This document shows, one piece after another, positions 1-64,000 of a stretch of DNA of 64,000 nucleotides. Source of the stretch: Monocercomonoides exilis PA203. Lineage: Eukaryota > Protista > Preaxostyla. Both the position numbers and the translations under genes were made by a program. The notes beneath the pieces are model-generated. The model had not been told where the DNA came from. It made no database searches and saw nothing but the letters and a program-made list of their open reading frames with translations. Numbering within the stretch: position 1 is the first letter of the stretch; each line of letters opens with the position of its first letter. The stretch is taken from NCBI GenBank assembly GCA_001643675.2, contig LSRY02000003.1, forward strand, positions 2,046,001-2,110,000, written 5' to 3'.

Positions 1-2195
1 AGGCGTGTGGTGGTGAAGCTGGACGACGAAGTGATGGGGCGAGGGATTGCAGTGTGTGAAGTTGGGGGGATTGTAGAGAAAGGGTTGTCGGCAGCGGGGC
101 TGAGGATGGAGGATGTGGTTCTGTCACCAGCAGCGATTGCGCTGGCGGTGCTGGAGGAGCGGGAAGAAGCAGAGGAAGGAGAAAAGGGAGGCAAAGAGGG
201 AGAAGAAAAGGGAGAAGAAAAGGGAGAAGATGGAAGGAGAGAGGGAGATGATGGGAATGAGGAGAAAGGCGGGTATCCGACAGCGCACAGAGAGTTTGTG
301 GAGAAAATCAAAGAGAACCAGGGGAAGCTGGAAGAAGCGATGGCACCGCTGGTTGTGGAGGCGCTTGGGCTGAGTGGGCTGAGGTTTGTGAAGGCAGAGA
401 CTGAGGTGGGTGCAGACAAGCAGCATTCAGTTGAACCCGAAGTGCGCAGTTCTTCTCCATCTGATGGCATCCAACAGGAGAACAGGAGAGCAGCAGAAGA
501 AGCAGCAGACGGGTCTTTGGGTTTAGCTTCAGATGGAAGAGAAGAAAATGTGGGGAAAGATGAGGAACAGGTGGAAATGGCTGCGAATGATTTGGGGATG
601 AATGAGGAGTCAGGGAAAGAGGGTGGTTCCATTGATTTGGAGAAGGAAGAGGAGGAAGAAGAAGAAGAGGGGCAGATTCTGGATGTGGAATCGCTGCTGA
701 GTGTTCCTGCGCACCCGGAGTGTGTGACGCTGGTTGACGAGAGTGCGTATGGGAGCTGGCGGGACTATCTGGTGACGATGACGGTGACGGGGGCGCTGGT
801 GGAGCTGTGTGCGGAGCGGGAGCGGATTGTGGGGAAGCCTGTTGTGGAAGGGATGATACAGCCGGACGGGACGATGAGCATCACGTTTATTGGGGAGAGG
901 CTGTTTGGGAGGAGAGAGAAGAGAAGAGAAGGGGGTGTGGGTATAGGTGTGGGTATGGGGGTGGGTGGAGGTGGATGTTTGGCATCGGATGGAGTGTCGT
1001 TGCATTTGAGCTCGGACAGGCAGAGAGAGAGGATGGACGAGTTTGTTGCGATAGGGGCGGTTGTGCCGCAGGAAAGTGTGCCGTCGATCGCTCTGCGGGA
1101 TGCGACGTATGCGATTGGGCAAGTGTGCCACGGGAAAGGGATGATTGGGGTGTTTAGTGTTTCGTATTGTGTGTTTGTGGACGAGTGGGAGTCGCTGCGG
1201 ATGTGTGCGGTGGATCTTTCGGTGGGCCCGCTGGCAGCGTCGTCGGCGTTCCGGTGGATGTCGTATCTGCTGCAGGGGGGCATCGAGATTGCGTCTGAAA
1301 CTACCTCCTTCCGCGCCGCGGCGGCACTGCTGCTTTGCATGTGCGTGCTCCGTCCTCTGATTCTGCGCATTCTGCCTGTGCTCGGCCTCAGGGCTGTTCG
1401 AGCGGAGCACACAGGTCGACCTCGCCGCGCCAGGTGGCAGGTGTGCAGAGAGTGTCTCCTCAGGCGGTGTGTGGCTCAGCAAGCGCCTCTGCACAGGCGT
1501 GTGCCTGCCTCTCTCCAGCGGCGACACGCAGCTTTGTGATAGTGCAGCCGTTCTACCAGCCGGAGCTGTCGCGTGTGCCGCACGGGCAGTTCTTTTCGAA
1601 CTGCCGGGAGCACAACATCACGTTTGACTTTGAGGGGAAGTGCGGTGTTCTGTTCCAGCTGGCCGGGCATCTCATTGCGGGGGTTGTGGGGTTTGTTGCG
1701 TGCGAGCGGTCGGTGGAGCTTGCGGCGCGGACAGCAGCGCGAGCGCTGGAGACGGTGGCAGTGCAGATGCTGCACTGTGCGTTTGTTTCTGCGCTGAGCT
1801 GGGAAGAGAAGAAAAGGATGGAAAAGCGGGTGTATGGAGAGAACGGGGCTGTGGCAAGAGGGACGGCGCTGGGGAGGCTGGCTGGGCTTGGGGGTGGGCT
1901 TGTGAAAAGCGCGCGAGAGAAAGGAGACTTGGCAAAGGCTGGTCTTAACGACCGGTCGCGCATCGGCGCTGCAGTTCCTCTGAAAGTTCCGTTTGGCCAG
2001 CTTCAAGTTTGCTTTCTTTTCTTATTTTTCTTTCTTTCTTTGAAATTGTATTATTATTGTTGTTGTTGTTTATCTTTTTTATTTTTATCTTTTTTTCATT
2101 TCCAGAGAGCAATAAATGGAATTTGGCGTTTTCTCGAGATGAAAGATGAAGAGAGAATGAAACAGAGCAATGCCATGCGGAATCAGGAGAGATGA
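1..2195 (+). pseudogene. Duplicated 3' part of the IQCH-like gene, with a 1-nt frameshift at ~1297 (real lesion or consensus error); 5' end lies outside the window
   Basis: Mirror of 22389-24584. Here gcgtctgaaacta versus gcgtctggaaacta in the intact copy, which splits the frame into ORFs 7-1539 and 1335-2195. Confidence 0.75.
2007..2105 (+). other. 99-nt in-frame spliceosomal intron (mirror copy 22479-22577, - strand)
   Basis: GTTTGC...TTTCCAG, T-rich, inside GC-rich coding sequence. Removal deletes the implausible VCFLFLFFF...FHFQ peptide and joins ...GQLQ|RAINGIW. Confidence 0.85.
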
Positions 2196-4058
2196 AGGCA
2201 AGAAAGCGAACAATTCATACGAATCATTTGTTTTTTTTTTTTACAAAATGTTTCAAAGCCGAATGCGGGGAAATGCATTTCATTTCATGTAATAATTTTT
2301 GTGAAATTTCTTTCTATTCATTCATTTCCTTTTTTTTTCATGACATTTCATTTTCAAAATAAATAAATAAATAAAGCGGAAGCGTAACACCTTTGCACAA
2401 AAATATTCATATTTTTAGGTGTGTTTCTCATTATGATTTTTTACTAAAAAAAGTTAACGAACCATTGTTTGGATGCTTTGATGAATTAATATTGAAACGA
2501 AATTTTTTGCTTTATAAATTTTGTTCCACGCAAAATTTTCTTTTATTTTTCTTAATTTTTTTTTCTTTGTGTCTATTTTTCTTGCATGAGAATGTTAGAT
2601 TAACAATGATAAGGTTGTGGAAAAAGTTTGGAGCAAATCTTTGTTTTTTTCATAAATGCAAAAATAATGCCCCTATAAATGGGGCAAAATTCGAACATTT
2701 ATGAATAAAATAACTATTTGATCCAGATTTTTATGTTATCATTTCATTACAAGTCTTTCGCTCTCAGGCTTAAAAACACATAGAAAAATTATGAAATAGA
2801 AAAAATAATTAGAAATTATTGAGTGGAACGAAATTCATAAAGCAAAAAAAATTCATCTCAAATGTGTTTGGTTGTGAAACATAATTTCCTCGTTGCCAAA
2901 AGAGCAGAAGAGCTTAAAAAAATATAATTTTGAATCTTTTTGAGGCAAATGCGCGAACGAGTCAGAAAGACGTGAATAGATGGAGCATAAACAGTTGAAA
3001 TGAGCGGAATGCCGTTGAACATCAGAGCAAAAATGGAGCAGTGACATTGGAAGGCAGTGCGCTTAATGGGTACTTGTGGGACGATAGCTCGGAGAGTGTA
3101 ATTTGTGACTTCTTGAAGAAAGCAGTGCTTTGAGCAGCTTTTTAAAGGATTGTGGATGCAGATTAAAAAGCACATAGCAATGTTGATCTAAGGAACTGTG
3201 AAACTGTGGAGCTGTGAAGCAAGGAAAGAAAAAAGGAATATCGACAGAATCCGTCAAAGTGGGAACAAATTGGCGATGTGCTGCCACATCCTATGGTTCG
3301 GATGGAATTTTGCCATTTTTCCGGGCAGTATCAGGGTTGATGCGCCGTTCGTTAGTAAGCTCTTACAGCTGAATTTCTCGATTTTGTGCTCCGTTGAAGG
3401 AATCTTTCTGGAGACAGCTGCTTGAAATTTGGCATGTTGCATGAGGACAGACATTGGGGAGGAAGGCATAAGTGATGAAAATATAGTTGTAGAGCATGAA
3501 GGTTGATCTTTGCTGCATTGTTCTGGATTTTGACATCCAGCAGAAGTTCAGTTTGGAGTTTGGCAAGTCTGATAAGTGGCAAAGAAGAGCAGAAAAAGCA
3601 TTTTTGATTTATATCAGTTAGGCTGGTTGCGAGATGGGGCATTCAGTTGAAGTGTGAATTCGCATTTACAAATGATTTATTTGTTATATTTATTTATATT
3701 TATATTTTTAGTGGCTTGCTCCGCCATCTTCTTTTTCAAAGAAAGACATTCTTGAAGCAGGCCGTGATATTTTTTTGAAGTGCCGAATTCCATGAAGAAT
3801 GTGTTTCTTGAATGCAAGCGCAAATGGATAACCAATTCCTTGCTTCAGTTTTGAGGAATATGTACCACAAGAAGAAAAGATATAACGCATCGATAAATTA
3901 TTCAAGAAATTTCAGCAAAAGATGCATATATATGTTTTCATATTGAATTTGACAGTGAATGAGGTTGACAGATCTCAAATAAAGCATGCTGCAGAAATTT
4001 TGCATTTGAACAAAATTTAGAAGGCTTATATAAATAATCAATAATAAACGCTACAAAT

Positions 4059-5519
4059 TTATTCATATAATCTTTCAATGGAGAGGAAAATGAGAGGAGG
4101 AGGAGGAGGAGAGAAGGGGTGGAATATGATCAAGAGGCAAAAGAGGATAATTGTGAAGGTGAGTGCAGAGACTGTGAGGGAGCCCTGTGTTTGTTGGAAG
4201 AGAGCAGACGAGGCAGATGGATCAGGCGAAGAAGATGTTGATGATGATGAGGATGACGATGAAAATGATGATGCTGATTGTGATGACTGGGAATGTGAGT
4301 TTGATGGTTGAGGAATGCCACTGGAGGCGATGATGGTGGCAGTTGTGCCATTTCCAGTGATTTTTGTGTCAACCGCGCTGAAGGTGAGTGTTTGAGTTGG
4401 AACAAATGTTGAACTGAGGAGGGTGAGAGAGGCGTCTTGGAGGAGGGAAATGAAGCCGTTGAGGGCATACTCGATGGTGGCGCATGGGGTCTGTTGGGGC
4501 CTGCCACAGACATCGACATCAGTTCCGCTGTTAGAAACGATTTTGTTCTGGGCAATGAGGGGGAGCCAGCTATTATATTCAGCATTGTCAGCTGTATTGT
4601 TATTCCAGACTCTTTTTGTTAAAGTTGTTGATCCACAATTCTCAAATGGGGATTGGGTGATGCTGCTTCCATTGAAAAACACATCATTTCCTCTTCCATT
4701 TGTAGCCGTATTGCCATCGAAGAAACAAAATGTGATGAATTTTACTCCATTCATCCATGAATATGGTGGAAGGAAGCAAATTGCAGCACCACCATAATTG
4801 GCAGAGGCAGTCAATTTGTTGTTTATAAACTGGCAATCATTGATCAAAAACTGACTTGGTTTGTTATTTGGAGGATTATAAAATGTTAGAGAACCAGCAG
4901 AATCACCACCAGAATTTGAGATGCACTTGCATTTGGTGAAAAAGAATTGACCATTTGACGGAAAACCGCCAACATTAAAATACCAACCAGTTCCACACCA
5001 ATTTGTTATTGAACAACTTTCCACTCTGTTATCTGAGAATGAATAAACAGAATTTGATTGTGGATTGTAAACGAACACTGCTCCTCCATGCTTCGCTTGA
5101 CAACTTGTGAAATTGGATTTTGAAATATCAATTTTTAACAAAACATTGCAATACAACGCTCCTCCATGATCACTGGTTGAGCAATTGAAAAATGAGCAGG
5201 AAGTGATTGAGAGATTAGCATTTGTGCATTCTACATAAAGTGCTCCACCACGACTTGACCCACTGTTTGAATCATTCCATTCGCACCATTCGAATCTGTG
5301 GTTGTTCTCATCAAATGAAGTCAGTCTTCCAGGTTTCACTCTTTGAGATTCAGTTCCAACATGCACAACAGCAGCATTTGGTGAAGAGTGTGTTTGGTGG
5401 AGGAAAGATGTGTTGAAGGCAGAGAGAGAAGTGACAGGGCTGTTGAGGTTGGGGAGAATGGCACCATCGATGGGATTGTGAGTTGTGTGAATGAGAAAAT
5501 CAATATGAAAAGGGGAAAG
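4059..5519 (-). pseudogene. Beta-helix (GGA-repeat, Pmp/pectin-lyase-like) family copy A; 5'-truncated cassette with no in-frame ATG before the domain
   Basis: Repeats GGALYVEC/GGALYC/GGAVF/GGAAI, FxNC, FDGNTATNGRGNDVFF, then a CGRPQQTPCATIEYAL module. The frame opens only ~10 codons before THNPIDGAILPNLN, after an in-frame TAG. Confidence 0.7.
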
Positions 5520-6727
5520 CTATTCTGAAACAACAGCAATGATAATGACATTGCTGATGCTCAATCATGATGGAAAAAACAATTTTTGTTTTGAATTAAT
5601 TTTTTCGTTTTTCGAGTTTTCTTTTTCGAGAGCCGTTTCTGAATGAATGAGCAATGCAATGGGAGAAAAAGAAAAGGATGCTTATATGATGTTCTGTTTT
5701 GCTCGAAGTTCTTTTGCATTTGTTTGTGTTTGGAACGACGAAATTATTCATGGCCTGGAATGTGTCGTTTTTTGTTTTCTATCACTCAGAAAGTTATTTC
5801 GTCATTTGCGTTTATCACAATGAAACAAATTGAAGATTGGTGAAGCATGCATTCTATTCTCAAATTTCTTTTTGATCTTTCTTTGGTTCACCGTTGTTTT
5901 GTGCTCATTTTTTCTTTTTTAAAAAAGCATATTCTTGTTGAAGATGAGCCGACTTCGCTTGAATGAAACCTGTTCATTTGAATAAAAAGCACCTGTTCGC
6001 ATTTCATCAAGTGTTGACTGTACATCATTTTCTTATATATTTATAATATTAATTTTTTTTTCAAAGAAAGTTTCACATTTGTTTCTCCAGTGAACTGCAG
6101 ATCATCAAAAGATAAAATTTTATAAACTATTTTTGAAGAAAGTCATTTCATAATCAAAAAGTTTCACAGTTCTTTTCACTTGATTTTTTCCCCCTGATTT
6201 TTATCGCATGACAAAGATGTGAACAATAATTATTTTCAATCACTTTGGTTGAATTGCTGATATACCAGGGGGAAAAAATAATAACTGTGATTTCATCCTT
6301 AATAAAATGACAAATACTCGAAAATCAAATGATAAGCCGAATGGAACAGGGCTGGAAAGCAAGAAGATAAGGTATCTTCAAGTTTCAAAGCAATGCTCAA
6401 CAGCAACATTTATGGGGGGAAAAAAAAGAATGTTATTCCATTCAACTGTTCATTGCCAATTCAGTTTCATAAATAAAGATGAACGAAACTCTTGATTTAT
6501 TCTTTCAAAAACCATTAAAACATGCAAGTATATTTTTGTATTGACAATTTGCTTCCTTCACTTTTTCTGTCCTCTTCTAAGATCCATTTAATAGGCTGGC
6601 TTCGGTGCAGACAAGAGTTGCATTCAACTCAATGCTTTGAAATTTGACATATGTGCGCGTACTTCCAAACTTTTTATCTTTTATATTTCAAAAAAAAAAT
6701 GCAATAACAGAATGGCCATGTGCATAA

Positions 6728-8614
6728 ATGATCAATATTTACTTACCCAAAGAAATGAAAACATCCAAACATGCATCTGGCAATCCCATCTGTTGTGCTC
6801 AAACAAGCTTCGCCCTCATCAACACCTCCTTGTGTGTGACCCGTCTCAACATCATCCCTCTCAGCGGTTGTCCACTCCTCACTGCCCAACACCACTCCGC
6901 TGCCTCCATCTCCTCCTCCACTTGCACCATCCACCCACCTTCCCTCACCAACAACAACCACCACCACCACTGCCCCCTCTTCCTCTCTGCCCATGCCTCC
7001 GTCATCCTCACAAACTTCTCCCTCACCATCCATCAACCAGCCTTCCTCTCCTTCCCTCTCTTCTCCACCCCAAACAATCTCCTCCATAATGCCCACTCCC
7101 CAATCCCTGCCTCCTTCTCCATCTCCCGCTCCTCCTTCTCCTCCTTCATCTCCCTCATCCAGCCTTTCCTTTTTTCTCCTTCTTCCCTCTCTTCCCCATC
7201 CCCTTCTCCATCTCCTTCCCTTTCCCCTTCTCCTTCATCTTCCTCATCCTCATCCTCATCCTTATCCTCTTCTTTTTCTTCTCCTTCCCCATCCCTTTCT
7301 CCTTCCCTTTCCTCTTCCTCTTCCCCTCTCCATAACCATTACCAATCCCATCCCCACCTCCAAATCCACCTCCATCTCCATCTCTCAAACACCCTCTTCT
7401 CCAACATCTCCTCTCCCCAATCCCCTCTATCACTTCCATCTCTTCCTTCACACTCACTCAATCCTTTCATCTCAACCACCTCAACCACTTCCACTTCTAC
7501 CAATACCAACATCAATTCAATTCCCTCATTCTCCCTTCACTCATCCCTCTCCATCTACTCAACCATCTTTATTCACACTCACAATCCCATCGATGGTGCC
7601 ATTCTCCCCAACCTCAACAGCCCTGCCACTTCTCTCTCTGCCTTCAACACATCTTTCCTCCACCAAACACGTTCTTCATCAAATGGCCCTATTGTGCATG
7701 TTGGAAATGAAACCAACAGAAAGAGACCAGGAAGACTGACTTCATTTGATGCAAACAGCCATAAATTTGAATGGTGCGAATGGAACGATTCAAATGGAGG
7801 AAATGATTGGGGTGGAGCACTAAAAGTCAACTGCACTAATGCCAATCTCGCTATCACTTCTTGCTCATTTCACAATTGTTCATGTTCAGGTAATACTGCA
7901 GGTGGAGCGTTATGTTGTGATCGTTTGTTGAAAATCTCTCTCACAAAATCCAATTTCACAAGTTGTTCGGCCACTCATGGAGGAGCTGTTGTAATATATA
8001 CCCCACAATCAAATTCTGTTTATTCATTCTCAGATAACAGAGTGGAAAATTGCTCAATCACAAATTGGTGTGGAACTGGTTGGTATTTTAATGTTGGCGG
8101 TTTTCCGTCAAATGGTCAATTCTTTTTCACAAAATGCAAGTGCATCTCAAATTCTGGTGGTGATTCAACAGGTTCACTCACATTTTATTATCCTCCAACC
8201 AATAAACCAAATCAATTTTTGGTTAAAGATTGCCAGTTCATAAACAACAAAGTCGAAAATCCATCCTCCTACGGTGGTGCTGCGTTGTGCTGCACAAGAA
8301 CGTCAAATTGGATGAGCGGAAATAAATTCATCTCGTTTTGTTTCTTCGATGGCAACTCCGCCACAAATGGCAGAGGAAACGATGTGTTTTTCAATGGCAG
8401 TTCTATAGCCCAATCTCCATTCCAGCAATGCGGATCAACAACTCCAACACAAAGAGTGTGGAATGCAGGAACAGTTGAAAACACAGAGTATGTTGGCAGG
8501 TTTTGGCTTTTCCTTCAAAATTCTCCAATGAAATGTCTTTCTAACTTCCGTCTCTTATTTTTGCTTTCTCTATTTTCTCCTCTCCTTGCATTCTTTCTTT
8601 TCTCTCAAATTTGA
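6728..8614 (+). CDS. Beta-helix family copy B: Ser/Pro/His-rich leader, beta-helix domain and hydrophobic C-tail; lacks the signal peptide seen in copy D
   Basis: 628-aa ORF. Homology to copy D begins abruptly at HASGNPIC (~6768). Contains GGA/FxxC repeats. Confidence 0.7.
   Translation: MINIYLPKEMKTSKHASGNPICCAQTSFALINTSLCVTRLNIIPLSGCPLLTAQHHSAASISSSTCTIHPPSLTNNNHHHHCPLFLSAHASVILTNFSLTIHQPAFLSFPLFSTPNNLLHNAHSPIPASFSISRSSFSSFISLIQPFLFSPSSLSSPSPSPSPSLSPSPSSSSSSSSSLSSSFSSPSPSLSPSLSSSSSPLHNHYQSHPHLQIHLHLHLSNTLFSNISSPQSPLSLPSLPSHSLNPFISTTSTTSTSTNTNINSIPSFSLHSSLSIYSTIFIHTHNPIDGAILPNLNSPATSLSAFNTSFLHQTRSSSNGPIVHVGNETNRKRPGRLTSFDANSHKFEWCEWNDSNGGNDWGGALKVNCTNANLAITSCSFHNCSCSGNTAGGALCCDRLLKISLTKSNFTSCSATHGGAVVIYTPQSNSVYSFSDNRVENCSITNWCGTGWYFNVGGFPSNGQFFFTKCKCISNSGGDSTGSLTFYYPPTNKPNQFLVKDCQFINNKVENPSSYGGAALCCTRTSNWMSGNKFISFCFFDGNSATNGRGNDVFFNGSSIAQSPFQQCGSTTPTQRVWNAGTVENTEYVGRFWLFLQNSPMKCLSNFRLLFLLSLFSPLLAFFLFSQI
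7163..7591 (+). repeat. 429-nt G-free (C/T/A only) tract in the leader of copy B
   Basis: No G between 7162 and 7592. The tract ends inside the palindrome CCATCGATGG. Mirror 16991-17419 is C-free. Confidence 0.95.
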
Positions 8615-8939
8615 TAGTTATTTTTTTCTGAATCTTGTCATTCACCCTTGTTTGTTATATCGCTTCTCAAAATTACCCTCCGTTTATCCAAATACTTTTC
8701 TTCCCAAATTCAACATTCAACTCGAATCTCCTCTTCGAAACATCTTCTCTCTTTAATCCAAAAATCTCTTCAACCCTCTCAATCTCTTTTCCATTTATCA
8801 AATATCCAAAAACAGGATCTTATTTTTTCTTTCTCTTTCTCCTCTTCTTTCATTTTCTGTCATACTTTTTCCTCTCTTTCTTATTTCAGAATATTTCCTT
8901 CAGCGGCAAAAGTTCATCTTTTTCTTCATTTCATCATGA

Positions 8940-9195
8940 TCTCTGATGCAGATATCAAATGTGAAGAAATTTATCTGATGAAGTGGATGATGAAGAAGTT
9001 GGATGATATGTTTTTGACAAGTTGAAGAAGAAGAAGATGATGATGATAAATGAATAGAATGAGTTGATTGAAGATTGAGAATTGTGAAGATAAATGAAGA
9101 CAAGCAAAAATGAAGATGTTCGCAAAAATAGTTAATTTCTGGTTTTTCATCTTTTCTTCTGCTTTCTTTTGACAAATAAGATCCTCCAATTCCTC
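8940..9195 (+). repeat. Conserved non-coding spacer element (GAA/GAT-rich then pyrimidine-rich); related copies at ~10216-10470, ~51815-52050, ~53390-53640 (+) and ~57580-57790 (-)
   Basis: Shared words tctctgatg(c/a)agat, gaagatgatgataatgaata, gttgattgaag and cttttgacaaataagatcctccaattc. Confidence 0.8.
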
Positions 9196-10151
9196 CCTCT
9201 CCATCCACTTAATCCCTCTTCCTCCACACCCACAACCCCATCGATGGCACCATTCTCCCCAACCTCAACAGCCCATCCACTTCCATCTCTGCCTTCAACA
9301 TTTCTTTTCTTCACCAAATACTCTCTTCACCAAATGATCTTGTAAGATATAACGGATCCGAAACTCAAAAATTGAAATTAGAAAGAATGTCCTCATTCAA
9401 CATGAATAGCTATCTCTTTGAATGGTGTGAATGGAATGATTCAAATGGTGGGTCAAGCGATGGAGGTGCACTTAAGGTTTATTGTGTCAATGCCAATCTC
9501 ACAATCACTTCTTGCTCGTTCAACAATTGTTCAACCACAGGAAATACTGTAGGTGGAGCATTATACAGTTACTGTTTGCAAAATGAGAATATTGCAAAAT
9601 CCAATTTCACAAGTTGTTCAGCTGCTCATGGAGGAGCAATTTGTATTGATGGACAACAATCATCTTCCGTTTATTCATTTTCTGATAACATGGTGGGAAA
9701 TTGTTCAATAACAAACTGGTGTGGAACTGGTTGGTATTTCTATATTGGTGATTTTTCTTCAAACGGTCAATTCCTGTTCACCAAATGCAAGTGTATTGCA
9801 AATTCTGGTAAAGATTCAACCGGCTCACTCACATTTCGCTGGCCTCCACAAAATAAACCAAATCAATTTTTGGTTAATGATTGTCAGTTCATCAATAACA
9901 ATCTGACTGCTTCTTCTTCTTATGGAGGCGCTGCTATTTATTATCATTCAACTTATTCCTGGATGAATGGAGTAAAATTCATCACATTCTGTTTTTTCGA
10001 TGGCAACACTGCAACAAATGGCAGGGGGAATGATGTGTTCTTCAGTGGTAATGCCATCACTCAATCTCCGTTTGAGAATTGTGGTTCAACAACCTCAACA
10101 CAAAGAATGTAGATTAATAAAACTGCAGATTATGAGACTTTCAACAGCTGA
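9181..10151 (+). pseudogene. Beta-helix family copy C; 5'-truncated with nonsense mutations
   Basis: Starts at the THNPIDG box. A 1-nt insertion gives an in-frame TAA at 9210. Conserved Trp codons are converted to TAG (10110) and TGA (10149). Confidence 0.85.
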
Positions 10152-12096
10152 CTCACTCTCATTGAATCCTTCTCATATTTTTTCCAATAAAATGTCTTTT
10201 CATATTCCTTCTCTATGTGAAGAAATTTAATCAGATGACGTAAGCGTGATGATGACGACGATGAAGTTATGTGATATTATGCTGACATATTTGAAAAAAA
10301 ATTCTGATGATGCATGAATTGCATAAGATGGTTAATCATTGGGGATTGAGAAGACCAACGAAAGCAAATAAAAACAGAGAGTTTCGCTGAAATCGTTTTT
10401 TTTTTTTTTTTTTTTCTGGTTTTTCCTTCCATTCTTGTATCTTTTCGGGCAAACAATACCCTCAGAATCCATTACACACTTCTCTTGGCCGTCTTCCTTG
10501 AGCCAGCAAGAAATAGGAATCTTATGTCAATCCCTTTTTCATTCCATCGCTTCCACTTTCGCTTCACTTCTTTCACAAAAAATCTTCTTTCCTCAAAAAC
10601 TATTCATCGCTAATGCCCAATGTCAGGCATCTTCATAATGTCTCGAATTTCACAAATCTTCTCTTTTCTCTGTCCTTCTTTCATTTTCCTTCTCTACCAT
10701 TCCCCGCTTTTCCTCTTCTCACTTCAAATATTTATTGCTATTTTTCTTCTTCTCCAAGATTACTCATCATGTCACGTTTTTTCATTTTTCCTTTCGACAG
10801 CCTGAATCAGTATACATTTCAAAAGCCACAAAAATTAATCAAAATATCACAAAATGGCTGCAAGCCTCAAAGGCGCATTGACAATTTTCTTATCCTATCA
10901 TATTTATTTGTTTGAAAGGGCCAAACTTCCTCCAGACACAATGTGTGCCTGCTTCAATCTTTTTATCTTGTTTCTTCTTCTGTGAGCTGGCTTTGGATGC
11001 GAATGCAATGATCTTCCGTTTCAAGCCATTCTGTTTGCTCCAAAACTTACACCTCGTTCTTGAGTTGTTTGTTCGTTTCCAAAACAACTTCAACAGATAT
11101 TTGGATGAATGATCGTTTCGTTGCGAAAAGCATAAATATTACTTGTGATGATTGAATTTTTTGTTCCCCAATAAATATGATGGCTTGGTGGTAATTAGTT
11201 TTATTGTCATTGTGTGAATGGCGCTTCTTCCATGAAATATATTTTTTTAAAAAAAAATTGCTCGCAATGTGTCTGAATTTCTGGTCACCATCTCGTCTTA
11301 TTTGGCTTTTATCAAAATGGAAAAAATTGTGGGTTGAAGAAAAAAAACAAACTATTCTCTCAATTTATAAAGGCCTATTATTATCCAATCTGCTTCAATT
11401 GCTTGTTTTATTGAAAATCTTTATTCTGGATTGGTGGGGAAAAAATAAAGACTGAGTTTTCATCCTCAAAAACAAATAATCAATCGAATATTCATTGTTT
11501 CTTCTTTGATTTTTTGTGAATATTTGAACAACTTTTAAAAATGTTTGTGATTTTCAAAAATAATGAAAATTTTTTTATTTTCTCACCAAGAAAAATTCTT
11601 ATTCAAAACAATTATATACTCCAAAGATGAATAAGGCTTCAGTACATGTCATGAGAATTATAAGTTACGAATAAGATTTTTTCATCACAACTGTAACTTA
11701 TTCGTTATAAATTCAGTTTTTCCAAACATGGGGACATGTTTTTTGCAATAAAATTTTTTCTTTCGAAAAACTTTCAATCTTTGAAAAATCAACACCCCGA
11801 AAAAAGTTATGATTTCAAATATAATCACCCACATCTTATCAAAGAAAATTAATCATTTCCATTTGGGGGAAAATATGGATTTTCAAGCATTTTTTGCATA
11901 AAGCATCAAAACTTTGCTTCTCCACAAACTTTTCACAACTCGCTTTTATTTTTGAATCAATCTTATTTTCACACCTGCTTATTAACATCGTTGCTGAATA
12001 AAAATGTTGAAAAAAGATGTCTTTTTTTTTCTTTCACAAAAATGATTTTGTCATTTCATTTCAATATTTTTGAAAACGAAAAACTTATCCATGGTG

Positions 12097-12472
12097 AATT
12101 TTATTTCCAGTATTATCACACGAAAATACCTGGAATTTCGTATTTTTTTCCATACTGTAACTTTCATTTGTAACAGTTCTTTTTTTAATATTCAGATGAA
12201 TATAACCTTTTTATTAACGAATTCAAAAAAGATCAAACAATGATTTCATCAAACACTTTTTATAATTATGATTTTTAATGTTATTATTTTAGATAAAAAG
12301 TGTTTAATCATGGAAATTCTATTTGGATTCATAAAATATTGAATGAATTTCAAGAAAATCATTTTCATCTGAAAATGAAAAAAGGATAATTTCTTCACTT
12401 AATGACTTTTTTGTTATTAAATAAGGAATATCAGATATATTCAATAACAATAAAAAATAAAAATAAATAAAA
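12097..12472. other. Unique 376-bp AT-rich spacer (loop) of the palindrome
   Basis: Arm homology stops after CCATGGTG on each side. The spacer has no self-complementary counterpart apart from a short gapped TTTTATTT extension. Confidence 0.93.
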
Positions 12473-14429
12473 CACCATGGATAAGTTTTTCGTTTTCAAA
12501 AATATTGAAATGAAATGACAAAATCATTTTTGTGAAAGAAAAAAAAAGACATCTTTTTTCAACATTTTTATTCAGCAACGATGTTAATAAGCAGGTGTGA
12601 AAATAAGATTGATTCAAAAATAAAAGCGAGTTGTGAAAAGTTTGTGGAGAAGCAAAGTTTTGATGCTTTATGCAAAAAATGCTTGAAAATCCATATTTTC
12701 CCCCAAATGGAAATGATTAATTTTCTTTGATAAGATGTGGGTGATTATATTTGAAATCATAACTTTTTTCGGGGTGTTGATTTTTCAAAGATTGAAAGTT
12801 TTTCGAAAGAAAAAATTTTATTGCAAAAAACATGTCCCCATGTTTGGAAAAACTGAATTTATAACGAATAAGTTACAGTTGTGATGAAAAAATCTTATTC
12901 GTAACTTATAATTCTCATGACATGTACTGAAGCCTTATTCATCTTTGGAGTATATAATTGTTTTGAATAAGAATTTTTCTTGGTGAGAAAATAAAAAAAT
13001 TTTCATTATTTTTGAAAATCACAAACATTTTTAAAAGTTGTTCAAATATTCACAAAAAAATCAAAGAAGAAACAATGAATATTCGATTGATTATTTGTTT
13101 TTGAGGATGAAAACTCAGTCTTTATTTTTTTCCCCACCAATCCAGAATAAAGATTTTCAATAAAACAAGCAATTGAAGCAGATTGGATAATAATAGGCCT
13201 TTATAAATTGAGAGAATAGTTTGTTTTTTTTCTTCAACCCACAATTTTTTCCATTTTGATAAAAGCCAAATAAGACGAGATGGTGACCAGAAATTCAGAC
13301 ACATTGCGAGCAATTTTTTTTTAAAAAAATATATTTCATGGAAGAAGCGCCATTCACACAATGACAATAAAACTAATTACCACCAAGCCATCATATTTAT
13401 TGGGGAACAAAAAATTCAATCATCACAAGTAATATTTATGCTTTTCGCAACGAAACGATCATTCATCCAAATATCTGTTGAAGTTGTTTTGGAAACGAAC
13501 AAACAACTCAAGAACGAGGTGTAAGTTTTGGAGCAAACAGAATGGCTTGAAACGGAAGATCATTGCATTCGCATCCAAAGCCAGCTCACAGAAGAAGAAA
13601 CAAGATAAAAAGATTGAAGCAGGCACACATTGTGTCTGGAGGAAGTTTGGCCCTTTCAAACAAATAAATATGATAGGATAAGAAAATTGTCAATGCGCCT
13701 TTGAGGCTTGCAGCCATTTTGTGATATTTTGATTAATTTTTGTGGCTTTTGAAATGTATACTGATTCAGGCTGTCGAAAGGAAAAATGAAAAAACGTGAC
13801 ATGATGAGTAATCTTGGAGAAGAAGAAAAATAGCAATAAATATTTGAAGTGAGAAGAGGAAAAGCGGGGAATGGTAGAGAAGGAAAATGAAAGAAGGACA
13901 GAGAAAAGAGAAGATTTGTGAAATTCGAGACATTATGAAGATGCCTGACATTGGGCATTAGCGATGAATAGTTTTTGAGGAAAGAAGATTTTTTGTGAAA
14001 GAAGTGAAGCGAAAGTGGAAGCGATGGAATGAAAAAGGGATTGACATAAGATTCCTATTTCTTGCTGGCTCAAGGAAGACGGCCAAGAGAAGTGTGTAAT
14101 GGATTCTGAGGGTATTGTTTGCCCGAAAAAGATACAAGAATGGAAGGAAAAACCAGAAAAAAAAAAAAAAAAAAAAAAAAAAAAACGATTTCAGCGAAAC
14201 TCTCTGTTTTTATTTGCTTTCGTTGGTCTTCTCAATCCCCAATGATTAACCATCTTATGCAATTCATGCATCATCAGAATTTTTTTTCAAATATGTCAGC
14301 ATAATATCACATAACTTCATCGTCGTCATCATCACGCTTACGTCATCTGATTAAATTTCTTCACATAGAGAAGGAATATGAAAAGACATTTTATTGGAAA
14401 AAATATGAGAAGGATTCAATGAGAGTGAG

Positions 14430-15400
14430 TCAGCTGTTGAAAGTCTCATAATCTGCAGTTTTATTAATCTACATTCTTTGTGTTGAGGTTGTTGAACCAC
14501 AATTCTCAAACGGAGATTGAGTGATGGCATTACCACTGAAGAACACATCATTCCCCCTGCCATTTGTTGCAGTGTTGCCATCGAAAAAACAGAATGTGAT
14601 GAATTTTACTCCATTCATCCAGGAATAAGTTGAATGATAATAAATAGCAGCGCCTCCATAAGAAGAAGAAGCAGTCAGATTGTTATTGATGAACTGACAA
14701 TCATTAACCAAAAATTGATTTGGTTTATTTTGTGGAGGCCAGCGAAATGTGAGTGAGCCGGTTGAATCTTTACCAGAATTTGCAATACACTTGCATTTGG
14801 TGAACAGGAATTGACCGTTTGAAGAAAAATCACCAATATAGAAATACCAACCAGTTCCACACCAGTTTGTTATTGAACAATTTCCCACCATGTTATCAGA
14901 AAATGAATAAACGGAAGATGATTGTTGTCCATCAATACAAATTGCTCCTCCATGAGCAGCTGAACAACTTGTGAAATTGGATTTTGCAATATTCTCATTT
15001 TGCAAACAGTAACTGTATAATGCTCCACCTACAGTATTTCCTGTGGTTGAACAATTGTTGAACGAGCAAGAAGTGATTGTGAGATTGGCATTGACACAAT
15101 AAACCTTAAGTGCACCTCCATCGCTTGACCCACCATTTGAATCATTCCATTCACACCATTCAAAGAGATAGCTATTCATGTTGAATGAGGACATTCTTTC
15201 TAATTTCAATTTTTGAGTTTCGGATCCGTTATATCTTACAAGATCATTTGGTGAAGAGAGTATTTGGTGAAGAAAAGAAATGTTGAAGGCAGAGATGGAA
15301 GTGGATGGGCTGTTGAGGTTGGGGAGAATGGTGCCATCGATGGGGTTGTGGGTGTGGAGGAAGAGGGATTAAGTGGATGGAGAGGGAGGAATTGGAGGAT
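14430..15400 (-). pseudogene. Copy C' (mirror of C)
   Basis: Identical 246-aa ORF 14469-15209 with the same stops. Confidence 0.85.
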
Positions 15401-15967
15401 CTTATTTGTCAAAAGAAAGCAGAAGAAAAGATGAAAAACCAGAAATTAACTATTTTTGCGAACATCTTCATTTTTGCTTGTCTTCATTTATCTTCACAAT
15501 TCTCAATCTTCAATCAACTCATTCTATTCATTTATCATCATCATCTTCTTCTTCTTCAACTTGTCAAAAACATATCATCCAACTTCTTCATCATCCACTT
15601 CATCAGATAAATTTCTTCACATTTGATATCTGCATCAGAGATCATGATGAAATGAAGAAAAAGATGAACTTTTGCCGCTGAAGGAAATATTCTGAAATAA
15701 GAAAGAGAGGAAAAAGTATGACAGAAAATGAAAGAAGAGGAGAAAGAGAAAGAAAAAATAAGATCCTGTTTTTTGGATATTTGATAAATGGAAAAGAGAT
15801 TGAGAGGGTTGAAGAGATTTTTGGATTAAAGAGAGAAGATGTTTCGAAGAGGAGATTCGAGTTGAATGTTGAATTTGGGAAGAAAAGTATTTGGATAAAC
15901 GGAGGGTAATTTTGAGAAGCGATATAACAAACAAGGGTGAATGACAAGATTCAGAAAAAAATAACTA

Positions 15968-17854
15968 TCAAATTTGAGAGAAAAGAAAGAATGCAAGGAG
16001 AGGAGAAAATAGAGAAAGCAAAAATAAGAGACGGAAGTTAGAAAGACATTTCATTGGAGAATTTTGAAGGAAAAGCCAAAACCTGCCAACATACTCTGTG
16101 TTTTCAACTGTTCCTGCATTCCACACTCTTTGTGTTGGAGTTGTTGATCCGCATTGCTGGAATGGAGATTGGGCTATAGAACTGCCATTGAAAAACACAT
16201 CGTTTCCTCTGCCATTTGTGGCGGAGTTGCCATCGAAGAAACAAAACGAGATGAATTTATTTCCGCTCATCCAATTTGACGTTCTTGTGCAGCACAACGC
16301 AGCACCACCGTAGGAGGATGGATTTTCGACTTTGTTGTTTATGAACTGGCAATCTTTAACCAAAAATTGATTTGGTTTATTGGTTGGAGGATAATAAAAT
16401 GTGAGTGAACCTGTTGAATCACCACCAGAATTTGAGATGCACTTGCATTTTGTGAAAAAGAATTGACCATTTGACGGAAAACCGCCAACATTAAAATACC
16501 AACCAGTTCCACACCAATTTGTGATTGAGCAATTTTCCACTCTGTTATCTGAGAATGAATAAACAGAATTTGATTGTGGGGTATATATTACAACAGCTCC
16601 TCCATGAGTGGCCGAACAACTTGTGAAATTGGATTTTGTGAGAGAGATTTTCAACAAACGATCACAACATAACGCTCCACCTGCAGTATTACCTGAACAT
16701 GAACAATTGTGAAATGAGCAAGAAGTGATAGCGAGATTGGCATTAGTGCAGTTGACTTTTAGTGCTCCACCCCAATCATTTCCTCCATTTGAATCGTTCC
16801 ATTCGCACCATTCAAATTTATGGCTGTTTGCATCAAATGAAGTCAGTCTTCCTGGTCTCTTTCTGTTGGTTTCATTTCCAACATGCACAATAGGGCCATT
16901 TGATGAAGAACGTGTTTGGTGGAGGAAAGATGTGTTGAAGGCAGAGAGAGAAGTGGCAGGGCTGTTGAGGTTGGGGAGAATGGCACCATCGATGGGATTG
17001 TGAGTGTGAATAAAGATGGTTGAGTAGATGGAGAGGGATGAGTGAAGGGAGAATGAGGGAATTGAATTGATGTTGGTATTGGTAGAAGTGGAAGTGGTTG
17101 AGGTGGTTGAGATGAAAGGATTGAGTGAGTGTGAAGGAAGAGATGGAAGTGATAGAGGGGATTGGGGAGATGAGATGTTGGAGAAGAGGGTGTTTGAGAG
17201 ATGGAGATGGAGGTGGATTTGGAGGTGGGGATGGGATTGGTAATGGTTATGGAGAGGGGAAGAGGAAGAGGAAAGGGAAGGAGAAAGGGATGGGGAAGGA
17301 GAAGAAAAAGAAGAGGATAAGGATGAGGATGAGGATGAGGAAGATGAAGGAGAAGGGGAAAGAGAAGGAGATGGAGAAGGGGATGGGGAAGAGAGGGAAG
17401 AAGGAGAAAAAAGGAAAGGCTGGATGAGGGAGATGAAGGAGGAGAAGGAGGAGTGGGAGATGGAGAAGGAGGCAGGGATTGGGGAGTGGGCATGTGAGAG
17501 GAGATTGTTTGGGGTGGAGAAGAGGGGGAAGGAGAAGATGGCAGGTTGGTGGGTGGTGAGGGAGAAGTTTGTGAGGATGACGGAGGCATGGGCAGAGAGG
17601 AAGAGGGGGCAGTGGTGGTGGTGGTTGTTGTTGGTGAGGGAAGGTGGGTGGATGGTGCAAGTGGAGGAGCAGATGGAGGCAGCGGAGTGGTGTTGGGCAG
17701 TGAGGAGTGGACAACCGCTGAGAGGGATGATGTTGAGACGGGTCACACACAAGGAGGTGTTGATGAGGGCGAAGCTTGTTTGAGCACAACAGATGGGATT
17801 GCCAGATGCATGTTTGGATGTTTTCATTTCTTTGGGTAAGTAAATATTGATCAT
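15968..17854 (-). CDS. Copy B' (mirror of B, with a divergent patch in the leader)
   Basis: 628-aa ORF that differs from B at ICSS/ISSS, TTHQPAIF/TIHQPAFL, LSHAH/LHNAH and ISHS/ISRS. Confidence 0.7.
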   Translation of the reverse strand: MINIYLPKEMKTSKHASGNPICCAQTSFALINTSLCVTRLNIIPLSGCPLLTAQHHSAASICSSTCTIHPPSLTNNNHHHHCPLFLSAHASVILTNFSLTTHQPAIFSFPLFSTPNNLLSHAHSPIPASFSISHSSFSSFISLIQPFLFSPSSLSSPSPSPSPSLSPSPSSSSSSSSSLSSSFSSPSPSLSPSLSSSSSPLHNHYQSHPHLQIHLHLHLSNTLFSNISSPQSPLSLPSLPSHSLNPFISTTSTTSTSTNTNINSIPSFSLHSSLSIYSTIFIHTHNPIDGAILPNLNSPATSLSAFNTSFLHQTRSSSNGPIVHVGNETNRKRPGRLTSFDANSHKFEWCEWNDSNGGNDWGGALKVNCTNANLAITSCSFHNCSCSGNTAGGALCCDRLLKISLTKSNFTSCSATHGGAVVIYTPQSNSVYSFSDNRVENCSITNWCGTGWYFNVGGFPSNGQFFFTKCKCISNSGGDSTGSLTFYYPPTNKPNQFLVKDCQFINNKVENPSSYGGAALCCTRTSNWMSGNKFISFCFFDGNSATNGRGNDVFFNGSSIAQSPFQQCGSTTPTQRVWNAGTVENTEYVGRFWLFLQNSPMKCLSNFRLLFLLSLFSPLLAFFLFSQI

Positions 17855-19066
17855 TTATGCACATGGCCATTCTGTTATTGCATTTTTTTTTTGAAATATA
17901 AAAGATAAAAAGTTTGGAAGTACGCGCACATATGTCAAATTTCAAAGCATTGAGTTGAATGCAACTCTTGTCTGCACCGAAGCCAGCCTATTAAATGGAT
18001 CTTAGAAGAGGACAGAAAAAGTGAAGGAAGCAAATTGTCAATACAAAAATATACTTGCATGTTTTAATGGTTTTTGAAAGAATAAATCAAGAGTTTCGTT
18101 CATCTTTATTTATGAAACTGAATTGGCAATGAACAGTTGAATGGAATAACATTCTTTTTTTTCCCCCCATAAATGTTGCTGTTGAGCATTGCTTTGAAAC
18201 TTGAAGATACCTTATCTTCTTGCTTTCCAGCCCTGTTCCATTCGGCTTATCATTTGATTTTCGAGTATTTGTCATTTTATTAAGGATGAAATCACAGTTA
18301 TTATTTTTTCCCCCTGGTATATCAGCAATTCAACCAAAGTGATTGAAAATAATTATTGTTCACATCTTTGTCATGCGATAAAAATCAGGGGGAAAAAATC
18401 AAGTGAAAAGAACTGTGAAACTTTTTGATTATGAAATGACTTTCTTCAAAAATAGTTTATAAAATTTTATCTTTTGATGATCTGCAGTTCACTGGAGAAA
18501 CAAAAGTGAAATTTTCTTTGAAAAAAAAAAAAATTAATATTATAAATAAATAAGAAAATGACGTTCAGTCAACACTTGATGAAATGCGAACAGGTGCTTT
18601 TTATTCAAATGAACAGGTTTCATTCAAGCGAAGTCGGCTCATCTTCAACAAGAATATGCTTTTTTAAAAAAGAAAAAATGAGCACAAAACAACGGTGAAC
18701 CAAAGAAAGATCAAAAAGAAATTTGAGAATAGAATGCATGCTTCACCAATCTTCAATTTGTTTCATTGTGATAAACGCAAATGACGAAATAACTTTCTGA
18801 GTGATAGAAAACAAAAAACGACACATTCCAGGCCATGAATAATTTCGTCGTTCCAAACACAAACAAATGCAAAAGAACTTCGAGCAAAACAGAACATCAT
18901 ATAAGCATCCTTTTCTTTTTCTCCCATTGCATTGCTCATTCATTCAGAAACGGCTCTCGAAAAAGAAAACTCGAAAAACGAAAAAATTAATTCAAAACAA
19001 AAATTGTTTTTTCCATCATGATTGAGCATCAGCAATGTCATTATCATTGCTGTTGTTTCAGAATAG

Positions 19067-20527
19067 CTTTCCCCTTTTCATATTGATTTTCTCATTCACA
19101 CAACTCACAATCCCATCGATGGTGCCATTCTCCCCAACCTCAACAGCCCTGTCACTTCTCTCTCTGCCTTCAACACATCTTTCCTCCACCAAACACACTC
19201 TTCACCAAATGCTGCTGTTGTGCATGTTGGAACTGAATCTCAAAGAGTGAAACCTGGAAGACTGACTTCATTTGATGAGAACAACCACAGATTCGAATGG
19301 TGCGAATGGAATGATTCAAACAGTGGGTCAAGTCGTGGTGGAGCACTTTATGTAGAATGCACAAATGCTAATCTCTCAATCACTTCCTGCTCATTTTTCA
19401 ATTGCTCAACCAGTGATCATGGAGGAGCGTTGTATTGCAATGTTTTGTTAAAAATTGATATTTCAAAATCCAATTTCACAAGTTGTCAAGCGAAGCATGG
19501 AGGAGCAGTGTTCGTTTACAATCCACAATCAAATTCTGTTTATTCATTCTCAGATAACAGAGTGGAAAGTTGTTCAATAACAAATTGGTGTGGAACTGGT
19601 TGGTATTTTAATGTTGGCGGTTTTCCGTCAAATGGTCAATTCTTTTTCACCAAATGCAAGTGCATCTCAAATTCTGGTGGTGATTCTGCTGGTTCTCTAA
19701 CATTTTATAATCCTCCAAATAACAAACCAAGTCAGTTTTTGATCAATGATTGCCAGTTTATAAACAACAAATTGACTGCCTCTGCCAATTATGGTGGTGC
19801 TGCAATTTGCTTCCTTCCACCATATTCATGGATGAATGGAGTAAAATTCATCACATTTTGTTTCTTCGATGGCAATACGGCTACAAATGGAAGAGGAAAT
19901 GATGTGTTTTTCAATGGAAGCAGCATCACCCAATCCCCATTTGAGAATTGTGGATCAACAACTTTAACAAAAAGAGTCTGGAATAACAATACAGCTGACA
20001 ATGCTGAATATAATAGCTGGCTCCCCCTCATTGCCCAGAACAAAATCGTTTCTAACAGCGGAACTGATGTCGATGTCTGTGGCAGGCCCCAACAGACCCC
20101 ATGCGCCACCATCGAGTATGCCCTCAACGGCTTCATTTCCCTCCTCCAAGACGCCTCTCTCACCCTCCTCAGTTCAACATTTGTTCCAACTCAAACACTC
20201 ACCTTCAGCGCGGTTGACACAAAAATCACTGGAAATGGCACAACTGCCACCACCATCGCCTCCAGTGGCATTCCCCAACCACCAAACTCACATTCCCAGT
20301 CATCACAATCAGCATCATCATTTTCATCGTCATCCTCATCATCATCAACATCTTCTTCGCCTGATCCATCTGCCTCGTCTGCTCTCTTCCAACAAACACA
20401 GGGCTCCCTCACAGTCTCTGCACTCACCTTCACAATTATCCTCTTTTGCCTCTTGATCATATTCCACCCCTTCTCTCCTCCTCCTCCTCCTCTCATTTTC
20501 CTCTCCATTGAAAGATTATATGAATAA
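19067..20527 (+). pseudogene. Copy A' (mirror of A)
   Basis: 435-aa ORF (GTG start) 19220-20527. The frame is open from 19067, after a TAG at 19064. Confidence 0.7.
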
Positions 20528-22388
20528 ATTTGTAGCGTTTATTATTGATTATTTATATAAGCCTTCTAAATTTTGTTCAAATGCAAAATTTCTGCAGCAT
20601 GCTTTATTTGAGATCTGTCAACCTCATTCACTGTCAAATTCAATATGAAAACATATATATGCATCTTTTGCTGAAATTTCTTGAATAATTTATCGATGCG
20701 TTATATCTTTTCTTCTTGTGGTACATATTCCTCAAAACTGAAGCAAGGAATTGGTTATCCATTTGCGCTTGCATTCAAGAAACACATTCTTCATGGAATT
20801 CGGCACTTCAAAAAAATATCACGGCCTGCTTCAAGAATGTCTTTCTTTGAAAAAGAAGATGGCGGAGCAAGCCACTAAAAATATAAATATAAATAAATAT
20901 AACAAATAAATCATTTGTAAATGCGAATTCACACTTCAACTGAATGCCCCATCTCGCAACCAGCCTAACTGATATAAATCAAAAATGCTTTTTCTGCTCT
21001 TCTTTGCCACTTATCAGACTTGCCAAACTCCAAACTGAACTTCTGCTGGATGTCAAAATCCAGAACAATGCAGCAAAGATCAACCTTCATGCTCTACAAC
21101 TATATTTTCATCACTTATGCCTTCCTCCCCAATGTCTGTCCTCATGCAACATGCCAAATTTCAAGCAGCTGTCTCCAGAAAGATTCCTTCAACGGAGCAC
21201 AAAATCGAGAAATTCAGCTGTAAGAGCTTACTAACGAACGGCGCATCAACCCTGATACTGCCCGGAAAAATGGCAAAATTCCATCCGAACCATAGGATGT
21301 GGCAGCACATCGCCAATTTGTTCCCACTTTGACGGATTCTGTCGATATTCCTTTTTTCTTTCCTTGCTTCACAGCTCCACAGTTTCACAGTTCCTTAGAT
21401 CAACATTGCTATGTGCTTTTTAATCTGCATCCACAATCCTTTAAAAAGCTGCTCAAAGCACTGCTTTCTTCAAGAAGTCACAAATTACACTCTCCGAGCT
21501 ATCGTCCCACAAGTACCCATTAAGCGCACTGCCTTCCAATGTCACTGCTCCATTTTTGCTCTGATGTTCAACGGCATTCCGCTCATTTCAACTGTTTATG
21601 CTCCATCTATTCACGTCTTTCTGACTCGTTCGCGCATTTGCCTCAAAAAGATTCAAAATTATATTTTTTAAGCTCTTCTGCTCTTTTGGCAACGAGGAAA
21701 TTATGTTTCACAACCAAACACATTTGAGATGAATTTTTTTGCTTTATGAATTTCGTTCCACTCAATAATTTCTAATTATTTTTTCTATTTCATAATTTTT
21801 CTATGTGTTTTTAAGCCTGAGAGCGAAAGACTTGTAATGAAATGATAACATAAAAATCTGGATCAAATAGTTATTTTATTCATAAATGTTCGAATTTTGC
21901 CCCATTTATAGGGGCATTATTTTTGCATTTATGAAAAAAACAAAGATTTGCTCCAAACTTTTTCCACAACCTTATCATTGTTAATCTAACATTCTCATGC
22001 AAGAAAAATAGACACAAAGAAAAAAAAATTAAGAAAAATAAAAGAAAATTTTGCGTGGAACAAAATTTATAAAGCAAAAAATTTCGTTTCAATATTAATT
22101 CATCAAAGCATCCAAACAATGGTTCGTTAACTTTTTTTAGTAAAAAATCATAATGAGAAACACACCTAAAAATATGAATATTTTTGTGCAAAGGTGTTAC
22201 GCTTCCGCTTTATTTATTTATTTATTTTGAAAATGAAATGTCATGAAAAAAAAAGGAAATGAATGAATAGAAAGAAATTTCACAAAAATTATTACATGAA
22301 ATGAAATGCATTTCCCCGCATTCGGCTTTGAAACATTTTGTAAAAAAAAAAAACAAATGATTCGTATGAATTGTTCGCTTTCTTGCCT

Positions 22389-25300
22389 TCATCTCTCCTG
22401 ATTCCGCATGGCATTGCTCTGTTTCATTCTCTCTTCATCTTTCATCTCGAGAAAACGCCAAATTCCATTTATTGCTCTCTGGAAATGAAAAAAAGATAAA
22501 AATAAAAAAGATAAACAACAACAACAATAATAATACAATTTCAAAGAAAGAAAGAAAAATAAGAAAAGAAAGCAAACTTGAAGCTGGCCAAACGGAACTT
22601 TCAGAGGAACTGCAGCGCCGATGCGCGACCGGTCGTTAAGACCAGCCTTTGCCAAGTCTCCTTTCTCTCGCGCGCTTTTCACAAGCCCACCCCCAAGCCC
22701 AGCCAGCCTCCCCAGCGCCGTCCCTCTTGCCACAGCCCCGTTCTCTCCATACACCCGCTTTTCCATCCTTTTCTTCTCTTCCCAGCTCAGCGCAGAAACA
22801 AACGCACAGTGCAGCATCTGCACTGCCACCGTCTCCAGCGCTCGCGCTGCTGTCCGCGCCGCAAGCTCCACCGACCGCTCGCACGCAACAAACCCCACAA
22901 CCCCCGCAATGAGATGCCCGGCCAGCTGGAACAGAACACCGCACTTCCCCTCAAAGTCAAACGTGATGTTGTGCTCCCGGCAGTTCGAAAAGAACTGCCC
23001 GTGCGGCACACGCGACAGCTCCGGCTGGTAGAACGGCTGCACTATCACAAAGCTGCGTGTCGCCGCTGGAGAGAGGCAGGCACACGCCTGTGCAGAGGCG
23101 CTTGCTGAGCCACACACCGCCTGAGGAGACACTCTCTGCACACCTGCCACCTGGCGCGGCGAGGTCGACCTGTGTGCTCCGCTCGAACAGCCCTGAGGCC
23201 GAGCACAGGCAGAATGCGCAGAATCAGAGGACGGAGCACGCACATGCAAAGCAGCAGTGCCGCCGCGGCGCGGAAGGAGGTAGTTTCCAGACGCAATCTC
23301 GATGCCCCCCTGCAGCAGATACGACATCCACCGGAACGCCGACGACGCTGCCAGCGGGCCCACCGAAAGATCCACCGCACACATCCGCAGCGACTCCCAC
23401 TCGTCCACAAACACACAATACGAAACACTAAACACCCCAATCATCCCTTTCCCGTGGCACACTTGCCCAATCGCATACGTCGCATCCCGCAGAGCGATCG
23501 ACGGCACACTTTCCTGCGGCACAACCGCCCCTATCGCAACAAACTCGTCCATCCTCTCTCTCTGCCTGTCCGAGCTCAAATGCAACGACACTCCATCCGA
23601 TGCCAAACATCCACCTCCACCCACCCCCATACCCACACCTATACCCACACCCCCTTCTCTTCTCTTCTCTCTCCTCCCAAACAGCCTCTCCCCAATAAAC
23701 GTGATGCTCATCGTCCCGTCCGGCTGTATCATCCCTTCCACAACAGGCTTCCCCACAATCCGCTCCCGCTCCGCACACAGCTCCACCAGCGCCCCCGTCA
23801 CCGTCATCGTCACCAGATAGTCCCGCCAGCTCCCATACGCACTCTCGTCAACCAGCGTCACACACTCCGGGTGCGCAGGAACACTCAGCAGCGATTCCAC
23901 ATCCAGAATCTGCCCCTCTTCTTCTTCTTCTTCCTCTTCCTTCTCCAAATCAATGGAACCACCCTCTCTCCCTGACTCCTCATTCATCCCCAAATCATTC
24001 GCAGACATTTCCACATGTTCCTCATCTTTCCCCACATTTTCTTCTCTTCCATCTGAAGCTAAACCCAAAGACCCGTCTGCTGCTTCTTCTTCTGCTCTCC
24101 TGTTCTCCTGTTGGATGCCATCAGATGGAGAAGAACTGCACACTTCTGGTTCAACTGAATACTGCTTGTCTGCACCCACCTCAGTCTCTGCCTTCACAAA
24201 CCTCAGCCCACTCAGCCCAAGCGCCTCCACAACCAGCGGTGCCATCGCTTCTTCCAGCTTCCCCTGGTTCTCTTTGATTTTCTCCACAAACTCTCTGTGA
24301 GCTGTCGGATACCCGCCTTTCTCCTCATTCCCATCACCTCCCTCTCTCCTTCCATCTTCTCCCTTTTCTTCTCCCTTTTCTTCTCCATTTTTGCCTCCCT
24401 TTTCTCCTTCCTCTGCCTCTTCCCGCTCCTCCAGCACAGCCAGCGCAATAGCTGCTGGTGACAAAACCACATCCTCCATCCTCAGCCCCGCAGCATCCAA
24501 CCCTTTCTCCACAATCCCCCCAACTTCACACACTGCAATCCCTCGCCCCATCACTTCATCGTCCAGCTTCACCACCACACGCCTCGACTGCGGCGATCGC
24601 GACACCAGCCGCGCTATCGCCGACGGCAGCAGCGACGGGTCAAACAGATCGTAGATCGACGGGAATGCATTCACATCTGCCGCTGCAAAGATCCGCTTGC
24701 TCCCCGACTTCGTGCCCACCGACGCTGCAAGCGAAGGAAGCGGTGCCACCAGCGGAACCGAAAGCATCGCTGAAAGCGCCACATCGTATGCACACGCAAC
24801 ACCCCCATACAGCACCGCCCGCCGAGCCACAACATATCCCCGCAGCGTCTGCAGCGCCCGCGGCGACAGCAGCAGCTGCAGCGACAGTGGCATGTGCCGC
24901 CCATACACCCCAGCCGCCTCTGGTACCACAATCCGCAGCCGCCTCTCGATATCGTCCATCGCTCCTGCCGACGTGTATGACGCAGCCACAGCCGACGCAT
25001 CCGAAGGGTCAATCGCAGGCGCTGATGAAGATGATGGCTGCTCATTCTCTGAAGATTTCTTCTCTTCACTTCTCCGCCTCCGGAATGGCGAAGTTGATCG
25101 GCGTGCTGCTCCTGTTGAAGAAGACGAAGAAGAAGAAGGTGCCGAGCGAAGAGACGACTGCTGCGCTGCCCCTGCCACAAGAAGCTTTTTCAGATACCCC
25201 ACCACGTCTGCCGGCAGCTCCACAGGAGACACAAACACAACATCCACATTCGGATCAGAAAGATCAACCAGCCGCGAAAGCTCTCCGTTCTCGAGAGATG

Positions 25301-26975
25301 GGAAAAGATGGAACAGTGTTTCTTCAGCTGAGGAGTTGAAATGAGAAGAAGAAGAAGGAGAGGACGAAGAGGATGAAATGGAGGGATTTGTGGGATCTGT
25401 AGTCAAAGACTGAGAGTATTGTGATTGAGAAAGAAGCTCAGGTGAAATGTCAATGTTCTTCACAAGCTTTAGATCAACAGGTTTGTGCGTGTCTATTGAA
25501 CGCCTAATTCGTTCGTCCCAGCCCAGTGATGGCAGATGAATGTGAACTCGTTTGCTCTGCTTGACAATGTCCCATTCTTCGCACAGCTTTCTCTGCAACT
25601 CCAGACACTTCTCCTCCCGCTCTGCTTGTATCTCCTCCAGCTTTTGCAGGAACCATTGTCTTGTCTGAAATGTCTTCCACCTTCTTTGAATGACTGTAGC
25701 TGCCTTTCCTTTCGGTGATTCTCGATGATATCGGCACCTTGCCAGCCACATCCGCACCACTGACTGGATGGCCGTGGCTGCTTTGTCTTCTCTCTTTCCT
25801 TGTTTGAAGCGCTGCCCAGGCTGCCTCAGACACGCTTGCACTGCATCGATGTTCACAAGGCAGCTCAGCATTTGCTCTTCTTTCAGACGGGCATATTCAA
25901 TGCGAGCGGAACGATGTGTTGCAGGAGACGATTGAAGCTGAGAAGAAGCAGATGAAGGAGAGGAAGCAGGTGAAGTGACTGTTGATGTGGAAGAGGAAGA
26001 GGAAGAGGAAGAAGAAGGAGTCAAGGCACTTGGCGATGAAAGAACAAACCATTCGCTTAGAGCAAAATCAGCAATCTTCTTTCCATCGACAAACAGAAGG
26101 TCCAATGCATTATCTTCCGCCCAGTCCTCGAATTGGATCAACGCCTCGTTGATTCTTGACCAGTAATCTTTGTATGTGCGGGCAAAGGACTCGAATTCAG
26201 GAGTGTTAATGACAGTTCTTCCCTTTTTCATAACAATGTGATGCAGAGAAAACTCATCCATAAGCGCCATGTATCCTCGCTGTTGAACAGGTTCTGTTTC
26301 TGTTCGAAATGAATCTTCTTGATTCTTTGTTCCTTCTTCATCTTTTGGAAATTCTTCTTTTTGTTCTTCGGAATGATGAAAATTTTCATTTGTAGCAAAT
26401 TTTGATGAGGTTTCAGGTTGATGAAAATCAGTGGACGATGCTGAAGAAGGTCTCTCCGTTCTTTTATTTGTTATTTCTTCGTTTAAATCGTTGTTTTGTT
26501 CATCTTCTTTATGAAATTCGTTTTCAGCTATGGATGTATCAGCTTTTTTAATATCTTCCTCTTTCACTGATTGGGGTTGAATGTTAATAATTGCTGTTGA
26601 TTGTTTTTTTGACAGCTCAGCTTGCCTCCGTTTCCTCTCTTCGTATCTTTGCACCATTGCTGCTGTAACTCTTGGCTTGTATCTGTGGTCAGGAAGTCCC
26701 CCCTGTATTGGATGATCGCTTTCAACTGGAGTGGCAAGATCAAGCATTCCAAGTGGAGCTTTCACTATAGAATTTATTGGACGTTTAGGCCTAACTAATT
26801 TCGTTCCATCTTGAGCTTCTACAACGCAAAATTTCTCTTCCCTTTTATGTACTTTCATGTGAGAAGTGATTATTGATGGAGTTCTATTAAAGGAGATAGA
26901 AGAATAAAACGGTGTGGTTAGAACTCCATTTTGATTGCGATAAGGCACTTTTGTTTTGTTTTTGTTTTGACTCAT
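22389..26975 (-). CDS. IQCH: IQ motif-containing protein H (IQCH)-like protein; one 99-nt intron at 22479-22577; start uncertain (first ATG 26975)
   Basis: Two IQ motifs (AATAIQSVVRMWLARCRY, AATVIQRRWKTFQTR) plus blocks I recognise from IQCH: MDEFSLHHIVMKKG..TPEFESF, RVHIHLPSLG, LSRLVDLSDPNVDVVFVSP, TKSGSKRIFAAADV, FF..CREHNITFD. Confidence 0.8.
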   Translation of the reverse strand: MSQNKNKTKVPYRNQNGVLTTPFYSSISFNRTPSIITSHMKVHKREEKFCVVEAQDGTKLVRPKRPINSIVKAPLGMLDLATPVESDHPIQGGLPDHRYKPRVTAAMVQRYEERKRRQAELSKKQSTAIINIQPQSVKEEDIKKADTSIAENEFHKEDEQNNDLNEEITNKRTERPSSASSTDFHQPETSSKFATNENFHHSEEQKEEFPKDEEGTKNQEDSFRTETEPVQQRGYMALMDEFSLHHIVMKKGRTVINTPEFESFARTYKDYWSRINEALIQFEDWAEDNALDLLFVDGKKIADFALSEWFVLSSPSALTPSSSSSSSSSTSTVTSPASSPSSASSQLQSSPATHRSARIEYARLKEEQMLSCLVNIDAVQACLRQPGQRFKQGKREDKAATAIQSVVRMWLARCRYHRESPKGKAATVIQRRWKTFQTRQWFLQKLEEIQAEREEKCLELQRKLCEEWDIVKQSKRVHIHLPSLGWDERIRRSIDTHKPVDLKLVKNIDISPELLSQSQYSQSLTTDPTNPSISSSSSSPSSSSHFNSSAEETLFHLFPSLENGELSRLVDLSDPNVDVVFVSPVELPADVVGYLKKLLVAGAAQQSSLRSAPSSSSSSSTGAARRSTSPFRRRRSEEKKSSENEQPSSSSAPAIDPSDASAVAASYTSAGAMDDIERRLRIVVPEAAGVYGRHMPLSLQLLLSPRALQTLRGYVVARRAVLYGGVACAYDVALSAMLSVPLVAPLPSLAASVGTKSGSKRIFAAADVNAFPSIYDLFDPSLLPSAIARLVSRSPQSRRVVVKLDDEVMGRGIAVCEVGGIVEKGLDAAGLRMEDVVLSPAAIALAVLEEREEAEEGEKGGKNGEEKGEEKGEDGRREGGDGNEEKGGYPTAHREFVEKIKENQGKLEEAMAPLVVEALGLSGLRFVKAETEVGADKQYSVEPEVCSSSPSDGIQQENRRAEEEAADGSLGLASDGREENVGKDEEHVEMSANDLGMNEESGREGGSIDLEKEEEEEEEEGQILDVESLLSVPAHPECVTLVDESAYGSWRDYLVTMTVTGALVELCAERERIVGKPVVEGMIQPDGTMSITFIGERLFGRREKRREGGVGIGVGMGVGGGGCLASDGVSLHLSSDRQRERMDEFVAIGAVVPQESVPSIALRDATYAIGQVCHGKGMIGVFSVSYCVFVDEWESLRMCAVDLSVGPLAASSAFRWMSYLLQGGIEIASGNYLLPRRGGTAALHVRAPSSDSAHSACARPQGCSSGAHRSTSPRQVAGVQRVSPQAVCGSASASAQACACLSPAATRSFVIVQPFYQPELSRVPHGQFFSNCREHNITFDFEGKCGVLFQLAGHLIAGVVGFVACERSVELAARTAARALETVAVQMLHCAFVSALSWEEKKRMEKRVYGENGAVARGTALGRLAGLGGGLVKSAREKGDLAKAGLNDRSRIGAAVPLKVPFGQLQVCFLFLFFFLSLKLYYYCCCCLSFLFLSFFHFQRAINGIWRFLEMKDEERMKQSNAMRNQER

Positions 26976-27180
26976 CAATGATGAAGAAGGAAAACCAACT
27001 TTACACAAATGCTTAAATAAAGAAGAGTTAATGAATTTAACTATGTGTAATTAAAATAGAACAAATAAAAAAATATATACATAAACAAATTAATATACCT
27101 ATAAATTAAAAGCTTCTATTTATAAAGATATTGCTTGCAGAAAATAACGTTTGATCAAACTTCCCTATTGTACTTGAATT
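26976..27180. promoter_or_regulatory. Short divergent (head-to-head) intergenic region; probable bidirectional promoter
   Basis: Only ~205 bp of AT-rich DNA between the IQCH-like ATG (-) and the S41-like ATG (+). Confidence 0.5.
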
Positions 27181-30032
27181 ATGTTAATATTTACTTTTTT
27201 ATTTACGTATGCATGTTGCCAGTTTAAATGTGATATAAGTCAACGACTTTTAGTGCGACATTACAACGTTACAAACTGTTTAAATATGCTTACCGTGTGT
27301 AGTTATGAACTTATTTTAAAAATTTTTATAATATTCACTCTCATATACGAATACTTTTGATTCATGTGGCTTATTAGGTAAACGAAGAAAAGAATGAAAA
27401 TGATGTTTTGGTAAATGATATACTTACATATTTTGAAAGCTACGCCTATCGTGACAAACTCCTTAATTTGCCTTCTCCATTTCAAGATCAATCAGTTGAT
27501 ATCATTAAAGGTTTAAAGGATATTCAAGGAAATAAGTATAATAGGATAATTCCATTTTATACGGAAGTTGCAGAAGTTTTGAGAAAAATGAGAGACGGAA
27601 ATACTCAAGTTCAATTTCCTTGTACCCAACCGTTTTCATGGATTTTCCCATTTGGTTTGTCAGTCGAAACCGACATTAATAATTCTTCAAAGAAACCAAT
27701 ATTACGATTTGTTAAGCATTCCCTTTCTGGAATTACGAATAAAGCAATTAGTGAATATCAACAGCCTCAATTGGTGAATAAAATTATAACCAGAATTGTG
27801 ATTCAAGATGAAGATGAAAACACTAAAGAAACAGCACTAGAAACAATTGCAAAGTGGGCAGATGAAAATATTCCGTTTTCGAGAACACCAGGCGGAAGAT
27901 TAAATTATGCTATTGCAAAATACTGGTCGACAAGGCCTTTGTCTTTATTCCCAAGTTTACCGAGTTTCAGTGTTACTGTGTGGTACCTTGAAAACGATGA
28001 TGACCTTGAAGAAGAAGCAAAGGAGACGGTAGTTTCGTTCTTTGGTTTCTCAACAGTTGATGTTAAAGATATTGAGGAGTTATGTCCAATGAAAGATGCT
28101 GAAAAAGAAAAAGCGTTTAAAAATGGAAAAGTGAAAGAACAAGAAGAAATTTTGAAAAATAACAAGGAAAATCAACGCGATGATCATAATAAGGTTATAA
28201 AGGCAAATCAGAAAACAAATAAAAGAGCAAAAATACCAACTGTTTTTGATTTAATTCGTGAAGAGCGTTTCAACCGGATCACATCGCAAAGCACAATCCC
28301 ATCAAACAAAACGAAGCAATCACAAACAAAAGCGCTTGGCAACGATCTTCCCAAATACACTGTTATCCACAACGGGACGACGATCCGCGGGTACAAAGTG
28401 AGCGACACCAACATCGGCATTCTGTCTATTGAGTCATTTCAGTCTGAAGATGAGATCCAGCGGAAAGAGCTGGCAAAGGGCATAGCCGACACGCTCAACA
28501 AGCTGAAGCAGGACAACGTGGCGAAGCTGATCATCGACCTGACGAGCTGCGACGGTGACGACGTGGCGCTGGGCAACGGCATGCTGCGGATGCTGTTTCC
28601 TTCTGTCTATCCAGTCTATGGTGCTGTTGATATACCAAATACAGAGCTGAATGCGAAGGCGATGGAGAAGCTGCGGAAGGAGAACGGGGTGCAGCTGACC
28701 GACACGTTCACCATGCTCGACGCAGGCGATGTGTTTGCGAACAAAGTAGAGCAGACAGAAAGCGGACAAGGCGTCACCCGCAGCAGGCAGTGGACAAAGA
28801 CGTTCTCGATCAACTACGACAAAGTCGATCCGTTTCCGGATGTGCTCAACTCGATGAACTGGCTATGGAAGAACAAGCGCCCGTTTGACCCGAACAACAT
28901 CATCGTTCTGACAGACTCGATGTGCGGCTCTGTCTGCACGCTGGTTGTGAAGCACATGAGAGAGCTGCATTTGGCAAAGATGGTGTCTTTTGGGGGAGAT
29001 CCGCTGAACAAAGGAATTCCGCTGGACTTGGCTTCGGTGGGAGCGGGCTATGTGCTGGATTCTGATGAGTTTGAGAGTGTTCTTAAACAGTCAGCAAAAG
29101 AATCGAGTTCAGCTGAAGAGGCTTCTAATTCATATTCTTCTTCACTTTCTTCTTCTTCTTCTTCCATCTCATCCAGTCAATCAGCACACAACTTCTCTCC
29201 TCTGCTTGGAGCATCTTCCATTTCATCTTCCCTTCTTTCATCCAATTCATCTTTTCCCAAAACCAGATCAGCCCTTCCTTCTCCGTTTCTCCGAAAGACT
29301 GCGAAGCTGACGATGACCATCACAAATCAGCACAGCCACGACAGCAGCACGCCTGATGACTCATTAGAGTTCAAAATATGCGATCCAGACGTCACACTGA
29401 ACTTCTATCCATCTCCGGACGACGATGAAGACGAAGGACGAGTGCTGCTCAGCGAGAGAGTGAAAGGAGTGTTCGACCGCTGCTTTGAATGGCAGGTGAA
29501 GGAGACGCATTATGAGTGTGCCAATGCTGAGGGACACAGAGAAAACGAGGTGTGGGGAAGGCCCTGCAATGCAAGCACAAACACGTTTGATGAAACAAAA
29601 TGTGTGTTTGCAAGGTGTGCAGATGGGTATTATCTGAGCAGTGAGACGAAGAAGTGCGAGCTGATTCCGAAGTTTCCATGGGAAGATATGGAAGTTGATG
29701 ATTCGAAGAAGAAGATATCAACAGCTGCTTCTGTTGTCATCGCAGTTCTTTCTGTTCTGGTTGTAGGGGGAATCATAGCAGTTGTAATTTTCATCATCTG
29801 GAAGAAGAGGAAAGAGAGTGCGCATATTCGATACAGAAACATGGGGATGAACAAAACATCTGCTCCAAGGGCACCGAAAAAGCAGCCCACTCAAATTGAG
29901 ATGGATTTGGATGAGGCTTCGACTTATGAGGAGCCGGACACTTTGTCAGTTGGAGAGTCTAAAAAAGAAGAGGAAAAGAGAGAGACAGAAAAAACGGAAA
30001 AAACGGAAAAGGCAGAGGAGTTTAAGATGTGA
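27181..30032 (+). CDS. Type-I membrane protein of the peptidase S41/CPAF-like family (~922 aa): signal peptide, S41-like domain, Cys-rich module, TM helix, cytosolic tail; exons 27181-27294 and 27378-30032
   Basis: Exon 1 encodes MLIFTFLFTYACCQFKCDISQRLLVRHYNVTNCLNMLT. A phase-0 intron GTGTGT...TTATTAG (27295-27377) joins it in frame to VNEEKNENDVLVNDIL. Motifs IGILSIESF, LIIDL, IIVLTDSMCGSVC, SFGGDP; TM VVIAVLSVLVVGGIIAVVIFIIW-KKRK. Confidence 0.8.
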
Positions 30033-30685
30033 GCAATCGGCTCTTTGTTATTTTGGACTTTTTGATGAAAATGTGTATTTTTTCTTTTTTTGTTGGTTGA
30101 TTATAAAATGATTATTTGTATCATTATTTATATACAATTGAACGCTTTATCTTCAATTCATTTCTATTTTTATTACCTTCATTGTTGGATATTTTGTAAT
30201 TTATCTTCTTTTTCTGAGGCATCTCAACTTTGAAACTGAAATTTTGTTTGAATATTTTGAATAATAACAATTGTTAAATGAATTATTACCCCATCTTCTC
30301 AATTAAAAACAATTATAAAAAAAAAGTGAAGAAATATTATTTGGTAAGAAAATGATTTGACTTGAAGAGTTCGAAACGTGAGATGAATTATAAAGAAAGA
30401 ATGAGAATATTCCAGTTGAAATTGAAGCAAAAAATGATTAAAAAAGGCTGTGAGATGAATGGAGTGTTTGTGAACAAAACAAAATTCAAAAATCCAGATT
30501 TGCATCAAAAGAACAATTTTCAACAAATCTTTTTCAGATTTTTCAACTTAAATACAGAAAGAGAGAAGAAGTGAATGTGAATGAATTTAACAACACAAGA
30601 ATTGTTTTTATATGAGAAGTTCCGCTTTTCTTTAAAAAAATCATTAAAATTTCAAGAATTCCAATAATTTTTACAAATTCCCTTT

Positions 30686-33600
30686 TCATTCGTTCTGCTG
30701 GCACAGCAATGCAGTTCCCCTCAGCACCCAATGTTGAGGTGGCTCAGACGTCGGCAGTGTCACTGCAGTCACAAAGTTCGTTGAATGCCCTGTTGTTGAC
30801 AACACACCATATCTCGCGCCTGTCTTATACAAAGGAGCTGCATAGAGTGTTGGCGGCGGAGTGTATCCCTTCTGAGGCAGGAAGTGGAGCACAGGCATCG
30901 TCGCATACATTTCACCCGGGCGCGATTCTGCCAGCTTCATCTCGTTGTCGTCCCACCGCCCAGCCTCCATAAACAGGCCATGAACATACACCCCGTCAGA
31001 TGGCGGTGCTGTGATCGCCTCGGCTGGCTCCTTCAGCGCCTGGAACTTGAAGCGGAGGGTGTCGATGGGGTACTTGTACTTCCTGGCGTATGTCTGCAGG
31101 ATGGCGGTGAGGAAGCCCTGCGGGAAGAAGAACCCGCTGAACCAGTAGCAGTTTGGCATGCCTTTGGTCAGCCACGTGCGGAAGAAGGCAACTCTGTCAC
31201 AGAGATCGTCCACCCACGAGGCCAATGGCTTCAGAGAAGGATAAGCTGCGTCTGCCCAAGCGGTTGGCACAACGCCTGCAAGAATTGCGTTGTATACATC
31301 TTCAATCGCCTGGGACATCACAACAAGCCCCGCAATTGCTCTCTCCAGTTCTCTCAGTGAAGCAACAATAACGTTGAGGAGGTTGTTGAACCTGACCATT
31401 TCCTGTGACAGCACAATCGAAAGAGAAGAAGGCGGAGCTGCTTCTGTTGCGTCTTCTATGAGAGTTCCATCTTCTGAATTGCTCAGTTCAGGAAGGGCAG
31501 CGCTTGATGCTGACGATGTGAGCTGTGGAAGAACACCAGGAATAGCTTCGCTCTTCTCCAAAAGCGGAGGCAGTTTGCTGAGAATTGCTTTGCTTGTTTC
31601 CAAAACTTCATCATCGGATGAACGACCAGCTGGTGCTTCTTTCTCTTCTTTTTCTTCTTCTTCCTCTTTGGTTTCTTCTCCTTTTCCTTTTTGCTCTTTC
31701 TTTTCTTCTGTTTGTTCTTTGTCTTCTCCTTCGCCTTCTTGTGCATTTGCTGCAGCTGCTGCTGTCTTCTTCTTCTTCTTCTTCTTGGAGACTGCAGCAT
31801 TGCTTCCACCTGATGATGCGCGTCTTGGCTGCATCAGAGCGATCGACTGAATAATTCTGCTTGCTTCTGTCAGCTGCAGCTGAAGTTCTGCGTTGTCGTG
31901 CATTCCAAACACAGACGGATCTTCGGTCGATGGGAATTGATCGGCAAATTCGATTGCCTCAGTGTATGTCTTCAGATCGTCGATGATGTATCTGTCGTGA
32001 TTGACGCTGTTCGGGTTGGTAGAGCCGAGATTGAAGGGATCTTTGAATGCAATTTCTTCTGTGTAGAAACGACTGAGCATAGCTCCTAATGTCCTTTTGT
32101 CCCAATCGTCTGTCACTCTTCCTCCATAGTTCACAATGCCTGTCATGTATTTGAGTGCTTTCCACGGAATTGTGTGTCCATCCACACTCACTCCAGAAGT
32201 CAATGGAGTTGCTGAGGAAGAAGAAGCAGATTCTCCTTCTTTCTTTTTCTTTGAGGATGTTGTATCGTCAATGTTGGCAGCATCATTCAAGTACATCTTC
32301 AAGTGATTGACTGAAACTTCAAAGTCGCTGTCGCTAAACTCGTACACGATGTTCCATCCCAACGGACCATACTTTCGTCTTTCTTGAATAAGAGAGTGGA
32401 AGAAAGCAAGGCCAAACAGCAATCTTCTCCACACAAACTGCTGTTTCGGGCAGCCTTGTTCATACAACGTTGGCGAAAGAGTCCTCAGAGATCTCAGAAT
32501 GTTGTTACGAACACCCTTTGGCGGTTCATTTGTAAGCTTAATACCATTTTGCAGCACAGCAATAGGAAACGCAGAAGTTGGCATTGCGCTCAGCCAAAGT
32601 CTGAAGTTCGTGTTAGACGGTGCTCCTTCATTTGTCTGGTACGAAAGACAGATGCGTTCGAGCTCAGGCATCCACGATGCCGCCAAATGGCAGTTCTGCA
32701 GGAACACCCACGAGCCTTTCATAGCTGCCTCCTTCAGCATCTGCACAGCAATTGGCCCTTGCCCTTGCCCAAGTGACAGAAGCTGCAGCCGATCTTCGAA
32801 TCCTTTCGACTGCGCAAACCGCACAACATGCTGTGTTGGGTCAGCACCTGTGGACAAGATGAAGATGATTGGTGTGGAGCGAGACGAGTCTCTATGAGCT
32901 TTTTCGAGATCCATTGCAGGAGAGCGAATGAATGTGTCACCGAGTGTGATTCGCACATACTCCATCGTACAGACAGTCAGAGAGCGAGGAGATATCACCC
33001 TCACAAACAGCAGCCGCTGGAAGTCGTTCCACTTCACTTGGTGTGAAGCAGATGGTATCATAGAGGCAGTCGGTGTTGGCTGGTTCAGCCATTCCTTCCA
33101 TGCAGCAATTGATTCTTCAGATTCTGTCATTGCAGCACAGATGCCTCCATACACCTCGTCCCAGTGGAGATCCAACATTGTCAGCTCTGTCCAGCACTTC
33201 CAGTCGATCTCTCCTTCAAACGGAAACGCTGTCAAAGTAGAAGATGAGGCAGATGAACCAGACGCCGCAGCAGCTGTCGATGGAGGCATAAACGATGGAG
33301 GCAGAGGATGTGCTCTTTGTTGTGTGGATGAGGCATTTGTTGTGCCTACTGATGCAAGTGCGAGTGTGGGCCCTCTCATGTACACGTCCCACTCCTTCGG
33401 CGAAATCGTCTGATCGCGTTTTCTGATCTGCGCAGCCATCACAAACGAGAAGAGCAGCCGGTGCTTCTCAAACAGCCCTCTGCAGATGTTCGTGTAGATA
33501 AGCTCCGTGAGTGCGTCTATCAGCGATTTCAGTCTTTCTTCGAGTGTGGGTGAAGGAGGAGTCTGAGTCAATGACAAACCAAAGATGTTCTTGAAGTACT

Positions 33601-36600
33601 GAAGAGAGTACTGATACATCGGATCCAGCTGCGCAAGATCCACAATGGCGAAATAGAGCACAGAGCCGCGGATTGCCATTGGGCGATACTCATTTCTTGC
33701 TGCCATCAGCTGCTGTTCTGTCACTTCAGCATCCTTCACACGCTCCATAATTTCTGTTGATGTCTTCTTTGACTGTTCAAGCGTCTCAATCAGAGAGAGA
33801 TCGTCCAGAAGCGTCTGCACTGTGGTTCCTTTCAGCAGCGCCAGGATTTTCGCTTCGGTCTGAACAAGCAGCTTCGCATCGGCTGCCATGTCGCGCACAA
33901 GTTTGTCTTTCGCTTCTTCCAGCTCAGCTTTCTCGTTCCTGACAACATCTGCAAGCAACTGGTCTTCTAAACCTTGTGATGTGACTGTGAAGTTGATGAT
34001 GCTGACTTTTATTGAGACATCAGGAAGATAATGAGGATTGGCCAGTTTTGTGGTGATGTACAGATAAAACTGTGGATTGTAATCAACATCCTGATTGGCC
34101 AGGCGAATGATTGTTCTTCCGCCTTGTTTCACCGTCTGTTGAAGCAAAAGAGGAGACAGCTGAGGATCAAGTGTCTCTCCCACATCTTCCAGCAGGATAG
34201 GCTGTCCAACTCTGATGGCATTTGTCAATGTTCTCAGGAAGTTTGGCTCACCAGGCCGCATCACACGTATCTTCCTCTCTTTCTCTTTCTCTCTGATCCA
34301 TCTGTTCGCCTGCCCTTGTGGGTCAATCATCAAAGGCCACCGGCGTGTCTGTGAGACCATCACAGCATTCTCCACTGAAAGTGGATCAGATGGCAGGCTC
34401 TGAATCTCCCAATCTCTAATTTGCACTGGAGAAGATAGCACTTTCTCTAGTTGGAAGTCTGCATTCACAGGAATTCCAAGCTCATTGCAGTCTTCGATCC
34501 ACCCTTCGATCAAGTCGTGTCTGTATGATGCTGTGAATGGACCGATATATGCTAAGCAAGCAGCTGATAGCAATGAATCGCCCAAAACAAGCTTTTTCTC
34601 TGCTCTTGCCTGTTCCAATGAAGCAGCCCATCTTTCTCCTTCATCCCCAAGTGCAGACACCAATTGTGTTGCATTCTGGAATCTTCTTTCCGTCTGTGCA
34701 ATCATATTTTCTGTCTCCGCGCTTTCTGCTTTCTTTGTATCGAACTGGTTCTTCAGCGCTGCCAGTGCCGCCTCCACATCCGCCAGCTGCTTCTGTTTCA
34801 CTGCTAACTTCGCTGTCAGATCAGCCAGTTTGTCCTGTGCCTCCTTCGCTGCCTGCTTCTTTGGCTCGATTATCTTACTGACACGCGCAAACTCCACAAT
34901 GGCCACAATCCACTGGCAGATGTTTGCAGCAGCCTTTGAAACAGACTCCACTTTGTCTGGCTTGAACTCGGGGTCTTCGATGAATGGGCGCATCTTCTTG
35001 TCCATTGCGCCATCGATCTCGTTGATGTCGTAGTTCACCAGCATCTGGATGAAGTTCGCCTGACTCAGCAGCTGCCGAGAATTGTCCCAGTCGGGTTTCT
35101 TGTTGAACAGGATGCACACAGCAGTCATCACTCTCTTCACAGCCTCAGGTGGATTCGCAAACGTCTTCACTTCTGTCACAGCTGCCTTTGAGAGTGACTC
35201 CAGCGCCTTGTTTGCTTCTAAATAAACTGGCATGATTTTGTCGAGCTCAACTTGCGCGTCGTCGGCAAGCGCTTTAGCTTTGTCTGCTTCCACACGCACA
35301 ACTGCCTCTTCTGCTGTGACAGTCGCACGGATCTCTGCGGTTTGCGTCTGGTCCTTTAGAATCTTCTCCATCAGCTGCTGAATTTGTTCATGTTGCTCGT
35401 GCAAGATGGGTTCCATCTTCTTCAGCTCTTCTTGCATGTCAGCAACAGATTTCTTTGTTTCAGTCAATGTGTTGCAGCCATTTTCGTATTTTGCAATTCT
35501 TTCATCCAATGCATCGTTTCTCTCTTTCAAGAAACGGAACATGAGAGTTATCAGCTCAAGGAACAGAGTTGGAGTGATGTATGTCTTTCTCTTCATCTCC
35601 TGGAAGAACAAGTCAGATGCCTCTTCAACAGATGAATGCACTCTCACACACATCTCAGCCACTTGATCAGCAATCGAGTCTCCGCCAAGTTGAGGTGAAT
35701 CTTCAATAAACCGAAGCGCCACTGACTTCAGTGCAGTGCCTGGCCAGTTGGCGACCCAGTCGATTGTGCAGCAGTTGACAAGTGAAGGGAACATTCTGCA
35801 GCGTCTTCTAAAGGAGTCACCAACAGGAGACATGCATAGCACAATGTGCAGATTGTCTCTCACTCTCTGCACAAGATATTGCATTGCTGCATCTGGAGCT
35901 TCGGGTACACTTTCTCCTTCTTTCGCGCATTGACGCATCTTTGAGATGGCTGCCTCTCTTTGTTGTGCATCATACAAGTTGGGTACTTCTCCGCTCGAGA
36001 GGATTCCATTTATATCTTCCAAGAACGATTCTTGTACAATCTGTGCATCGCTCAGCAGAAACACAACAGGTTTTCCTTCAACTCCGGCAATATCATACAG
36101 CTTCCTCAGATCCTCTCGAAATTCTGGCGTTCCATAGTTCTTTGCAAGTGTGATCTCAAAGCAATCATATCCTTCAATAAACGCACCAAGACGAGTAAGT
36201 GACTGTTTTCCACAGCCACCAACACCCACAAGAAGAGCATTTCCGCGAGGCTGTCTGATAATACGAGTGATCCTGGCAATGTGCTCCACTGCCTCCATAA
36301 AGAAGACAAGATCCATTTCCTTCGTCTTTCGTGTGATGCACTCCAAGTTGAAATCTGCCAGGGCGTGTCCCAACTGTGTCTGTAGCTTGCCCAAGTCGGT
36401 GATCTCTTCATACGGACGATCATCAGAATTCATCTTGCCCAGATCTGACCACAGCGCAAGTGGTGGCTGTTTCTCTGTAAATCCGCCTGCTGGTGATTTA
36501 GACTTTGCGGGTGAAGGTGTTTGAGGAGGAGCAGCAGAAGAGGCTGAAGCTGAGGCTGATGATGAAAGAGTTCGTAATGCCATTGGATCAATGCGCTTTC

Positions 36601-39600
36601 CAAACACTTCATCGACTTTCCAGTTGATTCTGAGATATTGTTTCGCCAATTCGCAAATTCTGGTTGTGAAGAGTAATCTGTCATCATCATTAGTCAGACG
36701 ATCTGCAAACACCCTGAGTGATTCGTGTGCCCAAAGACGAGCAAATGACTCTTCGTCTTTCAAACCATCTGGCTGCACTTGTATGATTCCCTGAAATACT
36801 TTGCTCAAATCACGCAAGTTGAACACATAATGCGATTTAGAAGGCGTTGGACGCAGTTCAGAGAGAGCAAAGTTGTACAAATCGATCGATGCTCTTACAA
36901 TGGAAGGTGCTGTTTCCTTGATGCCTGGCTGGAAGGGCAGTCCAGTGATATACCCCATCAAGATGCTGTTGAAGATGACATTCAAAAACTTCTCTGAAGG
37001 CTGCGGGATGCACAGCTGAGTAAACAGCGCTGTCAGTCTCTCGCTTACTTTGTTCCTTCCTCCACCTGGTGGCCCACACGCAGCTGTCGTTGCCACTCCC
37101 TTGATGGCACGGAACTGCAAAGCGGTTCTGTCGTACCATCCGCCCGTGCTGATCATCTGCCTCAGCAGCTCCAGCGGAGGCTGCGATCCGAATGTGTCTG
37201 GGGCAGGCATGTTGAAGTCATCAATGAACAGAACAACGGTCGTTCCTGGTGCAGCGGCAAAGTGGTCTCTTCTGTTCATCAGCTTGTTTTCAATCATCGC
37301 TTGAGTTCGGTTGCTGTTGGTCTGCGCACTGAAGTTGATAATAACTGGCTGCCTCGACTTCTTTTCCCTTGTTCTTTCAAACAAGTCGTATGCAATCACT
37401 GATTTCCCTACACCTGTGTCTCCCACAAGAAGAGTTGGCGTGGATGTGTCTATCAAAACATCCATCAGATATGAAAATCGAATTGTGTTGATTGTTGGAA
37501 CGAGAATGTTGAAATAAGGAATTCCTGGCTTGTATGTGTATTCAGGCACCTCCCATGTGGTCAGCTTCCTCGTTTCTGGATCAGGCACCACATCAAACAC
37601 TGACTCAACACCGGGCAAATATACTGACTCAATTCCTCTTCTGACTGCTGCATCGAACTTCTCGTGCTCGCTTTCGTGCAAAGAGCCTCCTAACCCCCAA
37701 ACAACACCGAAGAAGAACAGAGTTCTCAGGCAGCCTTCAAACTCAGCCAGATCGTGAATGGCTTTTGGCCCGTTGCTTCCTTCCGCTGCAATGGCAGAGA
37801 GCATCGCAGACATTTTTGCGCGTTCGTTGTCGACTTCTCCTTCTTCGTCTTCTTCGTCCTGTGATTTTTGTACATCAAAGACTGGAATGAAGCCGAATGC
37901 TGGGACGAAGTGGCTCTTCATGATGTTGATAACGTTCTGCACTTTGTTCAATCGCGGCTGATGGATGCTCTCTTTCATCTCTTCCGTCGCAGCCAACAGA
38001 GGGTCAAGGAACGAGTCAAATAGATTGTACAACGCACGGCGTCTGGCATCGTCCCAAATGGTTGGAGGGAGCGAATTGATCCAGCTCATCACAGCAGCTC
38101 GCCAGGGCAGGTTGATAGGATCGATGTACACCATACCGCAACGAGAGACAGTGGCAGGCGACGCCACATCCAAATTCTCAACCTCAAACAGCAAAGAAAC
38201 AGTTGGTGTCAGCTTGATACGCTTTCTGTTTGGTAAGCAAAGTGTTTTAGAGTCATCCAGCACTGTGTTCAGTGATTCAACCCAGAGTGTATCGACTGGC
38301 CCATCAAACAGAATCCACTTCTTTGTGGGAGAATCGTCCATCACAACAGAAGTCACAAAGTATGATAACAATCCTTCTTTCCATTCCTGTGTGAGCTCGC
38401 TGAAGCAACCGAACATTTCGTCAATGGAAATCGCCTTCGGATTCATTTGTTTTTGAATGATTGTCTGGAAGCGCTGGTCAGCAGAACCGATTTCCTCTCT
38501 CAGACGTGTCATCGACTCAGCCAGGATATCTCTGCAGACTGTTTTTCCTCCTCTTGTTGGTCCCACTAGCATCACACCGTGTCTCACTCCAAGTGTGTCA
38601 AAGAGCTCAATCGTCTTGTGCAGCTGGTCAGGAAGCAGCTGAAGATGCCTCTCTTCGCAGACAGTGCGCAACATCATCATCAGCTCACCGTAGTCGTTCG
38701 GAGGAACAACCACGTCTGGGAACAGATCGCTAACAATAGCCTGGAACAATGGCACATCTTCAGCAAGGAATTTGGGCAAGTTGCTTTCTTTCATTGCACG
38801 AATGAGGATAATGTCTTCGGTGAGATGTGGATTGTCTCTTCGAAGCTGGCCAGCCATCACCAGCACAGATTTCACTGCTCTCATACCGAAATCGTAATGT
38901 TTCTGTTGTGAAAGCTGTTCGGATGAAAGTTTGTACAATTGAGTCATCTTCTGTGAAAGAGATTTGGCTGTCTTGAATCCCTCTGAGAACAGCATAATCT
39001 CCGCAATCAGCGCATAATCTGGAATCATCATAGAAACTGGCCTGAAAAGAGACTTCAAGTTATCTGGCAGTTCTGTTCTGCCTGCGTATCCAGGGTTCAT
39101 TGTGATGAACACAGCACAGTTCGGGTTAAGAGGAATCATCGTGCCTTGGAAGCTGAACGGAGACTGATTTGCCTGCAGTGCATTCTGAATCTCTCTGATC
39201 TGCTGAGCAACCACAGACAGCACTTCAATATCGATACGGTTGAACTCATCAAAGCAGAACCAGGCACCTGCTTGGCACATTCCAGAGAACATCTGCTCCA
39301 TCGTGTCCACATTCAAACCGTCAGAGCAGTTGAATACGATACACTGCCGCGCCACTGCTTTTGAGAGATCTTTGCATGTTTCTGTCTTTCCTGTACCAGC
39401 AGGGCCAGCTGGAGCACCACCCAATTTGAGATGGAGCGCAGATGTCAGAGTGATGTAGCATTGATCAGTCAGTGGTGTAATCACAAGACGAGGTGTACAG
39501 CCGAGATATTCAAACCCGTAGTTGAATGTGGAGTTGGTCTGCCTCACATAGCAGTTTCCTTCCAGAATGGCCACTTGATATTCCCCTGTGTCTTTGCCTC

Positions 39601-42600
39601 CAGACGCGTCCTTCTTTGTCTTGCCTTTCTTCGTTCCTCCGCTGATTCCTGCTGCCTGCTGCACGAACTGCGAAACAGCAGCATTGAGTGATTTTGAAGG
39701 CTTAACAGCTTCCCAGTAATATCTCAGCCTCTTTTGCCAGTCGAAGTCTGACGTTGAAGACACGCCATCACGCACCATTTCCTCCACAATGTCTCTTGCA
39801 TGCACATCTACCACAATCAATGCCCCTACGCTCACTCTCTGCAGAGTCGTCAGCTTGCCTCTCACCACCTCCGTCAGCGCCTCCAGCTGCTGCTCGCACC
39901 GCTGCTGCAGCTTCTTCAGTTCTTCAATTGGCTTTTCTGCATTCAGCGCCTGCTCAACCTGTGCTGTCCAGACAACCTGTGACACAGCCAGCACCAGCTG
40001 CGCTTTTGTCTGAAGAATCCACTGTGATCGAGGCATCATGCCATGTTCGCGCAATGCTTGTCCCATGAGTGAATGAAGCGTCTTTGTCATCGACGTCTCA
40101 ACAGCTTTCATCCACACTTCAACTGGCTTCGAACGAGGATTCACTTTCTCGTCTCCAAACGATACGACTTCGCCTTCGGAGGATATCATTGCGATGATCT
40201 CCATCTTCCTTACATCCTCAGGTGATGAGAAATCTAATGTTTTGATGTTGTCGAACAGCTTGTTCATGAAAGGCATTACGTTGATTGGGTTCTTTCCTTC
40301 CTTCAGAATTTCCAGCAAATCGTCGTTTGGCAGGAAGAAGAACCTTCCAAACGCGTTTCTCTTTGTGTTCAGCAGTCCATTCAGCGCGACTTGTATTTCG
40401 TCCATCGTTGCGTTGTGCTGTCTGAATATCGAAGCTAAGCCAGGCTGCTGGGTCACTCTCAGTGCAGATGGGTACTCATTCACACCAGACATGAAGTCGT
40501 GCCAGAACTTGTTGCATTCGTGGAATTGTTTGGAGTAGTCCTTAAGAAGCTCATCTCCTTCAAACACAACTTCCAACGACAGCCATTTTTGCTGGAATCC
40601 CAGCCACAAATCGAGCAGCTCGGCAAACAGAGCCAGTTTGTTCACCCAAAAGTCCACTTGTTCTTTGATGTGGCCAACGTGGCGTGATCCCTTGATGGTT
40701 GCCAGCTGCACCTGAGAATCATCTAATTCTCTCATCAAATCGTCCACTTCCACCAAAAGGAACGAATCCTGGTGGAATGGCTTGGCATGCAACTCCAGTT
40801 TGTTCCACTTGTCAATCACTCCGTGCAGAAGCTCTGTCAAAACAGCTTCGCTCGAAGCTTCATCGCTAATTTGTGCTAATTCACTTCTTTTCTCAATCGC
40901 TCCAATGGAAAGCAGATATTGCAGTGTAAACTCATTCTCATTCGCATCGGTTGAAATACCAAGAGCTTCTTTGATCTTCACCCAGTGGTGTGGCTTCAGA
41001 TCTTTGTTTCTCAATGCCAGGATGACTGGAAACGCCTGTGTCATCTCGACAATCATCGCCTTCGCCTTCGGAACAACATTGTTTGGAGGCAGCTCTCTCT
41101 CCAGTCTGTTGTTGATCTTCTGATATTTCGCAGTGGTGATGTTGATCTCGTCTGGGTTGAGTGTGCTGAAAGGAGCTTCTCTCCATCCGCGCATCAGCTG
41201 CTGCCACTCTCCAATCGACGTCCACAGAAGCACACGCAGTTCAGACTCTGTCTTCGCTAAATTCAGATCTTCGTATTTATCCTCTTTCACATTGAACAGC
41301 GCTTGGTACTCAGCGTTCTTCTGAACCGTCTGCTCAATCTTCTCCACTTTCTTCTGCAGCACAATCACCTGCTTCCTCATCTGATCGAAGTATCCTTCAT
41401 CGACCTCTTCTCCTGTTGTTGGCACTTGCACAAGCGATGGGTCGTTTATTTGTGTTCTCAATGAAGAAATCTCTTTGTGTGTCTCTTCCAATCTCTTCGT
41501 CAGCTTGTTCGCAAAATGAGTCAATTGCTCTTCTTTAGCTGTCTCCGTCTGCAAAATAAGCACTCTCAATTGTGTATGCCCTTTCTCAAACAGCTGCAGG
41601 TTTGCCTGGTCGGTGCTGTTGATCTCAATCCCGTGTGTCCGCATCTGCCCATACAGCGCCATCACGTTGTCAAACCGGAACTGCACCTGCTCTTGCCCGT
41701 TCTGAGCGACGGCTAAATGCGACAGCACATCCGCATACTCTTCCACCGACTCTGCCCGCGACGAGAAAATCAGCTGCGTCTTGCGCATCTCGTTGTACAG
41801 GTGTGTTCGCAAGTCACCTGCAAGTGTTGGCAGCAGATCTTGAACCATCTGGATGCATTCTTTAATTGGCGGGAGAAGCGTCTCTTTGAATGGCAGTGTG
41901 CTCATTTCCAAAGGACCAACACGGAACGACTCGCCAATCGCTGCTACGTCACTCAGCTGTGCCTGATAGCGGTCGAGTTGGTCGGCAAACCACAAGGGGG
42001 AAGGAATGAACTGAACACTTTCAGAGGCAAAGGGAGGCAGAGAGCGGAAAGAGCCGTAGCTGCCTGAGACGGAAGAGGAAGAAGATGAGCCAGAGGATGA
42101 AGATGAAGTGGCTGTTGGGATAGAAAGAAGCAAGTCTTCTCTCACTTTCATCCATTGGTGTTCTCTTTCTCTCTCTATCTGCTCCAGTTGCTCTGCCGTC
42201 AGCTTCTCCTCCTCCTCTTCTCCTTCTCCTTCTCCTTCTCCTCCTTCTTCCTGCCTTCCATTCTCTTCTCCTCCATTCACGCTCTTCCTTCCTTTATTCT
42301 GAGATCCATTCTTATTGTTATTATTATTATTATTTTCATTTCCTCCTTCTTCTCCTTCTGAACTATCATCTCCATATCTCCTGCTGTTAATCTTGCAGTA
42401 TTCAGTAAGCACCATCATTTCTCTCTGTGTGATATTTCCTCTCAGCGCATCAATGAACGGCACAAACAGCTTCGCATACCTCACCGACCGCGAATATGCT
42501 CTCGAAATGGCTTGTCTGATTTCCAAACGAAGTGTTGCAAAGAGCCTGTCGTCTTGGCATCTTCCGTCCATCAGCTGTGCTATTGACTCCACTCCACTGC

Positions 42601-45298
42601 CTTGTCCTCCTCCTCCTCCTCCACCACTGCCTCCTCCTGCTGCACTGGCTAATGCGACCCCGCCTCCTCCACTTCCTCCGCCGCCAGCAGCAGAAGAAGC
42701 CGAAGACGAGTCATTCAGCGCCAATGACGTGTAAGTGCGGAACTTTGGATTGAGCAAGAGACGTTCGATAGAACAAGCATCAAGAAGGAAAGTGGTGACT
42801 TGGTCTAAGACGCACTGCTCCATCTCGTCACACGACGGGGAGAAGGCGACGGTGGAGGTGAGGTGGCTGTTCTCGTTGCCTTCGTCGTTCGGCTGGAGAA
42901 TCAGGTTTGTGCGTAGAAGGGGGACGAATTCGCCTTCAGAAGAAGATGTTGAGCTGGAAGAATTGGTGTTGATGTTGTTGTCTGATGAAGTGGAAGAAGA
43001 AGAAGATGATGATGATGATGAATTTCCATCAGAAGAAGCAGATGAAGAAGATGAAGAAGATGAAGAAGAAGAAGAAGTTATGTCATCGTCAACAATCGGA
43101 GGGGCAGGTTCAGAAGCAAAAGTGGAGAAATAAGGAATCACAAACGGACGCTGTGGAGATGAACGTGAATTGCCAGCATTTGCATTTCTGTCATGTTCTT
43201 GTTTCTGCATCATCATCTGTTGTTGTTGCTGTTGTTGTTGTTGAGCCAACTGCCTTGCTGTTGAAGCAGAAGAAGCAGCAGCCGAGATAGAAGCTGATGA
43301 AGGTGTGCCTGGACGAGACGAAGATGTTCCGTTCGAATTGAATTGAGGCTGTTGAAGTGGCTGCAAATGCTTCGCTGAGCCCATCCGCCTTGGCCCAGGC
43401 CTTCCTCTGCTTGAGGGACGACCAGAGGAAGAAGAAGAAGAAGGCTCGCTCGGAACATTTGGATTAGAAAAGGCAGAAGAAGGAGAAAGATTAGCATTTC
43501 CTCTCTCTATTTCACCTCCTCCTCTGTTGTCCAACGGCTCCAACACAGCACGTGACTTCGCGCTTCTTCTCTTCATCCCTCCAGCTGCCTGGTTCCTCTT
43601 CTCCTCCTCCATCTTCTCCCTCACAATCTGCTCCTTCAGCATCTCCGACTCCTCCTCATTGCGCCTTCTGATTAGCACCTCTTTCACCTTTGCGAGTGAG
43701 TCCATCACAGGCGGCCGTGGCATTTGTGCTCCTTCGCAGCGCTGCAGGGCAACGAGCAGGTCGTATGTCGCCTGCAGCACAAGATGATGCAGCACATCCA
43801 GCAACATAAAGTCGATCTCTCGGATGAAGTTGGTTAAGCGCATACATTCCTGTCGTCGCGCTGCCATCTTCGTGTAACTCATTTCACCTGCCAACGCTTC
43901 TTCCAGCGATTTCCCTCCGCCTTCTCCTCCGCCATCTCCTCCTGCTCCTCCGTCTTGCCCTGCTCCGCTGCCACCAGCTCCCCCACTTCCACTTCCTCCT
44001 CCTCCTCCCAATGAAAGAGGCTGAATACGCGACGGTTTCAATGCTCTTGTCACTCCTCTGCTGACTGACTCGTGTTTGAGGAATCCCTTCAGCTCCATCA
44101 CGTCGTGGCAGGCAGTGCTCACAAAGTCGACGATCTGCTCCGCAAACACACTCAGCTTCCTTCTGAACACCGCGCTTTGCTCCTCCCTCTCCCTCACAAA
44201 CTCGTCCAGCGTGTAGATGTGTCTCGGCTGCACGCGGAACATGCGGGTGTCTTTGAAGGCAAGGCACTGCTCGCGGATGAGGCTGAGCGCAGCGCGGAGC
44301 GGCTGCTGGTGGAGAAAGTGTGTCTGGATGAGCGCCTTGTGTGCCTCGAGCATCCTCCTCCGCCGCACAAACGACTCCCACGCGCAGAAGGAGCGGTACA
44401 TGCGGTACTCCCGGAACGTCTGGATGCTCATCACCAGGTTGTAGAAGTGGCGCTCCTGCTCCCAGTCCTCCAGAGACGTGAAGTCGACACTCCCGTGCGA
44501 AAAATGCGTCACGCCTTTTGCGGACACCGTGTAATAGTCGTCTGGATCGATGTCGTTGTATGAAATGATGATGAGATCATACGGATTCAACGAATCAAAC
44601 GGCCCGCAGCCTGGTTTGGCATATACAAAGTCGAGCTTGGTTTTAAAATTCTTCATGCTTTCCACAAAATTTATAACATTTTGCCCAATTTGTGTTTGTG
44701 GATGATACTCTCCTTTTCTACGTGTCAACTGATCTTCCTCTTTGCGATCAATCGGCTCATTTGATAAAGCAGAATCATGACGGTCAGAAGAAGAAATTGA
44801 ATTTGGTGAAGAATTTCCCAAAGTTTGTGAAGTGTTTTGAGAAGACAAGGCACGAGAAGTTGGTGAAGATTGACGTGTTCGATAAGTCGTGGATTCAAGT
44901 GGTGCAAGTCGAGCAGTTCCCAGAGGGGTTCTTCCAGTAAGTTGAAGTGAGCGTGATGTAGGAAATCCACGAGACGACATTGATCCAAGTCCACGAGTTG
45001 AATCAAGTGTTAATTGCCTTGAGCTCATTTGTGCTTGCGCAAGTTTAGGTTGACTTAGTTGCAAAGCAGGTACAGAGTAATGAGGTCCGGATGAAGGCCT
45101 TTGTCCCTTTGTTGACGATGGTCGTATTGGTCCAGTTCCGCTAGATAATTGACCAAGAGGAGGAAGATGAACTTTGGTAACTGGTTGTGCATAAAGTCGT
45201 TGTGCTAATGAAGTAGGATCAAGCGGTTTTTGAGCAGCAATTCTTTCTTCGATGGTACTCTTTTTCAGAGCACGACTAATTTGAGTTGATTTGCTCAT
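30686..45298 (-). CDS. DNAH6: Axonemal inner-arm dynein heavy chain, DNAH6-like (~4870 aa, apparently uninterrupted ORF)
   Basis: P-loops GPAGTGKT, GPTRGGKT, GDTGVGKS, GVGGCGKQ; CFDEFNR; QLSQQKHYDFGMRAVKSVLVMAG; stalk coiled coil; C-terminus PLYKTGARYGVLSTTGHSTNFV...HWVLRGTALLCQ, typical of the DNAH6 subfamily. Dynein identity is certain; the subfamily call is from motif recall. Confidence 0.9.
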   Translation of the reverse strand: MSKSTQISRALKKSTIEERIAAQKPLDPTSLAQRLYAQPVTKVHLPPLGQLSSGTGPIRPSSTKGQRPSSGPHYSVPALQLSQPKLAQAQMSSRQLTLDSTRGLGSMSSRGFPTSRSLQLTGRTPLGTARLAPLESTTYRTRQSSPTSRALSSQNTSQTLGNSSPNSISSSDRHDSALSNEPIDRKEEDQLTRRKGEYHPQTQIGQNVINFVESMKNFKTKLDFVYAKPGCGPFDSLNPYDLIIISYNDIDPDDYYTVSAKGVTHFSHGSVDFTSLEDWEQERHFYNLVMSIQTFREYRMYRSFCAWESFVRRRRMLEAHKALIQTHFLHQQPLRAALSLIREQCLAFKDTRMFRVQPRHIYTLDEFVREREEQSAVFRRKLSVFAEQIVDFVSTACHDVMELKGFLKHESVSRGVTRALKPSRIQPLSLGGGGGSGSGGAGGSGAGQDGGAGGDGGGEGGGKSLEEALAGEMSYTKMAARRQECMRLTNFIREIDFMLLDVLHHLVLQATYDLLVALQRCEGAQMPRPPVMDSLAKVKEVLIRRRNEEESEMLKEQIVREKMEEEKRNQAAGGMKRRSAKSRAVLEPLDNRGGGEIERGNANLSPSSAFSNPNVPSEPSSSSSSGRPSSRGRPGPRRMGSAKHLQPLQQPQFNSNGTSSSRPGTPSSASISAAASSASTARQLAQQQQQQQQQMMMQKQEHDRNANAGNSRSSPQRPFVIPYFSTFASEPAPPIVDDDITSSSSSSSSSSSSASSDGNSSSSSSSSSSTSSDNNINTNSSSSTSSSEGEFVPLLRTNLILQPNDEGNENSHLTSTVAFSPSCDEMEQCVLDQVTTFLLDACSIERLLLNPKFRTYTSLALNDSSSASSAAGGGGSGGGGVALASAAGGGSGGGGGGGQGSGVESIAQLMDGRCQDDRLFATLRLEIRQAISRAYSRSVRYAKLFVPFIDALRGNITQREMMVLTEYCKINSRRYGDDSSEGEEGGNENNNNNNNKNGSQNKGRKSVNGGEENGRQEEGGEGEGEGEEEEEKLTAEQLEQIEREREHQWMKVREDLLLSIPTATSSSSSGSSSSSSVSGSYGSFRSLPPFASESVQFIPSPLWFADQLDRYQAQLSDVAAIGESFRVGPLEMSTLPFKETLLPPIKECIQMVQDLLPTLAGDLRTHLYNEMRKTQLIFSSRAESVEEYADVLSHLAVAQNGQEQVQFRFDNVMALYGQMRTHGIEINSTDQANLQLFEKGHTQLRVLILQTETAKEEQLTHFANKLTKRLEETHKEISSLRTQINDPSLVQVPTTGEEVDEGYFDQMRKQVIVLQKKVEKIEQTVQKNAEYQALFNVKEDKYEDLNLAKTESELRVLLWTSIGEWQQLMRGWREAPFSTLNPDEINITTAKYQKINNRLERELPPNNVVPKAKAMIVEMTQAFPVILALRNKDLKPHHWVKIKEALGISTDANENEFTLQYLLSIGAIEKRSELAQISDEASSEAVLTELLHGVIDKWNKLELHAKPFHQDSFLLVEVDDLMRELDDSQVQLATIKGSRHVGHIKEQVDFWVNKLALFAELLDLWLGFQQKWLSLEVVFEGDELLKDYSKQFHECNKFWHDFMSGVNEYPSALRVTQQPGLASIFRQHNATMDEIQVALNGLLNTKRNAFGRFFFLPNDDLLEILKEGKNPINVMPFMNKLFDNIKTLDFSSPEDVRKMEIIAMISSEGEVVSFGDEKVNPRSKPVEVWMKAVETSMTKTLHSLMGQALREHGMMPRSQWILQTKAQLVLAVSQVVWTAQVEQALNAEKPIEELKKLQQRCEQQLEALTEVVRGKLTTLQRVSVGALIVVDVHARDIVEEMVRDGVSSTSDFDWQKRLRYYWEAVKPSKSLNAAVSQFVQQAAGISGGTKKGKTKKDASGGKDTGEYQVAILEGNCYVRQTNSTFNYGFEYLGCTPRLVITPLTDQCYITLTSALHLKLGGAPAGPAGTGKTETCKDLSKAVARQCIVFNCSDGLNVDTMEQMFSGMCQAGAWFCFDEFNRIDIEVLSVVAQQIREIQNALQANQSPFSFQGTMIPLNPNCAVFITMNPGYAGRTELPDNLKSLFRPVSMMIPDYALIAEIMLFSEGFKTAKSLSQKMTQLYKLSSEQLSQQKHYDFGMRAVKSVLVMAGQLRRDNPHLTEDIILIRAMKESNLPKFLAEDVPLFQAIVSDLFPDVVVPPNDYGELMMMLRTVCEERHLQLLPDQLHKTIELFDTLGVRHGVMLVGPTRGGKTVCRDILAESMTRLREEIGSADQRFQTIIQKQMNPKAISIDEMFGCFSELTQEWKEGLLSYFVTSVVMDDSPTKKWILFDGPVDTLWVESLNTVLDDSKTLCLPNRKRIKLTPTVSLLFEVENLDVASPATVSRCGMVYIDPINLPWRAAVMSWINSLPPTIWDDARRRALYNLFDSFLDPLLAATEEMKESIHQPRLNKVQNVINIMKSHFVPAFGFIPVFDVQKSQDEEDEEGEVDNERAKMSAMLSAIAAEGSNGPKAIHDLAEFEGCLRTLFFFGVVWGLGGSLHESEHEKFDAAVRRGIESVYLPGVESVFDVVPDPETRKLTTWEVPEYTYKPGIPYFNILVPTINTIRFSYLMDVLIDTSTPTLLVGDTGVGKSVIAYDLFERTREKKSRQPVIINFSAQTNSNRTQAMIENKLMNRRDHFAAAPGTTVVLFIDDFNMPAPDTFGSQPPLELLRQMISTGGWYDRTALQFRAIKGVATTAACGPPGGGRNKVSERLTALFTQLCIPQPSEKFLNVIFNSILMGYITGLPFQPGIKETAPSIVRASIDLYNFALSELRPTPSKSHYVFNLRDLSKVFQGIIQVQPDGLKDEESFARLWAHESLRVFADRLTNDDDRLLFTTRICELAKQYLRINWKVDEVFGKRIDPMALRTLSSSASASASSAAPPQTPSPAKSKSPAGGFTEKQPPLALWSDLGKMNSDDRPYEEITDLGKLQTQLGHALADFNLECITRKTKEMDLVFFMEAVEHIARITRIIRQPRGNALLVGVGGCGKQSLTRLGAFIEGYDCFEITLAKNYGTPEFREDLRKLYDIAGVEGKPVVFLLSDAQIVQESFLEDINGILSSGEVPNLYDAQQREAAISKMRQCAKEGESVPEAPDAAMQYLVQRVRDNLHIVLCMSPVGDSFRRRCRMFPSLVNCCTIDWVANWPGTALKSVALRFIEDSPQLGGDSIADQVAEMCVRVHSSVEEASDLFFQEMKRKTYITPTLFLELITLMFRFLKERNDALDERIAKYENGCNTLTETKKSVADMQEELKKMEPILHEQHEQIQQLMEKILKDQTQTAEIRATVTAEEAVVRVEADKAKALADDAQVELDKIMPVYLEANKALESLSKAAVTEVKTFANPPEAVKRVMTAVCILFNKKPDWDNSRQLLSQANFIQMLVNYDINEIDGAMDKKMRPFIEDPEFKPDKVESVSKAAANICQWIVAIVEFARVSKIIEPKKQAAKEAQDKLADLTAKLAVKQKQLADVEAALAALKNQFDTKKAESAETENMIAQTERRFQNATQLVSALGDEGERWAASLEQARAEKKLVLGDSLLSAACLAYIGPFTASYRHDLIEGWIEDCNELGIPVNADFQLEKVLSSPVQIRDWEIQSLPSDPLSVENAVMVSQTRRWPLMIDPQGQANRWIREKEKERKIRVMRPGEPNFLRTLTNAIRVGQPILLEDVGETLDPQLSPLLLQQTVKQGGRTIIRLANQDVDYNPQFYLYITTKLANPHYLPDVSIKVSIINFTVTSQGLEDQLLADVVRNEKAELEEAKDKLVRDMAADAKLLVQTEAKILALLKGTTVQTLLDDLSLIETLEQSKKTSTEIMERVKDAEVTEQQLMAARNEYRPMAIRGSVLYFAIVDLAQLDPMYQYSLQYFKNIFGLSLTQTPPSPTLEERLKSLIDALTELIYTNICRGLFEKHRLLFSFVMAAQIRKRDQTISPKEWDVYMRGPTLALASVGTTNASSTQQRAHPLPPSFMPPSTAAAASGSSASSSTLTAFPFEGEIDWKCWTELTMLDLHWDEVYGGICAAMTESEESIAAWKEWLNQPTPTASMIPSASHQVKWNDFQRLLFVRVISPRSLTVCTMEYVRITLGDTFIRSPAMDLEKAHRDSSRSTPIIFILSTGADPTQHVVRFAQSKGFEDRLQLLSLGQGQGPIAVQMLKEAAMKGSWVFLQNCHLAASWMPELERICLSYQTNEGAPSNTNFRLWLSAMPTSAFPIAVLQNGIKLTNEPPKGVRNNILRSLRTLSPTLYEQGCPKQQFVWRRLLFGLAFFHSLIQERRKYGPLGWNIVYEFSDSDFEVSVNHLKMYLNDAANIDDTTSSKKKKEGESASSSSATPLTSGVSVDGHTIPWKALKYMTGIVNYGGRVTDDWDKRTLGAMLSRFYTEEIAFKDPFNLGSTNPNSVNHDRYIIDDLKTYTEAIEFADQFPSTEDPSVFGMHDNAELQLQLTEASRIIQSIALMQPRRASSGGSNAAVSKKKKKKKTAAAAANAQEGEGEDKEQTEEKKEQKGKGEETKEEEEEKEEKEAPAGRSSDDEVLETSKAILSKLPPLLEKSEAIPGVLPQLTSSASSAALPELSNSEDGTLIEDATEAAPPSSLSIVLSQEMVRFNNLLNVIVASLRELERAIAGLVVMSQAIEDVYNAILAGVVPTAWADAAYPSLKPLASWVDDLCDRVAFFRTWLTKGMPNCYWFSGFFFPQGFLTAILQTYARKYKYPIDTLRFKFQALKEPAEAITAPPSDGVYVHGLFMEAGRWDDNEMKLAESRPGEMYATMPVLHFLPQKGYTPPPTLYAAPLYKTGARYGVLSTTGHSTNFVTAVTLPTSEPPQHWVLRGTALLCQQNE

Positions 45299-45440
45299 CT
45301 CAACGCTTGAGATCAAAATATGGTTGTATTTTTTAATGAGTAAAGAGGTTCACATGCTGGAAGTATATGTTAAGGTATTATAAATATATTCGTAAAAACA
45401 GATTTACTGATCATATATACCTTTACAAAAAATTATATTC
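45299..45440. promoter_or_regulatory. Short divergent intergenic region; probable bidirectional promoter
   Basis: ~142 bp between the dynein ATG (-) and the ATG of the next gene (+). Confidence 0.5.
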
Positions 45441-46580
45441 ATGTCTGATGGAATTGAGCGGGAAAGAGAGAAAATCGATCATGCAATTAAAGTTCAAACA
45501 AAAATTGAGCGTTTATTAAAGCAGGCAAGCTTGAAATACAAAGTTGATGTTGAAGATATTGCTCCAATAAAGCCCACATCAAAGCCTGCTGCATCTCCTC
45601 CATTCAAATCTCGAGTTGATAAAGAAAGACTTCAAAGATATTTGACACGTAGATCAACTCCACCGAAAAAACGATCGTTACCTCCTTCAACTCACGTTCA
45701 GCAGGATCCTCATCATTATCCATGGGAAACTTGGAAACAAGAAAATGAAAGCGATTTGACTTTATCCGAAAGCATGTCTACACAATTGGCAATGCTTAAA
45801 CAATCAAAAGAAAATATAGGACAACCAAAACTTCAATCTTCTTGTAGTGTTGAATCATCAGAACATGAATCTACTCACAATCAATCATCAAGCCATTCAT
45901 CTATACCGAATAAAGTTGATGATTCTTCTTCAACCCTTTCAGCTTCAAACGATCAAGAATCATTTTCTGATGAAGAGGCTTCAGATTTCACTTCACAAAC
46001 TCCCATTTCACATCATGATTTTTATTTGCCTTCTTCTTTGCTGTCTTACGCAGATCATTTCAATCCTCTTCCAATTAATCACATAAGCGATTTCAGATTT
46101 ATGGTACTGAGATATCCTAGCGAATATGGAAAGATGGGCATGGCTAGCAGAATGAAAACTCAAAGGAAAAAGTTTGAACATAAAAGAAAAATTGAGAGAG
46201 AAAAGGAAATTTTGAAGAGAGAAAAAGAAAGAAGAAGTGAAAGACTGAAGGAAGACAAGAACAAAATGAAGAGGAAAAAAGAAAATAATTGGAAAGAAAT
46301 GAAATGGAAAGAGTATTCGAAAAATGAAGATGAGTTTAAAGATATGGAAGAGTTTGTGGAAAAGGAAATTGAGCGAATGAAAAAAGAGATTGAATTCGGT
46401 AGAAATTCTGGTTTTAACCGTTCTTTACATACAAATTTTCATCATTCAACTTCACCATCAATGCATGATGATGAACTGACACTTAGATCCATGTTGATCA
46501 AATCACCAAAAAAATCGCAACTAATAACAGATTCTGCAGATTATGATGTTGAATTGAGACGGCTTTTAACTGATGTTTAA
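45441..46580 (+). CDS. Hypothetical protein (379 aa; Ser-rich middle, K/E-rich coiled-coil-like C-terminal half)
   Basis: Long ATG-initiated ORF in AT-rich DNA with protein-like composition; no family recognised. Confidence 0.75.
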   Translation: MSDGIEREREKIDHAIKVQTKIERLLKQASLKYKVDVEDIAPIKPTSKPAASPPFKSRVDKERLQRYLTRRSTPPKKRSLPPSTHVQQDPHHYPWETWKQENESDLTLSESMSTQLAMLKQSKENIGQPKLQSSCSVESSEHESTHNQSSSHSSIPNKVDDSSSTLSASNDQESFSDEEASDFTSQTPISHHDFYLPSSLLSYADHFNPLPINHISDFRFMVLRYPSEYGKMGMASRMKTQRKKFEHKRKIEREKEILKREKERRSERLKEDKNKMKRKKENNWKEMKWKEYSKNEDEFKDMEEFVEKEIERMKKEIEFGRNSGFNRSLHTNFHHSTSPSMHDDELTLRSMLIKSPKKSQLITDSADYDVELRRLLTDV

Positions 46581-48442
46581 GAGCAATGAATAAATTTTCC
46601 TTTTTGTTTTTTAGTGTTATGAATCTATATTCTCTTTAATGAAAAGAATAAAATGGCTTTTTTATTTCTATTATCAAAGTCAAGAAAAGTTGAAAACAAT
46701 TTTTAAATGTGTAATGATGCAAATTCATAGATTTATTAAAAGATTCGTGCGGTTTTTAACGGTCGTAAAGTTTTATTTCAAATTTTAGAAAGAACTCTTC
46801 GTCGTTTACGTAAACTTTTTCACAAAACAACTCAATTTTATTTGGAAGTGATTTCCAAACTTTCTTTCAAAATGCAAAGCATGCATATAAAAGAAAAAAT
46901 CTTTTTTTAACACGTTCCAGATTAGTTTTGAACAAAATAATGTGGAAGTCCAATTTAAGAAATCCGAAATTGGAACTTTCACAGCTATTCGTTTTCTGTT
47001 CACACAATTTAATTATTTAAACTTCAGTGATATTTTTTAAAGTGGATGTTATACAGTTTTTTTGTATTTTTTCATTTTTGAAATGTTTCAAGTATTTAAT
47101 TATCAAGTATTAAACAATTGGGTTTTTGATCAATATTCGCCACAAACTCTTGAAACATCACTTTCTTTAAAACAAAAACAAATTTGAAGTCTCAATTCAA
47201 CTTTGTTCACATTATGGAGTGATTTATATTATTGTGACAAATGCAACTTTCATGTTGGAATGTTTAACAAAACCTTAAAATTGAAACTTTGATTTTTTAT
47301 GAAAAAAAAAAAAAAGAAAGAAAACAATAACGGGAATTCTTCAAAAGAACATCTGTTCTTTTATATTTAAAAAAAATGTTTTCGAATTAAAGAAGTTCAC
47401 AAAATATATTATGACCGTCCGTTTTAAAATCAAATTTTTAATAAAAAATTATTATTTTATTGACTAGGTCGAAATAATAATCACATTTATATTGAAATAT
47501 TCCCAATCCAATATTCAAAATTTCACGAAAATAGAAATTTCTTTAAATGAAATCATTTATTTCCTTTCTTGTGAGATTGAAAAAATGGGAACTTCATTTA
47601 TTATCAAACACAGAGTTTTTGTCTTTACAGATAAAATTTTTTAAAACAACAAATGTTATAATTTTTGACCAATTTTATTTAAACTTTCTATTTTCTTTTT
47701 TGTCTTCTGGGACAAAATCCTCTCTTTTTTGAAAAAACAACACTTTGTTCCAAACTTTTTATTCTTTTCATTTCAAAATAAGTCAAGCATTCTCAAGCAA
47801 AAATGTTTCGAAAAATTAAAAAAATGAGAAATTTGGGTGATTATTAAAAAAAATCACAACTCTTTTCTAAGTGTTTGTTTTTTTTAAGGCAGATTATCAT
47901 CGGAAAGAGATTATGTATTCAAATGGAAAATTCTTCACTCATATTTCAAAAAATAAATCTTATTGCCTAAACAAAAATGAAGATATTATTCATAAACCTT
48001 TTCATTTTTCAATGTTCCTTTGTTGATTATTGAAGGAAATTCTCTGTCCGAAAGTTTTGAAAGAAAAAATTTGATTTCAAAAAAAAAAAAAAAATCACAC
48101 ATTTGTTCGAAGAATCTGAATGGAACACAATACATCAAGTGAAAAAAATCGTCACAAATGCACTTTATCATATTAACAAACAAAATTGAAAATTTCACAT
48201 TTGAATCAAATTTCTGTTCCCACTCACGAAACAAGACAAAAATGAAAGTCGAAACTTGTCAATACTGTGCAAGGCTTGCAGATGAAGCTTTTTGAAGAAG
48301 AACATAAACTTGATCAGAACATGATTGTTTTATTTTTTATCAAAAGCAAACAAAAAGAATTTTTCAAAAGAAATATACCATTAATGAATGATTATCAAAA
48401 TGAAAAAAAAAAAATCCACATAGATTTTGTAACTTCAAAAAT

Positions 48443-48477
<35 letters not shown>

Positions 48478-49522
48478 TATTTTCTGTGAAAAGTTACTTC
48501 ACATTCAATCACAATAAAATATAGTCACAAAAAGGTGTGAATAACACGATGTGAAGATATCCGATTTTGGTTGTATTTGAAAAAAAGAGATTGCAACAGA
48601 ATGTTCATTTCATCAACTTCATGGAATCAATATTTAAACAGTTTTATAATTTTTATGATAAAAATAAAAATATGAGTCAAATTTTTTTGAAATTTTATTT
48701 GACAATAGAAAATGCTGATTCTTGAATTTTCGTTAAATATATATTGCTGAACGCTGAAAAATGATAATATAGAATTTTAAGAATTTTTTCACACATTCAT
48801 CTCGACAAATGGCTTTTGAAGCGATTGTTAAACATCAAATATATATGAAAGAAATTAATTTGACAAATAGCAAAAAAAGTTTTTAATAATCTTAGAACAG
48901 AATCAAGATGTGATTTTAACGATAATCACACGTATTAGAAAAGATAGTTGAACAAAAGTTATCAAATTTGTCATTTGCACAAAATGAAGAGACATTCTTT
49001 AATCAAATACAAAATCTATTCAAAAAAACAACAAATCATTTTTCTTGCAAGGTAATTGTAGTACACTGGAAAAATAACAACTTTTATTGATAAACTCGTT
49101 TGTCACTGTGAAGTTTTATCTCGTAACGATCACAATGATGGCTGTGTGGCAAATGCCAAATAAAATAGTCAAAGATGATATTTCAGATATTTTTAACTGA
49201 AACATTATCTTTCTGACTTTTACAGATCCAATTAACTCTGTTGAAATAACTGCTTCTTCGACTTCAAAAATGTTTGAAATGTGAAAATGAAAAATATCGA
49301 TTTTCAAGCTGTTTTTGAACAATGAATTAACACCTCACTTCTCAAAAAAATTATTTAATTAAAATGAAAAATCATGATTTTATCATCCATCCAATTCTGC
49401 TTATTGAAATTATTGTGAATTAAATTGTTGCTTGAAAACATTCAAAATACTTCAAAAGAAATAAAACCATAAAGAATTATGGTTATTTGCGAGGAGATAT
49501 GAAATTGCACTGCAGTTTGAAA

Positions 49523-51487
49523 ATGATTAGGATCACAGCATTAGCTCAAATACTCGTCGCATTCCTCACCATAAATCTCGTTCATGGAGAAGACATCGCA
49601 AACAGCATCATCAGAGGCGCTCACCCAGACAAGGTGGAACATGCATCTGGCAATCCCATCTGTGGTGCTCAGACAAGCCTCGCCCTCATCAACACCTCCT
49701 TGTGTGTGACCCATCTCAACATCATCCCCCTCAATGGTTGCCCACTCCTCACTGCCCAACACCACTCCGCTGCATCCATCTCCTCCTCCACTTGCACCAT
49801 CCACCCACTTTCCCTCACCAACAACCACCACCACCACCAATGCCCCCTCTTCCTCTCTGCCCATGCCTCCATCGCCCTCACAAACTTCTCCCTCATCACC
49901 CACCAACCAGCCTTCCTCTCCTTCCCCCTCTTCTCCACCCCAAACAATCTCCTCCCAGATCCCCACTCCCCAATTCCTGCCTCCTTCTCCGTCTCCCACT
50001 CCTCTTTCTCCTCCTTCATCTCCCTCATCCAGCCTTTCCTTTTTTCTCCTTCTTCCCTCTCTTCCCCATCCCCTTCTCCATCTCCTTCCCTTTCCCCTTC
50101 TCCTTCATCTTCCTCATCCTCATCCTCATCATCTTCTTTTTCTTCTCCTTCCACTTCCTCTTCCCCTTCCATTTCCTCTTTCTCTTCCCCTTCCCCTCTC
50201 CATATCCATCACCAATCCCATCCCCACCTCCAAATCCACCTCAATCTCCATCTCTCAAACACCCTCTTTTCCAACATCTCCTCTCCTCAATCCCATTCAT
50301 CTTTTCCATCTCTTCCTTCTCACTCACTCAACCCATTCACCTCAACAACCTCTTCCTCTTCTTCCACTTCCTCTTCCACCAACACCAACACCAATTCAAT
50401 CCCCTCCTTCTCCCTTCACTCATCCCTCTCCATCCACTCAACCATCTTCCTCCACACCCACAATCCCATCGATGGTGCCATCCTCCCCAACCTCAACAGC
50501 CCATTCACTTCTCTCTCTGCCTTCAATGCATCTTTCTTTCACCAAACACGCTCTTCATCGAACGCTGCTGTGGTGCATGTTGGAAATGAATCTCAAAGAG
50601 TGAAACTTGGAAGACTGACTTCATTCGATTTAGACAGCCATCGCTTTGAATGGTGCGAATGGGAAAACACAACTGGTGGGCCAGATCGAGGAGGAGCGCT
50701 TTATGTGGATTGTGCAAATGCTAATCTTGCAATCATATCGTGTTCATTCAACAATTGCTCGTGCAATTGGGATGGCGGAGCATTGTTTTGCAATAGTTCG
50801 TTGAAGTTAACCATCATGCAGTCCAATTTCACAAGTTGTTCAGCTAAATATGGAGGAGCGGTCACTTCATGGAATCCACAATCAAATTCTGCTTATTCAT
50901 TCTCGGAAAACAGAGTGGAAAGTTGTTCAATTTCAAATTGGTGTGGAACTGGTTGGTATTTCTTGCTAAATGACTTACCTGCATCTGGTCAATTCCTGTT
51001 TTCAAACAACAAATGTATTTCAAATTCTGGTGGTGATGCAGCTGGTTCTCTCACATTTCATTACCCTCCAACCAATAAGCCAAATCAATTTTTGGTTGAT
51101 GATTGCCAATTCATAAACAATAAAGTTGAAAATCCATCCTCCTACGGTGGTGCTGCGCTGTGTTGCACAGCAACTTATTCCTGGATGAGCGGAAATAAAT
51201 TCATCTCGTTTTGTTTCTTCGATGGCAACTCCGCCACAAATGGCAGAGGAAACGATGTGTTTTTCAATGGCAGTTCTATAGCCCAATCTCCATTCCAGCA
51301 ATGCGGATCAACAACCCCAACAAAAAGAGTGCATAATTACGGAACAGTTGAAAACTCAGAGTATGTTGGCAGGTTCTTGCTTTTCCTTCAAAATTCTCCA
51401 ATGAAATGTCTTTCTTACTTTCGTCTCTTATTTTTGCTTTCTCTATTTTCTCCTCTCCTTGCATTCTTTCTTTCCTCTCAAATTTGA
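49523..51487 (+). CDS. Beta-helix family copy D; the only copy with ATG, signal peptide, leader, domain and hydrophobic C-tail (654 aa)
   Basis: MIRITALAQILVAFLTINLVHG-EDI is signal-like. It is followed by the S/P/H leader, GGA repeats and the tail FRLLFLLSLFSPLLAFFLSSQI*. Confidence 0.8.
   Translation: MIRITALAQILVAFLTINLVHGEDIANSIIRGAHPDKVEHASGNPICGAQTSLALINTSLCVTHLNIIPLNGCPLLTAQHHSAASISSSTCTIHPLSLTNNHHHHQCPLFLSAHASIALTNFSLITHQPAFLSFPLFSTPNNLLPDPHSPIPASFSVSHSSFSSFISLIQPFLFSPSSLSSPSPSPSPSLSPSPSSSSSSSSSSSFSSPSTSSSPSISSFSSPSPLHIHHQSHPHLQIHLNLHLSNTLFSNISSPQSHSSFPSLPSHSLNPFTSTTSSSSSTSSSTNTNTNSIPSFSLHSSLSIHSTIFLHTHNPIDGAILPNLNSPFTSLSAFNASFFHQTRSSSNAAVVHVGNESQRVKLGRLTSFDLDSHRFEWCEWENTTGGPDRGGALYVDCANANLAIISCSFNNCSCNWDGGALFCNSSLKLTIMQSNFTSCSAKYGGAVTSWNPQSNSAYSFSENRVESCSISNWCGTGWYFLLNDLPASGQFLFSNNKCISNSGGDAAGSLTFHYPPTNKPNQFLVDDCQFINNKVENPSSYGGAALCCTATYSWMSGNKFISFCFFDGNSATNGRGNDVFFNGSSIAQSPFQQCGSTTPTKRVHNYGTVENSEYVGRFLLFLQNSPMKCLSYFRLLFLLSLFSPLLAFFLSSQI
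50033..50470 (+). repeat. 438-nt G-free tract in the leader of copy D
   Basis: No G between 50032 and 50471. The tract ends in CCATCGATGG. Confidence 0.95.
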
Positions 51488-52035
51488 TAGTTATTTTTTT
51501 CTGAATCTTGTCATTCATCCTTGTTTGCTATATCGCTTCTCAAAATTACCCTCTGTTTATCCAAATTCTTTCCTTCCCAAATTCAACATTCAACTCGAAT
51601 CTCCTCTTTGAAACATCTTCTCTCTTTAACCCAAAAATCTCTTCAATCCTCTCAATCTCTTTTCCATTTATCAATTATCCTAAAAATCAGGGATTTATTT
51701 TTCTTTCTCTTTCTCCTCTTCTTTCGTCTTCTTTCATTCTTCTTCTTCTCATTTTAATTTATGTAAATTTCCTTCAGCTGCAAAAGTTCATCTTTTTCTT
51801 CAATTCGTTCACGATCTCTGATGCAGATATCAAATTATAAGAAGTTCAAAATAGACGAAGTGAATGATGAAGTGGAAGAAGAATTTGAAGAAGAAGATGA
51901 TAATGAATGAATTGATAAGTTGATTGAAGGAGGAGAATGATGAAGATAAATAAATTAACAAATACCGAGATATTTGATTTTCCAATTTTTTCTGGTTTTT
52001 TTCTTTCATTTTTGTTTGTTTTTCTTACTAACAAA

Positions 52036-53095
52036 ATCCTCCAATTCAACCATCTTCCTCCACACTCACAACCCCATTGATGGAGCCATTCTCCCCAACT
52101 TCAACAGCCCATTCACTTCTCTCTCTGCCTTCAATGCCTCTTTTGTTCACCAAACACGTTCTTCATCAAATGCTGCAGAGGTGCATGTTGGAAATGAAAC
52201 TCACAGAAAATCACCTGGAAGATTGACTTCGTTTGATCTGAACAACCACAAATTTGAATGGTGCATATGGGAGAATTCAACTGGTGGTAGTGATCATGGA
52301 GGTGCACTTAAAGTTATTTGCACAAATGCAAATCTCACAATCACTTCTTGTTCATTTTTCAATTGTTCAAGTGGTGATCATGGTGGAGCATTGTATTGTA
52401 ATCGTTCGTTGAAGACTGTCATTACAAAATCAAATTTCACAAGTTGCTCAGCTGCTCACGGAGGAGCAAATTGCATTGCTAATCCACAATCAAATTCTGT
52501 TTGGACATTCTCAGAAAACAGAGTGGAAAATTGTTCAATAACAGATTGGTGCGGTACTGGATGGTTCTTTTACATTGGTGATTTTTCTTCAAACGGTCAA
52601 TTCCTGTTCACCAAATGCAAGTGCATTGCTAATTCTGGTGGTGATTCTGCTGGTTCTCTCACATTCAATTGGCCTCCACAAAACAAACCAAGTCAGTTTT
52701 CAATTAATGATTGCCAATTTATTAACAACGAATTGACTGCCTCTGCCAATTATGGAGGTGCTGCAATTTGCTTCCTTCCACCATATTCATGGATGAATGG
52801 AGTAAAATTCATCACATTCTGCTTTTTCGATGGAAATACTGCCAAAAATGGCAGAGGAAACGATGTGTTTTTCAATGGCAGTTCTATAGCCCAATCTCCA
52901 TTCCAGCAATGCGGATCAACAACTCCAACACAAAGAGTGTGGAATGCAGGAACAGTTGAAAACACAGAGTATGTTGGCAGGTTTTGGCTTTTCCTTCAAA
53001 ATTCTCCAATGAAATGTCTTTCTAACTTCCGTCTCTTATTTTTGCTTTCTCTATTTTCTCCTCTCCTTGCATTCTTTCTTTTCTCTCAAATTTGA
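52036..53095 (+). pseudogene. Beta-helix family copy E; 5'-truncated mosaic cassette with an intact frame but no ATG
   Basis: Begins atcctccaattc at the same junction as C and F. Its 3' 297 nt are identical to copy B. Confidence 0.65.
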
Positions 53096-56000
53096 TAGTT
53101 ATTTTTTTCTGAATCTTGTCATTCACCCTTGTTTGTTATATCACTTCTCAAAATTACCCTCCGTTCATCCAAATTCTTTTCTTCCAAAATCCAACATTCA
53201 ACTCAAACTTCGTATTCAAATATCTTCTTCTTTTCATTCAAAAAATCTCTTCAGCCCTCTCAATCTCATTTCCATCTAGCATGAATCCGAGATCAAGAAT
53301 TTCTTTCTCTTTCTTTTTCTTATTTTTATTTGTTATTTTTTCCTTCATTAATATATTTCCTTGTTTCCTTTTCATTTCTCTCTTAATCTCTGATGAAGAT
53401 GCAGAATGTGAAGAAAATCAATCAGATGATGTGAATGAAGAAGAAGAAGAAGAAGCTGTGTGAAATGTTGTTGATGTTTTTGAAGAAGAGGAAGATGATG
53501 ATAATGAATAAATGACATGAAATGTTTAATTGTTGAAAAGTGAGAAGATGAGTGTCAATTAATGCCAACCGAGAAATTCATTGAAATTCTCTTCTTCTGG
53601 ATTTTGTCTTCTTCTGGCAAATAATATCCTTTGAATTCATAGCAATTTCAATTTGATTCTTTCTCTCTTTCCATCTAAAAATATGAAATATTGAGCGATC
53701 CCTTTTTCATCCCATCTCTTCTTCTTTCACTTCCCTTCTTTCACAAAAAATCATCTTTCCTCAAACATAATTCTTTGTCAAAGCCCAATGCCAAGCATCT
53801 TCGAAATATCTCGCATTTCATCTGTCCTTCTTTATTCTTCCTTCCCAACTTTTCTTCTTTTTCTTCTTCAAAGCCACCTAATCCCTCATTCTTTCAGCAT
53901 TCTTTAAAAAAAAATAATAATAATTACTTCAAATAAATAACGACAGCAAACCTTCTAAACATATTTTAAAGTCAATAACTCTATTTTATCCAATTGGCAA
54001 CTGTTTCCCCTCAATAAAAATTCATTATTCCTTCCTTTTTCGAATGTTTCATCATCTGATTCGCAAATAATCCTTTCCAGAAGTCATTTCTTCATCAAAT
54101 GAATCGATTTCTTGCTCTTCTGAAAATGTGAAATTTTTGATTTCTGCTCAAATTCCATTCTCATCATTGAAAAATGTCCTGTTTTTCCTCTGAAAATATC
54201 ATCTCCAATTCCCTTCCCAAACCCTTCATCCTGGGCACTTTCCATATGAATTCGCTCTCCCAACTCGATAGTCACCCTGCACAACGAGATATAAACATTT
54301 CATTCATTTTCATTCTTTTCCGCCTCCTGCCCTGAAAGAAACACAAAAACATTCAACAGATAAATATTCATATAAAGAAAAATAAATAAATGTCAAACTG
54401 AACTTCGACTGTTTTTCGCCAAACACACTCATTTCCACAGCCATCATCATTCAAAAAATAAATCAATCTCTTTATTTCAGTCTCAGAATGGTTGAATACA
54501 GCATGGAATGCATCTCCTCAAAATACATTGTATGTCTCACTGGAGGGTCTTTTCAGTTCGAGCACATCGTGGTGGCTGTCCAGAGGTGTTTTTTCTGTTT
54601 TTGTCATGATCATCTCCTTTAATAATATTCTCAACCACCCAAAACAGTATTTGATGTCTATCTCATCAACACCAGGCACAGAAGTTATATGGTGCATACA
54701 AGTGATGGAAGAATATTTTTTGTGGAAGGGGGTGAGAGTTGAGTGGTTTTTTGAATGTTAATATTTCGAGAGGGGTTTTTGAATGAAAGAAAATCTGAGA
54801 CAAAGGGGTGGGGAAGAGCAGGTGGAAATTTGTAGAGGAAAATGTAGAAAATATATAGAGAAGTGATTGGGGATGATGAAGGAGGGCTTATTGTTGATTG
54901 GAGATATGGATTTTGAAAAGAAAGAAAAGAGGGCAAAAGTGTGCAAGAAGAAGAATATTCTGAAGTGTTTATATGAAAAGGGGGTAACTTTTATGAGAGG
55001 AGTAGATATTTTGGAAGAGATGGGGAAAGATGAAGAAAAGGAGGGGATTGATATTTTCTGATGATTTTGTGAGATGAATGGAAGATGGAAAATTGGAAAG
55101 GAATGGAAATTGAGATATATCTTCATTTTCTATTTTTGAGGGGAAAGGAGAGGAAATCGCAAAAAGAAAGTTTATTGCCTTTGAAGAAATACAGCAAGAT
55201 TGATTTCCACAATCTGTTTGTCACAAATATTGTGATTGAGTTTTTCAAGCCAATCTGAAGTTTATACATCAAATGAGACGTTTTGGCCAATCAACGACTT
55301 CATACAAATTATTCTCAACTTCATAAATATCGTTCGACTGTTTTCGCATTTCTCAACTGCATCTTCTTCTTCTCCATCTTCTTCTTCGTCGTCTTCTGAT
55401 AATTCTCCTTCATTCAATCGATCATCTTCCTCATTTCTCGGTTTACAAACACAAAATTCGCCTTCTCACAATTCACCTGTTTATTCAGCGACAAGCACGC
55501 CTGTTATGAATCGCATGGCCAAAAACACACAAAATCTTATTCATTCAAATATTGCTTCTTCTTCTTCTTCTTCAACTTCAACTTCATTCTTCCTCATTGA
55601 TTCGGACATTGAATCAGCATCTATCTTCATTTCAACAATTGTGTTCATCCTTTTCTTCTTCAACGCCTTCTTCGACGAATATCAAAAATATTCCTATTTC
55701 CATTTCATTCAGCTCCCCTCAAATTCATCAAGAGGCATTAAAATCTGCTCAAATAGGAAACGCAAAAGAAATGTTCATTCTGACATAGAATTTCAGCCAG
55801 ACCTAACACGGAGATGAAATGGGTAATATTGATCCAGAATAGCCGAGCATCAGGCATGCAACAGAAAATAGAGATTGCCTCTGACTTTTTTCATTTGGAA
55901 GCTGAAAGAATTCACCGAAAACATAAAGAACAGGACAGGATAGGATGTTTGGGACGAATGATTATGAGGATGACCTTCGACAAATTTCACAACGTCATTT

Positions 56001-56399
56001 GCCTTCAATGGAATGAGAGGATGATTAAACGAGGAGAACATAATTTATTTGAAAACAAATAATTGAAGGACAAATCTATGAAATAAGTGCGTCTGCAGCG
56101 GATGAAAAAGGTGAAGTGAAAATGGAAAAAGAAATTGAAGGTTTTGAAGAGATTGTTGATAAGATTGAAGAAATGCATTTTGAAGAGAAGAATAATAGAA
56201 AGCATTCCTAAAAGCAACAAGCAGAATTTGCATTTGATGAAAAGGAGAAATTGGATGAAGAAATTTCAAAGAAATATGTTTTATGTGATCCGGTGTTAGA
56301 CTTCTCAAAAGAAAAGTGATGATATGTTCTCTTGTTGAAAAGAAGATGAAAGCTCATGAATGCAAAGTGAAATGAAAAGCCATCAGAATTAGAAGGAAT

Positions 56400-57593
56400 T
56401 TATATGAGAACCTGAAAAAATTCATCATTTCCTGTGATTTTTGCATCAACTGCGCTGAAAGTGAGTGTTTGAAGAGGAACAAATGTTGAGGAAAGAAGAG
56501 TGAGGGAGGTGTCTTGGGCATCTGTCATGCGAACAAGAGCATGTTCTATTGTTTTGCATGGACTGAGTTGTGTGATTCCGCAGAGATCGGTGTTTGTCCC
56601 ATTATTTGACACGATTTTGAATGTTGTGACGAGAGGAAGCCATCTGTTGAACTCAACATCATCAGCAGTTCCTGCGTTCCACACTCTTTGTGTTGTGGTT
56701 GTTGATCCACACTGATTGAATGGAGATTGGGTGATGCTGCTGCCATTGAAGAACACATCATTTCCTCTTCCGTTTTTGGCAGTGTTGCCATCAAAGAAAC
56801 AGAATGTGATGAATTTGAACCCGCTCATCCAGGAATATGTTCTTGTGCAGCACAGCGCAGCACCACCGTAGGTGGTTGGATTTTCGACTTTGTTGTTGAT
56901 GAACTGGCACTCTTTGAGCAAATATTGAAGAGGCATTACTGGTGGAGGATAATTAAATGTGACTGCACCAGCCGCATCACCGCCAGTATTTGCGATGCTG
57001 ACACATTTCGAAAACAGGAATTGACCGTTTGATGTCATATTGTCAAGCACGATATCCCAACCAGTTCCAATGTTGCTACTTATTGAGCAATTATCCACTC
57101 GGTTTTCTGATAATACCCAAACAGAACTGGATTGGGGCCAGCCAACATAAGCAGCACCTGCATGTGCAGCTGAGCAACTTGTGAAATTGGATTTTACGAT
57201 GTTGACGTTTAATAAATATCTGCAAAACAACGCCCCGCCAACATCACCACTAGAACAATTGTCGAATGAACAAGAAGTGATTGTGAGATTTGCATCCACA
57301 CAATTAACATAAAGTGCACCGCCATATTCATTTCCACTGCTTGAATTTTCCCATATGCACCATTCGAAGCGATGGCTGTTAACATCGAATGAAGTCAGTC
57401 TTCCAGGTGATTTTCTGTGAGTTTCATTTCCTACATATACAACAGCAGCATTTGGTGAAGAGCGTGTTTGACTGAGAAAAGATGCATTGAAAGCAGAGAG
57501 AGAAGTGAATGGGCGATTGAGGTTGGGGAGGATGGAACCATCGATAGGGTTGTGAGTGTGGAGGAAGAGGGATGAATTGGAGGATCTTATTTG
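56400..57593 (-). pseudogene. Beta-helix family copy F; 5'-truncated cassette
   Basis: Frame open from the TGA at 57596-57594 through THNPIDGSILPNLN...FEWCIWENS...CGITQLSPCKTIEHAL...KITGNDEFFQVLI*. No upstream ATG. Confidence 0.7.
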
Positions 57594-57699
57594 TCAAAAG
57601 AAAGCAAAAGAAAAGATGAAAAATAAGAAAAGATCAACTTTTGCGAACATAAACGTTATTGTTTATCTTCATTTATCTTCGTAATTCTCAATCTTCAAT

Positions 57700-58950
57700 C
57701 AACTCATTCTATTCATTTATCATCTTCGTCTTCTTCTTCTTATGCATCATATCGCATAGCTTCTTCTTACTCTTCATTTTCGTCTTCTTTATTTTCTTCC
57801 TCTTTTTTATCATTTTCATCATCTTCTCCTTCTCCTTCTCCTTCTTCTTCTTCTTCAACTCCTTTAGCCACTTCATCTTCTTCATTCTTTATCTGCCTCT
57901 TTTTCTTGCCTTTTAGTTCCTTCAACCATCATCGTCTTCCCATGGATTCCAAAATAAGCCAATGAGAACATTTTTATTCGGAGAAATACAATCCAAAAGC
58001 TTCTATTTCTCCAACAGGCATATTCAACATGTTAAACGTCTTCTCCTTCTTCTTCTTCGTTTTCTTCGTTTTCTTCGTTTTCTTCGTCTTTGTCATCTCA
58101 TTCATCACCATCAACCTCAAAACAAGCAATGCAATCTTCTTCTGCAACATATTCTGACCCTTCCTCCCAATTTTTTTTCTTCTCCACCTTTTTCTTCAAC
58201 TTCACCTTTATCTTCGTCGTAATCATCATCATCTTCTTCACCTTCTTCATTGTTTCCTTCATCACCTTCTTTTTTTTCTTCTGCTGCTTCTTCATCTTCG
58301 CATTCATCTTCACTTGCATCTTCAACAGATATTTATGTCGTTCATATTTTTTCATAGCCAATGGACGAACATCATTATTTTTTGTTTTTGAAGAGAAAGG
58401 CAATGAAACCACTCAAAGTTGGAAAATGAACTGAGGATATCAATCTAATTGACAAATAAACACTAAATTGCCAATATCATTTGTGATTGGGGTTTTATAT
58501 TCCTTCTGAAATCAACTTGTCAAATGTTATATTTTGCTAACTGACAACATCAAACAAGTCATTTTCATCATCTTCTTCAGAAATGTTATTTGACTGATTG
58601 CTCATTTCTCAATAATTTCTTCATCTTCTTCAAATTCTTCAACTTTTTCTGCGTCTTCTTTCCCACAAACTGCTAAATCTTCAATTTTGTCATTTTCTTC
58701 TTCTTCAGCTCCTTCAATAACGTTTTCACTTTCAACGAGTAGGATCAGGCTATCGACCATCAAATTCCTTTAAGCTGTACAATCAGCAGTACCACAAAAT
58801 TTCTCAGAAAATTATTTCATTCACATTTCTTCCTCTCAACGACCGTTCACCACATACGCCATCATTTCATGTTTCATTCGCAATATCGGAAATGAAAAGC
58901 CATCTGTACAAAATCTGTCTTCTTCAACAAACATTTCTTCATAAATGCCT
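57700..58950 (-). pseudogene. Decayed acidic E/K/D-rich coding-like sequence between copies G and F
   Basis: Minus-strand fragments MVDSLILLVESENVIEGAEEENDKIEDLAVCGKEDAEKVEEFEEDEEIIEK* and VEDASEDECEDEEAAEEKKEGDEGNNEEGEED, broken by stops and frameshifts. Confidence 0.35.
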
Positions 58951-59484
58951 TTGCATTCTTCTCAAGAGTTTTCGTTTCACATTTCGCCTTTCACTTGTCG
59001 AATTCATCGAGAATGCGATGAGATAGAGAAAAAGCAGAGGAAGCATCACAAAAAAGAGGAGCAGACTTTTGCTTTGGAAAAGGAAAGGGAAAGAGGTTGG
59101 AAGAAGAATGAAGAACAGATGATTTTTGAGAAGTCGGTGCAAAATGAAGGAGAAACAAGGAAACACAAGAGAGAAATGAATGAGAGAGACGATTCAGAAC
59201 CATTTCTTAAGAGAAAGAAGGGCAGAAAGGAGTTTTGGAGTGGAATTGAATGAAAAGAAAGTTGAAGATGAAAGAAACGAAGCCACACAGCAAGATCGCT
59301 CTTCTGATGAAATATCTTCATATCATCTGTGATTGACAAATTTAGAAGAAATATTTTTATCTGAGCGGATGGTAAGGATTTTGAAAACATAAGCGATGAT
59401 ATTTTCTTCAGTTGAAAGTGATATGAAAGCTCAAGAAATTTTATATGATATGGAAAATGGTGAAGATTAACAAATGGAAGGAAA

Positions 59485-60849
59485 TTATAAAAAAATCAGA
59501 AAAACTTTATCATTTGAAATGATTTTTGTATCGACTGCTCTGAAGGTGAGTGTTTGAGTGGGAACAAATGTTGAGGTGAGGAGGGTGAGGGAGGCGTCTT
59601 GGAGGAGGGAGATGAAGCCAGTGAGGGCATACTCGATGGTGGCACATGGGGTCTGTTGGGGTCTGCCACAGACATCAGCATCAGTTCCATTGCTGGCAAC
59701 GATTTTGTTCTGGGCAATGAGGGGGAGCCAGCCATTGTACACTGCATTGTCAGCTGTTCCTGCGTTCCATACTCTTTTTGTTGGGGTTGTTGAACCACAA
59801 TTTTCAAACGGAGATTGTGTGATGCTACTGCCATTGAAGAACACATCATTTCCCCTGCCATTTTTGGCAGTGTTGCCATCAAAGAAGCAGAATGTGATGA
59901 ATTTATTTCCGCTCATCCAGGAAAAAGTTGAATAGAAGAAAATAGCAGCACCTCCATAATACGATGAATTTGTCAATTTATTATTGATGAATTGACAATC
60001 ATTTACTAAAAATTGATTTGGTTTATTTTGTGGAGGAGAATTGAATGTGAGAGAACCAGCAGAATCTCCTCCAGAGTTTGAGATGCACTTGCATTTGGAA
60101 AACAAGAATTGGCTTGCTGAGGTTATATTATACACATTAAAATACCAACCAGTTCCAATAGTACCATTTATTTTACAACCTTCAACTCTGTTATCTGAGA
60201 ATGAATAAACAGATGATGATTTTTGACCATCAATACAAATTGCACCTCCGCGAGTGGCAGAACAGTTTGTGAAGTTGGACTTAACGATGTTCACATTTGA
60301 CAAATATTTGCTGTATAATGCACCACCAGCATAATCGCCTGTGATCGAACATTTGCTGAATGAACAAGAAGTGATTGTGAGGTTGGCATTTTCGCAAACA
60401 ACTTTAAGAGCACCACCATAATCATTTTGTCCATTTGAATTATTCCACTCACACCATTCAAAAAGATAGCTATTCAATTCAGGAAAAGCCAATCTTCCAG
60501 GTTTCAATTTATGAGTTTCAGTTCCAATATGCTCAACAGGTTCATTTGGTGAAGAGCGTGTTTGGTGGAGAAAGGAAGTGTTGAAGGCAGAGAGAGAAGT
60601 GGATGGGTTGTTGAGGTTGGGGAGGATGGCACCATCGATGGGATTGTGGGTGTGGAGGAAGATGGTTGAGTGGATGGAGAGGGATGAGTGAAGGGAGAAG
60701 GAGGGGATTGAATTGGTGTTGGTGTTGGTGGAAGAGGAAGTGGAAGAAGAGGAAGAGGTGGTTGAGATAAAAGGATTGAGTGAATGTGAGGGAAGTGATG
60801 GAAGAGATGGATGGGATTGAGGAGAGGAGATGTTGGAGAAGAGGGTGTT
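59485..60849 (-). pseudogene. Beta-helix family copy G; 5'-truncated within the G-free leader
   Basis: An in-frame TAA (60852-60850) lies directly before NTLFSNISSPQSH. The domain is intact to ...KIISNDKVFLIFL*. Confidence 0.7.
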
Positions 60850-62127
60850 TTATGAATGGAAAAAGCCATATTAAAAGAGCTTTCGTGTTTGTTTATGTTT
60901 GAAGCCAAGTTATTGTTCATGATATAAAAATCACATTTGAAGTGTTTTCATTCAATTTTCATGCAAATCTATTTTGTTTTCTGTGATAGAAGCTCAAAAA
61001 TTCAATTGAATGATTGTTCGTTTCTCGTTTCAAATTATTTATTTTGTTTCATCACAATGATTCTATTTTCATTTTAGAAGATGGAATCAAAAAGACCATT
61101 TTTTTAAAAAAGCATGCTCATCAAACTCTTGATATTTGAAAACGAAAACAAACATCTTCATGTGAAATTTTAACAACAGTTTTAAAAGACTTTTTCTTTC
61201 TTATTGATTCCTACACCAAAAATTATTCAAGATCGAAAAACTTTAATTCAAAATCGAAAAAGTTTAATTCTACATCGAAAATGAAGTTAATAAGTTCAGA
61301 ATTTCAATTTAAGTCAAAACCAAAAAAATTCTATTGAAACAGATGTTAATTGCAACAAATGTTAATTTATTGGAAATGTTTTTCTTTCGTTTTTAACAAA
61401 TGTTTTCTGCGATATAGACTGATTTCAATCGATTCTTTTCTCATTTTGATTATTGAAAATGATATATTTTATCAGTTTCCAATGCAACAAATAAAGTTCA
61501 AAACATTTCGTTTTCAATTAATGAAATAAATTTTTGTATTATTTTGTGCACAAAACAAGATCATGAACTATTTTATCACTTTTATTTTTCGAAATGTGTT
61601 GATTTTTTCGAAAAGTTCCTTTTGTTTAATTTTCAAAGAATAAAAATTTCTTATTTCATTCAAATATCTGTTCCTGCTCACCTCATTTTCCTGTCAAGTG
61701 AATAAAATATTGACAATGTTTTTATTTCTATTTGAGTGAGGTTTCGTTCGTTGGAACATAAATTTGATTGAAAAATGAATTTTTACTTCTATTTGAAAAA
61801 TAAACAAAAGGAACTTTCCAAAAAAATTAAGACATATAATTACTTATTATATACTGAGCACATGTGAAAAATAATAAAAAATTCAATTTTTTTGTTCTCA
61901 CGCTATTGAACACAATCAAACACTAAAACAAAGATCATTAAATATTTTTCAAATTGAAATTGATAAATTTCTCAGATCAATAACTGAAAGATAAGAAACT
62001 GATATGATTCAGAATTTTTATATTTTTTTCAAATTTTTTGATAATAAAGAATTTTCGATGTTGAATTAAAGTTTTTCGATGTTGTTTAAAACTTTTTCGA
62101 TCTTGAATAATTTTTGGTGTATCAGTT

Positions 62128-62167
<40 letters not shown>

Positions 62168-64000
62168 TTTTTTGTAATTGAAATGATCTGCTGATCCTGG
62201 CATTTTTGTTTGATACGAAAAAAAAAAATCAATATTTTTGCTTTTTTCATCCAAAACAATATTTCCATCAATGGAAAATATTGTCCACTCACTTTCTTTT
62301 TCATCATTATTTCAGTAACTTTTTCGTTTGATATCGTATCCAAAGCTGTCACCTTTAAAAAATAAAACATATCGATCACAATTATTATTAAGGTGACTCT
62401 GAGTGAAAAAAATGTTTCAAAACAATATTTCTCATCAGAGTCAACATTTTCCATCTCATCTCTAATCTTTTTGCATTCTTTCTGTTCATCAATAAATTCT
62501 TTCTCTGATATATTTTTCTCAATGAAAGTTGAGCATGTGGGCTTTTCTTTAACATCTGCACTGAAGGAGCTTCAAAAAACTTTGCCAGACCCTAATACGA
62601 TAGTCCAGACAACGCACAACGTTTTTCAAATGCATTATGTTTTTGAAAATGAACCAAGACAAATCGAAATGCTTGTGGAATGGAACTGACAGCTGCATTT
62701 CATTTCAGTGGATGATTCTTTTTGAAATCATAACAGTGCTTTCTTTTAAAGGATTATCAGATGGTGTTTTTTCGTTGGCTTTTTTCACATTGTTGTGCTG
62801 TGTCTGATGTCTACCAACAATCCGTTTAGCAATAGTTTGAAAATCTGGAAAGACAACGAACTGGGATTACAATTTTGAATTTGAAAAGTGCAAATTAAAA
62901 ATCAAAAAAGTTGCAAAAGAATTCGAAAGTTTATAAAACATGAAAAATTCAAAAAAACACGAATTCGGCTTTATTTCAAAAAAATATTATGAGGTCATTA
63001 TTGTAAGATTGTGTTATTCTTTTTGAACAGTAATAAATGTTAAATTATCGTGCTGTTTGAAATTTGGTTTTTTTTCATGAATTCTTGCAATTTGTCTGTC
63101 AAATATAACTCTCAAACAAATTGGAACAATAAAAAAAATCCGACATCCTATAATTATCTTTCTGGTCAAATTCAACCGATTGGGAGTTGGAACACATTAG
63201 AAAACATTTCTCATTTCAATAAATTTGAATATTTAACACACGCGACTTTTCAAAAAGAATAACGCCTATTGGGGATTAAAATTGTAATCAAAACTTTAAA
63301 CGAAGTGAAGATTATTAAGAAAATTCATTGCCAAAGTGAATCAATGAATCATCGAAATGTGAAAACCTTTCCATAAGAGTCAAAAGCTCATATTTGATGG
63401 AAAAGAAAGACAGTGATGGTTTTAAGAGGTTTTGTCACTTTTCAACGTTCATTTATCTATATTCAAAGTGAATTGTCAAACAGAAATTATTGAAAAGAAA
63501 TTTATTCCATTTCAAAAAAGATCAATTGAATTTTGCAACAGAAAACTTTCTATTTGTGGAAGGAAATACTTGTGTTTTGTGCTTCAATAACTCGTTGAAC
63601 AAGTCTCATTAGAACACAAAGTTTTGCAATATTTTCAAAAGGATTATTTATTGTAATGAAATCCAATTATTTTGATATTTGAAAAAAGAGTATTTTTTCC
63701 AAAAACATAAGAAAAACAAATTTAATCATTAAATGATGTTTTTCGGATTTTCACAAAAGAAACAACAAATATTTTCAATTTGAAAAAACTGTGAACTTTT
63801 TTTATTTTTCATTCTGTTCATGAAATTGAATGAAAAGCATTTTCCATAATGTCATTCAAAAGAATGCCACACCATTTTTAAATTTGAAATCAGTGTGAAG
63901 ATTCCTGAAATTTGAAAAACCTTCAAAAAATTGATTTATTTTGAAATTCGATCAAAAAAACAATGTTTTTTTTTGGGATGATTAGCAGTAGGTTCAATTA

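Follow-up and report, generated by a model that had tools for sequence, protein, structure and literature searches.

Copies of the head module in the window

The window, which here means the whole 64,000-nt stretch of Monocercomonoides exilis PA203 DNA that was analysed, sits inside a ~1-Mb cluster of short head fragments without a kinase on contig C25 (labels of the form C25:n denote copies or positions on that contig). The copies in the window are as follows.

4059–5366, minus strand: copy A, mirrored by A' at 19220–20527, plus strand
6728–8614, plus strand: copy B, with a B-type tail
9372–10112, plus strand: copy C, mirrored by C' at 14469–15209, minus strand
49487–51487, plus strand: copy D, with a signal-peptide-like start, N-domain, Ser/Pro-rich stalk, head and pyrimidine-rich tail
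51974–53095, plus strand: copy E, a 373-codon open frame spanning the head module
56400–57645, minus strand: copy F, with a stop in the leader; the annotation covers only its 3' part, as a 212-aa model (P0022)
59485–60741, minus strand: copy G

Copy E is the main subject of this study. Its frame follows a stop at 51956–51958 and has a TTG at 51974 with no in-frame ATG upstream, the first in-frame ATG being codon 262. The leader region upstream of E is too variable among copies to place an upstream exon or a start codon. Head-only fragments of the C25 cluster are likewise mostly start-less yet open-frame, and within one megabase they number at least dozens, possibly hundreds. Across the whole genome, an initial survey gave 366–534 head candidates in DNA and 1979 at the protein level. 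A search of public M. exilis proteins returned no entry for E, hence no protein record of its junctions, and none of the RNA contigs fell in E-specific bins. Copies E, B and D all carry a B-type tail, and their 3' flanks are homologous.

Mosaic structure of copy E

Sequence comparison divides E into pieces with different closest relatives, of which the longest exact one is shared with B and with its mirror copy B'.

52846–53142, plus strand: putative conversion tract in E, 297 nt, equal to B and B', with edge mismatches at 52845 and 53143
8365–8661, plus strand: matching tract in B, the presumed donor, across which B and D compare smoothly
15921–16217, minus strand: matching tract in B' (mirror copy of B in the apparent palindrome at 1–24584), identical to the E tract
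52708–52838, plus strand: A-type stretch of E, matching A over B at 43 consecutive informative sites
52574–52695, plus strand: 122-nt exact match to C25:2035578–2035699, ~63 kb upstream of E and outside the window
52046–52540, plus strand: older 5' half of E, in short patches, with exact blocks (49–55 nt) shared with C7 and C25 copies
53109–53204, plus strand: 3'-flank match of E, 96 nt exact to C25:2155572–2155667, its first 34 nt lying within the B tract

The initial annotation had described a tract shared base for base by E and B that runs through the stop into non-coding DNA, with strong divergence upstream, and each of these points was confirmed. In pairwise comparison 297 of 297 positions are equal, B' is identical too, and the tract passes the stop of the table-11 open reading frame (53093–53095) by 47 nt. 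Outside the tract, E and B are 76% identical over 52046–52845 and 63% identical in the final 145 nt before it; on the 3' side the values are 81% over 53143–53300 and 62% beyond. Genome-wide, only E, B and B' carry the tract at 100% identity, followed by D at 95% (including 78 exact nt at 51238–51315) and the next copies at 91% and 88%. Because identity between B and D is smooth across the tract (90% before, 95% within and 92% after it), the tract appears native to B. Two differences private to E, at 52840 and 52845, lie directly at its left edge in E.

The 3' flank of E is nearest to C25:1978417 (87–92%), not to B. Judged from these comparisons, the tract is a non-crossover island rather than a crossover. 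An island of identity inside homologous but more divergent flanks (63%, 100% and 81%) is the mark of non-crossover ectopic conversion.

Immediately upstream, the A-type stretch has an exact core in which E 52757–52818 equals A 4729–4790 (minus strand), A' 19796–19857 (plus strand) and C25:2030355–2030416. The informative sites then change from A-type to B-type in one clean step within 52838–52843. E had been read as a four-way mosaic with peptide matches to F, C and A. The peptide matches stand, but the F piece is no better at the DNA level than several other copies, and C, which is exact with E over 52574–52623 only (50 nt), is surpassed as a donor by the 122-nt match outside the window. Four is also an undercount, as a copying model with 36 other copies as candidate donors splits E into 17–30 pieces, and the 5' half has no close relative (top identity anywhere in the genome 86–88%). 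Within a donor panel of ~50 copies, drawn for their similarity to E from a total of several hundred or more, B/B' and the 122-nt copy rank best as recent donors. "Recent" is apt for the B tract, with zero differences, and for the 122-nt tract, but not for the rest of E.

Several other mosaics noted at the outset were also found. A' 19523–19686 and B 8003–8166 differ at 4 of 164 nt between flanks of 68–70%, and the stretch said to be common to B and D is indeed shared. B is itself a mosaic, A-like across E positions 52546–52645 (26 informative sites vs. 1) and D-like thereafter. Copy G, reported as C-like in its 5' part and A-like in its 3' part, is C-like only in parts of the core, and its A-like 3' part sits outside the aligned core.

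Permutation tests, segment trees and topology tests, together with the identity island, bear out segmental gene conversion as the source of this pattern. In the GENECONV-type test that had been proposed, the E–B run comprises 87 consecutive polymorphic sites among nine B-type copies, against a permuted maximum of 36 for any pair in 10,000 column permutations (Sawyer-type test, global p ≤ 1e-4). When the core set of 37 copies was used, the E–B and E–C25:2035047 runs lay above the 95% global threshold, and 17 of the 37 copies were involved in fragments exceeding every permutation. Segment trees, likewise suggested as a check, are incongruent: E groups with C25:2352028/2344834 over 52046–52570, with A/C25:2035047 over 52571–52845 and with B over 52846–52945. 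For the middle segment, just upstream of the tract, the AU test rejected both an E+B clade (p 0.012) and the 5' grouping (p 0.005). For the 5' segment, the test did not reject the E+B clade (p 0.40), probably a consequence of fine mosaicism within the segment itself.

The same patchwork was found in other copies, full-length genes included, and copying-model likelihoods were far above those of column-shuffled data in 12 of 12 copies tested. Head-only fragments exchange sequence with one another, and less often with full-length genes (seven long-type heads compared). Of the 95 pairs separated by less than 100 kb, 14 had long shared fragments, vs. 20 of 500 farther pairs (E pairs left out), an effect reached by label permutation in 5 of 5000 trials. 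The rank correlation of distance with tract length was null (rho −0.04); distance dependence is confined to the long-fragment tail. The lengths of exact shared tracts form a continuum between 50 and 240 nt that does not peak at the read length.

Crossover points had also been placed in the invariant framework motifs. As a general rule this does not hold: 179 inferred switch points showed no enrichment in conserved motifs relative to a uniform-breakpoint null (switch-interval length 7.3 nt vs. 10.1 expected; conservation 0.860 vs. 0.868). The A-to-B switch in E (52838–52843) does, however, abut the most conserved motif of the head.

The head family and its receptor kinases

Structural modeling gives clues to what the copies encode. 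The AlphaFold2 model of the head is all-beta (pLDDT 84.8, pTM 0.86), and VIA-align matched 187–236 of its residues to tailspikes, alginate epimerases and pectate lyases with Z of 14.5–18.5. The head "cassette" is accordingly predicted to be a right-handed parallel beta-helix. This fold emerged only with the exhaustive structural aligner; a Foldseek search of the PDB with the same model gave nothing at E ≤ 0.001. Language-model features pointed to the chlamydial PMP and DUF1565/PbH1 families at 0.93, which is a lead only, and a Pfam search with five head copies detected neither Chlam_PMP nor DUF1565 (PF02415, PF07602), nor anything else on the head at E ≤ 1.

A full-length member, L077:232-9348, encodes 3039 aa. 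Its N-terminus is hydrophobic, the head spans roughly aa 400–700, and a single hydrophobic 21-mer starts at aa 2583. PF07714 was matched at aa 2888–2986 (E 1.1e-9, above the curated cut-off), covering the kinase C-lobe only. Going by this one full-length example, the head is the membrane-distal part of ~3000-aa receptor-like kinases with a predicted signal peptide, one TM helix and a kinase domain. Tyrosine-kinase-like proteins are reported to be the largest gene family of M. exilis, and the head-bearing kinases may belong to this expansion. The M. exilis genome papers searched make no mention of the ectodomains of these kinases.

Explanations of the patchwork and comparison with known systems

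We consider it likely that E is a kinase-less, start-less fragment of the N-terminal head whose patchwork was built up as paralogous heads repeatedly converted one another over short tracts (ectopic, or interlocus, gene conversion), with B/B' to E as the latest event and the flanks unexchanged. In that event ~297–305 nt would have been copied into E from B (44 kb away) or B' (36 kb away). The direction from B to E is inferred from the smooth comparison of B with D across the tract and from the flanks of E, which come from other lineages. The underlying process may be the repair of breaks by homologous recombination with a nearby paralogue as template. Such a mechanism fits reports that M. exilis lacks non-homologous end joining and has the full homologous-recombination set (PMC6759080), which would also be a simple reason for the pervasive patchwork.

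The identity of the tract is fixed by the data in a way that its direction is not, so we also weighed histories running the other way, in which E is a recent B-type duplicate that was overwritten except at 52846–53142, or in which the tract passed from E to B. The tail and 3' flank common to E, B and D are compatible with such histories. However, B is D-like on either side of the tract (90% and 92%), as expected of a native context, and the flanks of E derive from other lineages on both sides; overwriting them would take at least two further events, compared with one for conversion from B to E. We regard these histories as unlikely, and they would still involve gene conversion, with only the sequence of events differing.

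Somewhat less probable still is an artefact of assembly or polishing, whereby reads from B and B' were mis-mapped during Nanopolish and Pilon correction and the 3' end of E was overwritten. The PA203 assembly went through ten Pilon rounds with 2x300 reads, and its authors caution about multi-copy regions (PMC8767320). The tract, at 297 nt, is near the 300-nt read length, and public-run contigs (Logan contigs) across this repeat family are only 70–190 nt long, and none extends 31 nt or more to both sides of either 52846 or 53142. K-mer depth over the tract is ~3–4x single copy, with some figures fitting three genomic copies and others two. Against an artefact, both tract edges are sharp and the left one carries the private E differences; E-specific short contigs from runs of 2016 and 2022 have zero mismatches, those from independent 2016 libraries agreeing exactly with the assembly, and the short public-run contigs hold no alternative letters within the tract. 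Older tracts with later substitutions occur throughout the family, beyond the reach of polishing, and neither the continuous range of exact tract lengths nor the dependence of long tracts on genomic distance is expected from mis-mapping. In addition, a protein exclusive to an older annotation set is 100% identical over 368 aa to one cluster copy (next best 79%). Purifying selection on a strongly conserved tract, with no exchange at all, has hardly any claim, even though the start of the tract coincides with the best-conserved protein motif in the head. Inside the tract, copies other than B and B' show 5–28% difference from E, all 87 sites variable among B-type copies agree in E and B, and the identity takes in third codon positions as well as the pyrimidine-rich tail specific to the subfamily and the 47 nt past the stop.

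Conversion may have a role in diversifying receptor heads. A bolder proposal, which we hold to be possible but rather doubtful, is that the C25 fragment cluster is a maintained sequence archive from which short-tract conversion continually re-assorts the heads of full-length receptor kinases.

That multigene families undergo ectopic gene conversion is textbook knowledge, and the mechanism is common rather than new; for the family described here no earlier description of it is known, and the unannotated "cassettes" can now be identified as predicted outer beta-helix heads of receptor-like kinases. In plants, clustered paralogues of solenoid receptors exchange sequence, as in the tomato Cf-4/9 receptor-like proteins and the rice Xa21-type receptor kinases. 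As in those systems, the M. exilis heads belong to tandem or clustered paralogues with a repeat-solenoid ectodomain, interlocus patchwork and truncated members in the clusters, the full-length members being receptor kinases or receptor-like proteins. In contrast, the M. exilis solenoid is a predicted right-handed beta-helix rather than leucine-rich repeats, the host is an amitochondriate gut flagellate, and the cluster is very large, with dozens of copies scored within ~1 Mb and candidates running into the hundreds.

The transmembrane kinase (TMK) family of Entamoeba histolytica is a large family of single-pass receptor-like kinases with Cys-rich, variable ectodomains. It is thus another big family of this type in a gut protist, with a different type of ectodomain repeat, and we know of no megabase-scale clustering of head fragments lacking the kinase reported for it. 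Chlamydial polymorphic membrane proteins and bacterial DUF1565/PbH1 proteins share the predicted right-handed parallel beta-helix as well as GGA-type and F-x-x-N-like motifs; the M. exilis proteins differ from them in being eukaryotic, Cys-rich and kinase-fused, and in the missing Pfam match.

Among protist variant surface families, segmental gene conversion is reported for Babesia ves1 (PMC4066756) and Entamoeba Gal/GalNAc lectin genes (PMC3125142), and further for Trypanosoma brucei VSG mosaics and Giardia VSPs. These resemble the M. exilis heads as large, lineage-specific, Cys-rich families, predicted to be surface-exposed, with mosaics built from short tracts and many incomplete copies as potential donors. 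In contrast to the variant families, an expression site, mutually exclusive expression and switching are not in evidence for the M. exilis heads, full-length proteins bear a cytoplasmic kinase, and M. exilis is regarded as a commensal. Because of that kinase, the comparison suggests a family for sensing rather than a coat. If the archive proposal were true, a commensal protist would be diversifying a sensor family from pseudogene templates, in a way comparable with VSG mosaics and chicken Ig pseudogene conversion; if the fragments feed expressed receptors, M. exilis would offer a tractable case of templated receptor diversification beyond animals, plants and classical parasites.

Head copies in the window

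Within the window, the head family is represented by ten copies (mirror copies counted), which are listed below in window coordinates, as are all positions without a prefix. The prefix C25 marks positions on the whole contig, LSRY02000003.1, and the genome searched was the 82.3-Mb assembly of 101 contigs.

Copies of the head family in the window
4059-5366, (-), copy A
6728-8614, (+), copy B
9372-10112, (+), copy C
14469-15209, (-), copy C', mirror of C
15968-17854, (-), copy B', mirror of B
19220-20527, (+), copy A', mirror of A
49487-51487, (+), copy D
51974-53095, (+), copy E
56400-57645, (-), copy F
59485-60741, (-), copy G

Copies A, B and C are mirrored, together with part of an IQCH-like gene, in a palindrome (1-24584) with arms that are 98-100% identical, a centre near 12285 and innermost arms 376 nt apart; its left arm is truncated by the window start. 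Elsewhere on this contig, several other pairs of copies are likewise mirrored (e.g., C25:1584362/1587948, 1496560/1502181, and 1690392/1697833), and these and the palindrome are either genuine or fold-back assembly artefacts. A mirrored pair nearly identical to the one at C25:1584362-1588853 is present at positions 4160-8627 of a small contig, C98, possibly a haplotig or a redundant sequence. Genes for an IQCH-like protein and an S41-peptidase-like protein are interspersed among the head copies, as is a 4876-aa open frame that by eye reads as a dynein heavy chain. Protein relatives of the window copies are all from M. exilis, and all are named “uncharacterized protein MONOS_...”.

Patchwork structure of copy E

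The initial annotation described a perfect 297-nt tract shared by E and B with divergence upstream, and sequence comparison bears this out: E 52846-53142, B 8365-8661 and B' 15921-16217 are identical, the only sequences genome-wide at 100%, followed by D (95%) and further copies (91% and 88%). To the left of the tract, identity between E and B is 76% over the preceding 800 nt and 63% over the final 145 nt; to the right, in the 3' flank of E (53143-53450), it is 81% and then 62%, and the nearest copy there is C25:1978417 (87-92%). Among nine B-type copies, E equals B at 87 consecutive polymorphic sites, and no pair exceeded a run of 36 when the columns were permuted 10,000 times. In a 37-copy common-core alignment, where the end of the core shortens the E-B run, the runs of E with B and with C25:2035047 both exceed the 95% global threshold.

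Trees built by segment place E differently each time: as sister to C25:2352028, C25:2344834 and C25:2283456 over 52046-52570 (SH-aLRT 95), with C25:2035047 and the A pair over 52571-52845 (SH-aLRT 90), and with B over 52846-52945. AU tests of the middle segment gave p 0.012 for a clade of E with B and p 0.005 for the 5' grouping, rejecting both; for the 5' segment, an E+B clade was not rejected (p 0.40). Given the changing sister groups and the AU rejections, the segment trees are not congruent.

Pieces of copy E and their matches
52574-52695, 122 nt exact to C25:2035578-2035699, a copy beyond the window, ~63 kb upstream of E
52708-52838, A-type piece, 43 consecutive informative sites with an exact core of 62 nt
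52846-53142, B/B' piece, 297 nt exact
53109-53204, 3' piece matching C25:2155572-2155667

A “four-way mosaic”, as E was originally called, is too simple, as a copying model requires 17-30 segments, and exact-match blocks of at least 30 nt to ~50 other copies cover 84% of E 52046-53142. The peptide matches of E to F, C and A recur as first reported, as do the stretch common to B and D and the patch shared by A' and B (4 differences in 164 nt, with flanks at 68-70%). C, the donor first proposed, has only 50 nt of the 122-nt piece. At the DNA level, the F-like piece is not distinctively F, with informative sites splitting F:B as 10:8, 11:9 and 14:13 in three adjoining 100-nt stretches within the 5' part. 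The nearest relative of the 5' half of E is only 86-88% identical genome-wide, and the 62-nt core of the A-type piece is common to A, A' and C25:2030355.

With foreign flanks on both sides, the B tract in E forms an island, the mark of a probable non-crossover conversion. Across the tract region B and D are 90%, 95% and 92% identical, and this smooth profile argues that the native context of the tract is B; the donor would then be B or B', and the recipient E. E changes from A-type to B-type sequence within the interval 52838-52843, and positions 52840 and 52845 carry bases private to it.

We consider it very improbable that the tract is an assembly or polishing artefact. The assembly was built with Canu, Nanopolish and ten Pilon rounds on 2x300 reads (PMC8767320), and the public short contigs here are 70-190 nt, none of which bridges a tract junction. 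Against an artefact, the tract edges are sharp, with private E bases beside the left one, E-specific contigs are exact in both the 2016 and 2022 libraries, and the tract shows no alternative letters. Artefacts also fit poorly with the family as a whole, where older tracts bear later substitutions and long tracts vary with genomic distance. In addition, a protein from the older annotation set, which probably derives from an earlier, independent assembly, is 100% identical over 368 aa to one copy of the cluster. By these comparisons of sequence, E appears to be a genuine and statistically solid gene-conversion patchwork.

Exchange across the family

Mosaicism is not particular to E: in 12 of 12 tested copies, the mosaic model fit far above column-shuffled versions. 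Over E positions 52546-52645, B is A-like (26 to 1) and thereafter D-like, and over 52246-52445, D is C25:2346418-like (57 to 1) and farther along B-like. Overall agreement between copies is flat across all distances (0.64-0.66). Significantly long fragments were found in 14 of 95 pairs <100 kb apart vs. 20 of 500 farther pairs (Fisher p 2.5e-4, pairs with E left out), a count reached in 5 of 5000 label permutations; these figures are indicative only, as the panel was selected by similarity to E.

The A-to-B junction of E adjoins the most conserved motif of the family, and crossover points had been proposed to lie in invariant framework motifs. As a general rule this is not supported by the inferred switch points (n = 179, from 36 copies), for which breakpoint intervals were shorter than under uniform breakpoints (7.3 vs. 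10.1 nt) and conservation no higher (0.860 vs. 0.868), in a test made noisy by the absence of true donors from the panel.

Non-homologous end joining is reported absent from M. exilis, with a fairly complete homologous-recombination pathway (PMC6759080). A break in a head copy could be repaired from a nearby paralogue, and such repair would leave non-crossover tracts as short as those observed (50-300 nt); we infer that the conversion tracts originated in this way.

Identity and coding status of the heads

A Pfam search of the head gave no match. AlphaFold2 models the E head (264 aa) as an all-beta solenoid with a pLDDT of 84.8, and the model superposes on right-handed parallel beta-helix proteins (Z 14.5-18.5). 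A protein-level genome search returned 1979 candidates at first look, and scoring covered 111 of them. Beyond C25:1.49-2.51 Mb, many heads, over many contigs, belong to open frames 2000-3086 aa long, while nearly all those within this region are in frames of 340-800 aa, kinase-less fragments. One full-length example was dissected (C25:980231-989347, 3039 aa). From its hydrophobic N-terminus it runs through an N-domain and a Ser-rich stalk into the head (~aa 400-700), to which a long ectodomain is joined. A single hydrophobic 21-mer starts at aa 2583, and the kinase profile PF07714 matches aa 2888-2986 with E 1.1e-9. Full-length members are, on this example, receptor-like kinases of ~2000-3086 aa, in which a signal peptide and a huge predicted beta-helix ectodomain are combined with a single transmembrane helix and a kinase domain. 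The search results and this domain order identify the head copies, earlier termed “cassettes”, as fragment copies of the membrane-distal receptor-like-kinase head. Between long-type heads (n = 7) and short copies, 6 of 280 pairs have a significant fragment in common, compared to 43 of 780 short-short pairs, so full-length receptor genes belong to this exchange network, too.

The E head is free of internal stops. No in-frame ATG precedes it, E was not found in the public proteome, and no RNA contigs fell in E-specific bins. The leader of F is interrupted by a stop, and the 5' end of D appears complete. Copy F is annotated solely as a 212-aa model from an internal ATG (public gene model P0022, 56400-57299), with head homology reaching 57645. 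Beyond the head, the B-type tail (52973-53095 in E, 8492-8614 in B, 51365-51487 in D) ends in ~20 hydrophobic residues, which could be a membrane-anchor signal or the mere translation of pyrimidine-rich non-coding DNA. Such DNA remains open in frame through composition alone, so the coding status of the tail is not readable from its open frame. An RNA contig from one run (X5, n = 1) links the tail to B-type 3' flank, which hints weakly at transcription of some B-type copy. Several frames are open in the Ser/Pro-rich regions 5' of the B and D heads (6728-7700 and 49487-50540), where the strand is strongly pyrimidine-rich (GC skew to -0.48). Public models use differing frames for upstream regions (P0003 vs. 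P0004), which makes head-family annotation unreliable.

The largest M. exilis family is reported to be that of the tyrosine-kinase-like genes, 332 in number, with which unclassified repeats are also noted to overlap (PMC6759080, PMC8767320); a term search of these two papers did not find ectodomains, head fragments or gene conversion. The setting is undescribed, and the gene-conversion mechanism itself is an ordinary one.
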